Shown: positions 1 to 42,650 of the stretch, in pieces
Layout: every line of letters starts with the position of its first letter
How positions within the stretch are numbered: the stretch's first letter is position 1
Source: Candidatus Nanopelagicales bacterium
GTDB taxonomy: Bacteria > Actinomycetota > Actinomycetes > S36-B12 > UBA10799
Assembly: GCA_044326505.1 (NCBI GenBank)
Contig: JBIRBF010000002.1
Coordinates: 1 to 42,650 of the forward strand
Reading direction: 5' to 3'
Length of the DNA: 42,650 nt
The notes under the pieces: model-generated
The model's database searches: none
Told to the model about the DNA's origin: nothing
Seen by the model: the letters and a program-made list of their open reading frames with translations, nothing else
Position numbers and translations under genes: made by a program

Positions 1-145
1 AATATTGGCTGCGTTGACCAGTCCGGGGGGCGGTGATTGCGCTTGGATTGCTTCGTTGCCGGTGAGGATCAGATTGAGGTTCGATAGTCGAGCCGTCATG
101 GCCGTCGCGTCGAGCTCATAGGTAAACGTGCCGCCGATGCCGAAG

Positions 146-2212
146 TCAAGTTCGTAATCGCTTGGCGAGCCGCCCCAGCATGCGAGCGATCATCGTCGAG
201 TTGACCAGATCGTCCTCCACCAGCAGCACCCGCAGCCCGGCCAAGGAGCCATCCGAGGGGAGGTCCCCCGGGGCCGCCGGCTCGGGGCGCGCGGCGACAG
301 GCATGGGCACTGACACGCGGAAGGTGGTGCCCTCGCCGATGGCACTGCTGGCGGAGATGCACCCGCCGAGCACATCCACGAGTTGTTTGGTGATGGCCAG
401 CCCCAGACCCGACCCGCCGTATTTGCGCGTGGTGGAGGCATCGGCCTGGACGAATGGCTGGAACAACGAATCAAGCTTCGCCTCATCGAAACCGACGCCG
501 GTGTCAGCCACCTCGACGAACAACTCGTCGGCTTCCCGACCCACCCGGAGGCGTACGCTCCCCTCGGCGGTGAACTTGACGGCGTTGCCAGCCAGGTTGA
601 GGATCACCGCACGCAGCTTCTCCCGGTCCCCGACGACGAACTCCGGCGTCGTGGGCAGCACATCGACTGTGACTGCGATGTCCTTCTCGCGGGCGACCGG
701 CGCCACGATCCGGGCACACTCCTCTGTCAACTCGGCCGGCGGGAACACCGTTTCATCGACCATGAGTTTGCTGGCCTCGCCCCTGGCCAGGTTGAGGATG
801 TCGTTGACCAGCGCCAGCAGCCGCTCGCCTGCCATGTGAGCCGTACCCACCAGCTGTCGTTGGTCGTCGTCGAGGTCGGTGTCGAGCAGGAGTTCGGTGA
901 GGCCGATCACGGAGGCCAGAGGGGTGCGGATCTCATGACTGGTGTTGGCCAGCAGGTCGCTCTTGGCTTGGGCGAGGGCGACGGCGGCATCGCGAGTGGA
1001 GACGAGCTCCTCCTCGAGCGCCTTGCTCGCGCTGATATCGACGATGGCAGCCAACGTGTGCGGCTGACCCTCCAGCGCGATGGTGGACAACGACACCTGC
1101 AGCGGAACCCGGCGTCCTCGCCGGGTGATGCCCACCACGTCGGTGCTGATGGCCATGGTGTGGGTGCCGTCACCCGAGCCTTGTTCGGTGAACCTGTGGC
1201 GGAGCTTGACGTGCCTTCGGCGCAGCTCGTCAGGCACGAGCATCTCGATCGACGTGCCCACAAGTTCGTCGTCTGGGTAGTCGAAGAGCCGCCCGGCCGC
1301 CGTGTTGACGTATGTGATCAGCCCCGCGGGGTCGACGACGATCATCGCGTTGGGCGCACTGGCGAGAATGCGAGTCGCAGTGCTGCGAGCCTCCCCGGCA
1401 GCGGACATGTCGCGCGCGGTGGCGAAGACCAGACTGCCGCCCGGATCCCCGATGGCGGACCATTGGAGGGCGCGCTCCCCATGGCTGGGGGAGTCGGTGG
1501 CCATTTCGAGGGTGAACACCTCGTCACTCCCGTCGGCCAGTTCGGCAAGTGCGCGCGCGAGTTCGCCAGGAGCATCCGTCCGGATCCACTGCCTGATGTT
1601 CGTGCCGACTAGCTCGGCGGGTCCCACCCCGAAGAGTCGCTCGCAGGCGTGGTTGGCCTGCCTGATCTGGCCGTCGCGGCCGGCGATCAACATGAGGTCC
1701 GGGGAGATGTCGAAGAACCGCTCGAGCCGCAGCAGTGGCTCCACCGCCTCGGCCTGCGCCCGCTGATAGGCCTGAAGCAGATGCAGCATGTCCACGATGG
1801 GGTCCTGCACCCCGTAGTCGGACAGTGTGAAGCCAGCCTCTTCGAACTCGGCGGTCGAGCCGATCCAGGGCGACCACGCCACCAGAAACCGCTCTCCCTC
1901 GTGGTCGGCTATCACCTGCCCGCGTAGACGCATCCCGCGACGCCGGTCGGTCGCCACGAAGAGTTGGCCCGCCAACCGTCTCAGCTGCTCCGCGGTGAGC
2001 GTGCCGAACAGGGTCACTGGTTCAAACAGCTCGGTGAACTCACAACCCACTGGGTCCTGACCCACCAACTTGGGCAGGGTCGAGCCCGCCGAGGTGATGT
2101 GCAGGTCCACGTCGAGGACGCAGTGGAACGGAAACAGGCGATCCATGATCGGTGTAAGACCGTCGAAATCCGGTTCGGGCATCAGATCACCACGTGAGGA
2201 GGAATTCGTCAT
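146..2212 (-). CDS. Hybrid sensor histidine kinase: HNOBA - PAS - PAS - HisKA - HATPase_c, with only a short stub of the C-terminal receiver
   Basis: ORF 146..2377. The N-terminus (FPFHCVLDVDLHITSAG ... MRLRGQVI ... FLVAWSPWI ... LSDYGVQDPIVDMLHLLQ) matches the H-NOX-associated (HNOBA) domain of soluble guanylate cyclases. There are two PAS-like blocks. H-box is NTSHEIRTP (His codon 935-937). ATP-lid motifs are DTGVGF and GGSGLGLAI. The protein ends LRVLLVEDDLVNSTMIARMLGRLA-KRLRT-stop, so the receiver is cut before its phospho-Asp. Start set at ATG 2212 (GGCGAGGA-like SD upstream, 26-nt overlap with the H-NOX stop). ATG 2182 is an alternative. Confidence 0.85.
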   Translation of the reverse strand: MTNSSSRGDLMPEPDFDGLTPIMDRLFPFHCVLDVDLHITSAGSTLPKLVGQDPVGCEFTELFEPVTLFGTLTAEQLRRLAGQLFVATDRRRGMRLRGQVIADHEGERFLVAWSPWIGSTAEFEEAGFTLSDYGVQDPIVDMLHLLQAYQRAQAEAVEPLLRLERFFDISPDLMLIAGRDGQIRQANHACERLFGVGPAELVGTNIRQWIRTDAPGELARALAELADGSDEVFTLEMATDSPSHGERALQWSAIGDPGGSLVFATARDMSAAGEARSTATRILASAPNAMIVVDPAGLITYVNTAAGRLFDYPDDELVGTSIEMLVPDELRRRHVKLRHRFTEQGSGDGTHTMAISTDVVGITRRGRRVPLQVSLSTIALEGQPHTLAAIVDISASKALEEELVSTRDAAVALAQAKSDLLANTSHEIRTPLASVIGLTELLLDTDLDDDQRQLVGTAHMAGERLLALVNDILNLARGEASKLMVDETVFPPAELTEECARIVAPVAREKDIAVTVDVLPTTPEFVVGDREKLRAVILNLAGNAVKFTAEGSVRLRVGREADELFVEVADTGVGFDEAKLDSLFQPFVQADASTTRKYGGSGLGLAITKQLVDVLGGCISASSAIGEGTTFRVSVPMPVAARPEPAAPGDLPSDGSLAGLRVLLVEDDLVNSTMIARMLGRLAKRLRT

Positions 2213-2741
2213 GGTCCGAGTCCTCGCCCTTGGCGGCAACCTGCGCGACCTCGGCTTGGACCCCGAACCGATCCGCCACCCCGCGGAGGAGGCCCACGAC
2301 GAAAGGAGCAAGCCCCTCTCGCTCGCTGTAGTAGGCGATCCGCAGCGCATCGCTGCCCGCTTCTGGAGTCTCGTCACGTACCTCGAACTGCGGCGGTCGG
2401 AATCCTGGGAAGATCAGCCCAACGCGCACGTGGAGGTTGTTCAGACTGCGGAGGAAGGTCCTCACGTCACTGCCGGCGGCCTCCATCAAGGTGCGGTACT
2501 GCGAATCTGCGAACGACACCACCCAGTAGCGGCCGAACTGCTCAAGGAGCGCGGCCGGCTCCTCGCCCAGCACCCGCGACGCCGCCCCCACGAGGGCGTA
2601 GCTTATGGAATCGTCGTAGGGCTCGTTGCTCACGAAGGTCAGCCCTGGATAGCCGGCGGCCGCGGTGACGCGGGTCCAGGTGTCGTCGCCGTGCTCCTGC
2701 TTGACCATCATGGCGAGGCCGAGGTTGACCATTCCGTACAT
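2187..2741 (-). CDS. Stand-alone H-NOX (haem nitric oxide/oxygen-binding) sensor protein
   Basis: 184 aa. Starts MYGMVNLGL..V....GDDTW and contains LNNLHVRVGLIFPGFRPPQF (proximal His104, codon 2430-2432) plus the YxSxR haem-propionate motif (YYSER, residues 137-141). Ends DHDEFLLTW, like bacterial H-NOX proteins. AAGGA SD lies upstream of ATG 2741. Sits immediately upstream of, and overlaps, the HNOBA kinase. Confidence 0.9.
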   Translation of the reverse strand: MYGMVNLGLAMMVKQEHGDDTWTRVTAAAGYPGLTFVSNEPYDDSISYALVGAASRVLGEEPAALLEQFGRYWVVSFADSQYRTLMEAAGSDVRTFLRSLNNLHVRVGLIFPGFRPPQFEVRDETPEAGSDALRIAYYSEREGLAPFVVGLLRGVADRFGVQAEVAQVAAKGEDSDHDEFLLTW

Positions 2742-2802
2742 GCAATCCTTCTTCCCCGTGTTGGGGCTTCAGTATGCAGGCAGGACGCCCACCATTAGGC
2801 AA

Positions 2803-2828
2803 CCGCGGAACCAGGCAGCGTTCCGCGG
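2803..2828 (-). terminator. Candidate stem-loop terminator downstream of the GT2 gene
   Basis: Perfect 9-bp inverted repeat ccgcggaac (2803-2811) / gttccgcgg (2820-2828) with an 8-nt loop. It begins 4 nt after the GT2 stop (2832-2834). No clear U-tract follows. Confidence 0.35.
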
Positions 2829-2831
2829 CAC

Positions 2832-3815
2832 TCATGCAGCTCCGCTGGTCCCCTCTCCGCCATCACGCCGGTTCCGCGGGCGCCCGACGTTCCTGGCGTA
2901 GACCCGCGACCGGGGCCTGACCTCGTCGCGGTAGGTGCTCGTCGAGTTGCGCCGGGCCAGCACCACCAGCGCGTCCTGCAGGGTGCGCAGGATGGTGGAC
3001 TTGCTCACCGACGACCCGGCCATGCGCTCCTTGAGTTCCACGGGCGCTGCGACTGCAGTGCTGTAACCAGCCGTCGAGGCTGCGACGAACACCTCGAGGT
3101 CAAACGCGAAGCGGGTCTCCCGCAGGCGTGGAAGAACGTCGGCGAGCACCTCCCGGCGGAACAACTTGCAGCCGGTCTGGGTGTCGTTGACCCCCAGTGA
3201 GAACAACAACCCCACCAGGCTGGAGAACCCCAGCGACACGAGTTTACGGAACGGGGACGAGGCCGAGATCGACTCACGGTGCTTCTTGTTGGCATAAACC
3301 ATGTCCGCGCCGGTGGCCCGTCCGGTCTTGAGGTACTCCACGAGGTGCGCCGGGTCGATGTCTCCATCAGAGTCCACAAACCCAACCCACGACCCGCGCG
3401 CACGGCAGAAGCCCGCGTGCAGGGCCCCGCCCTTGCCCCGGTTGGCCGGCAGTTCCACCACCCGCACCTCGGATCCGGCGCCCTCAAGGGTTGCCATTGA
3501 TCCGTCGGTCGAGCCATCCGAGACGACGATGAGCTCGAAGCCGATTCCCTCGGCCCGCATCACCTCCACCAGACGGTCCACCGCGGGCCGCAGCGCTTCG
3601 CCAGGGTTGTAGGCCGGCATGACCACCGTGATCTCGATCTCACGGTTGGCGGGCATCCACAGCCGGGACGACTCACTCCACACCGCCCTGGTCGGCTCCG
3701 GGCGCTCCTTAAGCAAGGCCCTGCCCACGAGGAACGCCGGCAGCAGCGCGACCCGTCTGAGCTGCTCAACAATCGTCGCGAACATGTGCGAGAGGCTCGG
3801 CAACTTGTCCTTCAT
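2832..3815 (-). CDS. Family-2 glycosyltransferase (polyprenol-phosphate sugar synthase / DPM1-GtrB-like)
   Basis: Motifs: ITVVMPAYN, VVSDGSTDGS, NRGKGGAL, FVDSDGD, DTQTGCKLFRR. Start moved to ATG 3815, which has a GGGAGG SD directly upstream. The longer ORF to 4223 runs antisense into the neighbouring response-regulator gene. Confidence 0.85.
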   Translation of the reverse strand: MKDKLPSLSHMFATIVEQLRRVALLPAFLVGRALLKERPEPTRAVWSESSRLWMPANREIEITVVMPAYNPGEALRPAVDRLVEVMRAEGIGFELIVVSDGSTDGSMATLEGAGSEVRVVELPANRGKGGALHAGFCRARGSWVGFVDSDGDIDPAHLVEYLKTGRATGADMVYANKKHRESISASSPFRKLVSLGFSSLVGLLFSLGVNDTQTGCKLFRREVLADVLPRLRETRFAFDLEVFVAASTAGYSTAVAAPVELKERMAGSSVSKSTILRTLQDALVVLARRNSTSTYRDEVRPRSRVYARNVGRPRNRRDGGEGTSGAA

Positions 3816-3951
3816 ACCTCCCACATTGGGCGATGCGCACCGCCGTAACAACACCGGGGGGTCAACGGGCTCCGAGATTGCGGCAACCACGTGACACAGA
3901 TGATGAATACCGTGGGCCTGCACGCCAAGTCCGCTCGCCCTAGCATGAGGT
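3816..3951. promoter_or_regulatory. Divergent intergenic/promoter region between the GT2 gene and the REC-GGDEF-HPt gene
   Basis: 136-nt gap that is locally more A/T-rich (agatgatgaatac). Contains the dyad CCACG (3887-3891) - N19 - CGTGG (3911-3915). A TANNNT-type hexamer TAGCAT (3941-3946) lies 5 nt before GTG 3952, which fits a leaderless or near-leaderless transcript. Confidence 0.3.
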
Positions 3952-5244
3952 GTGACTTTCCCTGACGATGGCTTCGAGGCCAAGCCGACGATCCTGGTGA
4001 TCGACGATGATCGCGTGCTCACCATGCTGATGGAACGACTGCTCGCCGCCACCGGCGAGGTGACCACCTCGAACTCCGGCGCCGAAGGTTTGCAACTGGC
4101 CCGCGAGATGGTCCCCGACCTCATCCTCCTCGACGTCCAGATGCCCGGCCAGGACGGCTTCGACATCATCAGCGAACTCAAGTCCGACCCCACGGTGCGC
4201 CACATTCCCGTGATCTTCATCACCGCCGAGGTGCTCCCCGAGATCGAGTCCCACTGCCTGGAGGCCGGGGCGGCCGACTACATCGCCAAACCCGTCACCC
4301 CGCGCGTGCTGCAGGCGCGGGCGCGCACCCACCTACTCATCAAGCATCAGGCCGACCAACTGGCGGACCTGTCGTTCCGCGACGCGCTTACCGGGGCACT
4401 GAACCGCCCAGCGTTCGAGGACGTGCTGGGCTGGGAGTGCGACCGGGCAGCCGCACGAGGGTGGCCGGTTTCGCTGCTGATCGTCGATCTCGACCAGTTC
4501 CGCGGCTACAACGAGGTGTACGGGCATCTGGCCGGCGACGACGTGCTCGAAGCTGTGGCCCAGGCGATCAGGCCGATCGCCGACCGACCCGGCGACCTGC
4601 TCGGACGCCTCGGCGGGGACCGTTTCGGCGTGCTGCTCCCTGAGACGGCATCCGATGTCGCCGTCGAGATCGCCGAGCGGATCAACGCTGCGGTTCGCCA
4701 GCTTCAGATTCGCCACACCCGGGCGCAGGCCGGCACCTTGACAGCCAGCGTCGGCGTCGCCAGCACGACAATGCCGGTGTCCGGCTCGGACATCGTGGAC
4801 CTGGCGGAGCGGATGGTGAGCCAAGCCAAGGCGGCGGGGCGCGACCGCGTCCATCCGGTCAGCCCGCACCCCGAACCGGCCGCTCCGTCCGTCGACGAAC
4901 GTCCCGCGGTGGACGAATCGATCCTGCTGACACTCGCCGACGACGTAGGTGACCGCGGTTTCGTCGAGGACACCGTCGAGGTGTATCTGGCCGAGTTGCC
5001 CGATCGCGTCGAGGGCCTCGTGGCAGCCCTGCGCCGGGCAGAGCCAGCAGAGGTACGCGCGCAGGCCCACTCACTGAAGTCGAGTTCGGCCATGCTGGGG
5101 GCGGTGGCGATGTCCAGGCTCTGCGCGGAACTCGAGCGGGTGGCCTCCGCCGGACCAGTGCCTGACCCCGACGCTCTGCAGCGGCGCGTGCGCGACGAGG
5201 CAGCCGCGGCGGAGGAGGGGCTAAGGTCCTTCTTGAGCAGTTGA
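3952..5244 (+). CDS. Response regulator REC - GGDEF (degenerate GGDRF A-site, intact RxxD I-site) - HPt
   Basis: REC: ILVIDDD ... LILLDVQMPG (Asp61, codon 4132-4134) ... KP. GGDEF domain: DALTGALNRPAF ... DLDQFRGYNEVYGHLAGD ... RPGD-LLGRL-GGDRF (codons 4612-4626). C-terminal HPt: AHSLKSSSAMLGA (His373, codon 5068-5070). GTG start. Confidence 0.9.
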   Translation: MTFPDDGFEAKPTILVIDDDRVLTMLMERLLAATGEVTTSNSGAEGLQLAREMVPDLILLDVQMPGQDGFDIISELKSDPTVRHIPVIFITAEVLPEIESHCLEAGAADYIAKPVTPRVLQARARTHLLIKHQADQLADLSFRDALTGALNRPAFEDVLGWECDRAAARGWPVSLLIVDLDQFRGYNEVYGHLAGDDVLEAVAQAIRPIADRPGDLLGRLGGDRFGVLLPETASDVAVEIAERINAAVRQLQIRHTRAQAGTLTASVGVASTTMPVSGSDIVDLAERMVSQAKAAGRDRVHPVSPHPEPAAPSVDERPAVDESILLTLADDVGDRGFVEDTVEVYLAELPDRVEGLVAALRRAEPAEVRAQAHSLKSSSAMLGAVAMSRLCAELERVASAGPVPDPDALQRRVRDEAAAAEEGLRSFLSS

Positions 5245-5817
5245 CGCGCCTGCATTCCGGCGCTGCCTGCGCACCCGCGTGAGCGCCACAGCCGCCCCAA
5301 TCACGGCGAACGCCCCCACCACCCACGGCACGAAGGTGGACGGGGCCAATCCAGAGGGCTTGGGCGGGACGGACCCCACCAGGGTCCGCGTCGTCCCCGA
5401 CGGCGACAGCCCGACGGCCAGCACGCTCGCCCCCGGCGGCACACCCTCGGTCCGGGCAGCCGGAACGGTCACCTCCAAGGTTCCCGTGGTGTCGGTCTTG
5501 CGCTCGAGGTCGGCGACTTCGCCCACCTGGACCTTGATCTTGGTCAGCTGGCGAAACCCCAGGCCGACGATGGTCAGGTTGGGCCCTTGCACGACCCCGA
5601 CGCGATCGGGATCCTGCGAGGGACCCCCGCCCGGGGGCACCACAGGCGGGTCGAACGGCGCCGCCACCACGGCTGTGCCCGGATCTGTCCAGGTGACGCT
5701 CAAGTCACCGGCGTTTCCCCCGTAGCCAGGACCTTCCGCCAGCGCGGGACCAGCACCCAGCAGCGCCGACGCGCCGAACACGGCACTGGCGGCTACCCCG
5801 GCAAGAACACGGCCCAT
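5221..5817 (-). CDS. Secreted hypothetical protein with a C-terminal transmembrane anchor
   Basis: Start at ATG 5817, with GGAGG just upstream. Signal-peptide-like MGRVLAGVAASAVFGASALLGAGPALAEG. Pro/Gly-rich, beta-rich middle. C-terminal hydrophobic helix VPWVVGAFAVIGAAVAL followed by RVRRQRR. No recognisable family. The 3' end overlaps the convergent gene by 24 nt. Confidence 0.55.
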   Translation of the reverse strand: MGRVLAGVAASAVFGASALLGAGPALAEGPGYGGNAGDLSVTWTDPGTAVVAAPFDPPVVPPGGGPSQDPDRVGVVQGPNLTIVGLGFRQLTKIKVQVGEVADLERKTDTTGTLEVTVPAARTEGVPPGASVLAVGLSPSGTTRTLVGSVPPKPSGLAPSTFVPWVVGAFAVIGAAVALTRVRRQRRNAGASTAQEGP

Positions 5818-5863
5818 GCCTCCATGATGCAACAGTCCTGCGGATAGTCTGAATTGGGCAGGC

Positions 5864-7111
5864 GTGGAGCAAGCGCACCTGCTGACTGGAGAGCAGATGA
5901 CGACCGCTGAGGCGCCGCCTTCGAGACTGGGACGTGGACTGTCGCGCCTTGCCGCGCCGCTGCTCATCGCGGTGGCGATCCAGAGTCTCGCCAACCTCAT
6001 CTTCCACGCTGTGGTGGGACGCACCCTGACCCCCTCGGACTACGGCGCTCTGGGTGCGGTCCTGGCTGCGATGACGCTCGTCGCGGTGCCGTTGACAGCC
6101 CTGCAGACCGCGGCGGCACGCACAAGCGCAGCGGGCGGCCTCACCCGGAGCACCTCGTGGCGGGCCATCAACCGGACCTTCCTGCTGTCCCTGCCCGCGG
6201 TCCTCGTCCTGGTGGCCCTGGCGGTCCCCATCCGCGAGTTCCTGTCGCTGCACTCGACGTTCGACGCGGCGATCCTCGCCCCGACCCTGCTCACCGCGAC
6301 GGTGATCGCCGTGGCGCGCGGGCTCCTGCTGGGCGACGGGCGCAGCGGAGTCGTGGCAGCGTCGTTCATCGTCGCCACCGTGGTCCGCCTGGGTCCAGGT
6401 CTCGTCCTGGCCCACTATTGGGGCGTCACGGGCGCGCTCATCGCAACGCTTGCCGGCGAAGTCGCCGGGCTGGCTGTGGTCCTGTGGGTGGCCCTGCGGG
6501 CTCCAACTGGAGCGCTCACCCGTCTCACCGGCTCCGACGTGGCGAAGACGGGTGCCGTGGTCGCCGGACTGTTCGCGTTCTCCACGGTCGATCTCTTCCT
6601 CGCCCGGCACTTTCTCGTGGGCACCGAGTCGGGCTACTACGTCGCCGCGGCCACTATCGGCAAGACCATCCTGGCGCTGCCGGCGGCCGCGCTGTCGGTG
6701 GCCTACCCGAAACTCGTCGCCGCCTGGCCCAGCAGCCACCGATTCGCCTCGCTGCGTTCGGCCCTGCTGGTCGTGGGGCTTCCTGCGGTGGCGGGCATCG
6801 CGGTGGTGGCGCTCTTACCTGGCCTCGTGCTTACACTCCTCTACGGCAGCGGGACGTTCGATGCGGCAGCAGACCTCACCAGGGTGCTGGCAATAGTCGC
6901 CGGGATGAGCGCGTTCGTGAGCGTCTTCGCCCACGCCGCGCTGGCGCGCGAGTCGCGTTGGGCGCTCTTCCCCTGGTTCGCGGCGGCTGTGGAGGTAGTG
7001 ATCATCAGTTGGCGGCACGCGGACATGATGCAGGTGGCCCAGGGCGCTGTGGTCGCCCTCGTGATCGCCTTGCTGGGCCTGGGGCTGCGGGAAGTGCGAG
7101 CGTGGCGATGA
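5864..7111 (+). CDS. Polytopic membrane protein, MOP-superfamily (Wzx-like) oligo/polysaccharide flippase
   Basis: 415 aa, hydrophobic throughout (about 12 predicted helices by eye). The N-terminal LSRLAAPLLIAVAIQSLANLIFHAVVGRTLTPSDYGALG is typical of polysaccharide-biosynthesis flippases. GTG 5864 (ATG 5897 is an alternative). The stop overlaps the next start as ATGA (7108-7111). Confidence 0.65.
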   Translation: MEQAHLLTGEQMTTAEAPPSRLGRGLSRLAAPLLIAVAIQSLANLIFHAVVGRTLTPSDYGALGAVLAAMTLVAVPLTALQTAAARTSAAGGLTRSTSWRAINRTFLLSLPAVLVLVALAVPIREFLSLHSTFDAAILAPTLLTATVIAVARGLLLGDGRSGVVAASFIVATVVRLGPGLVLAHYWGVTGALIATLAGEVAGLAVVLWVALRAPTGALTRLTGSDVAKTGAVVAGLFAFSTVDLFLARHFLVGTESGYYVAAATIGKTILALPAAALSVAYPKLVAAWPSSHRFASLRSALLVVGLPAVAGIAVVALLPGLVLTLLYGSGTFDAAADLTRVLAIVAGMSAFVSVFAHAALARESRWALFPWFAAAVEVVIISWRHADMMQVAQGAVVALVIALLGLGLREVRAWR

Positions 7112-8961
7112 AGTCCGAGGACATCAACCTCGTCGAGCTGCTGGATTTCCGCCCCGAGTCCGGGCAAATCCTGCTCAATGGGCATCGCATGCTCATGTTC
7201 AGCCAGCGCGCTCTGGCGACCCTCAGAGAGTTGATCGTGACCCACCTCGGCCACGAGTTCGCCGCCGCGATCCTCACCCAGTTCGGCAACACGTGCGGCC
7301 GCGAGGACTTCGCGAGCATCGCAGCCGAGAGCGAGTGGGACTCCGACGCCGACCGGATCGCGTCCGGACCCGTCCTGCACAGTTGGGAGGGCATCGTGCA
7401 CGTGACACCCACCGCATTGGAGTATGACCGAACCACCGGCGAATTCCTCATGGCTGGGCAGTGGCGCAACTCCTACGAGGCCCAGAACTACCGGAGGAGT
7501 TTCGGCCCCAGCGAGCACCCCGTGTGCTGGTCGCTTGCCGGCTACGCGTCGGGCTGGTCGAGCGCGTTCTTCGGCGCCGAGTTGTTGGCCATCGAGACCA
7601 GCTGCACGGCGATGGGCGACGACCTATGCCGCTTCGAGATCCGTCCGAGGGACAGGTGGGGACCCATCGCCGACCCCTGGCGGCGCGCACAGAGTGCAAC
7701 CCCTGAATCAGTGACCTCTTACATGGAGGAACTCGTCACGGCACGCACGGCGGAACTCGCCATGTCCAACCAGCGTCTTTCTGACGCTCGGGACGCCGCC
7801 GAGCGAGCCAACAGAGTCAAAGGGCAGTTTCTGGCCAATATCAGCCATGAGCTGCGCACCCCCATGAACGGCGTGGTGGGCCTCGCCGAGGTGCTGCGCG
7901 ACTCGGACCTCGATGACGATCAACGACGTCTCGTCGATCTGATCATCGATTCGGCTGCTCAGGAGGTGGCCGTGGTGAGCGACATCCTCGACTACGCCAC
8001 GATCGAGTCCGCAACACCCGTCGCCGAGCGCTCCCCGGTGGACCTCGACGAGGTGCTGAGCGCGATGGTATCCGCGTACGCACCGCTCGCGGCCACAAAG
8101 GGGGTTCTGCTCTTACGCCGGCCGAGCCCCGACGCCGCACCCACGGTGCTCACCGACAGAGGCAAACTCAAACAGATCCTTGCCACGATCGTCAGCAACG
8201 CGATCAAGTTCACCCCGCCCGCGGGAAGCGTCGAGTTGTACTGCCGAGTCAACTCACACGACGTGGCCATTGCGATCGCTGACACCGGGATAGGCATCTC
8301 CGAGGATGCGGTGGAGGAACTCTTCGCGCCCTTCGAGCAGGCCGACGTATCACGCACCCGCAGGTTCGGCGGCACCGGTCTGGGCCTGGCGATCTGCCGC
8401 GAACTGGCGAGCGTCATCGGGGCCCGGGTGGAGGTGAGCAGCGTCCTGGGCGAGGGATCGACGTTCCTCATCACGCTGCCTGGCAGGCCCATAGCCGCGT
8501 CCGCGGCGACAGGGGGCACCCAAGCCCTTCACCCCGCCCACCTGAGCGGGAAAGGCGACGGCCCCGCCGGGTCGCTCAAGGTCCTCGTGGCAGACGACAA
8601 TCGCATCAACGCACTGGTCATCAGCCGGCTGTTGCAGTCGTTGGACTGCCAGGTCACGGCCGTGGGCGACGGGATGGAGGCGATCGCCGCCTTCGATTCC
8701 GGCGAGTTCGACCTCGTCGTGCTGGACCTGCACATGCCCGAGGCCGACGGGATCGACGTCGTGCGGCACATCCGTCGCTGCGAGAGCGCCGCGCATGCGC
8801 CGCCGCATTACGTGGCTGCCCTCACCGCCGACGCGTTCGCCGAGACTCGCGAGCGCTGCCTCGCGGCTGGCTTCTCCGACTTTCTCACCAAGCCCATCCG
8901 TAAGGAACGGGCGCTCCAACTCGTCGCCGATGCATCGGTCAGTGCCCGGTCGCGGTCCTGA
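7108..8961 (+). CDS. Hybrid histidine kinase with a XylR/DmpR-type A-domain (XylR_N + V4R) sensor - HisKA - HATPase_c - REC
   Basis: The N-terminus aligns by eye with the DmpR/XylR effector domain: [64 protein letters not shown]-box [18 protein letters not shown]. Also [18 protein letters not shown]: VLVADDN ... [13 protein letters not shown] ... TKP. ATG 7108 is in frame with ORF 6157..8961, whose upstream part is a shadow of the flippase gene. Confidence 0.9.
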
Positions 8962-11900
8962 GCCAGGGGTCAAGCGCGGCGCGAAGACCCTGCAGTGTGT
9001 AGGGCTTGGTGAGGTAGGAGTCCATCCCCGCGGCGAGACATTCCTCCTCCGTGCCGGCCATTGCGTCGGCGGTGAGGGCAACCACCGGGGTGCGCCGCCC
9101 ATCCTCACGCAGGCGCAAGGCGCGGGTGGCCTCGAAGCCGTCCATCACGGGCATCTGACAGTCCATGAGCACCAGGTCGAAGTCCGCCTGGAGCATCCGC
9201 GCAAGCGCCTCGGCCCCGTCGTGGGCGACTTCACACTCGACTCCCAGCCGAGCCAGCATTCCCTCGCCCACACGGCAGTTTGTGATGTTGTCCTCCACCA
9301 ACAAGACCTTGCCCTCGAGATGCCCGTCCGCCTTCGCTTCGACCCGATCGACGGAGGTGCGACCCTGCGTCGGCCCGGTGGTCGACGACGTGCCGAGCAG
9401 CTCGCCCACGGTGGCGCGCACCGTCGCCAGCCTCAGCGGCTTCTGCAGCCTCGCGTCGAAGACACCTACGGCCGGGTCGGAGTCGGACAAGCCCGTGGAG
9501 GTCACGAGCACCAGGGGGATGCCCGCCAGCGCCTCGTATCCCCGGATACGTGCGGCGAGCTCGGCTCCGCTGAGCTCCGGCATCTGCATGTCCAGCATCG
9601 CCGCGTCGAAGGGGCGGCCGGACACTGCGGCACCGACGAGCATGCGCCAAGCCTCCAGGCTTCCGCTGGCAGTCGATGTCACCATGCCCATGTCGGCGAG
9701 GTAGGTCGCCAGCACCACCCGGTTGGTGTCGTTGTCATCGACGACGAGCACCCGCCGTCCCGCCACACCGGCCACATCCGGCGGAGCCGCGGGCGCGTCG
9801 GAGACCACCCCGAGCGGCACCTCGAAGCTGAACGTAGTCCCGACCCCTTCGGCGCTGGTCACCCAGATTCGGCCATCCATGAGCGCCACCAACTGCTTGC
9901 AGATGGTCAGACCGAGACCGGTACCCCCGAACCGTCGGGTGGTCGTCGTGTCACCCTGCGCGAATGACTCGAAAATTCCCGTCAACTTGTCCTGCGCGAT
10001 ACCCACACCGGTGTCGGCGACGTCACACCGGACCCTGACCTCGTCCGTTTCCGACGACACCAGCCTCACGGCCACGGCGACCTCCCCCGCACTGGTGAAC
10101 TTGACCGCGTTGCCGACGAGGTTGGACATCACCTGCCGGAGGCGCGTGGGATCGCCGAGTGTCAGCTGCGGGCAGTCGGCGGTCACGAGGCAGGAGATTT
10201 CCAGGCCCCGGGACAGCGCCTGCCCGGAGAACAGCGCCGTCACGTCTTCGGCGAGGGACCTCAGGTCGAAGGGGATTCGCTCGATGCGGACCTTGCCCGC
10301 CTCTATTCGGGAGAAGTCGAGGATGTCGTTGATCACCGTCAGCAGCACCTCCGCTGACGACTGCGCCACAGTGAGGTACTCGTGCTGCCGAGCGTCGAGG
10401 TCGGTCACGCCGAGCAGGTCGAGCATGCCCAGGACCCCGTTCATGGGGGTGCGAATCTCGTGGCTCATGTTGGCCAGGAACGCAGACTTGGCTTGGGCCG
10501 CGTCTTCGGCAGCCTTGCGCGCGTCCACCGCGGCCCGACGTGCGTCCTCGGCGGCCCGCCAGGCACGATCCTCCGCGATCGACAGGGCCATCATGTCCCC
10601 GATCGCCAGCACGGCGTCGCGCAGGGAGTCGTTGCGTACGATGGGTCCCTCGGCGAACAGGGCCAGGTGACCGACGAGCCCCGGTTCGGGGCTGATGGGA
10701 ATCACCATCCCCATCACGGCATCCGATGTGGGCCCTCCAGCATCAGGCCCGATCCGCAACGGCCCCTCGACGCTGCCCAGCGGTCGGCCCAGGCTCGCCT
10801 CGACCCGGTCCACCCAGCTGTCGGCGTGGGGGCCGTAGGCCAGTTCCAAGTCGGGCACGCCCAAGTCCGAAACGCCCACTCGAAGACCCCCGCTCCAACG
10901 CCCCCCCTCATCGGTGACCAACTCCTCACAGAGGATCCGCAGCACCGACTCGAGCCGCTCCGCCAGCTCGGACGAGCCGTGCAGGGCCGCACCGCATTCC
11001 ACTCGCAGTCGCGCCGCCAGGGCCTCGCCTCGCTGGCGCCCCTCCCGCCTCACAGCTTCCGAGATGTCGCGCTGCAGCGCGACGTACCCGAGCAGGTCCC
11101 CCGAGGATGAGAAGTAGGGCGCAATCGTGGACTGCACCCAGAAGTCCTCGCCGGAGTCCCCCGCATCCGCGTCGTCCGTTGCGACGCGGCGGCGGTTGAC
11201 CAGGCGTCCGCTCCATGGACGCCCAGATGCCAGCCTGGCCCACATCGCCTCGTAGACGACCGGGTCGGTGCGGCCGCTCTTGAGCACCTGCGGCGTCTGA
11301 CCCAGGATATCCGTCCGAGACCACCCTGTGATCTCCGCGAAAGCCTGGTTGGCGTACTCGATGGTGCCGTCGGGCGCGGTGATGTAGATGGCGTCGGCGC
11401 TGGCATCCACCGCAAGCGCCAGACGGCGCAGCCTGCGGTCGTCGTCGATGCGGTCGCTGATATCGCGGATCGTCAGCCCGATCGCCGCAAGTGCACCCGC
11501 CTCACGGATGGGGAACATCAGCAGGGACACGGGCACCGTGGAACCATCTGCGGACTTGAGCAGCGCCTCGTCGTCGCGCACCGCCCCCTCTGCGCCGAGA
11601 TGCGCTCCGATGGCCGAAGCGTCAGCGTCGAGCCACGGCGTCGGACCACTCAGGGCCAGGCGCGGCAGGATGCGGGCACCGATCGACAGGGGACCCAGAA
11701 GGTCCTCCGCCGCGGGGTTCCACGAGCGCACGCCGCCTTCGAGATCGAGCCGGACGAAGCCGTCGGAGAGCGCATTGATGATCGCCGAGAGCCGATCGCG
11801 CTCGGCCGCTACCCGGGTGTCGGCGCGTCGGCGGAGCTCCGCGTTGAGTTCAGTCATCTCGGCAGCCACGGTGCTCATGGAACGCTGCAACAGATATCGG

Positions 11901-12037
11901 TCCTGGCTGCCCTCCTCGTAGGCCTTGGACACCCTCGCCAGGAGCGCCTGCCACTGGCCTGCGTCCGCCGGCGGGTCCTCCGCTTTGAGCTTCAGCCGAT
12001 CGAGTTGGCGGCGCAGCGTCGGGTGAATCGCATCCAT
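8939..12037 (-). CDS. Large hybrid histidine kinase: coiled-coil N-terminus - PAS x2 - GAF-like - HisKA - HATPase_c - REC - REC
   Basis: 1032 aa. PAS block [26 protein letters not shown]-box [18 protein letters not shown]. Also [15 protein letters not shown]. Two receivers ([18 protein letters not shown] and [23 protein letters not shown]). No HPt. Starts 8 nt after the FIST gene stop. Confidence 0.9.
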
Positions 12038-12045
12038 CTCGGACC

Positions 12046-13173
12046 TCAGACCTCGTGGAACGTCGTGAGGGTCATCGTCTGGTTGTGCAGCTCACACACA
12101 CCGGTCACCGTCGGTGATAGCTCGCCGTAGGAGTAGAAGCCCACCTGCAGACTGCCGGGCGGCAGGGTCTGCATCGTGCGTTCGAGTTCCTCCTCAGTGC
12201 TCTCCCCCAACACCATGCGACGTCCCACGCACGAGATCGCCACGGCCAAGACTGGCGGGCCCGAAGTCGTGGGCGACGCTTGCTCGGCGGCGTCGAGGGC
12301 ACCATCGACCAGTTGCTCCGACCCTGCCCCCATCAACTGCGCGAGCCAGCCCTGCGGAACGTCCCCGGCGAAGATCATGGCGCCCGAGGACTCGTCCACT
12401 CCGAGCAGCGTGCGCACCAAGGCGCGCGGCGAATCGGGGGACTCGCGCACCGCCAGGGGGAACCGGAGGCCGCTTGCCGGCAGATTCTCGGCCAGGTCTC
12501 CGAGGTACTGGCGGTAAAGCGCAAGCGCTGGGCGATCGTCAAGTTCCAGTAGTACGTTGCCCTGCGACTTGGTGATGAGACGCTCGGGGCCGAACCCCTC
12601 CCAACCGCCCCGCGATCCATGGCCGATTCGGATGCGGTCGCCGTAGAAGCCAACCGCGGTGGCCACACCCTCCTGCGCCCTGCCCCCGGCGATCACCCAC
12701 GTGCCTTCGAAGTCCGTCCCGTCTCCGGCGAGCCCACCCGTGACCAGCACCTGCGGGGGTAGTCCCGCGGCGAGCCCCCGCACGAGGTCGCTGCCATTGA
12801 CCTGCAGACCCGGAGCGACCACCAAGACCGCACGCAGACCTTCCTGGACAAACTGGGCGCCGAGAGCCCGCCCGCATGCGAGGGATTCCGAGGGTTCGGT
12901 CAGCGGCGCCGAAACTGAGGCGAGAGTGGTGCCGTCGAAGCGCACGACTGCAGCAGTGACCGTGTGGTCGAAGACCCCGTCGCCCAGAATCTCGCCAGCA
13001 CTCGAGCAGCCCAGGTGCACCGACTGTGGGAACCGTGCCAACAACTCGCCGATCCGCTCACGCTCGTCCCGGCCGCCGAAGGCCAGCACCAGCGTGCTGG
13101 GGCCGTCAAGTTCCGTCGGCGGCGCAGCCACCCAGCGGCCGTGCCCGTCCAGTTGGCATCGGCGCATCTGCAT
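12046..13173 (-). CDS. FIST (FIST_N + FIST_C) sensory domain protein
   Basis: Motifs: [12 protein letters not shown] (FIST_N) and [11 protein letters not shown]....[15 protein letters not shown] (FIST_C hallmark). Start placed at ATG 13173 (GGAGG 5 nt upstream). GTG 13215 is the longest option. Confidence 0.85.
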
Positions 13174-13304
13174 CCTGACCTCCACCTCGGCGCCCACCCG
13201 CGGCGCCTGCGACACCGACGCGGTCGGCTGCGCCCCTCCAGTGTGGCATGCACAGGTCTAGCCGGATCCTCCCCCCAGCGCCCCCGACCAGGCATCCGAG
13301 TGGT

Positions 13305-13721
13305 TCACGTGAGCCAACGGGCACCGAGCTGCTCGATACCCTCGACGAGCCCGGCGGCAGCACCGCGAGGCACCACCGGACCGGGTGTCCACGCGAGCGC
13401 GTCGAACGGGCATACCTCCACACAGACGCCGCAGAACATGCACAGGCCGAAGTCGATCGCGAAGGCGTCCAGCACCTTGACCTTGCGCGTCCGTCCGCGC
13501 GGCCGGCCGCTGCCCGGCGCCGTCGGATCACCAACAGGCTGCTGCTCCTCGACGTGCGCGGCCAGCGAGATGCACCAGGTGGGGCACTCGGCCACACAGA
13601 TGTTGCAGGCGGTGCAGGCCGGCGGCAGCAAGGCGATGGCGCCATGCGGGGCGATCGGGTTCAGGTCCGTCCGGCCCTCCGTCGCCCCGGCCGGGTCCTT
13701 GGCGCTCACGGACGCTCCCAT
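13305..13721 (-). CDS. NuoI-like 2x[4Fe-4S] ferredoxin (paralogue, not part of the main nuo operon)
   Basis: Two CxxCxxCxxxCP motifs: CTACNICVAECP and CMFCGVCVEVCP, the second in the NuoI-type context IDFGLCMFCG. ATG 13721 is used here. GTG 13709 (GGGAG SD 5 nt upstream, GTGA overlap with the upstream stop) is at least as good. The TTG 13778 of the ORF track is unlikely. Confidence 0.75.
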   Translation of the reverse strand: MGASVSAKDPAGATEGRTDLNPIAPHGAIALLPPACTACNICVAECPTWCISLAAHVEEQQPVGDPTAPGSGRPRGRTRKVKVLDAFAIDFGLCMFCGVCVEVCPFDALAWTPGPVVPRGAAAGLVEGIEQLGARWLT

Positions 13722-14212
13722 TCCTTGTTGATTCCCGGCACTCGGGCGCGCCGGCCTGCCTCTCGGGCGCCAGGCCAAGGGGTGCTCAGCCGGCGCTCCA
13801 AGGGCGTGCCGCGCCGCAGCGGTGGCGGAGTTCCGGCCGGCAGCAGCAGCGGCCGATGATCCCCGCCGACGAACCGCACCCCGAGCATCTCGGCCGTCTC
13901 GCGCTCGTGCCAGTCCGCACCCTCGAACACCTCGCGCACGCTCTCCAGGTCCTCGTCCGCGCCCAACTGCGTGCGCACCAGCACATCCTCGTACTCGGTC
14001 TGCACGAGCGCGACAACCTGGGTGCCCCCCGATCCGTCATCAACTCCGCCGAGCCAGTCGAGCCAGGCACCCACGTCACGCGCCGCGCGCAGCACCACCG
14101 GCCAACTCGCCGGCTCCACGTCCAGGCACCCGACGCCGGCGGCATCCCCGAGTGACTCACTCGAGCCGGACTCCGCGGCCCGCAGCACCACATCGAGCAG
14201 CAGCCCACTCAT
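13706..14212 (-). CDS. NuoC-like (complex I 30-kDa subunit family) paralogue
   Basis: 168 aa. GADWHERETAEMLGVRFVGGDHRPLLLP....PLRRG parallels the authentic NuoC of this window ([28 protein letters not shown]...PQRKD). ATGA overlap with the upstream NuoB-like gene (14209-14212). Confidence 0.7.
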   Translation of the reverse strand: MSGLLLDVVLRAAESGSSESLGDAAGVGCLDVEPASWPVVLRAARDVGAWLDWLGGVDDGSGGTQVVALVQTEYEDVLVRTQLGADEDLESVREVFEGADWHERETAEMLGVRFVGGDHRPLLLPAGTPPPLRRGTPLERRLSTPWPGAREAGRRARVPGINKEWERP

Positions 14213-14709
14213 GGCGCCTCCCCCAGCAGGCCGACTACAGCCTCACGAATGGCACTGGGCACCGCCTCCGGCCGCGGCGGGCAGCCGGCGACCTCGATCG
14301 CGCCCGGCAGTGCGTCCCGGAGTCCAGGCACAACCGAATACGAGTCCCAATACGGTCCGCCGGACAGCGTGCAGGCTCCGAAGGCAACGGCTGCCCGGGG
14401 CTCGGGCAGCTCCTCGAACGCGGCGACGACGTCGGGCAGCGTCACGTGCGTGACAGTCCCCGCAACCACGAGCACGTGCGCCTGCACGCCAGCGCCGGCA
14501 GCCGAATCGATCCGCCGCAGCCCCTCGTCGAGCTCCACTGCGCAGCATGCAAGCCGGAGCGGCACGATTCGCACCGTTCGCCCGTCGACGATCGCATCCA
14601 CGCGACCAGGGTATGCCTCTCGAGCAGCAAGATCGGCGCGCCTACACTTGAAGGGTAGGCAGTCTGAGCCGACACCCGCGTGCGCGGCAAGCCCGCGCCC
14701 GATTCGCAC
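14209..14709 (-). CDS. NuoB-like [4Fe-4S] protein (complex I 20-kDa/PSST family) paralogue
   Basis: All four N2-cluster Cys contexts are present: LACCAVE, GACTLSGG, GCPPRPEA. It is collinear with the authentic NuoB ([26 protein letters not shown]). The start is uncertain. ATG 14709 leaves only 8 bp to divergent korA. GTG 14601 is preceded by a TANNNT hexamer (TACCCT) 6 nt upstream and would leave a 116-nt intergenic region. Confidence 0.75.
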   Translation of the reverse strand: MRIGRGLAAHAGVGSDCLPFKCRRADLAAREAYPGRVDAIVDGRTVRIVPLRLACCAVELDEGLRRIDSAAGAGVQAHVLVVAGTVTHVTLPDVVAAFEELPEPRAAVAFGACTLSGGPYWDSYSVVPGLRDALPGAIEVAGCPPRPEAVPSAIREAVVGLLGEAP

Positions 14710-14717
14710 GAGGTCGA

Positions 14718-16574
14718 ATGTCCAAGAAGAAGGTCACCAAGGTCAAGCGCGTCATCATCCGCTTCGCCGGCGACTCCGGCGACGGTATGCAGCTCACCGG
14801 CGACCAGTTCACCTCCACCACCGCGGTCTTCGGCAACGACCTCTCGACGCTGCCCGACTTCCCGGCCGAGATCCGCGCACCAGCCGGCACCCTGCCCGGC
14901 GTCAGCGCCTTCCAGTTGCACTTCGCCGACCACGACATCCTCACTCCTGGCGACACCCCCGATGTGCTGGTCGCCATGAACCCTGCAGCACTCAAGGCCA
15001 ACTTGGCCATGATGCCGCGCGGGGCCCAGATCATCGCGAACACCGACGAGTTCACCAAGCGGGCCTTGACCAAGGTCGGATACGACGCCAACCCGCTCGA
15101 GGACGACAGCTTGGACGGGTACCGGCTGCACCCCGTTCCGCTGACGTCGATGACCGTCGCAGCGCTGACCGACTACGACGTCTCGAAGAAGGACGCCGAG
15201 CGGGCCAAGAACATGTTCGCCCTCGGCCTGCTGCTATGGCTCTATAGCCGGCCGCTAGACCACACCGAGACGTTCCTGCACGAGAAGTTCGCCCGCAAGC
15301 CCGAGATCCTCAAAGCCAACATCGCCGCACTGCACGCGGGCTGGAACTACGGCGACACCACCGACGCCTTCGCGATCAAGTACGAGGTCGCCCCGGCTCC
15401 GCAGAAGACCGGCACCTACCGCAACGTCTCGGGCAACCTTGCGCTGTCCTACGGCCTGGTCGCGGCCGCGCACTGCACCAAGCTGCCGCTGTTCCTGGGC
15501 AGCTACCCCATCACCCCGGCCAGCGACATCCTGCACGAGCTCAGCAAGCACAAGCGCTTCGGCGTCGAGACGTTCCAGGCCGAGGACGAGATCGCCGGTA
15601 TCGGCGCCGCCCTTGGTGCCGCGTACGGCGGCGCCCTGGGGGTCACCACGACGTCGGGCCCGGGGATGGCGCTCAAGAGCGAGACCATCGGCCTAGCGGT
15701 GTCCCTCGAGCTGCCGCTCATCATCGTCGATGTGCAACGCGGTGGGCCCTCGACGGGCCTGCCGACCAAGACCGAGCAGTCCGACCTGCTGCAGGCCATG
15801 TTCGGCCGCAACGGCGAGTCGCCGGTGCCGATCGTCGCGCCAAAGTCACCGGGCGACTGCTTCAACGCCGCGATCGAGGCCGCGCGGATCGCGACGACCT
15901 ACCGCACGCCGGTGATCCTGCTCTCCGACGGCTACCTGGCCAACGGCTCTGAGCCCTGGCGCGTGCCCGACCTGTCCGAGTTGCCCGACCTGGCGATCGA
16001 TTTCGCCACCTCGACGAACCACGTCGAGGCCGACGGCACCGAGGTCTTCTGGCCCTTCAAGCGCGATCCGCAGACCCTCGCCAGGCCATGGGCGGTCCCC
16101 GGCACCCCGGGCCTCGAGCACCGCATCGGCGGGATCGAGAAGGCCGACGGCTCGGGGAATATCTCCTACGACGCCGCCAACCACGAGCGGATGGTGCAGT
16201 TGCGCGCCGCCAAGGTGGCCGGCATCACCGTGCCCGACGTCGAGGTGGACGGCCAGGAGGGCGCCGAGGTGCTGGTGGTCGGCTGGGGTTCGACCTTCGG
16301 GCCGATCAGCACCGCTGTGGCACAGGTGCGGGAGGCCGGCGGCAAAGTCGCCCACGCCCATCTGCGCCACCTCAACCCGTTCCCAGCCAACCTCGGCGAG
16401 GTCCTACGGGCGTACCCGACGGTGCTGGTACCGGAGATGAACACGGGCCAACTGGCCCTGCTGCTGCGCGGCACCTACCTGGTCGATGCCCAGCGCATCA
16501 CCAAGGTGCAGGGCCAGCCCTTCACCGCTGCCGAGCTGCAGCACGCAATCGAGGAGGCGACCGACCGTGGCTGA
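14718..16574 (+). CDS. korA: 2-oxoglutarate:ferredoxin (acceptor) oxidoreductase, alpha subunit
   Basis: 618 aa. The N-terminus RFAGDSGDGMQLTGDQFT....FGNDLSTLPDFPAEIRAPAGT is typical of KorA/2-oxoacid:acceptor oxidoreductases. GAGG SD lies 5 nt before the ATG. Confidence 0.9.
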   Translation: MSKKKVTKVKRVIIRFAGDSGDGMQLTGDQFTSTTAVFGNDLSTLPDFPAEIRAPAGTLPGVSAFQLHFADHDILTPGDTPDVLVAMNPAALKANLAMMPRGAQIIANTDEFTKRALTKVGYDANPLEDDSLDGYRLHPVPLTSMTVAALTDYDVSKKDAERAKNMFALGLLLWLYSRPLDHTETFLHEKFARKPEILKANIAALHAGWNYGDTTDAFAIKYEVAPAPQKTGTYRNVSGNLALSYGLVAAAHCTKLPLFLGSYPITPASDILHELSKHKRFGVETFQAEDEIAGIGAALGAAYGGALGVTTTSGPGMALKSETIGLAVSLELPLIIVDVQRGGPSTGLPTKTEQSDLLQAMFGRNGESPVPIVAPKSPGDCFNAAIEAARIATTYRTPVILLSDGYLANGSEPWRVPDLSELPDLAIDFATSTNHVEADGTEVFWPFKRDPQTLARPWAVPGTPGLEHRIGGIEKADGSGNISYDAANHERMVQLRAAKVAGITVPDVEVDGQEGAEVLVVGWGSTFGPISTAVAQVREAGGKVAHAHLRHLNPFPANLGEVLRAYPTVLVPEMNTGQLALLLRGTYLVDAQRITKVQGQPFTAAELQHAIEEATDRG

Positions 16575-17589
16575 GACGGCGACACCGACCGTGGCCCTGA
16601 AGGCCAAGGACTTCAAGTCCGACCAGGAGGTCCGCTGGTGCCCCGGCTGCGGCGACTACGCGATCCTGGCCACCGTCCAGAGTTTCTTGCCCGAACTGGG
16701 CAAGCGGCGCGAGGACATCGTGTTCGTGTCCGGCATCGGCTGCTCGTCGCGATTCCCCTACTACCTGACCACCTACGGCATGCACTCGATCCACGGTCGC
16801 GCGCCGGCGATCGCGACCGGCCTGTCGGTATCACGACCCGACCTCGACGTGTGGGTGGTCACCGGTGACGGCGACGCCCTGAGCATCGGCGGCAACCACC
16901 TGATCCATGCGTTGCGCCGGAACGTCGACATGACCATCCTGCTGTTCAACAACCGCATCTACGGCCTCACCAAGGGGCAGTACTCCCCCACCTCCGAACT
17001 CGGCAAGGTCACCAAGTCCACACCGGTGGGCAGCGTGGACCGACCCTTCAACCCGGTGCAGCTCGCACTCGGTGCGGGTGCCACGTTCGTGGCGCGCACG
17101 ATGGACTCCGACCGGCAGCACCTCACCTCCGTGCTGCGCGCGGCGGCGGAGCACAAGGGCACCTCGCTGGTCGAGATCTACCAGAACTGCAACATCTTCA
17201 ACGATGGCGCCTTCGACCTGCTGAAGGACCCGACCACCCGCGACGAGGCGCTGATCCGCTTGGTGCCCGGCGAGCCGATCACCTTCGCCGAGGGCACCAG
17301 GGCGGTGGTCCGCGACGGCTACTGCGGGCTGCGGACCGCGAACACCGCGGACGTGGACCCCGCCGACATCGTCATCCACGACCCCACCCGTGAATCGCCC
17401 CTTACCGCCCTCGCTCTGGCCCAGATGGCCGACCAGCCGACCAACCGGCACACCGCGATCGGGGTCTACCGCAGCGTCGAGGCTCCCACGTACAACGAGG
17501 GCTTCGCCGCCCAACTGGCCGATGCCGAGCGGCCGACGGCCAACCTGCACGATCTGTTCGCCGGCTCCGACACCTGGACTATCGACTGA
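16567..17589 (+). CDS. korB: 2-oxoglutarate:ferredoxin oxidoreductase, beta (TPP-binding) subunit
   Basis: Motifs: WCPGCGDYAIL, SGIGCSSRFPYY, VVTGDGDALSIGGNH. GTG 16567 overlaps the korA stop by 8 nt. The upstream part of ORF 16486.. lies inside korA. Confidence 0.9.
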   Translation: MAETATPTVALKAKDFKSDQEVRWCPGCGDYAILATVQSFLPELGKRREDIVFVSGIGCSSRFPYYLTTYGMHSIHGRAPAIATGLSVSRPDLDVWVVTGDGDALSIGGNHLIHALRRNVDMTILLFNNRIYGLTKGQYSPTSELGKVTKSTPVGSVDRPFNPVQLALGAGATFVARTMDSDRQHLTSVLRAAAEHKGTSLVEIYQNCNIFNDGAFDLLKDPTTRDEALIRLVPGEPITFAEGTRAVVRDGYCGLRTANTADVDPADIVIHDPTRESPLTALALAQMADQPTNRHTAIGVYRSVEAPTYNEGFAAQLADAERPTANLHDLFAGSDTWTID

Positions 17590-17618
17590 GCCCAAGCTCA
17601 CAGAGCCCGCAACCCTCG

Positions 17619-18560
17619 GTGGCGGGCCAGCCCAACGCCGTCAAGGCTCGCGCCGACCAGCAGCTCTCGGGACTGCTCTACGGCTTGCTGGCCTACGGCA
17701 TCTGGGGCCTGTTCCCGCTCTACTGGCCGTTGATGCAGCCTGCCGGCGCACCGGAGATCGTCGCGCACCGCAGTCTCTGGTCGCTGGTGTTCCTGGCTGC
17801 CGTGGTCACGTTCACCCGCGGCTGGGCCGCAGTGCGACGCACTTTCGCCCAACCCAAGACCCGCTGGCTCCTGCTGCTCGCCGCCGCCCTGGTGGCGACG
17901 AACTGGACGGGCTACATCTACGCGGTCAACCACGGGCACGTGCTCGAGGCCTCGCTCGGCTACTTCATCAACCCGCTGGTGAGCGTCGTGATCGGCGTGG
18001 TGATCCTGTCCGAGCGGCTGCGCGCCGCCCAATGGGTCGCGGTCGGCCTGGGCGTCGCCGCCGTCGTCATCATCACCGTGGCGTACGGCCACCCGCCCTG
18101 GATCGCACTGCTGCTGGCCTCCTCCTTCGCGCTCTACGGCCTGGTCAAGAAGCTTGCCGACGTGCCCGCCATCCCCAGCCTGACGGTCGAGACCACCTTC
18201 ATGGCGCCGGTGGCCCTTGCGCTGCTCTTGGTTCTGGCCGCGACCGGCGACGGGCACTTCGGCCGCGAGGCCGGGCAGAGCCTGCTGTTCGCCGGCGCGG
18301 GCATCGTCACGTCGCTGCCGCTGCTGGCCTTCGGCGCCGCCGCGATCCGGATCCCGCTGTCCAACCTCGGCTTGTTGCAGTACCTCACGCCGGTGATGCA
18401 GTTCCTGCTGGGGCTGCTGGTCTTCGGCGAGCACCTCGACCCAGTGGGCTGGCTGGGGTTCGGCCTGATCTGGCTGGCGCTGGTGGTCTTCAGCATCAGC
18501 GCCTTTCGCGCCGCGCGCAGCACCCACCAGAACCTGACACCAGCGTCAACTTCGTCCTAG
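17619..18560 (+). CDS. rarD: EamA/RarD-family (DMT superfamily) membrane transporter
   Basis: 313 aa, about 10 TM helices. GLLYGLLAYGIWGLFPLYW...PEIVAHRSLWS is RarD-like. GTG start 29 nt after korB. Confidence 0.8.
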   Translation: MAGQPNAVKARADQQLSGLLYGLLAYGIWGLFPLYWPLMQPAGAPEIVAHRSLWSLVFLAAVVTFTRGWAAVRRTFAQPKTRWLLLLAAALVATNWTGYIYAVNHGHVLEASLGYFINPLVSVVIGVVILSERLRAAQWVAVGLGVAAVVIITVAYGHPPWIALLLASSFALYGLVKKLADVPAIPSLTVETTFMAPVALALLLVLAATGDGHFGREAGQSLLFAGAGIVTSLPLLAFGAAAIRIPLSNLGLLQYLTPVMQFLLGLLVFGEHLDPVGWLGFGLIWLALVVFSISAFRAARSTHQNLTPASTSS

Positions 18561-18569
18561 GCTACTGCC

Positions 18570-19826
18570 ATGGCAGAGAATCCACAGTCCCCTTTCACCA
18601 CCGCAGAGCGACTGGCACTGGTGGAACTGGTGCGGGACTTCACCGCCGAACAGATCGCCCCGAACCTCCCAGCCTGGGAGGAGGCTGGCGAACTTCCGCG
18701 CACGCTGCACCTCGCCGCTGGCGACTTGGGCCTGCTCGGGCTCAGCCATGCCGCCGACGTGGGCGGCTCGGGCGGCACCCTGGTCGATGTGGTGCTCATG
18801 ACCGAGCAGGTGCTCGCAGCCGGCGGCTCCGGCGGTCTGGTGGCCGCCCTGTTCACCCATGGCATCGCGATCCCACACGTCGTGGACGCCGCCGCTCGTG
18901 CCCGCGCCGCTGGCGATACGGCGACTGCCGAACTCCTCATCGACCAGATCGTCCGCCCCACGCTGGCCGGTCGCGCTATCACCGCGCTCGGTGTGACCGA
19001 GCCGGACGGCGGCTCCGATGTGGCGGCCCTGCGGACGGCCGCCGTCCCCATCGACGCCGATGGCGCCCCCGCCTCACCGGACGCCGCCCAGGCCTGGCGG
19101 CTCAACGGCGCGAAGGCCTACATCACCTCCGGTGCGCGGGCCGACACGGTCATCGTCGCGGCCCGGGCTTTCGGCGCGGGCGCCGGCGGCATAGCGCTGT
19201 TCGCCGTCCCCACCGACGCCCCCGGGTTCAACGTCATGCGTCGCATGGCCAAGATGGGCTGGCACTGCTCCGACACCGCTGAACTGTCGCTGGTTGATGT
19301 TGACGTGCCGGCCTGGCGCCTGCTCACCCCGGGGCCCGGACTCGGATTCGCCTCCTTGGCCCGACACTTCGCGGTGGAGCGCGTGTCCCTGGCCGTGACC
19401 GCCTACGCCACGGCCCAACGCTGCCTCGACCTCACGGTCAACTGGGTGCGCCACCGGCAGACCTTCGGCCGACCGTTGATGGATCGCCAGGTGGTGCGCC
19501 ACCGCCTGGTCGAGATGCACCGCCTGACCGACACCGCACGGCTCTACACCCGCGCACTGGTTGTGGACCTGGTCGCCATCGGCGCGAACGAGGCATCGGG
19601 CGGACTACCCGACACCGACCTCATGCTGCGCGCAGTCCTGGCGAAGAACACGGCGGTGGCCGCGTGCGATGCCGTGGTCGCCGACGCGGTTCAGTTGCAC
19701 GGCGGCTACGGCTTCCTGCAGGACGCTGAGGTGGAGCGGCACTACCGCGACGCCAAGGTCCTCGGCATCGGCGGCGGCGCCACCGAAGTCATGACCGACC
19801 TGGCTGCCCGCCTGCTCGGCTACTGA
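18570..19826 (+). CDS. Acyl-CoA dehydrogenase family protein
   Basis: Motifs: GVTEPDGGSDVAAL, AYITSG, RQTFGRPL, QLHGGYGFLQDAEVERHYRDAKVLGIGGGATEV. ATG 9 nt after rarD. Confidence 0.9.
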   Translation: MAENPQSPFTTAERLALVELVRDFTAEQIAPNLPAWEEAGELPRTLHLAAGDLGLLGLSHAADVGGSGGTLVDVVLMTEQVLAAGGSGGLVAALFTHGIAIPHVVDAAARARAAGDTATAELLIDQIVRPTLAGRAITALGVTEPDGGSDVAALRTAAVPIDADGAPASPDAAQAWRLNGAKAYITSGARADTVIVAARAFGAGAGGIALFAVPTDAPGFNVMRRMAKMGWHCSDTAELSLVDVDVPAWRLLTPGPGLGFASLARHFAVERVSLAVTAYATAQRCLDLTVNWVRHRQTFGRPLMDRQVVRHRLVEMHRLTDTARLYTRALVVDLVAIGANEASGGLPDTDLMLRAVLAKNTAVAACDAVVADAVQLHGGYGFLQDAEVERHYRDAKVLGIGGGATEVMTDLAARLLGY

Positions 19827-19861
19827 GCACTGCCCCGCCGACCTGCGCAGCTGTGCGCGCT

Positions 19862-19897
19862 CTCGGCGCGCGCCGAGGGCTCACGTCGTGGTGAGCC
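19862..19897 (+). terminator. Candidate tandem hairpins downstream of the acyl-CoA dehydrogenase gene
   Basis: 16-bp perfect palindrome ctcggcgcgcgccgag (19862-19877), followed directly by ggctcac-gtcgtg-gtgagcc (7-bp stem, 19878-19897). No strong U-tract. Confidence 0.3.
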
Positions 19898-19927
19898 GAT
19901 TAGGATCGAGCGCAGGTCACGAGCAGG

Positions 19928-21079
19928 GTGAAGGACCCCCGTACGCCACATGGCAGGCAGGAGCACAAGGTGGATCAGGACGCGCCGGGCAGCAGCTTCG
20001 CCAACCTGCCTGAGCGCGCCCAGCGGGCGCTGGCGGGCCTGGACCTGCAGGGCGTCGGGCTCGAGATCGGGCCGTCCTTCAACCCGATCGCTCCACGCTC
20101 CGCCGGCTTCGACGTGCGCATCCTCGATCACGCCAGCCAGGCGGACCTGATCGGCAAGTACCGAGAGGTCGGACTCACAGCCGCCGAGCTCGACCGGATC
20201 GAAGAGGTCGACTTCGTCTGGTCCTCGGGTCCGGTGCACGAGGCCGTCACCTCGGGCGAACGCTTCAGCTACATCGTCGCAGCGCACGTCATTGAGCACG
20301 TCACGGACATCGTGGCGCTACTGGACACGGCCCAGCGGCTGCTCGAACCCGGCGGGCAACTGTCGCTCATCGTGCCCGACAAGCGCTTCTGCTTCGACCG
20401 CATGCGCCCGGTGACAACTGTGGGGCAAGTCGTCGAGGCACACCTCGACCCCGCGCTCTTCCACGGTCCCGCGCCCTTCATCGACACGCACCTCTACACG
20501 GTTCGGAAGTTCGGCACGGGCAACACTTGGGACCTGCACTCGGGCACCGACCTGCGCATTCCGGGCTGCGAGTGGGACACCGTGCGCGACACCATCACGC
20601 GGGTGCACCAGGCCGACGAGTACATCGACATCCACCGTTGGGTCTTCACCCCCGCGTCGTTGCGGCTGCTCATCAGCGACCTGCGCTCGCTCGGCTACAC
20701 GGACATGGACATCGTCCAGATCACGCCGACCGATTCGTTCGAGTTCTTCGCACGCCTGGCCGTGCGGCCGCGGGACACCGACTCCGACGCAGGCGTGGAC
20801 TCGGCGGACCGCTGGGCGCTGCTCCAGAAGATCGAGCGGGAACAGGCCGAGGTGGCCCTGGCCGACGACCTCGCCCGTGCGGCCCAGTACGACGAGTTGG
20901 CCGAGCACCTCGACGAAGTCTCGTCCGCCTTCCGCGCGACCCTGGCCGAGCGCGACGCGCTGGCGAACGCCAACGCCGAGCTCACCGAGAAACTGGCCGC
21001 TATGACCTCGTCGGCTTCATGGCGGGCCACCGCACCGCTGCGACGCGCCAAGTCGATCATCCAGCCGGACAGCGAGTAG
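19928..21079 (+). CDS. Class I SAM-dependent methyltransferase with a C-terminal coiled-coil tail
   Basis: Methyltransferase core GLEIGPSFNP ... IVAAHVIEHV.D....L......LLEPGGQLSLIVPD. The last ~100 aa are heptad-like (LAEHLDEVSSAFRATLAERDALANANAELTEKLAAM) and end in SSASWRATAPLRRAK. GTG start. Confidence 0.7.
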   Translation: MKDPRTPHGRQEHKVDQDAPGSSFANLPERAQRALAGLDLQGVGLEIGPSFNPIAPRSAGFDVRILDHASQADLIGKYREVGLTAAELDRIEEVDFVWSSGPVHEAVTSGERFSYIVAAHVIEHVTDIVALLDTAQRLLEPGGQLSLIVPDKRFCFDRMRPVTTVGQVVEAHLDPALFHGPAPFIDTHLYTVRKFGTGNTWDLHSGTDLRIPGCEWDTVRDTITRVHQADEYIDIHRWVFTPASLRLLISDLRSLGYTDMDIVQITPTDSFEFFARLAVRPRDTDSDAGVDSADRWALLQKIEREQAEVALADDLARAAQYDELAEHLDEVSSAFRATLAERDALANANAELTEKLAAMTSSASWRATAPLRRAKSIIQPDSE

Positions 21080-21097
21080 CGGGCGCAGCCCAGGAAC

Positions 21098-21127
21098 GAG
21101 CCGGCGGGCCGCGAGCGGCGCCCGGCT
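21098..21127. terminator. Candidate bidirectional hairpin between convergent genes
   Basis: agccggcg (21099-21106) pairs with cgc-c-cggct (21119-27), with one bulge. It lies in the 49-nt gap between the methyltransferase stop (21079) and the polyprenyl synthase stop (21129). Confidence 0.3.
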
Positions 21128-21128
21128 A

Positions 21129-22130
21129 CTAGGACGTGCGTTCGACGACGAAGTCGCAGAGCTGCTCGAGCGCCCGGCGGGCCGGGATGTCCGGCAGCTG
21201 CGCGAGCGTGGAGCGGGCGTCGTCCGCCCAGCGCCGGGCCTCAGCCCGCGCCTGTGCGACGGCGTCATGCACGAGCAGCAGCTGCAACGCTTCGGCGTGT
21301 TCGCCATCGTCGGGCAGCGGCCTCGCGAGCAGGCTCTGCAGCCGCGCGTCGGCTGGGTCCTCGGAATCCAGCGCGAGCAGCGCAGGGAGGGTTTGGACGC
21401 CCTCGCGCAGATCGCGGCCCTGGGTCTTACCCGACTCCCCGTCCGCCACGGTCAGATCGACCAGATCGTCGGCCAACTGGAAAGCCACGCCGATGCGCTC
21501 CCCGAAGAGCGTGAGAGTCTCGATCACGGAGTCGTCGCAGCCGGCGAACATGGCGCCGAAGCGGCCCGAGGTAGCGATGAGCGAACCGGTCTTGTCCGCC
21601 AGCACCTCGATGTGGTGGGTGACGGGCGGAACCCCGTCGAGCGGTCCCACGGTCTCCTTGATCTGGCCCACGACCAGCCGCTCGAAAGTGCGCGCCTGGA
21701 TGCGCACCGCCTCTGGCCCGAGATCGGCCAGGATGTCCGAAGCGCGCGAGAAGAGGAAGTCACCGCTGAGGATCGCCACGATGTTGTCCCACCGGGCGTT
21801 CGCCGACTCCACGCCGCGGCGCCGCGTGGCCTCGTCCATGACATCGTCGTGGTAGAGCGTCGCCAGGTGGGTGAGTTCGACGACTACGGCCGCCTGCAGC
21901 ACATCGGCGGACTCCCAGTCGCCGAACTCGGCCGCCATCAGGACAAGCATCGGCCGGAACCGCTTGCCACCGGCCTCCACGAGGTGCCGGGAGGTCTCGG
22001 TGACGAACGGGTAGTGGCTCTTGATCGACTCGCGCAGCATCTGCTCAACGAGCCCGAGGCGTTCGGATACGCGCGCCTCGAGTTCGGCATCGCCGAGCGG
22101 GAACGCGACCGACACGACCAGACTCCTCAC
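21129..22130 (-). CDS. Polyprenyl (hepta/nona/decaprenyl-type) diphosphate synthase, probable menaquinone side-chain synthase
   Basis: First Asp-rich motif LYHDDVMDE....RRG and second FQLADDLVD; also GKRFRP. GTG 22130 is the longest start. GTG 22115 has a GAGGAG SD 8 nt upstream and may be the true start. Confidence 0.9.
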   Translation of the reverse strand: MRSLVVSVAFPLGDAELEARVSERLGLVEQMLRESIKSHYPFVTETSRHLVEAGGKRFRPMLVLMAAEFGDWESADVLQAAVVVELTHLATLYHDDVMDEATRRRGVESANARWDNIVAILSGDFLFSRASDILADLGPEAVRIQARTFERLVVGQIKETVGPLDGVPPVTHHIEVLADKTGSLIATSGRFGAMFAGCDDSVIETLTLFGERIGVAFQLADDLVDLTVADGESGKTQGRDLREGVQTLPALLALDSEDPADARLQSLLARPLPDDGEHAEALQLLLVHDAVAQARAEARRWADDARSTLAQLPDIPARRALEQLCDFVVERTS

Positions 22131-22218
22131 TTGCGGGCCCGCCTGGCGCGGAACTCCTAGTGCAGACCCTACGCGACTATTCGTGACCGCGAATCCTCAA
22201 CCACCGGACCTTCGACGA

Positions 22219-23766
22219 TCAGCGAACGAACGTGCTGGCCCTTTCGGCAAGCTCCAGCATCGGCTGCGGGACCACTCCGAGCAGGAGCGTGATGGCTGCG
22301 GCGACGCCGATGGCGACCGAGGTCAGCCAGCTCGGGACGACCACCGAAACGTCGTCGTTGGTCGGGTTCGTGAAGAACATCAGCACGATCACCCGGGCGT
22401 AGAAGAACCCACTGATGGCGCTGGCGATCACGGCGCAGATCACGACCGGCGTCGCACCGCCGGCAATACCCGCGGTGAAGACGAAGAACTTGCCGGTGAA
22501 GCCGCTCGTCAGCGGGATACCGGCGAAGGCGAGGAGGAAGAACGCAAACGAGCCGGCTACCAGCGGCGATCGCTTGCCGAGTCCCACCCAACTGCTCAGT
22601 CCGGTGGCCTCGCCCGAGGGGTTGCGCACCAGCGACACCACGGCAAAGGCGCCCACCGTGCTGACGCCGTAGGCGAACAGGTAGAACAGCGACCCGCCCA
22701 GGCCCGCCGGATTGGTGGCGATCACGCCGACGAGCAGGAAGCCCGCGTGCGCGATGGACGAGTACGCGAGCATCCGCTTCACGTCGGTCTGAGTGAGGGC
22801 GAAGATCACTCCGACGAACATCGTCAGGATGGCGATCAGCCAGAAGGCCGGCCGCCAATCCCACTTGGAGGCCCCGAAGGCGACGTAGAACAGCCGGAGC
22901 AGCGCCCCGAACCCCGCGAGCTTCACGGCAGCCGCCATGAAACCGGTGAGTGGCGTCGGTGCGCCCTGGTAGACGTCGGGCACCCACTGCTGGAACGGCA
23001 CGGCGCCGACCTTGAACAACATGCCGACCGCGATGAGCGCGATGCCGGCGATGATCAGCCCGTTGGGACCTGCCACCGCCGCCATGGCGTCAGCGATACC
23101 GCCGAAGCCGAGAGTGCCGGAGAACCCGAACACTAGGGCCGCGCCATACAGGAAGAACGCGGACCCGAACGATCCCAGCAGGAAGTACTTGATCGCGGCT
23201 TCCTGGCTGAGCAGGCGGCGCCGACGGGCCATCCCGGTCATGAGGTAGAGCGGGAGCGACATGACCTCCAGCGCGATGAACATCGTCAACAGGTCGTTCG
23301 ACACGACGAACACGAGCATGCCGCCGACGCTGAACAGGAACAGCGGCCAGATCTCGGTCTGCAGGTAGCCCTCGGCGGCGAACTCCCGCTCCTCGGAGCT
23401 TCCCGGCAGGGCCGAGGCCCGTGGCGCGAAGGCATCGCCGGCCGGGTCGGCCTCGCGCTCGAACATGACGAAGGCCGCCAGCACGGCGATGAGCAGCGTC
23501 GCACCCTGCAGGAACAGTCCGGGCGAGTCGATCGCCAACGCCCCGCGGGCGGTTGTGATGTTCGTGCCGGCGAGCGCGAAGACGAGCACGAGCGCCACGG
23601 CTAGGGCCACGACGACCAAGACCAGTTGCGCGTTGCGTCGCTTCTGCCGGGGCAGCAGCGCCTCGAGCACCACACTGACGAGGGCTGCGCCAAGGACGAC
23701 CAGGATCGGCGCGAGCGCCGCGTAGTCGAAGTCGGGCCCGGGGATGGAGTCCATCAGCTCGGTCAT
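22219..23766 (-). CDS. nuoN: NADH-quinone oxidoreductase subunit N
   Basis: 515-aa polytopic antiporter-like protein, last gene of the operon. ATGA overlap with the nuoM stop (23763-23766). Confidence 0.9.
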   Translation of the reverse strand: MTELMDSIPGPDFDYAALAPILVVLGAALVSVVLEALLPRQKRRNAQLVLVVVALAVALVLVFALAGTNITTARGALAIDSPGLFLQGATLLIAVLAAFVMFEREADPAGDAFAPRASALPGSSEEREFAAEGYLQTEIWPLFLFSVGGMLVFVVSNDLLTMFIALEVMSLPLYLMTGMARRRRLLSQEAAIKYFLLGSFGSAFFLYGAALVFGFSGTLGFGGIADAMAAVAGPNGLIIAGIALIAVGMLFKVGAVPFQQWVPDVYQGAPTPLTGFMAAAVKLAGFGALLRLFYVAFGASKWDWRPAFWLIAILTMFVGVIFALTQTDVKRMLAYSSIAHAGFLLVGVIATNPAGLGGSLFYLFAYGVSTVGAFAVVSLVRNPSGEATGLSSWVGLGKRSPLVAGSFAFFLLAFAGIPLTSGFTGKFFVFTAGIAGGATPVVICAVIASAISGFFYARVIVLMFFTNPTNDDVSVVVPSWLTSVAIGVAAAITLLLGVVPQPMLELAERASTFVR

Positions 23767-25304
23767 TTCGCCTCCCCCGCGATCGGCAGGGCCGGTTGTG
23801 GGTCGGTCTGACCGGTGCTGGCCATCGTGCGGTCAACCGCCGGATTGATGTCGTTGAGCAGCAGCTGCGGGAAGAAGCCGAGCACGATGAGCAGGGCGAT
23901 GACCGGCGCGACGCCCGCCTTCTCACGGCCGTTGAGGTCGGTCATCTTCTCGCAGCTCGGCTTCACCGGACCGGTCATGGTCCGCTGGTACCACCAGAGG
24001 ATGTAGATGGCGGCCAGGATCACCCCGAGGGTCGCCACAACGGCAGCCCACGGGTAGCGGCTGAACGTGCCGAGCAGCACCAGGAACTCACTGACGAAGC
24101 TGGCAAGTCCCGGCAGGGCCAACGATGACAGGCCCGCGATCAGGAACAGCCCGGCGAGCACGGGCGCCACTTTGCTCACGCCCCCGTAGTCCGATATCTG
24201 GGTGGATCCCCGCCGTGCGATCAGGTAGCCCACGAGAGCGAGCAGCGCCGCTGTCGTCAGGCCGTGGTTGACCATGTAAAGAGTCGAGCCGGACTGCGAC
24301 TGCGTGGTGAACGCGAAGATGCCCATCACGATGAAGCCGAAGTGCGAGATCGAGGTGTACGACACCAGCCGCAACATGTTCGACTGGCCGATCGCCAGCA
24401 GCGCGCCGTAGATGATGCCGATGACCGCCAGGACGATGATCGCCGGAGCGAAGAACTTGCTGGCCTCCGGGAACAGCGGCAGGCAGAGCCGGAGCATCCC
24501 GAAGGTGCCGACCTTGTCCATCACGCCGACCATCAAGATCGTCGTGCCGGGCTTGGACTCGGCCGCCGCATCGGGCAGCCAGGTGTGGAAGGGCACCATC
24601 GGCGCCTTGACCGCGAAGGCGAAGAAGAAGCCGAGGAACAGCATTTTCTGCGTCGCAGGGTCCAGATCGACGTTGACCAGACTGAGGAAGTCGAAGGTCG
24701 CCATGCCGGTCTCGCGCGCCGAAGCCACGTAGAGGCCGATCAGCGCGGCGAGCATGAGCAGGCCGCCCAGCAAGCTGTAGATCAGGAACTTCATGGCCGC
24801 GTACTGCCGCTGCGGCCCGCCGTACCGCCCGATCAGGTAGAACATCGGGATCAGCATGACTTCGAAGAACACGTAGAACAGGAACACGTCGGTCGCCGAG
24901 AAGACCATCAAGAGGCAGGCCTCGAGCGCCAGGATGAGGGCGAAATAGCCCTTCGGGCTCGCCCCTGTGGGCGACTCCTCGGCCTCGTGCCAGCCGGCGA
25001 TCATCACGATCGGCACCAGCACCGCGGTCATCGCCAGCAGCACCAGCGCGATGCCGTCGACGCCGAGGGAGTAGTTGACGCCCAGCGTGGGCATCCACGA
25101 CAGCTTCTCGGTGAACTGGAAGGGCTCGGCAGCGTCGGGCTTGAACAGCAGGCCCATGACGATGACGATCCCCACCGGGATCATCGAGAAGACCAGTGCC
25201 ACCTTGCGGGCGGTGAGGTCGCTGCGCTCGGGCATCAGCGCCACGACGAGGGAGCCGATGAGCGGCACCAGCGCCAGGAGGGTCAGCCAGGGGATGGTGT
25301 CCAC
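23763..25304 (-). CDS. nuoM: NADH-quinone oxidoreductase subunit M
   Basis: 513-aa antiporter-like protein (FFAFAVKAPMVPFHTWLPDA). GTG start 1 nt after the nuoL stop. Confidence 0.9.
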   Translation of the reverse strand: MDTIPWLTLLALVPLIGSLVVALMPERSDLTARKVALVFSMIPVGIVIVMGLLFKPDAAEPFQFTEKLSWMPTLGVNYSLGVDGIALVLLAMTAVLVPIVMIAGWHEAEESPTGASPKGYFALILALEACLLMVFSATDVFLFYVFFEVMLIPMFYLIGRYGGPQRQYAAMKFLIYSLLGGLLMLAALIGLYVASARETGMATFDFLSLVNVDLDPATQKMLFLGFFFAFAVKAPMVPFHTWLPDAAAESKPGTTILMVGVMDKVGTFGMLRLCLPLFPEASKFFAPAIIVLAVIGIIYGALLAIGQSNMLRLVSYTSISHFGFIVMGIFAFTTQSQSGSTLYMVNHGLTTAALLALVGYLIARRGSTQISDYGGVSKVAPVLAGLFLIAGLSSLALPGLASFVSEFLVLLGTFSRYPWAAVVATLGVILAAIYILWWYQRTMTGPVKPSCEKMTDLNGREKAGVAPVIALLIVLGFFPQLLLNDINPAVDRTMASTGQTDPQPALPIAGEAK

Positions 25305-25305
25305 G

Positions 25306-27279
25306 TCACAACCTCACCAGGAAGAGGAAGCCGACCACGATGAATGCCCCGGCCAGCATCGAAAGCGCATAGGTGCGCGCGTAGCCGGTCTGCCAGCGGC
25401 GCAGGCGGCTCGAGATCCCGCCGATCGTCGCCGCCGAACCGTTGACGAACCCGTCCACCCAGGTGTGGTCGAACCACACCAGCGAGCGGGTGGCGTACTG
25501 CCCCGGTCGCATGAACACGGCCTCGTTGAACGCGTCGCTGTAGAGGTTCGCCCTTGCCGCCCGAGTCAGCCACGACACGTGCTGCGGCGGTGTGAGGGGC
25601 ACGTCGCGGCCGTACTGCTTGGCCGTGAGGAAGACGGCGATGAGCACCAGCACCAGGATCAGGGCAGACATGATCCAGGCCGGGAAGGGCAGCTCGTGCT
25701 CGGTGAAGCCCAGCACCGGTTCCAGCCAATGCTCGAAGCTGCCGTTGTAGGCCAGGATGAAGCCGGCCACGGTGCTGAGCAAGGCGAGGATCGCCATCGG
25801 GATGATCATGGTCTTGGGCGACTCGTGCGGGTGGGCGTCGTCGTTCCAGCGGGCCTTGCCGAGGAACGTCATGACGAAGATCCGCGTCATGTAGAAGCCG
25901 GTGAGCATCGCACCGATGAGCGTGACCATGCCGACCCAGAAGTTCGTCCCGAAGGCGGCCTCGATGATCTTGTCCTTGGAGTAGAAGCCGTCGAACGGTG
26001 GGATGCCCATGATGGCGAGGTAGCCAGCGCCGAAGGTGATGAACGTCACCATCATCACCTTGCGCAGGGCGCCGTAGCGGCGCATGTCCTCCTCGTTGTT
26101 CATGGCGTGCATCACCGAACCGGCCCCGAGGAAGAGGTCGGCCTTGAAGAAGCCGTGCAGGAGGAGATGGAAGATGCCGAAGATGTAACCGGCCGGGCCG
26201 AGGCCCACGGCGACGATCATGTATCCGATCTGGCTCATCGTGGAGCCGGCAAGCGCCTTCTTGATCTCGTCTCGGGCCATTCCGATGATCGCGCCAGCCA
26301 GCAGGCTGATGCACCCGACCACGATGACTACCGTCGAGGCGACGTGGGCCAGGTTGAAGATTGGGTTGGCGCGGGCGATCAGGTAGACGCCCGCGGTCAC
26401 CATGGTGGCGGCGTGGATCAGGGCCGACACCGGGGTCGGGCCCTCCATCGCGTCGAACAGCCAGGCGTGCAGCGGGAACTGCGCCGACTTGGCGCAGGCA
26501 CCCAGGAGCAGCAGCAGGCCGATGATGTTGATCACGGTCGCGCTGGCCTCGGGCGCCGCGGCGAACACCTGCGGGTAGGCGACCGTGCCGAACGTGGCGA
26601 AGATGAGGAAGACGCCGATGGCCAGGCCGAAGTCGCCGACCCGGTTCATCACGAAGGCCTTCTTGGCCGCCGCGGCTGCGCTCGGCTTGTACTGCCAGAA
26701 CCCGACCAGCAGGTAGGAGGCCAGGCCGACGCCCTCCCAGCCGAAGTAGAGCAGGGCGAAGTTGTCCGACAGCACCAGCAGCAGCATCGCGGCGACGAAC
26801 AGGTTGAGGTAGGCGAAGAACTTGCGCCGATCCGGGTCCTCGGCCATGTAACCGACCGAGTAGATGTGGATCAGGCCGCCGACGCCCGTGATGAGAAGCA
26901 GGAAAATCATCGACAGCTGATCGAGTTGGAACCCGACGTCGGCGGTGAACCCGCCCACGTCGAACCACCTGTACAGGTGCTGCGTGACACCGCGCTCCTC
27001 GGCCGGCTTGCCGAGCATGGTGAAGAACATCGCGAGTCCGAGCGCGAACGAGGCCCAGACCATGGCGATGGCCAGCAAGTGGCCCCACTTGTTGGCCCGG
27101 CGCCCGAGCAGCAGCAGGATGGCCGCCCCCGCCAAGGGCAGGGCGATGATGATCCAGACATACGCGAAGATTCCGGTCGCTGGAGCCATCTGCTGCAGTT
27201 CTGCAGCGCCAGCGTCTGGGCCGTTCTCGGCCAGTACGCCCAACGCCGGAGCGGCGGACGCAATCAGAGGTGTGAGCAT
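25306..27279 (-). CDS. nuoL: NADH-quinone oxidoreductase subunit L
   Basis: 657 aa (GWEGVGLASYLLVGFW, SAQFPLHAWLFDAMEGPTPVSALIHAATMV). GAGG about 11 nt before ATG 27279. Starts 5 nt after the nuoK stop. Confidence 0.9.
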   Translation of the reverse strand: MLTPLIASAAPALGVLAENGPDAGAAELQQMAPATGIFAYVWIIIALPLAGAAILLLLGRRANKWGHLLAIAMVWASFALGLAMFFTMLGKPAEERGVTQHLYRWFDVGGFTADVGFQLDQLSMIFLLLITGVGGLIHIYSVGYMAEDPDRRKFFAYLNLFVAAMLLLVLSDNFALLYFGWEGVGLASYLLVGFWQYKPSAAAAAKKAFVMNRVGDFGLAIGVFLIFATFGTVAYPQVFAAAPEASATVINIIGLLLLLGACAKSAQFPLHAWLFDAMEGPTPVSALIHAATMVTAGVYLIARANPIFNLAHVASTVVIVVGCISLLAGAIIGMARDEIKKALAGSTMSQIGYMIVAVGLGPAGYIFGIFHLLLHGFFKADLFLGAGSVMHAMNNEEDMRRYGALRKVMMVTFITFGAGYLAIMGIPPFDGFYSKDKIIEAAFGTNFWVGMVTLIGAMLTGFYMTRIFVMTFLGKARWNDDAHPHESPKTMIIPMAILALLSTVAGFILAYNGSFEHWLEPVLGFTEHELPFPAWIMSALILVLVLIAVFLTAKQYGRDVPLTPPQHVSWLTRAARANLYSDAFNEAVFMRPGQYATRSLVWFDHTWVDGFVNGSAATIGGISSRLRRWQTGYARTYALSMLAGAFIVVGFLFLVRL

Positions 27280-27284
27280 CAGCG

Positions 27285-27584
27285 TCAGTACCTCAGCAGA
27301 CTGGACTCGTCCACCGACGCGGAGCGGCGGGTGCGGAAGATCGTCACGATGATGGCCAGGCCGACCACGACCTCAGCCGCGGCGACGACCATCACGAAGA
27401 ACGCCACCACCTGTCCGTCCAGGGTGCCGTTGGCGTGGGCGAAGGTCACGAACGCCAGGTTCGAAGCGTTGAGCATCATCTCGATGCACATGAACACCAC
27501 GATCGCGTTGCGCCGCACGAGCACGCCGATGGCCCCAAGGCTGAACAGGATGGCCGACAGGACCAGGTAGTGCGTCGAACTCAT
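27285..27584 (-). CDS. nuoK: NADH-quinone oxidoreductase subunit K
   Basis: 99 aa, 3 TM helices, [15 protein letters not shown]. 4-nt overlap with nuoJ. Confidence 0.9.
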
Positions 27585-28417
27585 CGGCCGCTCACCTCCT
27601 CGTCATCGTCGTGCGGGATGGCGACGTGGCCCTCGGTGACGTCCGCCACCTCGTGCACGTCGACCGGGTCCACGAACCGCACCGAGCCGCGGGCCCGCAG
27701 CGGACCGGGCACCGACTCTGGCGCCGTGGTGCCGTCGGGAAGCAGGGCCGGCGTGTCGACGGCGTTGTGCCGGGCGTAGACGCCGGGCGGGGGCTTGGGC
27801 CCGGGGTAGCCGGGCAGGCTGAAGCGCTCCGTGCTGAGCTCGCGCTGGCTCTTGCGGGCCTCGACCCGCTCGCGGTGGGTGAGCAGCATCGCGCCGAGGG
27901 CCGCCGAGATGAGCAGTGCGGAGGTCAGCTCGAAGGCGAAGACGTAGTTGCTGAACACCAGCGCGCCGATGCCCTGAACGTTGCCCCCGGCGGCCTCGTT
28001 GGCCTCGGTCAAGCCTGCTTCCGGGAGGACCGACGAACCCTTGACGATGGCGCCGATGAGCAGAGCCGCGAAGCCGAAGCCGAACAGGATGGCGGCCACC
28101 CGCTGGCCCCTGATCGTCTCGACCAGCGAGTCCGAGGAGTCCACGCCCACGAGCATGAGCACGAACAGGAAGAGCATCATCACGGCGCCCGTGTAGACGA
28201 TGATCTGCACCATCCCCAGGAACGGCGCCTGCAGCGAGACGTAGAGGATCGCCAGGTTGATCATCGTCATTGCGACCCAGAGGGCGCTGTGCACGGCCTT
28301 GCGGGACAGGATCATGCCGAGCGCGCCGAGAACCGCCAGGAAACCGCAAACCCAGAAGACCCAGGCCTGCCCGGTGCTGTACGGGGACTCGGTGGCGGCG
28401 AGCAGCGCTGATGTCAT
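27581..28417 (-). CDS. nuoJ: NADH-quinone oxidoreductase subunit J (with a long hydrophilic C-terminal tail)
   Basis: 278 aa. N-terminal 5-TM core ([19 protein letters not shown]), operon position between nuoI and nuoK, Pro-rich/acidic C-terminal extension. Confidence 0.85.
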
Positions 28418-28974
28418 GCGGTGCTCTCCTCCTGCCGGGCCTTGGCGGCAGCCATCTGCTCCGCACTCGCCCCTGTCACCCTACCGTCGTAGTAGTCCTG
28501 CGCGTCGGCGCCTTCGACCATCGGATGGGGCGGTGGGACCATGCCCGGAAGGAGCGGCGCGAGCAGGTCCGCCTTCTCGTAGATCAGGTCGCTGCGGTTG
28601 TCGTCGGCCAGCTCGAACTCGTGCGTCATGGTCAGCGCCCGAGTGGGGCAGGCCTCGATGCACAGGCCGCAGAAGATGCAGCGCAAGTAGTTGATCTGGT
28701 AGACGATGCCGTACCGCTCGCCCGGGGAGAAACGCTCCTCGTCGGTGTTCGGCGCCCCCTCGACGTAGATCGCGTCCGCCGGACAGGCCCACGCGCACAA
28801 TTCGCAGCCCACGCACTTCTCGAGGCCGTCGGGGTGGCGATTGAGCTGATGCCGGCCGTGGAACCGGTCGGCGATCTCGGCTGGCTGCTCCGGGTACTGC
28901 ACCGTCGCCGGCTTGCGGAACATCGCCTTGAAGGTGACGCCGAAAGCCTTGACGGCCTGGGGGATCTCAGGCAT
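28414..28974 (-). CDS. nuoI: NADH-quinone oxidoreductase subunit I (2x[4Fe-4S])
   Basis: Motifs [16 protein letters not shown] and [16 protein letters not shown]. Start set at ATG 28974 ([19 protein letters not shown]), 2 nt after the nuoH stop. The longer ORF to 29058 overlaps nuoH. Confidence 0.9.
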
Positions 28975-30319
28975 CGGGCGCCTCCTTGCCCTCGGGACCG
29001 GCTTCCACCGATGACGGTGCCGTACCGCTAGCGCCCACGGCGATCGGCTCGCCGTCACCCGGCGAGCGCTGCTCCAACTCCGGTTCCACTAGCCGCTGAC
29101 CGGGCAGCGGCGGGACCGGGTAGCCGCCTGCGAACGGGTCGACCGCCTCCGGCGCCGGCGGCACGTACTCGACTGCGGCTCGGCGCTTCTTGGACACAGC
29201 CGTCGCGATCAGGCCGAAGACGGCGAGCAGGACAATGTAGGCGACGGCGATGGACCAGAGGGGCAGGTCGTTGTTGATCATCACGTAGCGGCCGATCGCC
29301 ACGACCACGATCCACAGGATCGCCGCCGGGATCAGGAACTTCCAGCCGAACTTCATGAACTGGTCGTAGCGCATGCGGGGCATCGTGCCGCGCAGCCAGA
29401 CGAAGACGAAGAGGAACGCGAACACCTTCATCAGCCACCACAGCATGGGCCACCAGCCCTCGTTCGCACCGGCCCACAGCGACAGTGGCCAAGGCGCCCG
29501 CCAGCCGCCCAGGAACAGCGTCGTCGCCAGTGCCGAGACGGTCACCATGTTGATGTACTCGGCCAGGAAGAACATCGCGAACTTCAGCGACGAGTACTCG
29601 GTGTGGAACCCGCCGGTGAGCTCGGACTCAGCCTCGGGCAGGTCGAATGGCGCGCGGTTGGTCTCGCCCACCATCGACACCGCGTAGATCATGAACGACG
29701 GCAGCAGCAGGATGATGAACCAGAGCTTGGTCTGGGCATTCACGATGGCCGAGGTGCTCATCGCGCCGGCGAACAGGAAGACCGCGACGAAGGAGAGGCT
29801 CATGGCGATCTCGTAGGAGATCACCTGCGCGCTCGAGCGCAGGCCGCCCAGCAGCGAGTAAGTCGAGCCCGAAGACCAGCCCGACAGCACGATGCCGTAG
29901 ACCCCGATCGACGCGATGGCGACGATGTACAGCACGGCAACCGGGAAGTCGGCCAGCTGCAGCGGGGTGCGGTAGCCGAACATCGACACCTCAGGACCCA
30001 GGGGAATCACGGCGAACGCGATGAAGGCGCAGATCGCCGAGATCAGCGGGGCGATGATGTACACCGCCCGGTCCACCGACTTGGGGAAGATCTCCTCCTT
30101 GAACGCCAGCTTGATGCCGTCCATGAGAGTGACGAGCAAGCCGAAGGCGCCCGCCCGGTTGGGGCCGTAGCGAAGCTGCATACGCGCAACGACGCGGCGC
30201 TCGAACCAGATCGTGATGAGCACGATGAGCACGAGCAGCACGAACAGACCCAGCACCTTGATGAGGGTCAGCCACACCGGGATGGGGCCGAACACCTCCG
30301 GCTGCGCGACGTCGGTCAT
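28967..30319 (-). CDS. nuoH: NADH-quinone oxidoreductase subunit H
   Basis: 450 aa. Motifs: [38 protein letters not shown]. Has a hydrophilic C-terminal extension. Confidence 0.9.
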
Positions 30320-32789
30320 TGCGGACCTCCTGCGGTGAGCCGCACCTCGGCGCCGGCGTCGTGGCCGAACGCGTCGTGGACATGGGAACCAGGTGAGTAG
30401 GTGGGCAGCCAGACGACGTCGTCGGGCATCTCGGTGATCACCAGCGGCAGCGTGATCGAACCGAGTTCGGCGCTCACCGTGACCTCGTCGCCCTCCTCGG
30501 CGCCGATGCGCGCGGCAGTCGCGGCCGAGCAGCGGGCGACGCTGGGCCGACGGGTGGCCGCCAGCGCAGGTTCTCCGACCTGGGTGCTGCCGTCGTCGAG
30601 CAGATGGTGCCAGGTGGCCAGCCGGACGGCGCCGTCGCCAGATCGGGAGTGCTGCGGCGCACGGACGGGCTCGAAGTCCGGCCGAGCGTCATCCCAGGCG
30701 CCAAAGGCATCGAGCTCGTCGGCGGTGAGCAGGTCGCCACGGCCGCCGATGGGGGTGCCCATCTCGTAGGCGATCAGGGCGAGGACCTGGGCATCGGTGA
30801 AGCCAGGCGCCTCACGCAGGACCGCGCCGAAGTCGCGCACGCGGCCTTCCCAGTCGGTGAAGGAGCCGGCGCGCTCGCTGACGACCTTCACCGGCAGCAC
30901 CACGTCGGCGGCCTCTGCGACGACGTCGGCATGGCTGGCGAGCTGGACCACGAAACCGGCGGCTTCGACGGCCTCGCGGGCGGCCCAGGGCTGGGCGAAG
31001 TCCGGGTACTCGATTCCAGCGACGACCAGGGCGTCGATCCGCGCCGGATCGTCCTCCTCGTCGTCCTCTGCTGCGTCGTCCCCGGCCTCGGCCGCAGCGG
31101 CCGCCGCAGCGATTTGGGCGTGCAACTGGTCGAGCACCTCGATCGCCGACCGACCGGGCTGGGAGGGCAGCGCGTCAGCGGCCAGGCCCCACGCGGCCGC
31201 GACTTCGGCGCGCGCCCCCGGGTCCGCCAGTGGACGCCCGCCCGGGAGTACACCCGCGAGCGCACCGGCGTCGAGCGAGCCGCGCTCCCCCGCCCGGCGC
31301 GGCACCCACGCGAGGGCGGCGCCGGTGCTGGTGGCCAGGTCCACTGCGGCCGTGAACGCGCCGGGAACCATCGCCAGTCGCTCGCCGACCAACACCACCG
31401 CGCCCTCTGAGCGCAGCGCCTCAGCGTGCTCGCCATCGACGAGGGCCGCCAGCGCTGCAGCCTCGTCGCCGGGAGCGGTGAGGATCACCTGGGCGCCCGC
31501 TTTGGCGAAGCCCGGCGAGTTCCAGGCCGCGATGGCAACGACCTTCGTGCCCGCAGCCGCTGCCTTGCGTAGGCGCAGGAAGATGATGGGCGATTCCTCT
31601 TCGGGCTCCAGACCCACGAGGACGACCATGGGTGCCGACGAAAGGTCCGCATACGTGGCACCCAGACCGGTGCCGGCGATCTTGGCGGCCAGGAATTCGC
31701 GCTCCTCCGCCGACTGCGGCCGGGCGCGGAAGTCGATGTCGTCGCTGTGCAGCGCTGCACGAGCGAACTTGCCGTAGGCGTAGGCGTCCTCCCGGGTGTG
31801 GCGTCCACCGAGGAGCACGCCAACGTGGCCGCGCGCCGCTGCCAGCCCCTGCGCGGCGACGCTGATGGCCTCCGGCCACGAGGCCTGCCGCAGCTCGCCG
31901 TTCTCGCGCACCAGCGGCACGGTCTGCCGATCTATGCCCAAGTACGGGAAGGCGAAACGGCCCTTGTCGCAGTTCCAGTCCTCGTTGACCGCCGGGTCCT
32001 CGCCAGCCAGCCGGCGCATGATGACGTTGCGGCGGGTATCGGTGCGCAGCGCGCAGCCACTGGCGCAGTGCTCGCAGATCGTCGGCGTGGACACCAGGTC
32101 GAACGGCCGCGCGCGGAAGCGGTAGTCGGCGCTGGTGAGCGCGCCGACCGGGCAGATCTGCACGGTGTTGCCGGAGAAGTACGAGTCGAACGGCTGGCCC
32201 TCGGCGATACCGACCTGCTGCTTGGACCCGCGCTCCAGCAGCTCGATGAAGGCGTCGCCGGCGATCTGGTCGGCGAACCGCGTGCACCTCGCGCAGGACA
32301 CGCAGCGCTCGCGGTCGAGCAGGATCTGGGCCGAGACGTTGATCGGCTTCGGGAAGGTGCGCTTGGTGCCGTCGAACCGGGACTCGCCGCTACCCGCGGT
32401 CATCGCTTGGTTCTGCAGTGGGCACTCCCCGCCCTTGTCGCAGATGGGGCAGTCCAGCGGGTGGTTGACCAGCAGGAACTCCATCACCCCCTTCTGCGCC
32501 ACCTCGGCGACAGTGGAGGTCAACTGCGTGTGAACCTCCATGCCATCGGTAAGCGGGATCGCGCACGCCGGCTGCGGCTTGGGCATGCCCTTGATCTCGA
32601 TCAAGCACATGCGGCAGGCCGCGACCGGGTCCAGCAACGGGTGGTCGCAGAACCGCGGGATCTCGATGCCGATCTGCTCCGCGGCGCGGATCACCAGCGT
32701 GCCCTTGGGCACGACGACCTCGATGTCGTCGATCGTGGCCGTGATCTGGTCGGCGGGGACGACGTCGGAGGAGACGTCGGAGGTGGCGG

Positions 32790-32793
<4 letters not shown>
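30316..32793 (-). CDS. nuoG: NADH-quinone oxidoreductase subunit G
   Basis: 825 aa. N-terminal Fe-S motifs ([46 protein letters not shown]). 4-nt overlaps with nuoF and nuoH. Confidence 0.9.
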
Positions 32794-34090
<1,297 letters not shown>

Positions 34091-34091
<1 letters not shown>

Positions 34092-34786
34092 CAGGCGCCG
34101 CCGTTCTGGCCGTTGGTGCTTGCCGCCGCATCGGCGGCAGCCGCGGCACCCGGTTGGGGCGCCGCCATGCCGCGAGCCTTGGCGGCGCGCAGGCCCACGA
34201 GCATCTTGTCGTCCACGGCCGGCGCAGCAGCCAGGCCGTCGTCGTAGCCCGAGAGTGTGCGCTCGGTGTCTCGGAACGACCGGATGACCGGTCCCCGGGT
34301 GGACAGCACCTCACCACCCGCGCGCAGGGTGGCGATGTGCTCGCGCAGCGACTCGGGGGTCTGGTCGTCCATGAACTCCCAGTTGATCGTCACGACCGGT
34401 GCGTGCGTGCAGGCGGCCTGGCACTCGATCCGCTCGAGGGAGAAGGTGCCGTCCGCGGTGACCTCGTCGTTGCCGACCTCGAGCTCCTCGGTGGCGATGC
34501 GCCACAGCTCGTCACCGCCCAGCATGCCGCAGCCCGGGTTGATGCAGACGCCGATGTGGTACTCGCCCATGTCATGGCGCTTATACATCGTGTAGAACGT
34601 CGCGACCGCGGTCACTTCGGCCGGCGTGAGGTCGACCAACTCGGCACAGGTGGCGATGCCGTCCTCGGTGATGTGACCCTCCTCGGCCTGCACCAGGTGC
34701 AGCATCGGCAGCAGCGCCGAACGCGGCTGCGGATAACGGCCGATGAGCTCGCGCATCTGATCGCGCGCGGCTTGGCTGATGGGCAT
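34091..34786 (-). CDS. nuoE: NADH-quinone oxidoreductase subunit E ([2Fe-2S])
   Basis: Motifs: YPQPRSALLPMLHLVQ, GVCINPGC, ECQAACTHAPV. Ala/Gly-rich C-terminal tail. TGATG junction with nuoF. Confidence 0.9.
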
Positions 34787-34812
34787 CGGTGTCTTCTCCT
34801 GTTCCGACCGCG

Positions 34813-36144
34813 TCAGCGGTCCACCCCGCCCATGACGGGGTCGATGCTGGCCACGGACGCGATGATGTCGGACAGCATCGCCCCCTCGGCCATTGCCGAG
34901 ACGGCCTGCAGGTTGGTGAACGAGGGATCGCGGTAGTGCACCCGGTAGGGCCGCGTGCCGCCGTCGCTGACGATGTGGGCGCCGAGCTCGCCGCGGGGCG
35001 ATTCGACCGCCGAGTAGACCTGGCCCACCGGCACCTGGAAACCCTCCGTCACCAGCTTGAAGTGGTGGATCAGGGCCTCCATCGACGTGCCCATGATCTC
35101 CTTGATGTGGGCCAGCGAGTTGCCCAGGCCGTCGCCTCCGAGGGCCAGCTGGGCTGGCCAGGCGATGTGCTTGTCCGCCACCATCACCGGACCCGGCTCA
35201 AGGCGGTCCAGGCACTGCTCGATGATGCGCAGCGACTGCTCGATCTCGCCCAGGCGGATGAGCCAGCGGCCGTAGCAGTCCGAGCTGTCGGCGGTGACGA
35301 CGTCGAAGTCGTAGGTCTCGTAGCCGGCGTAAGGCGCGGTCTTGCGCAGGTCCCACGGGAGGCCGGTCGAGCGCAGGACGGGGCCGGTGATGCCCAGCGC
35401 AGCGCAGCCGGTGAGGTCGAGGTAGCCCACGCCGACGGTGCGCTGCATCCACACGCCGTTGCCGACGAGCATGTCGGTGGTCTCTTTGCCGTACGCGCGA
35501 AGCTGCGCGACCGCCGCCCGGATCTTGTCCTCTATGCCCTCGGGTAGGTCCACGGCGACCCCGCCGGGGCGGATGTACGCGTGGTTCATCCGGAGGCCGG
35601 TGATCTCCTCGAACAGGTCGAGCACCACGTTGCGGTCGCGGAAGCCCCAGATCATCGGGGTGAGCGCGCCGAGTTCAAGCGCACCCGTGGCCAGCGCCAC
35701 ACCGTGCGACGAGATTCGGCACAGCTCCATCATCATCACGCGGATGACCCGGGCGCGCTCTGGGATCTGGTCCTCGATGCCCAGCAGCCGCTCGACACCC
35801 AGGCAGTACGCCGCCTCGTTGAAGAACGGAGCCAGGTAGTCCATCCGGGTCACGAACGTGGTGCCCTGCGTCCAGGACCGGTACTCGAGGTTCTTCTCGA
35901 TACCGGTGTGCAGGTAGCCGATGGCGCAGCGGGCCTGGGTCACGGTCTCGCCGTCGAGCTCCAGCACCAGACGAAGCACGCCGTGCGTGGACGGGTGCTG
36001 CGGGCCCATGTTGACGACAAGGCGCTCCTGCTCGCCTTCCGGCGGAGCGGTGATCGAGTCCCAATCCTCGCCGCTGACGGTGAAGACGCGGCCCTCAGTG
36101 GTGTCGTAGGACGCGGCCTCCGGCGCCTCGGTGGTGTCGGCCAT
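34813..36144 (-). CDS. nuoD: NADH-quinone oxidoreductase subunit D
   Basis: 443 aa. Motifs: [42 protein letters not shown] at the C-terminus. Confidence 0.95.
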
Positions 36145-36863
36145 CAGGAGTACTCCCTGCGCTCGTTCGGGGGCGGCGTGGTGGCGCCCTTGTACTCCAC
36201 CGGGATGCCGCCGAGCGGGTAGTCCTTTCGCTGCGGATGGCCAACCCAGTCGTCCGGCATGAGGATGCGGGTCAGGGCCGGATGGCCGTCGAAGATGATC
36301 CCGAACATGTCGTACGTCTCGCGCTCGTGCCAGTCGTTGGCCGGGTACGTGGCGGTGATGCTGGGAATGTGCGGATCCCCGTCAGGGCAGGTGACCTCGA
36401 CGCGCACGTAGCGCCCCCCATGGGTCATCGAGCGGAAGTGGTACACCGCGTGCAACTCACGATCGGTGTCGTGGGGCCAGTGCACGCCGGACACGCCCAT
36501 GCAGGTCTCGAAGCGGAGTTCCGGGTCATCGCGCAGTGCCCGCACGAAGTCGGGCAGCTGGTCCCGGGCGACCGAGAAGGTGAGCTCGCCTCGATCGACC
36601 ACGACCTTCTCGACTGCGGTGGAGTAGTCCGCGCCCAGCACCGACTCGAGCCGATCAGCGGCCGCGTCGAACCAGCTGCCGTAGGGCCGCTGCGAGGGCG
36701 CCGGCAACACCACCGGCGACACCAGGCCGCCGAAGCCGGACACATCAGGTGATCCCTGGACGCCGAACGCGCCATGGCGGGTGGCGACGACGTCGAGCTC
36801 GATCACCTCAGTGGTCTGGTCGGCGCCGGAGCCGGTGACGATGGTCTCGGGAACTTCGTTCAC
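36144..36863 (-). CDS. nuoC: NADH-quinone oxidoreductase subunit C
   Basis: Motif [20 protein letters not shown]. Start set at GTG 36863 (GTGA overlap with the nuoB stop). The ORF track extension to 37130 lies inside nuoB. Confidence 0.9.
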
Positions 36864-37414
36864 CGCAGCAGACCCTTCATCTCGACGGTCGGCGTCGCGA
36901 CAAGCGCCTGGCGCTCGAACTCGACCACCTCGGCCTGTCGGTCCGAGCCCATCTTGATGTCCTGCACCTTGGTGTGGAGCTTCATGATCGCGTCCATCAG
37001 CTGCTCGGGCCGGGGCGGACAGCCGGGAAGGTAGATGTCCACCGGCACGACGTGATCCACGCCCTGCACGATCGCGTAGTTGTTGAACATGCCACCGCTC
37101 GAAGCGCAGGCACCCATCGAGATCACCCACTTGGGGTTGGGCATCTGGTCGTACACCTGGCGCAGGATGGGAGCCATCTTCTGGCTCACGCGGCCGGCCA
37201 CGACCATCAGGTCCGCCTGCCTGGGGGAAGGCCGGAACACCTCCATGCCGAACCGACCGAGGTCGTAGTTAGCGCCGCCGGTGGACATCATCTCGATGGC
37301 GCAGCAAGCCAAGCCGAAAGTGACGGTCCACATCGAGTTCTTCCGGGCATACCCGGCCAAGCCCTCGACAGTGGTGAGCAGGAATCCGCTCGGGAGCTTC
37401 TCTTCGATTCCCAT
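36860..37414 (-). CDS. nuoB: NADH-quinone oxidoreductase subunit B
   Basis: Motifs: [30 protein letters not shown]. Confidence 0.95.
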
Positions 37415-37427
37415 GCGCTATGGCCTC

Positions 37428-37790
37428 CTAGTCCCATTCCAGGCCGCGGCGGCGCCACACGAACAGGTAGGCCACCAGCAACGTTGCGATGAACAGGAGC
37501 ATCTCCACGAGCCCGAACAGGCCGAGCATGTCGAAGGTCAGCGCCCAGGGGTACAGGAACACGATCTCGATATCGAAAACGATGAAGAGCATGGCGATCA
37601 GGTAGTACTTGATGGGGAAGCGGCCGCCGCCGGCGGGCTGCGGTGTCGGCTCGATTCCGCACTCGTACTCGGACACCTTTGCGCGGTTGTAGCGCTTGGG
37701 GCCGGTGAGCGTAGCGACACTGACCGAGAAGACCGCGAAGAGCGCCGCCAGGATCCCCAGGAAGAGGATTCCGAGGGGGACGTTGTTCAC
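37428..37790 (-). CDS. nuoA: NADH-quinone oxidoreductase subunit A
   Basis: 3-TM protein, YECGIEP, FIVFDIEIVFLYPWA. GTG 37790 is preferred (GAAAGGG 8 nt upstream). GTG 37799 is the longest option. Confidence 0.9.
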   Translation of the reverse strand: MNNVPLGILFLGILAALFAVFSVSVATLTGPKRYNRAKVSEYECGIEPTPQPAGGGRFPIKYYLIAMLFIVFDIEIVFLYPWALTFDMLGLFGLVEMLLFIATLLVAYLFVWRRRGLEWD

Positions 37791-37799
37791 GCTGCACAC

Positions 37800-37951
37800 C
37801 CTTTCGTCTCCGCGCGGCTCGCCCGCCGAAGATAGCGCCAGACCCGAGTCCTTGCCTTGATCCTAGGACCCCAGCGGCGGGCATGAGCCGTCCCTGCGGA
37901 ACCCGTTGGCCAGTCTAGCCACCATCGCGGCAATGTGGCCGCCGGATGGTG
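37800..37951 (-). promoter_or_regulatory. nuo operon upstream (promoter) region
   Basis: About 150-nt non-coding gap between the menG stop and nuoA. Minus-strand TANNNT-type hexamers: TATCTT (plus coordinates 37829-37834) and TAGACT (37912-37917). No precise -35 assignable. Confidence 0.3.
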
Positions 37952-38647
37952 TCAGAGCGGCTTGGTCCCCCGGTGCAGCGCGACGATGCCACCGGTCAGG
38001 TTGCGCCAGGCGACCGAATGCCAGCCGGACGCCGCGATGCGCTCGGCAAGCCCGGGCTGGTCCGGCCAGGCCCGGATGGACTCGGCCAGGTACACATAGG
38101 CCGCCGGGTTGCTGGACACCCGCCGGGCGACGGCGGGCAACGCCCGCATCAGGTACTCGGTGTAGGCCGTGCGCAGCGCCGGCTGGGTGGGAGCGCTGAA
38201 CTCGCAGATGACCAGTCGGCCGCCCGGCCGCGTCACGCGCAAGAGCTCGCACAGGCCCGCATCGGTCTGGTTGACGTTGCGAAGGCCGAAGGAGATCGTC
38301 ACGGCGTCGAACGTGTTGTCGGCGAAGGGCAGCGCCAGGGCATCGCCTGCGGTGAAGGGCAACTGGGGCAGCCGCTGCCGACCCACGGCGAGCATGCCGA
38401 GCGAGAAGTCGCATGGCACCGCGAAGGCACCGGCCTCGGCCAGCGGCAGCGTGCTCGTGCCCGTCCCCGCAGCCAGGTCCAGGATCACGTCGCCGATCTG
38501 CGGCGCGACAGCCGCCACAACCGCCTTGCGCCAGGCCCGCGTCTGCCCCGCCGACAGGACGTCGTTGGTCAGGTCGTACCGCGCGGCGACGCCATCGAAC
38601 ATGGCCGCGACGTCGTCGGGGTCCTTCTCGAGCGTGGCGCGGGTCAT
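37952..38647 (-). CDS. menG: Demethylmenaquinone methyltransferase (UbiE/MenG family)
   Basis: Motifs: [44 protein letters not shown]. Start at ATG 38647 with GAGGAG 4 nt upstream. The upstream ORF extension was discarded. Confidence 0.9.
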
Positions 38648-38751
38648 GGGGCTCCTCGGCGTGGTTCGAAGTTCTGGGCGCGCCCCGACACCGGCGCGCG
38701 CCCTGACGATACGCGCCTCGGGCGGCCTCCCCGCACGCTCCCCGCACGCCC

Positions 38752-40041
38752 GTGTGGCTGCGGGGTCGCCGGTTGCCCCGTAGGCTTCGCTGCGTGCGCG
38801 ACTACCTCCCTCCACAGCTGCGCGTGGTCACCGAGGCACTGACCGAGCCGGCGGACCTGCTCGAACTGCTGCCGGCCGGCCCGGTGATGAGCTGGGTGCG
38901 CAACGGCGACGGCCTGGTCGCCTGGGGCGAGGCAGCTCGGGTTGAGGTGACCGGCCAGGAGCGCTTCAGCCGCGCTCACCGATGGTGGACGCAGATCTGT
39001 GACGCGGCGGACATCGTCGACGACGTGCAGGTACCGGGCAGCGGTCCCGTGGCCTTCGGCTCCTTCACCTTCGCTGACGGCCCGCAGACCTCAACCCTCA
39101 TCGTGCCGCGCGTGATCGTAGGGCGGCGCCACGGCAAGTCGTGGCTGACACTGATCGGCGACCAGGTCGATCGCCCGGACCTGGCCGAACTCCCGCCGGA
39201 GCCCCAGCCGCCCGGAGTCGTGACCGAGGTTCCCGACGCGCCTCGGGCGCGAGCGTGGCGACGATCGGTTGCCGAAGCGGTGGCGAGGGTGCGCGCGGGC
39301 GGCCTGGACAAGGTCGTGCTGGCCCGCGACGTGCTGCTGCGCAGCGAACACCGGATCGATCCCCGCTTCGTGCTGAACCAGCTGCAGGACTCCTACTCGG
39401 AATGCTGGACGTTCAGCGTCGACGGCCTTGTCGGCGCCACGCCAGAGCTGCTGGTCCGACGAACCGGCGCACAGGTGGTGTCGCGGGTGCTGGCCGGCAC
39501 CGTGCACCGCGATGGGGACAGCGCCGCCGACGGCGAGCTGGCGGAGGCACTGATGAACTCCGATAAGGACCTGGTCGAGCACCTGTACGCGGTCGAGTCG
39601 GTGGCGGCGGCGTTGGCCCGGCACTGCACCGACCTGCAGGTCCCCTCCTCACCCAGCCTACTGCAGTTGGCCAACGTGCAGCATCTGGCCACCGACGTGT
39701 CGGGCCTGTTGGCGGACGACTCGTCGGCGATTGCGCTGGCGGCGGCGCTGCACCCGACAGCCGCGGTGTGCGGCACCCCAACGGAGCGGGCCATGTCGGT
39801 GATCGGTTCACTCGAGGGTATGGACCGGGGTCGCTACGCCGGGCCCGTCGGGTGGGTCGATGGCGAGGGCGACGGCGAGTTCGGCATCGCTCTGCGGTGC
39901 GGAGCTTTGACGGCCGACCAGCATGGCATCCGGCTCATGGCTGGCTGCGGAATTGTGGCGGCCTCCACGCCGGACCTGGAGTGGGCCGAGTCCGAGGCCA
40001 AACTCATGGCGATGCGGACGGCACTAGGCGCTGACCGCTAG
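38752..40041 (+). CDS. menF: Isochorismate synthase (menaquinone-specific type)
   Basis: Chorismate-binding C-terminus: [11 protein letters not shown]...A...[29 protein letters not shown]. The start is uncertain: GTG 38752 is the longest, and GTG 38794 or 38824 are plausible. Confidence 0.85.
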
Positions 40042-40058
40042 TCGGCCAGTCGGCCAGT

Positions 40059-40097
40059 CGGCGCCGATGGCGCCGCGGCCAGCATTTGTTTCTTTGT
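40059..40097 (+). terminator. Candidate intrinsic terminator after menF
   Basis: cggcgcc-gat-ggcgccg hairpin (40059-40075) preceded by a tcggccag tandem. A T-rich tract tttgtttctttgt (40085-40097) lies 9 nt downstream, a rare A/T-rich patch in this window. Confidence 0.35.
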
Positions 40098-40249
40098 CAG
40101 GCAGGGGGCTTGCGGTGTGCCGTCGCGCGGCGTAGGTTATAGATAGGTAATCGAACGTGCGTTCGCCAACGGGGTGGGGGGTGGCGGCCGCGCAGCGCTC
40201 TCTCTGCCACTCCCGGCGGCGCGGCATTCCGCGGAGGGGGGTGCGCTTG

Positions 40250-41824
40250 ATGCATGCCAACGATCAGACCCGAAAGTCGATGTCGGCCGGCGCTTGCAGC
40301 GCGGGTCCGAGCGGCGCCGCGGGTACGGCCATCGCCGCGGGCACGACCATCAGCGCGGGTGCGACCGGCTGCATGGCAGACGCACCCGGGGTTGGACCGG
40401 CGTTCGAACTGCTCGCCGACCTCGACGACGCGGCGTCACAGCTGCATCAGGTGCTGGCGGACGGCCAAGCGGCGCCGGTCGACCTGACCGAGCTGGCCGA
40501 GCAGTTGCACAAGGTGATCACCAGGCTGCAAGCGGCGCACCACACAGCCGTGGGCCAGATTGCCGCCAGCGGGGAATTGCCGCCCGGCCCGCTGACCGTC
40601 GATGCCTGGCTCGGCGCATCGCACCGGCTCGACCGCGGCCGGGCAGGCAGGCTGCGCCGGAACGCTGTGTGGTTGGCCGATCACCCGCGCACCGCGACCG
40701 AGTACGCCGCTGGGCGGATCACCGACGACCATGTGAGCGCCATCCGGGTCGTCGCGCAGGCCAACACCGCCCGGCGCGAGGCTTTCCCCGCCTTTGAGTC
40801 GCTGATCCTCGACGCCGCCGTGCACGCCGACGCCCGACTCGTCTCGCGCATCATGGCGACCTGGGCCGAGACCGTCGATCCGGACACCTCCGACGACGCC
40901 GCCGCCGAAGCCCACGAGCGCCGCCGACTGCACCTGTCCGAGGTCGGCGACGGCTGGGACCTACGCGGTTGGCTGCCCGCGATGCTCGGCGCGGAGCTCG
41001 CCGGGATTCTGAATGCCTTCATGGAACAGGGCCGGCAGACAGGCGCGGTCAGTTCCGACCACGGACCGGGTGGGACTGCGCCAGGACGCTGCGAGCCAGT
41101 GTCCGCGCGCCGCGCCGACGCGCTGCTCGACGCGGCCCGAGCCGCCGCCGACGCCGGGCTGACTGCCCGAGCGCGCGACCGGGCCCGCGCCACCGTCACC
41201 ATCAGCCTTGAGTCCCTGCACCAGTGCGACGCCTGCGCCCACGCACCGGGCGACATCGTCCGCACCTGCACCTGCACCTGCACTGGGGATCATGCCGCCG
41301 CTTCACCCGCTGTCGGGGAAGTGGGCGCGGACACCGCGGGTGCCGACGATGCCGCGGCCGCTGATGCGGCCATCGCCGCCGCGTTGGCCGCAGCTGGAGG
41401 CGGCGCCGAGTGGAGAGTTGGCAATGGCACAGGACAGGGGCACCTGCCTCATGCCCTGGCACGGTGGGCAACCTGCGACGGCGAGATCAACCGCCTCGTG
41501 CTCGGCCCTGGTTCCCGCCCGCTGGACATCGGCCGCACCCAGCGCACAATCCCGCCCCATCTGCGCCGGGCACTGGACGTCCGTGACGGCGGCTGCATCG
41601 TCCCTGGTTGCGACCGACCGCCGGGGTGGTGCGAAGCCCACCACATCAAGCATTGGGCCGACGGTGGGATCACATCGTTGGAGAACAGCGCCCTACTGTG
41701 CTCAAAGCACCATCACGAACTCCACCTCGGACACTGGACGATCGATGCCCGGCACGGCAAACCTCGGGCCACACCGATCCGGCGCGGACGACGCCGAGGA
41801 CCACCCTGGAGGCCGGCCGCATGA
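40250..41824 (+). CDS. DUF222-family HNH endonuclease (actinobacterial 13E12-repeat-like selfish gene)
   Basis: C-terminal HNH: RDGGCIVPGCDRPPGWCEAHHIKHWADGGITSLENSALLCSKHHHELH. Long Ala-rich helical N-terminal region typical of DUF222. ATG 40250 with GGAGGGGGG about 10 nt upstream. Confidence 0.85.
   Translation: MHANDQTRKSMSAGACSAGPSGAAGTAIAAGTTISAGATGCMADAPGVGPAFELLADLDDAASQLHQVLADGQAAPVDLTELAEQLHKVITRLQAAHHTAVGQIAASGELPPGPLTVDAWLGASHRLDRGRAGRLRRNAVWLADHPRTATEYAAGRITDDHVSAIRVVAQANTARREAFPAFESLILDAAVHADARLVSRIMATWAETVDPDTSDDAAAEAHERRRLHLSEVGDGWDLRGWLPAMLGAELAGILNAFMEQGRQTGAVSSDHGPGGTAPGRCEPVSARRADALLDAARAAADAGLTARARDRARATVTISLESLHQCDACAHAPGDIVRTCTCTCTGDHAAASPAVGEVGADTAGADDAAAADAAIAAALAAAGGGAEWRVGNGTGQGHLPHALARWATCDGEINRLVLGPGSRPLDIGRTQRTIPPHLRRALDVRDGGCIVPGCDRPPGWCEAHHIKHWADGGITSLENSALLCSKHHHELHLGHWTIDARHGKPRATPIRRGRRRGPPWRPAA
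41263..41280 (+). repeat. Hexanucleotide tandem repeat (cacctg)x3 inside the HNH gene
   Basis: cacctgcacctgcacctg, read directly. Encodes TCTCTC, in frame. Confidence 0.9.
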
Positions 41825-41841
41825 CGACGCCTACTGCGCGA

Positions 41842-42650
41842 TCACTGCCGGCCGGACCCAGGGAGCTGCGCTGCCACCTGCGCGGCAATGCCCTCGAGGA
41901 AGTGCTGCTCCTGGGCGCGCGCACCCACCCGGGCCACAATCACTCGGATACCGGACACCCCGGCCGCCCCCTCGAGGACCGACAGCAGCTCAGCGCCCGT
42001 CGACACCCGCACCGCAGACACACCGAGGGACTCTGCCACCGCAACGAGGTCGCGGCCCTGGGGCGTGCCAAAGACGCGTTCGAAGTGCTCGGAGTAACTA
42101 CCTACGGCCGATTCCAGGCCAGTGAAGATCCCGCCGCCATCGTTGTCGATCACCACAATGTCCAACCGGGGCTGGCCCTCGTCCGCCGGCACAAGCAGGC
42201 CGTTCGAGTCGTGCAGGAAGGCCAGGTCACCAAGCAGCGCAACGGTCCGGCCACCGGCGACGTCCGGGCCCCCAGACTCGCCCGCCTGCGGTCGCTGCCA
42301 GACCGCGGCGGCGCCGATGGCCGACGACACAAGTCCGTCGATCCCCGACAGGCCGCGGTTACCGATCACCCACGGCGGCTCCTCGCGCAACGGCGCGTAG
42401 GCATCCAGGAAGCGCACCGGCCAGGATGCCCCCGCGAACAGCAGTTCATCGGGTGCCATCGTCTGCCAGACGGTGCGGGCGACGGTAACGCCGCACAGGC
42501 CCTCGCACTCCTGCGCCGCCTGGGCTTCCTGGATGACTCCCTCGGCCATGTCATCGGCGGCGAGCCACGCGTCAACCCAGGAGTCGGCCGCGCGCACGTC
42601 CTCCGACGGCGCCGGTACGGCGCTCGCCACCAGGTCGGCGCTGCGCTGCG
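41842..42650 (-). CDS. menD: SEPHCHC synthase (2-succinyl-5-enolpyruvyl-6-hydroxy-3-cyclohexene-1-carboxylate synthase), 3' part; the gene continues beyond the window
   Basis: TPP-binding C-terminal domain: NRGLSGIDGLVSSAIGAA ... ALLGDLAFLHDSNGL ... IVVIDNDGGGIF. The reading frame stays open to the window edge. Confidence 0.85.
   Translation of the reverse strand, partial: QRSADLVASAVPAPSEDVRAADSWVDAWLAADDMAEGVIQEAQAAQECEGLCGVTVARTVWQTMAPDELLFAGASWPVRFLDAYAPLREEPPWVIGNRGLSGIDGLVSSAIGAAAVWQRPQAGESGGPDVAGGRTVALLGDLAFLHDSNGLLVPADEGQPRLDIVVIDNDGGGIFTGLESAVGSYSEHFERVFGTPQGRDLVAVAESLGVSAVRVSTGAELLSVLEGAAGVSGIRVIVARVGARAQEQHFLEGIAAQVAAQLPGSGRQ

Follow-up and report, generated by a model that had tools for sequence, protein, structure and literature searches.

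Background

Hybrid histidine kinases need an HPt domain. In Actinobacteria such domains are scarce, being present in 14.5% of species (PMC4558063). The closest described relays come from other bacteria. In Silicibacter sp. TrichCH4B, H-NOX signals through the hybrid kinase SiliHK and then SiliHpt to the REC-GGDEF protein SiliDGC, an active cyclase, and this regulator is linked to biofilm and surface behaviour (PMC4436077). In Vibrio, CqsS, LuxQ, CqsR and VpsS converge on the hub LuxU, which signals to LuxO and into which H-NOX/HqsK also feeds in V. harveyi/parahaemolyticus (PMC4398556, PMC8738867); the four kinases acting on LuxU come with a FIST protein, VpsV (PMC4398556). In Pseudomonas aeruginosa, NosP/NahK feeds the HptB branch of the GacS multikinase network (PMC11784011). 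Two further groups of proteins are relevant here: the aromatic-effector sensor domains of XylR, DmpR, MopR and PoxR (PDB 6iy8, 5fru, 5kbe; PMC7264223), and the degenerate-GGDEF c-di-GMP receptors PelD and PopA, which govern polysaccharide production (PMC7112168, PMC3974145). A first-pass annotation of the DNA considered below held that no characterised relay had its composition; given the Silicibacter relay, the NosP/NahK route to HptB and the four kinases acting on LuxU, this was overstated.

Here we describe a locus of an uncultured high-GC actinobacterium in which three hybrid histidine kinases, all soluble, and one HPt gene lie within a cell-surface sugar-export module. The window analysed (42.6 kb) is one whole contig. 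Judging from the sequences, we put at roughly 0.55 the probability that the locus is a cytoplasmic multi-kinase His-Asp-His(-Asp) phosphorelay around one dedicated HPt. Our best reading is of a conserved multi-kinase hub, extended here by an H-NOX module and by an HPt-response-regulator fusion.

Results

Table 1. Features of the locus, with positions in the window.
Feature	Position	Strand	Domains and key residues	Basis
Contig-end sequence unrelated to kinase gene	1-165	.		57% GC vs 67% next door; orthologues and L095 diverge exactly at 166
H-NOX-associated hybrid histidine kinase (kinase 1), cut by contig end	166-2212 (ORF 146-2212; alternative start 2182)	-	HNOBA(partial)-PAS-PAS-HisKA-HATPase_c, then start of REC; H-box His426, 935-937	Pfam; 739-aa full-length orthologues; L095
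Stand-alone H-NOX haem sensor	2187-2741	-	Proximal His104, 2430-2432; YxSxR, 2319-2333	Pfam HNOB, 143 bits, E 8e-42; PDB matches
GT2 glycosyltransferase	2832-3815 (start 3785 or 3815)	-		Pfam; NCBIfam; L009 orthologue
REC-GGDEF-HPt fusion, 430 aa	3952-5244	+	REC 3991-4323, acceptor Asp61 4132-4134; GGDEF 4375-4848, I-site RPGD 4585-4596, degenerate A-site GGDRF 4612-4626; HPt 4975-5217 (Pfam Hpt, 58.5 bits), His373 5068-5070 in conserved HSLKSS	Pfam; PleD, homologue and HPt family alignments; L001
Secreted protein (SP), C-terminal membrane anchor	5221-5817	-		Signal peptide; hydrophobic TM segment; relatives
Wzx-like 12-TM flippase, MOP superfamily	5864-7111 (start uncertain, 5864-5920)	+		Pfam; AF2; Foldseek
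Soluble V4R hybrid kinase (kinase 2)	7108-8961	+	XylR_N-V4R-HisKA-HATPase_c-REC; DmpR/MopR-type sensor 7126-7647; H-box His247, 7846-7848; REC 8581-8925, Asp540 8725-8727	Pfam; PDB matches
Soluble PAS hybrid kinase (kinase 3)	8939-12037	-	PAS-PAS-(unassigned)-HisKA-HATPase_c-REC-REC; His526, 10460-10462; Asp816, 9590-9592; Asp959, 9161-9163	Pfam; orthologues
Stand-alone FIST_N+FIST_C protein	12046-13215 (likely start 13173)	-		Pfam; NCBIfam; literature
NuoB-like, NuoC-like, NuoI-like (2x[4Fe-4S]) trio	13305-14709	-		Conserved in relatives

Three kinases and one HPt in the window

A Pfam scan bears out the domain calls of the first-pass annotation for 146-13173 overall, that of a GAF domain excepted: there are three hybrid kinases in about 13 kb, the first adjacent to an H-NOX gene and the third to a FIST gene, with a GT2 glycosyltransferase, a Wzx-like flippase and a signal-peptide protein among them, and the H-boxes quoted for the kinases are found as stated. 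By Pfam architecture none of the three carries an HPt of its own, and none has a transmembrane segment. The claim of a single HPt holds for this contig only, in which a family HMM run in all six frames detects one; Pfam finds no further HPt domain in the other window genes scanned, which are nearly all of those outside the nuo operon. Its placement at the C terminus of the REC-GGDEF protein, and the position of its His codon, agree with Pfam and a codon check. H-boxes are intact in all three kinases and receiver Asp residues in two (V4R and PAS), and the three sets of receivers share just 35-47% identity with one another.

The surface-glycan context is likewise upheld. The flippase matches Polysacc_synt at 28.8 bits (Pfam cut-off 28.2), and its AF2 model (pLDDT 92.6) resembles WzxE (Foldseek TM 0.74-0.76); it is the best-conserved gene of the locus, with 132 homologues and 77-82% identity in relatives, and its predicted ATGA coupling to the V4R kinase gene is a true overlap. 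The GT2 protein is the orthologue, at 53% identity, of the GT2 encoded after Wzx in a more distant genome (L009). Its NCBIfam matches are weak and far below cut-off (PgaC/IcaA, ArnC, PgfS, PpgS, AglJ); several of these are polyprenyl-phosphate sugar transferases, others are different kinds of GT2. No Pfam family matches the secreted protein, which is 46-70% identical in relatives, where the pairing of its gene with the flippase gene is conserved; here that gene runs towards the HPt gene, and the 3' ends of the two overlap by 24 nt. No DNA-binding regulator is encoded at the locus, and what ties the proposed relay to the glycan genes is adjacency.

Inputs of the three kinases

The H-NOX gene overlaps the start of kinase 1, and its product matches Nostoc Alr2278 (E 1e-42) and sGC beta1 (E 1e-30) in the PDB, with the haem residues aligned and kept. 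Here the contig end cuts kinase 1 itself, which a parallel assembly and orthologues show in full. Homology of the 739-aa orthologues to the window ends at position 166; an independent Logan contig (L095), 99.7% identical to the window from 3770 to 166, continues beyond it in frame into normal receiver sequence (..MLGRLGASVRTAGNGAGALEE). Because of this continuation we take bases 1-165, which create a false stop after 'KRLRT', to be either variant sequence or the chimeric end of a contig. The truncated receiver stub previously ascribed to kinase 1 is thus an artefact, and the H-NOX kinase is not receiver-less.

The sensor of kinase 2 matches CapR/DmpR, PoxR and MopR in the PDB (E 7e-31 to 6e-25) and keeps both the Cys/Glu/Cys/Cys zinc ligands and the His/Trp anchor for the phenol hydroxyl, so that its input is probably a phenol-like compound. 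We found no characterised kinase with a XylR_N/V4R sensor.

Kinase 3 has orthologues in L005 and L007 that are 51-53% identical, and 8 nt separate its gene from the FIST gene upstream. It has two REC domains in Pfam, not the single receiver first assigned to it, and the GAF domain proposed for it is undetectable: residues 330-510, a 180-aa region, have no Pfam match even at E<=1. The only NCBIfam match of the FIST protein is NosP, with 38.8 bits where the cut-off is 450; its architecture and position are NosP-like, and by analogy the pair of FIST protein and hybrid kinase best matches the known NosP/NahK (NO-sensing) arrangement. Kinases 1 and 3 therefore both probably sense nitric oxide, and their inputs may be the same signal. 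Of the 'different inputs' announced for the locus, the three sensor types stand, while the 'FIST ligand' best fits NO, so that two inputs may coincide. Upstream of the FIST gene and on the same strand, the translationally coupled NuoBCI-like trio is context, with a possible redox link.

The REC-GGDEF-HPt fusion

Aligned with PleD, the fusion retains RxxD and has GGDRF in place of GGEEF, an Arg thus replacing the catalytic Glu; of the other key residues, none of those for catalysis, the I-site, REC or HPt is altered. Mutating the A-site Glu of a GGDEF domain is the standard A-site knock-out (PMC3974145). Because of the GGDRF motif the domain is probably no cyclase, and the 'c-di-GMP-type' output once proposed cannot be assumed to include c-di-GMP synthesis; the intact RxxD I-site may let it bind c-di-GMP. 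Its closest REC-GGDEF homologues (P0141, P0154) are A-site degenerate too, which speaks for a subfamily without catalysis and not for a recent loss. For the REC-GGDEF part, similarity is greatest to terminal regulators of the PleD/DgcR/WspR type; outside its own orthologues, the HPt has its nearest relatives among canonical REC-HPt proteins (P0004, P0005, L018).

The fusion ORF is free of frameshifts and internal stops, its GC3 of 0.84 is like that of its neighbours, and an identical 430-aa ORF occurs in a second assembly (L001, 99.955% over 6.6 kb). No relative above 50% identity was present among 1.84 billion representatives, nor any close relative in JGI metagenomes. Since the fusion is confined to this population in the collections searched, any selection for it is putative.

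Conservation in related genomes

A neighbourhood conserved in no relative had been named as grounds for refutation; against loci from several related uncultured Actinomycetes, this refutation fails. The right-hand half is syntenic in L002/L003, L005 and L007, in the order HPt-SP-Wzx-V4R kinase-PAS kinase-FIST-NuoBCI-like-korAB. Variable subsets are found in L015 (without SP, Wzx, PAS kinase and FIST), L020 (without the V4R kinase) and L017, always with the HPt; L017, on a short contig, keeps HPt-SP-Wzx without a kinase, so that kinase adjacency is not obligatory. A hybrid kinase lies within reach in six of the seven HPt-bearing loci. One related MAG has two HPt-SP-Wzx copies (L016, L020), and in L015 the genes for an OmpR-type regulator and the HPt are divergent. 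At their N-terminus the HPt orthologues have a truncated REC-like fold that lacks an acceptor Asp (hhalign 96.6%), a pseudo-receiver where this genome has REC-GGDEF.

At this locus, only this population was seen to have H-NOX, kinase 1, a GT2 gene in the position next to them and REC-GGDEF fused to the HPt. As first described, the composite 'island' is specific to this population: its right-hand half is conserved, and H-NOX, kinase 1 and the fusion fall outside the conserved unit. Homologues of H-NOX and kinase 1 occupy an unrelated locus in other actinobacterial MAGs, and their adjacency to the HPt locus could be incidental.

Discussion

In the relay that we propose, each kinase would autophosphorylate under its own sensor: kinase 1 under H-NOX as haem/NO sensor, kinase 2 under a DmpR/MopR-type pocket that contains Zn and the His/Trp anchor for the phenol OH, and kinase 3 under its PAS domains together with a NosP-like FIST partner. 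Phosphate would pass from each kinase to its own receiver and on to the HPt histidine, His373. The HPt of the relatives would be a pure shuttle towards an unlinked response regulator, because its pseudo-receiver has no acceptor Asp. In this genome, a PleD/DgcR-type REC-GGDEF would have taken the place of the pseudo-receiver, and the HPt could pass phosphate to Asp61 of the same protein or of its dimer partner. The fusion would unite Hpt and REC-GGDEF, which are separate proteins in the Silicibacter H-NOX relay. The GGDEF domain would be likelier a phosphorylation- and c-di-GMP-responsive effector than a maker of c-di-GMP, with the adjoining GT2/Wzx/secreted-protein surface-glycan module as its plausible target. 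Other HPt proteins or response regulators, encoded beyond the contig, may be the kinases' real partners.

Sharing of one HPt by several kinases is the most economical reading, and it has to be weighed against a sensory neighbourhood without convergence, made of independent kinases at a recombination-prone site by korAB, where the HPt serves at most one kinase (likeliest V4R), or the SP/Wzx module via another partner. The different gene losses of L015, L017 and L020, the location of H-NOX and its kinase elsewhere in other MAGs and the low identity between receivers all speak for this. We nevertheless hold it to be unlikely, though worth keeping in mind, as the HPt is the sole constant of the site and mostly has a hybrid kinase nearby, while all three kinases lack an HPt of their own, a domain that hybrid kinases require and that few Actinobacteria possess.

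The canonical REC-HPt relatives of the HPt bring up another route, in which the N-terminal REC of the fusion is an entry or intermediate receiver that passes phosphate to its own HPt and thence to an unlinked regulator at the end of the chain, with the degenerate GGDEF as no more than a spacer for dimerisation or a gate for c-di-GMP. A census found 312 RR-HPt proteins, a recognised class (PMC4558063), and the OmpR-type regulator of L015 is a candidate terminal regulator. This route is improbable in our judgement: since all three kinases carry receivers, an extra intermediate one is unnecessary, and the REC-GGDEF part is closest to terminal regulators. We give very little credence to a fusion that is recent, neutral or in decay, or that was joined in assembly, and that has no special function, with GGDRF marking a lost activity. 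Its singleton occurrence, its degenerate A-site and the proven artefact at the end of the same contig would suit this, but the identical ORF in L001, the unbroken frame with matching GC3, the otherwise intact key residues and the degenerate A-sites of P0141 and P0154 argue against it.

Comparison with known systems

The sensor of kinase 2 shares with XylR, DmpR, MopR and PoxR the XylR_N+V4R architecture, the zinc ligands and the phenol-hydroxyl His/Trp pair, but their output is an AAA+ sigma54 activator and here it is a hybrid histidine kinase. Like PelD and PopA, the fusion combines a non-canonical A-site with a retained RxxD I-site, and its gene adjoins glycan synthesis/export genes; PelD, however, is membrane-anchored, with a GAF domain and without REC or HPt, and c-di-GMP binding by the fusion is putative.

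P. aeruginosa likewise has a stand-alone FIST protein, a haem protein, whose gene is co-cistronic with that of a PAS-containing hybrid kinase, and this kinase signals via a separate HPt common to other hybrid kinases, as proposed here; the HptB partners HsbR/HsbA are not seen at this locus, its FIST protein scores far below the NosP equivalog cut-off, and haem/NO binding by that protein is putative. The Vibrio LuxU hub resembles the locus in that hybrid kinases with unrelated sensors converge on one HPt, one soluble kinase having a FIST partner (VpsV/NosP) and one an H-NOX. LuxU, however, is a stand-alone HPt whose output is the sigma54 activator LuxO, the hub has neither a V4R kinase nor a GGDEF fusion, and its kinases are scattered in the genome and several are membrane-bound, whereas those described here are clustered and soluble.

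With the Silicibacter relay the locus shares all four component types: H-NOX as a separate protein encoded beside a hybrid kinase, an intermediate Hpt, and REC-GGDEF as the terminal regulator. SiliDGC is active, whereas the GGDRF protein is probably not; and here Hpt and REC-GGDEF form one polypeptide, two further kinases stand beside the HPt, and the host is an actinobacterium.

Gene content of the island

Our main result is a parts list, with key residues and synteny, for a predicted phosphorelay locus in the left part of the window. The window is a complete contig of 42,650 bp with ~68% GC; outside the island it encodes a nuo operon of 14 genes, korAB, genes of menaquinone type and a DUF222-HNH gene. 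Its relatives bear the title uncultured Actinomycetes or Actinomycetota, and the name Candidatus Nanopelagicales stands on some flippase homologues; the high-GC Gram-positive background assumed in the first-pass annotation is therefore correct. Pfam also bore out nearly all of its domain calls, and the H-box sequences it quoted, the ATGA overlap between the flippase and V4R kinase genes and the position of the His373 codon (5068-5070) proved accurate. None of the three kinases has a transmembrane segment.

Features of the island, with domains as detected by Pfam
Feature	Coordinates	Strand	Domains
H-NOX kinase	146-2212	-	partial HNOBA, PAS x2, HisKA, HATPase_c
H-NOX protein	2187-2741	-	H-NOX
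GT2 glycosyltransferase	2832-~3800	-	
Fusion protein	3952-5244	+	REC-GGDEF-Hpt
Secreted anchored protein (SP)	5221-5817	-	signal peptide and C-terminal anchor, no known family
Flippase (Wzx-like)	5864-7111	+	Polysacc_synt, barely over threshold
V4R kinase	7108-8961	+	XylR_N-V4R-HisKA-HATPase_c-REC
PAS kinase	8939-12037	-	PAS-PAS, HisKA-HATPase_c, receivers x2
FIST protein	12046-13215	-	FIST_N+FIST_C

Two convergent gene pairs share 3'-terminal sequence: 24 nt between the HPt and SP genes (5221-5244), an overlap kept in the relatives L002, L005 and L007 (16-24 nt), and 23 nt between the V4R and PAS kinase genes (8939-8961). Such overlaps could couple the genes through antisense or transcriptional interference. 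Scanning for promoters and terminators gave no useful signal: 0 promoters were predicted, and the 2 terminator-like sites were fewer than in shuffled sequences.

Predicted sensory inputs of the three kinases

In comparisons with the PDB, the H-NOX protein matches Alr2278 (E 1e-42) and sGC beta1 (E 1e-30), and its proximal His104 and haem-propionate motif YxSxR (Y137-S139-R141) are in place; it belongs to the sGC/Nostoc subfamily as a bona fide member. Its gene overlaps that of its histidine kinase, and the same co-cistronic pair is found in the loci L010-L014; in other actinobacterial MAGs the pair sits between AdoHcyase and a gluQ-like gene. The closest orthologues of the kinase are hybrid kinases of 739 aa with a full receiver, each with an H-NOX gene before it, and homology to them, at the protein and the DNA level, ends at window position 166. 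An independent Logan contig (L095) is 99.7% identical to the window from 3770 to 166; past this position it continues with in-frame receiver sequence (..MLGRLGASVRTAGNGAGALEE) to its own end, where the window switches to unrelated sequence of 57% GC and a stop. Because L095 and the orthologues run on into the receiver at the point where the window diverges, the last 165 bases of the window are a chimeric end or a minority variant. The truncated receiver stub described in the first-pass annotation is thus not biological, and the three kinases are best regarded as complete hybrid kinases without exception. A kinase that evolved to lack its receiver and is complemented in trans by the REC domain of the fusion was considered and rejected, since the receiver continues in L095. 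Window positions 1-165 (57% GC) hold a minus-strand open frame (..DYELDFGIGGTFTYELDATAMTARLSNLNLILTGNEAIQ..), for which a mis-join, an insertion or a repeat is possible.

The sensor of the V4R kinase (XylR_N and V4R) shares homology with the domains that bind phenol in CapR/DmpR, PoxR and MopR (E 7e-31 to 6e-25). Because the Cys/Glu/Cys/Cys zinc ligands are conserved in it, as are the His and Trp that place the phenol hydroxyl in DmpR, a phenolic compound is our best guess for the ligand; the equivalent of this His is Tyr in the toluene-responsive XylR. The sensor of DmpR, MopR and XylR drives an AAA+ sigma54 activator, whereas that of the window is mounted on HisKA-HATPase_c-REC, and among characterised histidine kinases we found none that carries a XylR_N/V4R sensor.

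The FIST protein stands alone, its gene separated by an 8-nt gap from that of the PAS kinase, and the relatives L005 and L007 keep this pair. A PDB search found no sequence relatives of it, and its sole NCBIfam match is the NosP equivalog NF041558, near full length (38.8 bits, E 6e-10) at a score that does not reach the cut-off of 450. It is a distant relative that shares architecture and context with NosP, and no more than a candidate NosP. A FIST gene beside a hybrid kinase that is soluble and carries PAS domains, as in the window, is the published NosP/NahK arrangement. NosP senses NO through haem and controls a co-cistronic kinase, which in P. aeruginosa signals to HptB (PMC12570481, PMC11784011), and the V. 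cholerae equivalent VpsV/VpsS signals to LuxU (PMC4398556). The GAF domain earlier ascribed to the PAS kinase is undetectable, residues 330-510 giving no GAF or other Pfam match even at E<=1. These residues (window 10507-11050, minus strand) form a stretch of ~180 aa between PAS and HisKA of no recognisable family. The L007 orthologue (13160-15868, 902 aa) is without the second receiver that the window and L005 have.

One HPt, fused to a degenerate REC-GGDEF protein

Two of the hybrid kinases combine HisKA, HATPase_c and a REC domain with its acceptor Asp, the receiver of the third continues in L095 and in orthologues, and no kinase of the three carries its own HPt. The HPt of the fusion scores 58.5 bits against Pfam Hpt, with the phospho-accepting His in HSLKSS, a motif invariant across the HPt family. 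An HPt-family HMM run against every stop-to-stop segment of the 42.6 kb, in six frames, found no second HPt, and the earlier claim of a single HPt is established at the scale of this contig.

The REC domain of the fusion retains the phosphorylatable set (DD, Asp61, Thr91, Tyr110 and Lys113). Its GGDEF active site reads GGDRF and aligns to GGEEF of PleD, so that the second Glu is replaced by Arg; the other key residues, at the GTP/metal site (D, N, GD, K, R), are all present in this alignment, and the RxxD I-site is kept as RPGD, five residues before the degenerate A-site (RPGD-LLGRL-GGDRF). Replacing that Glu is the usual route for inactivating a cyclase, as in AGDEF to AGDAF (PMC3974145). The two closest stand-alone REC-GGDEF homologues are likewise degenerate at the A-site (SPGQV and YGKEF). 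Compared with the cyclases PleD, WspR and DgcR, the fusion has a phosphorylatable REC but not the GG[DE]EF motif; a degenerate A-site with a kept RxxD I-site is what it shares with degenerate-GGDEF receptors of the PelD/PopA type. Most likely the domain is unable to synthesise c-di-GMP, and it may still bind it at the I-site.

Among the best 150 matches, the only other protein with an HPt after REC-GGDEF is P0132 (736 aa, REC-GGDEF(GGEEF)-Hpt-...-REC). It is unrelated, at 35% identity, and the REC-GGDEF-Hpt order has therefore arisen independently elsewhere.

The flippase and the glycan module

No gene of the locus is better conserved than that of the flippase (77-82% identity), which has 132 homologues across Actinomycetota. 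Its Pfam match to Polysacc_synt is marginal (28.8 versus 28.2) and no sequence relatives were found in the PDB; its fold was therefore obtained by structure prediction. The AlphaFold (AF2) model (pLDDT 92.6) is a 12-helix MOP fold. Its best TM-scores (0.74-0.76) are against WzxE, the flippase of lipid III, and the next best against MurJ and MATE transporters. In a more distant locus (L009, flippase 61% identical), the gene order is SP-Wzx-GT2-GT4-GT2-GT4, and the first GT2 is 53% identical to that of the window. From this order and this identity it follows that SP, Wzx and GT2 form an ancestral envelope-glycan module, into which the signalling genes were inserted. All NCBIfam matches of GT2 fall far short of their cut-offs; PgaC/IcaA and a generic glycosyltransferase score highest, and the others include several polyprenyl-phosphate sugar transferases (ArnC, PgfS, PpgS and AglJ), a subset that would fit a lipid-linked sugar in need of flipping. 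The DUF222 and HNH endonuclease gene of the window (40157-41824, plus strand) is of a type common among actinobacterial genomes, and a DUF222 gene lies near the glycan cluster of L009 too.

Conservation of the locus

Exact-protein and pattern searches recovered the neighbourhood in related populations. L005 and L007 share the order fn3 protein, HPt protein (211-215 aa), SP on the opposite strand, Wzx-like flippase and V4R hybrid kinase, followed by the PAS hybrid kinase on the opposite strand, FIST, NuoI-like, NuoC-like and NuoB-like genes, korA and korB, with gene identities to the window of 50-80%; L002 and L003 contain the part from the HPt to the V4R kinase. This HPt family occurs in only about five actinobacterial MAGs (of 185,579 species-representative genomes). 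Further loci vary in what surrounds it: an OmpR-type regulator, HPt and V4R kinase with the NuoC/B-like genes and korAB immediately after them (L015); HPt, SP and Wzx followed by a NuoC-like gene (L017) or by the PAS kinase (L020); and two kinases with a canonical REC-HPt (L018). The HPt is the constant element of a variable site beside korAB, and six of seven loci have a hybrid kinase along with it. In every HPt orthologue, the N-terminal ~100 aa match a receiver fold by profile comparison (hhalign 96.6%); this fold ends after beta4 and lacks the acceptor Asp, and is therefore a pseudo-receiver. Outside the conserved unit lie H-NOX with its kinase, the placement of GT2, and the REC-GGDEF N-terminus that the HPt protein has in the window.

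Several observations accompany these comparisons. The OmpR-family regulator of L015 (7477-8175, minus strand; REC and winged helix, 232 aa) is divergent from the pseudo-receiver-HPt gene and is a candidate for the terminal regulator of the relay there; no equivalent was seen in the window. L016 and L020, both from MAG JAUPKO01, hold two diverged HPt/SP/Wzx copies, with flippases 81% and 69% identical to that of the window; they may be paralogous modules of a single genome, or else the populations are mixed, which touches the count of a single HPt. L005 alone has an insert between the flippase and the V4R kinase (11321-13117, plus strand), encoding a 598-aa protein with a weak Vps62-like match and C-terminal TM helices. 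Upstream of FIST and the PAS kinase, on the same strand, the window carries a translationally coupled NuoB-like/NuoC-like/NuoI-like (2x[4Fe-4S]) trio (13305-14709, minus strand) in which the NuoB-like protein keeps the CCxxE / GxC / GCPP cluster motif. It is without NuoD, is distinct from the true nuo operon (22219-37799), and is kept beside korAB in L005, L007, L015 and L017, including loci that lack FIST and the kinase; a possible role is that of a small redox module linked with 2-oxoglutarate:ferredoxin oxidoreductase or with redox sensing.

GC3 is 0.82-0.85 in all genes of the island (146-13215) and 0.89-0.94 in the kor and nuo genes (14718-37799), which is consistent with low expression of the island rather than foreign origin. 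Recent horizontal transfer of the left block has no compositional support, since GC3 is uniform over the island and equal in its conserved and lineage-specific halves.

Proposed relay and competing readings

The autophosphorylation of the soluble hybrid kinases would be governed by NO through H-NOX, by a phenolic ligand, and by PAS together with its NosP-like partner, and their own receivers would relay the phosphate to His373 of the HPt, a transfer to which the conserved synteny lends no more than indirect support. In relatives, the HPt would then pass it to an unlinked regulator, for which the OmpR-type gene of L015 is a candidate; in the window, it would pass to Asp61 of the fused PleD/DgcR-type receiver. 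This receiver would control a GGDEF domain that probably makes no c-di-GMP and may bind it at the I-site, and that would act on the adjacent glycan machinery or another partner. In its most specific form, the proposal is that the HPt hub takes NO (from H-NOX and the NosP-like FIST protein) and a phenolic signal, and that the fused, non-catalytic REC-GGDEF reads both phosphorylation and c-di-GMP and gates the Wzx-dependent surface glycan directly and post-translationally. We give this conjunction a probability of roughly 15%. If true, shuttle and effector of a phosphorelay would reside in one protein, and this would be the first description, for a Gram-positive actinobacterium, of a two-component network that senses NO.

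The same genes can be read otherwise. They may belong to separate pathways whose genes only happen to lie together. Phosphate might also flow in reverse, with the fusion serving as an RR-HPt module. Alternatively, the fusion may be neutral or decaying. No relative above 50% identity came out of an exhaustive HMMER search over 1.84 billion representatives, and when JGI metagenomes were scanned with the fusion protein, the matches were distant REC or GGDEF relatives only, with no orthologue; the ORF is present in a second assembly too (L001, 99.955% over 6.6 kb).

Comparison with known systems

Proteobacteria already offer established cases of several kinases converging on one HPt, of H-NOX and NosP kinases, and of degenerate GGDEF receptors. 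The novelty here lies in the phylum, in an HPt that is conserved together with a DmpR-type sensor kinase and a flippase module, and in the HPt-REC-GGDEF fusion, with the limits that the fusion is a singleton, the receiver stub an artefact and the relay function a prediction. HPt-dependent phosphorelays are uncommon among Actinobacteria, HPt domains being present in 14.5% of species in one census (PMC4558063), and according to a 2022 review no NO-sensing H-NOX had been reported from Gram-positive species, actinobacterial H-NOX proteins having been noted and not characterised (PMC8738867). The locus provides clonable candidates for studying how uncultured Actinomycetes of soil and freshwater sense NO and aromatic compounds, and offers a histidine kinase with a XylR_N/V4R sensor for study. 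It opens no new class of mechanism, and is useful as a test bed for kinase-to-HPt specificity. As a proposed hub, the HPt of the window resembles LuxU or HptB. The proposed chain is that of the Silicibacter relay, which runs from H-NOX to a hybrid kinase, an Hpt and a REC-GGDEF protein (PMC4436077); the last two partners, separate there, are joined here in a natural HPt-response-regulator fusion.

What the first reader, a model, noticed from the sequence alone, without database searches (positions are those of the whole stretch)
3952..5244. Unusual REC-GGDEF-HPt fusion with a degenerate active site (GGDRF) but an intact RxxD inhibitory site
Seen in sequence: the receiver has all key residues (DD, D61, T, K). 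The GGDEF domain has its signature as G-G-D-R-F (codons 4612-4626). RPGD sits exactly five residues upstream, which is the I-site spacing. A C-terminal HPt carries HSLKSSS.LGA. Established knowledge: the fourth residue of GG(D/E)EF contributes to metal and substrate coordination, and substitutions there normally abolish cyclase activity. RxxD I-sites bind c-di-GMP. HPt domains shuttle phosphate between REC domains. Inference: the protein may act as a c-di-GMP-sensing (not c-di-GMP-making) node in which nucleotide binding gates HPt-mediated phosphotransfer, or as a phosphorelay hub. A GGDEF domain sandwiched between REC and HPt is not an architecture I recognise from characterised proteins.
Basis: partly seen in the sequence, partly recalled or inferred. 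Interest (0 to 1): 0.65.

Follow-up and report, generated by a model that had tools for sequence, protein, structure and literature searches.

The report
Phosphorelay carrier fused to dead cyclase regulator
In one uncultured freshwater actinobacterium, the genome's only phosphate-carrier (HPt) domain has been joined to a response regulator whose c-di-GMP-making domain is inactive, and this fusion shows which proteins probably work together to control a conserved sugar-transferase gene.

Summary
ORF 3952-5244 (+) encodes a 430-aa REC–GGDEF–HPt protein. All REC residues are intact, the GGDEF signature reads GGDRF, RPGD sits five residues upstream, and the HPt fold is confident with His373.

- **The GGDRF motif is a family trait, not a private mutation.** A deep actinobacterial clade of ~305-aa REC–GGDEF proteins carries Arg or Gln at motif position 4 and an eroded active site. 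Its receiver is 100% conserved. It always sits divergent from one GT2 glycosyltransferase (8 of 8 loci).
- **The HPt is a species-specific, in-frame fusion.** The join lies at a synteny breakpoint. Independent metagenome assemblies span it.
- **The genomic setting points to one relay.** This is the genome's only HPt, and it lies beside the genome's only two hybrid kinases. In a Nanopelagicales MAG the homologous HPt is the C-terminus of the orthologue of one of those kinases, in the same cluster as REC–dGGDEF and GT2.

Best reading (inferred): hybrid kinases → His373 → Asp61 → non-catalytic GGDEF output acting on the GT2, possibly also sensing c-di-GMP at the I-site. Gating of HPt by c-di-GMP is untested. 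I rate this a new variant of a known kind, of moderate interest.

The parts
3952..5244 (+). REC-dGGDEF-HPt fusion gene (430 aa, GTG start)
   Evidence: Contiguous in independent metagenome contigs.
3991..4323 (+). Receiver domain (residues 14-124). The phospho-acceptor Asp61 is at nt 4132-4134.
   Evidence: Pfam E 7.5e-25. D18/D19/D61/T91/K113 are invariant in 56 of 56 family members.
4300..4377 (+). Long helix linking REC to GGDEF (residues 117-142), of DgcR/WspR type
   Evidence: AF2 model helix 117-142 with pLDDT >90. The best global fold match is DgcR 6zxb, TMt 0.79.
4375..4848 (+). GGDEF domain (residues 142-299) with a degenerate A-site
   Evidence: Pfam E 2.3e-35. Aligned to PleD.
4585..4596 (+). 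RPGD, the RxxD I-site motif (residues 212-215), five residues before the signature
   Evidence: Aligns to PleD R359-D362. Partners R243 (PleD R390) and R165 (PleD R313) are present.
4612..4626 (+). GGDRF signature (residues 221-225). Arg224 replaces the metal-binding Glu (PleD E371).
4858..4914 (+). Disordered linker (residues 303-321) that contains the fusion junction and synteny breakpoint
   Evidence: pLDDT <50 at residues 309-318. Relatives' REC-dGGDEF genes stop 4-6 codons after GRDRV, whereas the window reads on into sequence homologous to the REC-HPt linker.
4915..5238 (+). HPt helical bundle (residues 322-429). The phospho-accepting His373 is at nt 5068-5070.
   Evidence: Pfam Hpt E 7.9e-16. 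AF2 pLDDT 97.2 and Foldseek matches to HptB and 3myf. The motif is invariant.
2832..3815 (-). GT2 glycosyltransferase (about 327 aa from ATG 3815), divergently transcribed. It is the conserved partner of the REC-dGGDEF family.
   Evidence: Pfam Glycos_transf_2 E 1.2e-23. Orthologues at 65-85% identity lie divergent from REC-dGGDEF in 8 of 8 relatives' loci. Start and Shine-Dalgarno site.
3816..3951 (.). 136-nt divergent intergenic (promoter) region between the GT2 gene and the fusion gene
   Evidence: Coordinates. Relatives have 78-144 nt gaps.
7108..8961 (+). XylR_N/V4R-HisKA-HATPase-REC hybrid kinase, one of only two hybrid kinases in the genome
   Evidence: An orthologue (48% identity over 618 aa) lies next to GT2/REC-dGGDEF in the G426 MAG.
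8939..12037 (-). PAS-HisKA-HATPase-REC-REC hybrid kinase that lacks its own HPt
   Evidence: The full-length orthologue in G426 (45% identity over 1014 aa) continues into an HPt that is 41% identical to the window's HPt.
12046..13215 (-). FIST-domain sensor protein upstream of the PAS hybrid kinase
   Evidence: Pfam FIST/FIST_C. The same FIST-to-PAS-kinase order occurs in G426.
5221..5817 (-). Secreted protein with a C-terminal anchor, convergent with the fusion gene and overlapping it by 24 nt. It travels with the HPt gene in relatives.
   Evidence: No Pfam family.
5864..7111 (+). Multi-pass Wzx/Polysacc_synt-like membrane protein that overlaps the kinase start (ATGA)
   Evidence: Weak Pfam Polysacc_synt hit of 28.8 bits. 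About 12 hydrophobic segments. Syntenic with HPt in relatives.

Best explanation
The gene is a recent, in-frame fusion of two separately conserved genes.

The first part (residues 1-302) belongs to an actinobacterial family of orphan response regulators, REC - coiled coil - degenerate GGDEF. This family has Arg or Gln at signature position 4. It is always encoded head-to-head with one GT2 glycosyltransferase.

The second part (residues ~303-430) is the cell's only HPt domain. In other lineages this HPt is either the C-terminus of the PAS hybrid kinase or a small (pseudo)REC-HPt protein.

Proposed mechanism:
1. The two hybrid kinases autophosphorylate and pass phosphate to their own receivers. 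These are 7108-8961 (XylR_N/V4R sensor) and 8939-12037 (PAS sensor, with FIST upstream).
2. The phosphate moves to His373 of the tethered HPt.
3. From there it moves to Asp61 of the same protein, or of its dimer partner.
4. Phosphorylation rearranges the DgcR/WspR-like coiled-coil dimer.
5. The GGDEF domain cannot make c-di-GMP because the metal ligand Glu is replaced by Arg. It acts as a regulatory or adaptor output on the GT2 (cell-envelope glycan synthesis). It probably also reads c-di-GMP through its complete I-site, as PopA, PelD and PssE do.

Shown here: the domains, the residues, the fusion history, its reality, the genome census and the conserved neighbourhoods.

Inferred: the direction of phosphotransfer, the loss of cyclase activity, c-di-GMP binding, and action on the GT2.
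For: Domains and residues.

Family-wide degeneracy with a 100% conserved receiver:
- Among 56 close relatives, position 4 is R in 39, Q in 9 and E in 5.
- The first Gly is A, S or T in 44.
- K332 is lost in most, and R446 is Gly in 16.
- D18/D19/D61/T91/K113 are kept in 56 of 56.
- The window protein lies inside a clade of 54 with 99% SH-aLRT support.

GT2 pairing: 8 of 8 loci, from genus level to Nanopelagicales level.

Fusion at a synteny breakpoint:
- The left block, GT2 with REC-dGGDEF, and the right block, HPt / secreted protein / Wzx-like / hybrid kinases, are on different contigs or places in relatives.
- The junction lies just after the natural stop position of relatives' REC-dGGDEF genes.

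Reality and selection:
- Independent contigs span the junction.
- Strain variants in the gene are 7 synonymous to 3 conservative non-synonymous, including the HPt part.

Census of the window's genome: 1 HPt, 12 kinase cores and 19 receiver ORFs, and only 2 hybrid kinases, both adjacent to the fusion gene. There are 17 GGDEF proteins, mostly with intact motifs and many with EAL domains, so c-di-GMP is probably present in the cell.

Independent linkage in MAG G426: REC-dGGDEF, GT2, the XylR_N hybrid kinase, FIST and PAS-HK-REC-REC-HPt all lie within 10 kb. REC-dGGDEF is the only non-kinase receiver in that cluster. That kinase is the orthologue of window 8939-12037, and its HPt is homologous to the window's HPt.

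Co-occurrence: an HPt is present in all 6 searchable genomes that have a REC-dGGDEF orthologue. By contrast, a homologue of this HPt segment was found in only 20 of 401 genomes of the class.
Against: - No biochemical data exist for any member of the family.
- The window protein keeps every A-site residue except E371 (K332 is Arg), so residual or altered nucleotide chemistry, or GTP binding, cannot be excluded.
- The I-site is only moderately conserved in the family: R359 in 45 of 56, D362 in 42 of 56 and R390 in 33 of 56. c-di-GMP sensing may therefore not be the family's core function.
- Phosphotransfer between HPt and REC is reversible, so the direction His373 to Asp61 is not proven.
- The relative placement of HPt in the full-length AF2 model is not confident (pTM 0.67, disordered linker).
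- The GT2 link rests on gene neighbourhood only. The protein has no DNA-binding or transmembrane domain, so the mode of action on GT2 is unknown.
- The fusion is seen in one species only, so it could be selectively neutral.
- Three same-genus genomes have the HPt but no REC-dGGDEF orthologue. The HPt must serve other acceptors there.
Confidence: 0.55

Rival explanations
1. The relay runs the other way. Asp61 is the upstream receiver (D1), fed by a non-hybrid kinase such as the H-NOX-associated PAS kinase at 146-2377. It passes phosphate to His373, which then serves other response regulators. On this view the fusion restores a working REC-HPt unit in a genus where the REC of the REC-HPt protein had decayed, and the dGGDEF is a passenger or modulator.
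For: - The closest HPt relatives outside the genus are intact REC-HPt proteins (P0123-P0125, P0127) or HK-REC-HPt proteins (P0126).
- Same-genus relatives have a truncated pseudo-REC without an acceptor Asp.
- An HK without its own receiver lies 1.5 kb away.
Against: - The two hybrid kinases already supply D1 receivers and need an H2, and this is the only HPt.
- Residues 1-302 are orthologous to the GT2-paired family, which is an orphan terminal regulator in genomes where HPt sits on a kinase.
- The H-NOX kinase block is not syntenic with either half in relatives.
Confidence: 0.15
2. The fusion is neutral or accidental. A rearrangement joined two genes at domain boundaries. Both halves keep their former, unrelated jobs (HPt for the hybrid kinases, REC-dGGDEF for the GT2) without direct phosphotransfer between them.
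For: - The fusion is confined to one species among 41 relatives and 400 class genomes.
- The junction is a flexible 20-residue linker.
- The HPt exists without REC-dGGDEF in G001, G008 and G009.
Against: - The same components are clustered in an unrelated arrangement in G426. This is not expected for unrelated functions.
- HPt is present wherever REC-dGGDEF is present, in 6 of 6 genomes.
- Variation in the gene is mostly synonymous across populations.
Confidence: 0.15
3. The protein is still a diguanylate cyclase, or makes another nucleotide product, with a non-canonical GGDRF site. It would be controlled by phosphorylation and by product inhibition at RPGD.
For: - All substrate-binding residues other than E371 are kept, with K332 as Arg.
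- The window protein is the least degenerate member of its clade.
- The sister branch P0005 has GGEEI.
Against: - Position 4 Glu is a metal ligand. It is invariant in 62 of 62 canonical comparators, and its substitution is generally held to abolish activity (established knowledge of GGDEF enzymology).
- Clade relatives additionally lose G368, E370, K332 and R446. This shows that catalysis is not what selection maintains.
- 'GGDRF' does not occur in the searched literature.
Confidence: 0.05
4. The fusion is an assembly or binning chimera that joins two unrelated contigs.
For: - The genome is a 270-contig MAG.
- The junction coincides with a synteny breakpoint.
Against: - Contigs assembled independently from runs of different studies span the junction. 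X1 is a 6652-nt contig. X3 is a 4384-nt contig with 9 strain SNPs. X5 also spans it. None shows an indel or a break.
- The join is in frame, lies at domain boundaries, and has no repeat.
Confidence: 0.02

Closest known systems
PopA (Caulobacter) and PelD (Pseudomonas): degenerate-GGDEF c-di-GMP effectors that bind the ligand at the RxxD I-site
   Same: The cyclase signature is inactive while RxxD is kept five residues upstream. PopA also has PleD-like receiver domains in front of the GGDEF domain.
   Different: PopA's receivers are not known to be phosphorylated, and it has no HPt. PelD is a membrane GAF-GGDEF protein. In the window protein the receiver is fully intact, an HPt is attached, and c-di-GMP binding is untested.
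PssE (Listeria, PMC4125290), YdaK (B. subtilis, PMC5422440, PMC7064775) and BcsE (E. coli, PMC7439463): degenerate GGDEF I-site receptors encoded with GT2 polysaccharide synthases
   Same: A degenerate GGDEF with RxxD is genetically coupled to a family-2 glycosyltransferase. PssE binds c-di-GMP with a Kd of 0.79 uM and is required for EPS synthesis.
   Different: Those receptors lack a phosphorylatable receiver (BcsE has a degenerate REC*) and lack an HPt. Their GT2 partners are processive membrane synthases. The GT2 here is ~327 aa, has one hydrophobic stretch, and gives only weak hits to polyprenyl-phosphate sugar synthases and to PgaC.
DgcR (Leptospira), WspR and PleD: REC-coiled coil-GGDEF diguanylate cyclases
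   Same: Same fold and same REC-helix-GGDEF layout for residues 1-302. Foldseek gives TMt 0.79 to 6zxb, and PDB sequence E-values reach 1e-50.
   Different: NCBIfam scores are far below the family cut-offs: PleD 202 against 474, and DgcR 154 against 500. The catalytic Glu is Arg. None of these enzymes carries an HPt.
HptB pathway of Pseudomonas aeruginosa (hybrid kinases to HptB to HsbR/HsbA to the cyclase HsbD; PMC5085249), and unorthodox kinases (ArcB, BarA, TorS) with HK-REC-HPt
   Same: One HPt collects phosphate from several hybrid kinases and links them to GGDEF-type signalling. The HPt fold is closest to HptB (TM 0.86). The ancestral state of this HPt is an unorthodox-kinase tail.
   Different: In this protein the HPt is covalently attached to the presumed terminal regulator rather than to a kinase or standing free. 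The GGDEF partner is non-catalytic.
P0076-type HPt-REC-GGDEF-REC proteins (metagenomic, uncharacterised)
   Same: They combine the same three Pfam domains in one chain.
   Different: The HPt is N-terminal, the GGDEF motif is intact (GGDEF), identity is only 36%, and the branch is long and separate in the tree. This is an independent origin.

Membership tests
GGDEF domain superfamily (PF00990) | Match to the domain HMM above the gathering score, and the fold | tested here: met
   122.2 bits against a cut-off of 23.8. AF2 pLDDT ~97, and TM 0.9 to the WspR GGDEF domain.
Active diguanylate cyclases | Intact GG(D/E)EF signature with Glu at position 4 (metal ligand) | tested here: not met
   GGDRF. 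Glu is present in 62 of 62 canonical comparators.
Active diguanylate cyclases | c-di-GMP synthesis from GTP | not testable with these tools
   Needs an enzyme assay.
I-site c-di-GMP receptors with degenerate GGDEF (PopA/PelD/PssE type) | RxxD five residues upstream of the signature, plus partner arginines | tested here: met
   R212 and D215, with R243 and R165 aligned to PleD R359, D362, R390 and R313 (residue roles from PMC12943098).
I-site c-di-GMP receptors with degenerate GGDEF (PopA/PelD/PssE type) | Measured c-di-GMP binding | not testable with these tools
   Needs DRaCALA, ITC or equilibrium dialysis.
Response regulator receiver (PF00072) | HMM match and the acidic pocket, acceptor Asp, Thr and Lys | tested here: met
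   87.7 bits. D18, D19, D61, T91 and K113 are present.
HPt domain (PF01627) | HMM match, helical-bundle fold, and a solvent-exposed His in the H-x-x-K-G/S-type motif | tested here: met
   58.5 bits against a cut-off of 24.6. His373 lies in AHSLKSSS, on helix 365-382. Foldseek matches HptB and 3myf.
PleD family (NF007135) / DgcR (NF047654) equivalogs | Whole-protein score above the curated cut-off | tested here: not met
   202.3 against 474, and 153.8 against 500.
Actinobacterial GT2-paired REC-dGGDEF clade (defined here; I found no published name) | Placement inside the clade, Arg/Gln at signature position 4, and a divergent GT2 neighbour | tested here: met
   Clade support is 99% SH-aLRT. Arg224 is present. 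The GT2 orthologue is at 2832-3815.
Actinobacterial GT2-paired REC-dGGDEF clade (defined here; I found no published name) | Length of ~300 aa, ending a few residues after the GGDEF domain | tested here: not met
   The window protein continues for 128 more residues into an HPt.

The most novel reading that the evidence does not exclude
Because the cell's single HPt is welded to a nucleotide-binding but non-catalytic GGDEF domain, c-di-GMP at the I-site (or GTP at the Arg-substituted A-site) could lock the dimer. That would physically gate access of His373 to the kinase receivers or to Asp61. The second-messenger level would then throttle all multistep phosphorelay flux in this organism. A phosphorelay gated by a second messenger at the HPt step has, as far as I know, not been described.

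A corollary concerns the wider family. The GT2-paired REC-xGDR(F/L) clade of freshwater and wastewater actinobacteria would be an undescribed class of phospho-switched regulators of envelope glycosylation.
Probability: 0.1. Interest if true: 0.8.

Novelty: new variant of a known kind. Interest (0 to 1): 0.45.

Why it matters
The fusion works as a natural 'Rosetta stone'. Together with the gene cluster in a Nanopelagicales MAG, it ties four components into one predicted pathway:
- two differently sensing hybrid kinases;
- a single HPt;
- an orphan receiver with a dead GGDEF domain;
- a conserved GT2.

This pathway lies in abundant but uncultured freshwater and wastewater actinobacteria, for which almost no signalling biology is known.

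It also defines a sizeable clade of degenerate GGDEF regulators. In this clade the receiver is strictly conserved and an Arg replaces the catalytic metal ligand. That clade is a concrete target for asking what non-catalytic GGDEF domains do in Actinomycetota.

Finally, the HPt is found in three places across lineages: on the kinase tail, on a (pseudo)REC-HPt protein, and on the regulator tail. This is a clear example of domain mobility within one phosphorelay.

Tried and rejected
- **Downstream HPt gene with a lost stop codon.** I asked whether relatives carry an HPt gene directly downstream of REC-dGGDEF, so that a simple stop-codon loss would explain the fusion. They do not. Their downstream genes map to other contigs of the window genome (C117, C228, C32). 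The event was a rearrangement, not a read-through.
- **Assembly chimera.** Rejected on independent contigs.
- **Literature search.** 'GGDRF' and 'REC-GGDEF-HPt', 'GGDEF-HPt' and 'HPt-REC-GGDEF' gave zero papers. This is absence from that library only.
- **Römling et al. 2013 review.** I tried to read it for the residue roles, but it is not held. The role of position 4 therefore rests on established knowledge and on the 62 of 62 conservation in comparators.
- **Full-length Foldseek search.** It was dominated by REC-GGDEF hits and said nothing about the HPt. I refolded the HPt alone.
- **Candidate GGDEF-HPt hits in G035 and G117.** Both proved to be ordinary HK-REC-HPt kinases.
- **Metatranscriptome contigs.** They cover only four short fragments of the gene. 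This is weak evidence of transcription, and none links GGDEF to HPt.
- **Organism name.** The genome-contig scan returned only 'uncultured Actinomycetes' or 'Actinomycetota' titles.
- **Limits of the tools.** I could not query InterPro or CDART for the domain architecture. I could not obtain model coordinates or PAE to measure the His373-Asp61 distance.
Full report
**1. Observation**

The ORF 3952-5244 (+) starts with GTG and encodes 430 aa. Pfam finds three domains, all well above the gathering scores:
- Response_reg at residues 14-124 (E 7.5e-25);
- GGDEF at residues 142-299 (E 2.3e-35);
- Hpt at residues 342-422 (E 7.9e-16).

In the alignment to PleD structures, GGDRF (221-225, nt 4612-4626) lies on GGEEF, and RPGD (212-215) lies on the I-site RAID. 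I mapped PleD residues through that alignment. D327, N335, H340, D344, R366, K442 and R446 are kept, as are the I-site partners R390 and R313. K332 is Arg. Only E371 is radically changed, to Arg. The receiver has D18/D19, D61, T91 and K113.

A full-length AlphaFold2 model has mean pLDDT 90.3:
- REC and GGDEF score about 97.
- A long connecting helix runs from 117 to 142.
- A disordered linker runs from 303 to 321.
- A five-helix C-terminal bundle carries His373 on helix 365-382.

Residues 1-302 superpose best on DgcR (6zxb, TMt 0.79), then on WspR and PleD. Folded alone, residues 318-430 give pLDDT 97.2. They match solved HPt domains: HptB 7c1i with TM 0.86, and Shewanella 3myf with TM 0.82.

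**2. The GGDRF motif is a family trait**

The closest relatives among 5.8 billion proteins are ~305-aa REC-GGDEF proteins from actinobacterial MAGs, some labelled Nanopelagicales. They are 52-67% identical, and none has an HPt. Their signature is almost never canonical: AGDRF, SGDRL, TGERL, SGNRL, SGHQF, SVGRF and similar.

I compared 56 close relatives with 62 canonical comparators:
- Position 4 is R in 39, Q in 9 and E in 5 of the relatives. It is E in 62 of 62 comparators.
- The first Gly is A, S or T in 44.
- K332, H340 and R446 are frequently lost.
- The five receiver residues are kept in 56 of 56.
- The I-site is kept only moderately: R359 in 45 of 56, D362 in 42 of 56 and R390 in 33 of 56.

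A maximum-likelihood tree puts the window protein inside a clade of 54 with 99% SH-aLRT support. Its earliest branch, P0005, still reads GGEEI. One small subclade that reads GGDEF or GSDEF has lost RxxD, which reads NPGE there.

Selection in this clade therefore maintains a phosphorylatable receiver and the GGDEF fold, but not cyclase chemistry. The window protein is the least eroded member.

**3. A conserved partner: a GT2**

In all eight relatives' loci examined, a GT2 gene lies head-to-head with the REC-dGGDEF gene. It is 65-85% identical to window 2832-3815 and is separated from the regulator gene by roughly 80-145 nt. The loci are three same-genus genomes, one genome of the same order, HK-STAS-ACTI-17, GCA_964267805, an ENA contig, and a Nanopelagicales MAG.

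In the window the GT2 most likely starts at ATG 3815, behind a GGGAGG site, giving 327 aa and a 136-nt divergent spacer. It has one hydrophobic stretch. It gives only sub-threshold NCBIfam hits to PgaC/IcaA and to polyprenyl-phosphate sugar synthases such as ArnC, PgfS, AglJ and PpgS. Its product cannot be named.

**4. The HPt is a species-specific fusion at a synteny breakpoint**

In 40 related genomes no other protein covers residues 1-430. Orthologues of residues 1-300 end at about 300-308. HPt homologues (47-54% identical to residues ~305-430) lie elsewhere in those genomes.

In same-genus relatives the HPt is the C-terminal half of a 228-245-aa protein. The N-terminal half of that protein is a truncated receiver without an acceptor Asp, and Pfam sees only Hpt. 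More distant HPt relatives are intact REC-HPt proteins or HK-REC-HPt kinases.

The gene order to the right of the window junction is conserved in relatives: HPt, convergent secreted protein, Wzx-like membrane protein, hybrid kinases. The pair on the left, GT2 with REC-dGGDEF, lies in other neighbourhoods.

Relatives' REC-dGGDEF genes stop 4-6 codons after the GRDRV motif. The window reads on from GRDRVH into a Pro/Ala-rich linker and then into '...AVDESILLTLADDVGDRGFV', which matches the REC-HPt linker.

The join is real:
- Logan contigs from different studies span it without indels. X1 is 6.6 kb. X3 is 4.4 kb and differs from the window at nine positions. X5 also spans it.
- About 20 freshwater, wastewater and sediment runs hold the sequence.
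- Ten strain variants inside the gene are 7 synonymous and 3 conservative (T38I, L220I, A363E).
- Fragments of the gene appear in metatranscriptome assemblies. This is weak evidence of transcription.

An exhaustive HMMER search of 1.84 billion representative proteins with the HPt part found stand-alone HPt, REC-HPt and HK-REC-HPt architectures among the best 154. None had a GGDEF domain. A scan of 400 genomes of the class found no second GGDEF-to-HPt fusion, and the two candidates were ordinary unorthodox kinases. One metagenomic protein, P0076, has the same three domains, but in the order HPt-REC-GGDEF-REC and with an intact motif. It is an independent invention.

**5. Genomic logic of the relay**

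The window's genome is 95% complete and 2.65 Mb. Its census:
- It has exactly one HPt domain, the one in this protein.
- It has 12 kinase cores and 19 receiver-bearing ORFs.
- Only two ORFs carry both a kinase core and a receiver. Both lie in the window: the XylR_N/V4R hybrid kinase at 7108-8961 (+), and the PAS hybrid kinase with two receivers at 8939-12037 (-), preceded by a FIST protein.
- It has 17 GGDEF proteins, mostly with intact motifs and many with EAL domains. c-di-GMP signalling is therefore probably active. This is the only REC-GGDEF protein.

The decisive comparison is with MAG G426, the source of P0050. Within 10 kb it has REC-dGGDEF head-to-head with GT2, then a beta-helix protein, the XylR_N/V4R hybrid kinase, FIST, and a 1149-aa PAS-HK-REC-REC-HPt kinase. 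That kinase is a full-length orthologue of window 8939-12037 (45% identity over 1014 aa). The window kinase stops right after the second receiver. The extra HPt in G426 is 41% identical to the window's HPt, including the lead-in and the AHSLKSS motif.

The same HPt has therefore sat in three places:
- on the kinase tail (G426);
- on a small (pseudo)REC-HPt protein (the window's genus);
- on the tail of REC-dGGDEF (the window's species).

In G426 the only non-kinase receiver in the cluster is REC-dGGDEF. Every searchable genome with a REC-dGGDEF orthologue also has an HPt, 6 of 6. By contrast, a homologue of this HPt segment was detected in only 20 of 401 genomes of the class. These counts are phylogenetically non-independent.

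**6. Mechanism**

Most likely (confidence about 0.55):
1. The hybrid kinases sense their signals through the XylR_N/V4R pocket and the PAS/FIST modules.
2. They phosphorylate their own receivers.
3. Those receivers pass phosphate to His373.
4. The tethered HPt delivers it to Asp61, in cis or across the dimer.
5. As in DgcR and WspR, phosphorylation repositions the coiled-coil dimer.
6. The GGDEF pair lacks the metal-binding Glu and cannot make c-di-GMP. It serves as a regulatory surface acting on the GT2.
7. The complete I-site allows c-di-GMP to be read as a second input, as in PopA, PelD and PssE. PssE binds c-di-GMP with a Kd of 0.79 uM and is needed for EPS synthesis (PMC4125290).

Shown: the anatomy, the fusion history, the census and the neighbourhoods. 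Inferred: the direction of transfer, the lack of catalysis, ligand binding, and the target.

Rivals:
- The relay runs in the reverse direction, with Asp61 as the upstream receiver (0.15).
- The fusion is a neutral tether of unrelated functions (0.15).
- Cyclase activity is retained or altered (0.05).
- The fusion is an assembly chimera (0.02).

I carry it as the novel case (about 0.1).

**7. Comparison and novelty**

Degenerate GGDEF I-site receptors are known, some of them paired with GT2 synthases: PopA, PelD, PssE, YdaK and BcsE. HPt hubs for several hybrid kinases are also known (the HptB pathway and unorthodox kinases).

New here:
- a clade-wide Arg/Gln-4 signature combined with a strictly conserved receiver and an obligatory GT2 neighbour, in uncultured Actinomycetota;
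- the covalent attachment of the cell's only HPt to the presumed terminal regulator.

I found no publication on either point. The search library is incomplete, and InterPro could not be queried. I classify the finding as a new variant of a known kind, with moderate interest (0.45).

Noticed in passing
window 2187-2741 (-) and 146-2377 (-): A stand-alone H-NOX protein (Pfam HNOB, E 7.6e-42) overlaps the start of an HNOBA-PAS-PAS-HisKA-HATPase kinase. The kinase has no complete receiver. This NO/O2-type sensor pair is unusual for an actinobacterium. It is not syntenic with either half of the fusion gene in relatives.
   Followed up: partly
L017 1919-2656 (-), L018 4521-5207 (-), P0122: Same-genus relatives carry the HPt on a 228-257-aa protein. 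Its N-terminal half is a truncated pseudo-receiver: 'DLVVLPADPPG', no acceptor Asp, and the alpha3-beta4 region missing. More distant relatives (P0123-P0125, P0127) have an intact REC-HPt.
   Followed up: partly
L091 (G426:C22) 12654-16103 (+) compared with window 8939-12037 (-): The PAS hybrid kinase exists as an unorthodox HK-REC-REC-HPt kinase in a Nanopelagicales MAG. In the window's lineage it is an HPt-less HK-REC-REC. This is a documented domain fission within one orthologous group.
   Followed up: yes
window 7108-8961 (+): A hybrid histidine kinase uses a XylR_N plus V4R module as its sensor. That module is the effector-binding domain of sigma-54 aromatic-responsive activators. The kinase start overlaps the stop of the Wzx-like gene (ATGA at 7108-7111). 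Orthologues are present in G009 and G426.
   Followed up: partly
window 5221-5817 (-): A family-less protein with a signal peptide and a C-terminal hydrophobic anchor is convergent with the fusion gene and overlaps it by 24 nt. It is conserved next to the HPt gene in three same-genus relatives, at 43-68% identity.
   Followed up: partly
L088 2951-3895 (-): In the locus of family member P0042, a separate 314-aa GGDEF-only protein follows the conserved GT2 in the same orientation. It could be a local c-di-GMP source for the GT2/REC-dGGDEF pair.
   Followed up: no
proteins P0041, P0038, P0008 (tree): Within the degenerate clade, the subclade that retains or regained a near-canonical signature (GGDEF, GSDEF) has lost the I-site, which reads NPGE instead of RPGD. 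This hints at a trade-off between A-site and I-site integrity.
   Followed up: no
window 2832-4223 (-) long ORF: The 463-aa ORF called mechanically for the GT2 overlaps the start of the fusion gene on the opposite strand. Its first ~136 residues are antisense to the receiver and are 'conserved' only for that reason. The true start is probably ATG 3815.
   Followed up: yes

What the first reader, a model, noticed from the sequence alone, without database searches (positions are those of the whole stretch)
13305..14709. Orphan NuoB/NuoC/NuoI-like trio: an Fe-S module of complex I/group-4 hydrogenase type without NuoD, NADH module or membrane subunits
Seen in sequence: three consecutive minus-strand genes are clear paralogues of the authentic nuoB, nuoC and nuoI found 20 kb away in the same window. 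The NuoB-like protein keeps all four cluster-N2 cysteine contexts (LACCAVE, GACTLSGG, GCPPRPE). The NuoI-like protein keeps both CxxCxxCxxxCP motifs. The NuoC-like protein keeps DWHERE..(M/F)(L/F)G. The genes are tightly coupled (ATGA at 14209-14212; a GTGA or 16-nt overlap at 13706-13721). No frame in 13.2-14.7 kb has room for a NuoD or hydrogenase large-subunit homologue (about 400 aa), and no NuoH/L/M/N-like gene is adjacent. Established knowledge: in complex I, Mbh/Ech/Hyc hydrogenases and Ehr complexes, the NuoB-type subunit functions at the interface with the NuoD/large subunit and is membrane-docked through NuoH. Partial second nuo sets known in actinomycetes lack the NADH module but still keep D and the membrane arm. 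Inference: this is either a decaying remnant of a group-4-hydrogenase/Ehr-like locus or a stand-alone soluble three-cluster electron-transfer module. The intact motifs and preserved translational coupling favour function.
Basis: partly seen in the sequence, partly recalled or inferred. Interest (0 to 1): 0.7.

Follow-up and report, generated by a model that had tools for sequence, protein, structure and literature searches.

The report
Membrane-less remnant of second complex I
Three small iron-sulfur-type genes beside the 2-oxoglutarate oxidoreductase genes are the conserved, still-selected soluble leftover of a second complex-I-like enzyme of actinomycetes that has lost all its membrane subunits; it probably acts as a soluble electron wire, but no partner or activity has been shown.

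Summary
Three translationally coupled minus-strand genes (13305-14601) encode NuoB-, NuoC- and NuoI-type proteins. All 4 + 8 cluster cysteines are present, and no NuoD or membrane subunit is adjacent.

It is neither a hydrogenase/Ehr relic nor a decaying remnant. It is the B/C/I subset of the actinomycete partial second complex-I operon (nuoABCHIJKLMN, "nuo2"). That operon also lacks nuoD in cis and lies beside korAB at the same chromosomal position.

- **Shared signatures:** GGPYWDSY in B, a WPG tail in C and CPxWCI in I tie the trio to nuo2.
- **Recurrence:** among 92 type-2 loci, 34 are trio-only, and 21 of these have korA divergently adjacent. Another 44 keep the membrane genes.
- **Lost docking elements:** trio-type B always lacks the N-terminus and the PRQ(A/S)D loop that contacts NuoH and quinone. 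Trio-type I always lacks its N-terminal segment. Membrane-type proteins keep these.
- **Selection:** cysteine motifs are intact in about 97-99% of 239 B homologues, and dN/dS is 0.14-0.32.

Best reading (inferred): a soluble three-[4Fe-4S] wire, probably serving KorAB.

Two things remain unresolved: a nuoD2 encoded elsewhere, as reported in Streptomyces, and the acceptor. I rate it a new variant of a known kind, of moderate interest.

The parts
14209..14601 (-). NuoB-type [4Fe-4S] protein, 130 aa ('trio-B'). It has a truncated N-terminus and no PRQ(A/S)D loop. It keeps all four cluster-N2-type cysteines.
   Evidence: PF01058, E 1.6e-14. Alignments with nuo2 B2 and canonical NuoB. AlphaFold2 pLDDT 95.2, and Foldseek top hits are complex I NuoB/PSST with TMq 0.63-0.77. 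The start is set by the entry for the window's own protein (P0001, 130 aa) and by alignment with L014.
13706..14212 (-). NuoC-type scaffold protein, 168 aa ('trio-C'). It carries the type-2-specific C-terminal tail (WPGA...RR..PG(I/V)..W). It overlaps trio-B by ATGA.
   Evidence: PF00329, E 1.1e-17. W146-P147-G148 are invariant in alignments A1 and A3. In the AlphaFold2 model the mean pLDDT of every 10-residue block from 31 to 120 is 93 or more, and the blocks covering residues 131-168 average 53-67. Foldseek top hits are NuoC/NDUFS3 with TMq about 0.7.
13305..13709 (-). NuoI-type 2x[4Fe-4S] protein, 134 aa ('trio-I'). It lacks the N-terminal segment found in NuoI and I2. Its GTG start overlaps the trio-C stop (GTGA).
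   Evidence: 4Fe-4S dicluster Pfam families. NuoI is the best NCBIfam match (E 1e-11, below the curated cut-off). Alignment with I2 and canonical NuoI. Motif census across loci.
14602..14717 (.). 116-bp divergent intergenic spacer between trio-B and korA. It presumably holds both promoters.
   Evidence: ORF coordinates. Conserved blocks between the window and L014. The consensus scan found no sigma-70-like site.
14718..16574 (+). korA, the alpha subunit of a two-subunit 2-oxoacid:acceptor oxidoreductase. It is transcribed divergently from the trio.
   Evidence: TIGR03710 OAFO_sf, E 1.6e-201, above the curated cut-off. Pfam POR, POR_N and PFOR_II. Divergent korA adjacency recurs in 21 of 34 trio loci.
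16567..17589 (+). korB, the beta subunit (TPP and [4Fe-4S]-binding). The start is approximate.
   Evidence: PF02775, E 6e-33. The best NCBIfam hits are 2-oxoacid ferredoxin oxidoreductase beta models: NF008820 at 255.7 bits (cut-off 402) and TIGR02177 at 252.5 bits, just below its 261.9 cut-off. The start was placed by analogy with the 8-nt korA/korB overlap in L014.

Best explanation
**What it is (shown).** The trio is the B/C/I part of the actinomycete second, partial complex-I gene set (nuoABCHIJKLMN, 'nuo2'). It sits at the same chromosomal place as that operon: nuo1 - polyprenyl synthase - EamA - korBA <-> [here] - yajQ. In this lineage all seven membrane-subunit genes (A, H, J, K, L, M, N) are absent. 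The B and I proteins have lost the segments that in complex I touch NuoH/NuoA and line the quinone cavity. All twelve cluster-ligand cysteines are kept, and the genes are under purifying selection.

**How it most likely works (inferred).**
- The three proteins form a soluble subcomplex.
- The NuoI-type protein (two [4Fe-4S]) and the NuoB-type protein (one [4Fe-4S] with the tandem-Cys N2-type ligation) make a three-cluster wire. The NuoC-type protein holds it together.
- The wire no longer ends in a membrane quinone site.
- The most likely partner is the two-subunit 2-oxoglutarate:acceptor oxidoreductase KorAB encoded divergently next door. KorAB has no ferredoxin-type delta subunit of its own.
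- On this reading the trio is KorAB's dedicated ferredoxin-like acceptor, with electrons flowing KorB cluster -> I -> B. It passes them to a soluble or peripheral acceptor that is still unknown.

**Confidence by part.** Evolutionary identity and retained function: about 0.9. Soluble, quinone-site-less module: about 0.6. KorAB as partner: about 0.35-0.4.
For: **Homology and signatures**
- Trio-B and nuo2 B2 share GGPYWDSY with a one-residue insertion relative to canonical GGMFNNY.
- Trio-C and C2 share the WPGA...RR..PPGV..W tail, which canonical NuoC lacks.
- Trio-I and I2 share CP(D/T)WCI..(S/A)H.E and VLD.F.IDF.LCM.CG.C..VCPFDAL.W.

**Position**
- The same synteny holds in the window, L001, L005, L014, L031, L088 and L095 for the trio.
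- For the full operon, korBA lies directly upstream in L018, L030, L049 and L067, and korBA with an intervening two-component system in L017.

**Census of 92 type-2 loci**
- 34 are trio-only: C is followed directly by I, and none has A2/H2/J-N.
- 44 are membrane-type.
- 14 are undetermined.
- No NuoD/E/F/G homologue occurs in 863 kb of these loci, apart from the window's canonical genes.

**Docking elements co-vary with the membrane genes**
- PRQ(A/S)D is absent from every trio-type B. Every membrane-type B that is complete at its 5' end keeps it, together with the conserved N-terminal motif and the CC-to-strand-2 loop. That loop measured 32 residues in most membrane-type B; four loci gave other values in the regex measurement.
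- 0 of 239 listed trio-type B homologues keep PRQ(A/S)D.
- The N-terminal [TS]x[QEM]YP motif of I is kept in 0/31 trio-type and 23/26 membrane-type proteins.
- L035 keeps A2-B2-C2-H2-I2 but has no J-N, and it still has the docking motifs.
- By my residue count, the two arginines of the lost loop correspond to E. coli NuoB R87 (contacts quinone and NuoH D223) and R91 (pairs with NuoH E228), as described in PMC10212512.

**Function retained**
- Cysteine motifs are intact.
- dN/dS for window vs L014: B 0.16, C 0.18, I 0.14. For L069 vs L056: 0.32, 0.23, 0.21. This is comparable with EamA/YajQ and higher than KorA/KorB at 0.06-0.10.
- Predicted folds are confident.

**KorAB link**
- korA is divergent and adjacent in 21/34 trio loci, and in 12/16 where more than 2.5 kb of upstream sequence is available.
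- Spacers are 35-434 bp.
- KorAB here is the two-subunit alpha/beta type.
Against: - No direct evidence exists for complex formation, cluster occupancy, expression or any partner.
- The korAB neighbourhood lies in a generally syntenic core region, so adjacency alone is weak evidence.
- Four trio loci with enough upstream sequence have no korAB beside them (L003, L004, L053, L091).
- From memory, Mycobacterium tuberculosis has KorAB without such a trio, so neither partner strictly requires the other.
- A nuoD2 is reported at a separate locus in Streptomyces (PMC8388888, PMC3765725). A D-type partner in trans therefore cannot be excluded for the window's genome, of which only 42.6 kb is visible.
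- The strongly conserved GGPYWDSY surface next to the N2-type cluster is shared by trio and membrane types. That is what one would expect if both still face a common partner such as a NuoD2.
- The terminal acceptor is unknown.
- The trio genes evolve two to three times faster than korAB.
Confidence: 0.45

Rival explanations
1. Split known complex. The trio still works with a NuoD2-type subunit encoded elsewhere in the genome. It would form either a complete soluble B-C-D-I Q-module or, with membrane subunits encoded elsewhere, an ordinary nuo2-type membrane enzyme.
For: In Streptomyces, nuoD2 is reported apart from the nuo2 operon (PMC8388888, PMC3765725). The conserved GGPYWDSY surface near the N2-type cluster is shared by trio-type and membrane-type B. 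Only 42.6 kb of the genome is visible.
Against: In every trio-type locus, B and I lack the segments that contact NuoH/NuoA and the quinone cavity. These segments are kept wherever H/A are present. This argues against a membrane enzyme, though not against a soluble B-C-D-I module. No second NuoD lies within 10 kb of any of 92 type-2 loci. Whether nuoD2 belongs to nuo2 at all has not been shown.
Confidence: 0.2
2. Conserved soluble Fe-S module with a KorAB-independent role. It could be a general low-potential electron carrier for another enzyme, or a redox-sensing module. The korAB adjacency would then be inherited synteny only.
For: Trio loci without adjacent korAB exist (L003, L004, L053, L091). 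The flanks are a conserved core-genome region: nuo1, the polyprenyl synthase gene, yajQ, rpmG and MaoC-type dehydratase genes. In the window, a FIST sensor and a PAS hybrid histidine kinase follow the trio on the same strand after 89 bp.
Against: The divergent korA-trio arrangement, with short spacers, persists across deeply diverged lineages while other neighbours change. The FIST/kinase neighbours are unique to the window: relatives have a toxin-antitoxin pair, DUF1697 or yajQ there.
Confidence: 0.25
3. Alternative peripheral stub for the canonical complex I. Trio B/C/I would replace NuoB/C/I (and NuoEFG) on the nuo1 membrane arm together with the canonical NuoD, giving a ferredoxin- or KorAB-fed complex I.
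For: A complete canonical nuo operon lies within 8-20 kb in the window. The end of a canonical nuo operon (nuoL/M/N, and nuoH-N in L003/L004) also lies upstream in L001, L003-L005, L014, L031, L053, L088, L091 and L095. Complex I variants with other electron-input modules are known (PMC4453560).
Against: Trio-B lacks the N-terminal segment and both loop arginines that build the NuoH interface and quinone cavity. Trio-I lacks its N-terminal segment. Identity to the canonical subunits is only about 30%.
Confidence: 0.07
4. Decaying remnant (pseudogenes in the making) of a lost nuo2 or hydrogenase-type locus, with no function.
For: Branches are longer and dN/dS is higher than for korAB. N-terminal truncations are present.
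Against: The reading frames are intact and coupled in 34 loci from diverse lineages. Cluster cysteines are kept in about 97-99% of homologues. dN/dS is 0.14-0.32, far below 1. The trio is retained directly downstream of the nuo operon in two near-identical loci, L003 and L004, that lack adjacent korAB. The trio is not hydrogenase-like by sequence or predicted fold.
Confidence: 0.03

Closest known systems
Partial second complex-I operon of actinomycetes (nuoABCHIJKLMN, 'nuo2'; Streptomyces, Salinispora, Micromonospora, Nonomuraea)
   Same: The B, C and I proteins share lineage-specific signatures: GGPYWDSY, the WPG tail and CPxWCI. The chromosomal position next to korAB is the same. Both lack nuoD and nuoEFG in cis (PMC8622039).
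   Different: The trio has none of the seven membrane-subunit genes. Its B and I have lost the segments that dock to NuoH/NuoA and line the quinone cavity. The function of nuo2 itself has not been studied in the literature I could search.
Q-module of respiratory complex I (NuoB/NuoC/NuoD/NuoI = NDUFS7/S3/S2/S8)
   Same: The domain families and predicted folds match. The four N2-type cysteines, including the tandem CC, are present, as are the eight N6a/N6b-type cysteines.
   Different: There is no NuoD. The proteins are shorter: 130, 168 and 134 aa against 184, about 239 and 186 aa for the canonical proteins in the same window. All scores fall far below the NCBIfam cut-offs. The quinone-cavity loop is absent.
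11-subunit, NuoEFG-less complex I-like enzymes (cyanobacterial/chloroplast NDH-1, Fpo-like, Desulfitobacterium type) that use ferredoxin or other donors
   Same: The NADH module is absent. The best PDB sequence match of trio-B is NdhK, and the best single-stretch match of trio-I is NdhI. A link to a ferredoxin-producing enzyme (KorAB) is plausible.
   Different: Those enzymes keep NuoD/NdhH and the whole membrane arm, and they pump ions. The trio has neither.
Delta (ferredoxin-like) subunit of four-subunit 2-oxoacid:ferredoxin oxidoreductases (PorD/KorD/OorD)
   Same: It is a small 2x[4Fe-4S] protein encoded beside the catalytic subunits. It offers a functional analogy for trio-I as first acceptor of KorB electrons.
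   Different: Trio-I scores only 24.9-28.2 bits against the PorD_KorD, OGOR_delta and OorD models, against cut-offs of 60-125. It is closer to NuoI. It also comes with NuoB- and NuoC-type partners.

Membership tests
Respiratory complex I / NDH-1 Q-module subunits | NuoB-type domain with four cluster-N2 cysteines (CC...C...CPP) | tested here: met
   PF01058 above the gathering threshold. The motifs are present. They are conserved in 119/120 and 115/119 homologues.
Respiratory complex I / NDH-1 Q-module subunits | NuoC (30 kDa) domain and NuoI-type 2x[4Fe-4S] domain | tested here: met
   PF00329, E 1.1e-17. Two CxxCxxCxxxCP motifs. NuoI is the best NCBIfam hit. Folds.
Respiratory complex I / NDH-1 Q-module subunits | Scores reach the curated NuoB/NuoC/NuoI family cut-offs (NCBIfam) | tested here: not met
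   NuoB 85.7 bits against a cut-off of 116. NuoC_fam 41.3 against 122. NuoI 44.5 against 113.
Respiratory complex I / NDH-1 Q-module subunits | NuoD (49 kDa) partner forming the quinone site with NuoB | tested here: not met
   No NuoD homologue lies next to the trio in the window or within 10 kb in 92 type-2 loci. A copy elsewhere in the genome could not be tested.
Respiratory complex I / NDH-1 Q-module subunits | NuoB loop arginines (E. coli R87/R91) and N-terminal segment that contact NuoH and quinone; NuoI N-terminal segment | tested here: not met
   Absent from the window protein and from all trio-type loci. The roles of these residues are taken from PMC10212512.
Respiratory complex I / NDH-1 Q-module subunits | Membrane arm (NuoA, H, J, K, L, M, N) encoded with it | tested here: not met
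   None occurs in any of the 34 trio-type loci.
Actinomycete partial nuo2 cluster (nuoABCHIJKLMN) | Type-2 sequence signatures in B, C and I | tested here: met
   GGPYWDSY, the WPG tail and CPxWCI/VCPFDAL.W are shared.
Actinomycete partial nuo2 cluster (nuoABCHIJKLMN) | Location next to korAB, between nuo1 and yajQ | tested here: met
Actinomycete partial nuo2 cluster (nuoABCHIJKLMN) | Presence of A2, H2, J2-N2 membrane-subunit genes | tested here: not met
Group 4 [NiFe]-hydrogenase / Ehr complexes | Large (NuoD/HycE-type) subunit and membrane subunits; small subunit closer to HycG/EchC/MbhJ than to NuoB | tested here: not met
   No large subunit is present. For trio-B: MbhJ E 3e-12 and HycG 7e-10, against NdhK 5e-18 and NuoB 1e-16. 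The 50 listed Foldseek hits are all complex I or NDH-1 NuoB-type chains.
2-oxoacid:ferredoxin oxidoreductase delta subunit (PorD/KorD) | Score above the family cut-off | tested here: not met
   TIGR02179 28.2 bits against a cut-off of 60. OGOR_delta 26.3 against 125.
Soluble three-cluster electron-transfer complex serving KorAB (proposed) | Physical B-C-I complex, Fe-S occupancy, and electron transfer from KorAB | not testable with these tools
No multimer tool, expression data or biochemistry was available.

The most novel reading that the evidence does not exclude
The trio is a free-standing, NuoD-less 'Q-module' that has been re-purposed. The NuoB-type cluster would be solvent- or partner-exposed because NuoD and NuoH are gone. 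It would be the exit of a three-cluster wire bolted onto KorAB, giving a five-subunit 2-oxoglutarate oxidoreductase with a built-in complex-I-derived electron wire and a new, non-quinone acceptor. By extension, the membrane-type nuo2 would be a KorAB-fed, proton-pumping 2-oxoglutarate:menaquinone oxidoreductase.
Probability: 0.25. Interest if true: 0.8.

Novelty: new variant of a known kind. Interest (0 to 1): 0.55.

Why it matters
NuoB-type subunits are thought to work only at the interface with a NuoD or hydrogenase large subunit on a membrane anchor. A NuoB-NuoC-NuoI set that has lost both partners, yet stays under selection in many soil and freshwater Actinomycetota, would be a counter-example. 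It would also be a natural dissection of the complex I Q-module.

The finding yields concrete, testable hypotheses for two open points. One is the physiological electron acceptor of the two-subunit actinobacterial 2-oxoglutarate oxidoreductase. The other is the function of the widespread but unstudied partial nuoABCHIJKLMN operon of Streptomyces and its relatives.

If a nuoD2 in trans turns out to partner the trio, the finding shrinks to a split and reduced form of a known enzyme.

Tried and rejected
1. A genome-contig scan with the single C-like protein returned only distant NuoC genes of WOR-3, Caldipriscus and Gemmatimonadales.
I used A3 instead.
3. The promoter/terminator consensus scan of 11900-15000 found nothing, which is uninformative in a 68-72% GC genome.
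4. Literature searches for a D-less B/C/I trio, a KorAB-nuo2 link or a NuoD-less complex found nothing relevant. The only hits were the Streptomyces notes on nuo2/nuoD2 and nuoABCHIJKLMN.
5. A single origin for the trio type is supported by bootstrap (87/100) only when the B N-terminal and loop columns that define the type are included. Support falls to 29/100 without them, 26/100 for B (from strand 2 onward) + C + I core columns, and 0/100 for C alone. The number of origins is unresolved, and I do not claim monophyly.
6. The hydrogenase/Ehr origin and the pseudogene reading were considered and rejected.
7. A search seeded with a basal trio-type B, aimed at finding a cultured carrier, returned only uncultured sources among its top 120 hits.
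Full report
**1.

Three minus-strand ORFs fill 13305-14709.
- Pfam assigns the first to Oxidored_q6/NuoB (E 1.6e-14).
- It assigns the second to Complex1_30kDa/NuoC (E 1.1e-17).
- It assigns the third to 4Fe-4S dicluster families. All three pass gathering thresholds.
- NCBIfam ranks NuoB, NuoC and NuoI models first, but every score is far below the curated cut-off: 85.7 vs 116, 41.3 vs 122, 44.5 vs 113 bits. The proteins are therefore divergent.

The overlaps are also as described:
- ATGA at 14209-14212.
- GTGA at 13706-13709. An ATG at 13721 is the alternative start.

There is one correction. The B-like gene almost certainly starts at GTG 14601 and encodes 130 aa. This is the length of the database entry for the window's own protein, and it aligns with the start in the closest relative, L014. 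That leaves a 116-bp spacer to the divergent korA.

Paralogy with the authentic nuoB/C/I of the same window is real but distant: 32%, 42% (over 31 aa) and 30% identity.

**2. What surrounds it**

- Divergently upstream lie korA (14718-16574) and korB. They form a two-subunit alpha/beta 2-oxoacid:acceptor oxidoreductase (TIGR03710, E 1.6e-201). An EamA transporter gene follows.
- The canonical 14-gene nuo operon occupies about 22.2-37.7 kb on the minus strand, followed by a polyprenyl synthase gene.
- Downstream of the trio, on the same strand, are a FIST sensor and a PAS hybrid histidine kinase.

**3. The trio recurs without NuoD**

- The B-like protein has thousands of relatives. The best 120 are 108-195 aa (median about 138) and come from metagenomes and from actinobacterial genomes assembled from metagenomes (MAGs). 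Source names include Frankiales, Nanopelagicales and Streptosporangiaceae.
- Of these, 119/120 keep the CC, GxC and GC(P/A)P motifs. The single exception is a fragment.
- Gene contexts on long contigs repeat one pattern: nuoL-M-N, polyprenyl synthase, EamA, korB, korA, then divergently B-C-I, then yajQ (L001, L005, L014). L013 (korB, korA, B-C-I) shows the core of this pattern on a 6-kb contig.
- Two near-identical loci, L003 and L004, have the trio directly after the nuo operon and no korAB beside it.

**4. Where it comes from**

- The closest cultured relatives of the C-like protein are in Micromonospora, Salinispora, Nonomuraea and Streptomyces, at 38-45% identity.
- There the gene sits in a second nuo cluster next to korAB: A2-B2-C2-H2-(...)-I2-J2-K2-L2-M2-N2. 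That cluster has no D and no E/F/G.
- Streptomyces genome papers note this partial nuoABCHIJKLMN operon (PMC8622039). They also note a nuoD2 at a separate locus (PMC8388888, PMC3765725). I found no functional study.

Alignments show lineage-specific characters shared by the trio and nuo2 but not by the canonical subunits:
- GGPYWDSY, with a one-residue insertion, in B.
- A C-terminal tail with invariant WPG, followed by RR..PPGV..W, in C.
- CP(D/T)WCI..(S/A)H.E and VLD.F.IDF.LCM.CG.C..VCPFDAL.W in I.

By sequence, trio-B is nearer to NdhK/NuoB (E 5e-18 to 1e-16) than to MbhJ (3e-12) or HycG (7e-10). By predicted fold, all 50 listed Foldseek matches are complex I or NDH-1 NuoB-type chains (TMq 0.63-0.77). 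A hydrogenase or Ehr origin is therefore not supported.

**5. Census**

A metagenome scan seeded with a trio-C alignment gave 80 more loci. I classified all loci by tblastn, using the window's proteins and the Nonomuraea nuo2 proteins as queries. Of 92 loci with a type-2 NuoC:

| Class | Loci | Notes |
|---|---|---|
| Trio-only | 34 | C directly followed by I; none has A2, H2 or J-N |
| Membrane-type | 44 | H2 follows C |
| Undetermined | 14 | short contigs |

- korA is divergent and adjacent in 21/34 trio loci, and in 12/16 with more than 2.5 kb of upstream sequence.
- yajQ follows in 15 trio loci.
- tblastn with NuoD, E, F and G at E < 0.05 found nothing in 863 kb except the window's own canonical genes.
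- L035 is an intermediate: korA, then A2-B2-C2-H2-I2, then yajQ, with no antiporter-like genes.

**6. The anatomy changes with the membrane genes**

- Every trio-type B lacks the conserved N-terminal segment (the ...RRYSLWVFNFG region) and the PRQ(A/S)D motif. Its CC-to-strand-2 loop varies between 23 and 42 residues where it could be measured.
- Every membrane-type B that is complete at its 5' end, including L035, keeps both motifs. Its loop measured 32 residues in most loci; four loci gave other values in the regex measurement.
- None of 239 listed trio-type B homologues has PRQ(A/S)D.
- Counting from the tandem cysteines, the two arginines of the canonical ...FRPSPRQAD stretch correspond to E. 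coli NuoB R87 and R91. The residue mapping is my own count. According to PMC10212512, R87 contacts quinone and NuoH D223, R91 pairs with NuoH E228, and the two NuoB loops line the quinone cavity.
- Trio-type I lacks the roughly 45-residue N-terminal segment (GLAKGL...TQQYP...LPPRSRG) in 31/31 complete cases. 23/26 membrane-type I proteins keep it. That this segment lies on NuoH at the membrane surface is from my memory of complex I structures.
- The cysteine motifs are intact in both types.
- The parts needed for docking to the membrane arm and for forming the quinone site are thus gone exactly where the membrane genes are gone.

**7. It is not decaying**

| Pair | B | C | I | Comparison genes |
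|---|---|---|---|---|
| window vs L014 (dS 0.9-1.3) | 0.16 | 0.18 | 0.14 | KorA 0.06, KorB 0.10, EamA 0.21 |
| L069 vs L056 (dS 0.3-0.4) | 0.32 | 0.23 | 0.21 | KorA 0.09, KorB 0.07 |

All values are dN/dS by the Nei-Gojobori (NG86) method.

- AlphaFold2 models trio-B at pLDDT 95.2 and pTM 0.89.
- For trio-C, the mean pLDDT of every 10-residue block from 31 to 120 is 93 or more. The blocks covering the conserved tail (residues 131-168) average 53-67. Low confidence is common for a segment that orders only on a partner, but this is not shown here.

**8. Phylogeny**

- Neighbour-joining trees rooted on the canonical subunits place the trio type next to, or inside, the membrane type, on longer branches.
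- Trio monophyly has 87/100 bootstrap support only when the type-defining B columns are included.
- Support falls to 29/100 without those columns, 26/100 for B (from strand 2 onward) + C + I core columns, and 0/100 for C alone.
- One loss versus several independent losses is therefore unresolved. Either way the ancestral state is the membrane-type cluster, because that type retains the segments homologous to canonical NuoB and NuoI.

**9. Mechanism**

Shown:
- The trio is homologous to nuo2 B/C/I.
- The membrane genes and the docking elements have been lost.
- The cluster ligands are retained.
- The genes are under purifying selection.
- They are recurrently adjacent to korAB.

Inferred:
- The three proteins form a soluble subcomplex with a three-cluster wire: two clusters in I and one N2-type cluster in B.
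- That wire no longer feeds a membrane quinone site.
- The most economical partner is KorAB. It is of the two-subunit type, lacks a ferredoxin-like delta subunit and needs an external acceptor.
- The final acceptor is unknown.

Arguments against the KorAB link:
- The region is broadly syntenic, so adjacency carries limited weight.
- Four trio loci lack adjacent korAB.
- From memory, mycobacteria have KorAB without such a trio.

**10. Main caveat**

Such a gene is reported for nuo2 in Streptomyces.

A soluble B-C-D2-I module therefore remains possible. A membrane-bound complex is much less likely, given section 6.

**11. Verdict**

This is a real, conserved and apparently undescribed reduced form of a known but unstudied gene cluster. 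Searches of the available literature found no description of it. I rate it a new variant of a known kind, of moderate interest.

The comparative pattern of lost docking elements with retained clusters is the strongest new result. The KorAB-acceptor function is a hypothesis.

Noticed in passing
window 146-13215: An island of signalling genes lies on the side where relatives have yajQ. A FIST sensor (12046-13215, -) sits 89 bp downstream of the trio on the same strand. It is followed by a PAS hybrid histidine kinase (8939-12037, -), an XylR_N/V4R hybrid kinase (6157-8961, +) and a PAS/HNOBA kinase (146-2377, -). The closest relative, L014, has a PhdYeFM/PIN toxin-antitoxin pair and yajQ there instead.
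   Followed up: partly
L035 1010-5093: An intermediate architecture: korA, then divergently A2-B2-C2-H2-I2, followed directly by yajQ. It has no J2-N2 antiporter-like genes. Its B and I keep the NuoH-docking motifs.
   Followed up: partly
window 13706-13830 (C-terminal tail of trio-C); alignments A1 and A3: All type-2 NuoC proteins, both trio and membrane type, carry a C-terminal tail with an invariant WPG and a basic RR..PPGV..W stretch. Canonical NuoC lacks it. AlphaFold2 predicts it with low confidence (block means 53-67), so it may be a partner-binding segment.
   Followed up: partly
L016, L017, L018 (B2 proteins): Even membrane-type B2 proteins have Ala rather than Arg at the position that, by my count, matches E. 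coli NuoB R87, the quinone-contacting arginine (..FAPGPRQAD vs canonical ..FRPSPRQAD). The quinone site of nuo2 may already differ from canonical complex I.
   Followed up: no
L018 14593-15843; L085 and L077 I genes: The Nonomuraea NuoI2 is 416 aa, with a long low-complexity Pro/Ala/Thr/Glu-rich C-terminal tail. Some trio-type I proteins carry 49-76-residue Gly/Pro-rich insertions between the two cluster motifs, against 34-40 residues in most.
   Followed up: no
L019 1-170 vs L014 9885-10000: The trio genes of L019 and L014 are 98-99% identical, but the sequence upstream of trio-B is unrelated in L019. This suggests a recent rearrangement on the korA side.
   Followed up: no
window 38752-40041 (+) and 41842-42630 (-): A chorismate-binding enzyme (isochorismate synthase-like) and a truncated TPP enzyme (possibly MenD-like) flank the upstream end of the canonical nuo operon. 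They may be menaquinone-biosynthesis genes.
   Followed up: no
window 40157-41824 (+): A DUF222/HNH endonuclease protein. From memory, this family is often repeated in actinobacterial genomes.
   Followed up: no
window 18570-21079: An acyl-CoA dehydrogenase gene and a methyltransferase gene are inserted between EamA and the polyprenyl synthase gene. The same insertion occurs in L014 but not in L001 or L005.
   Followed up: no
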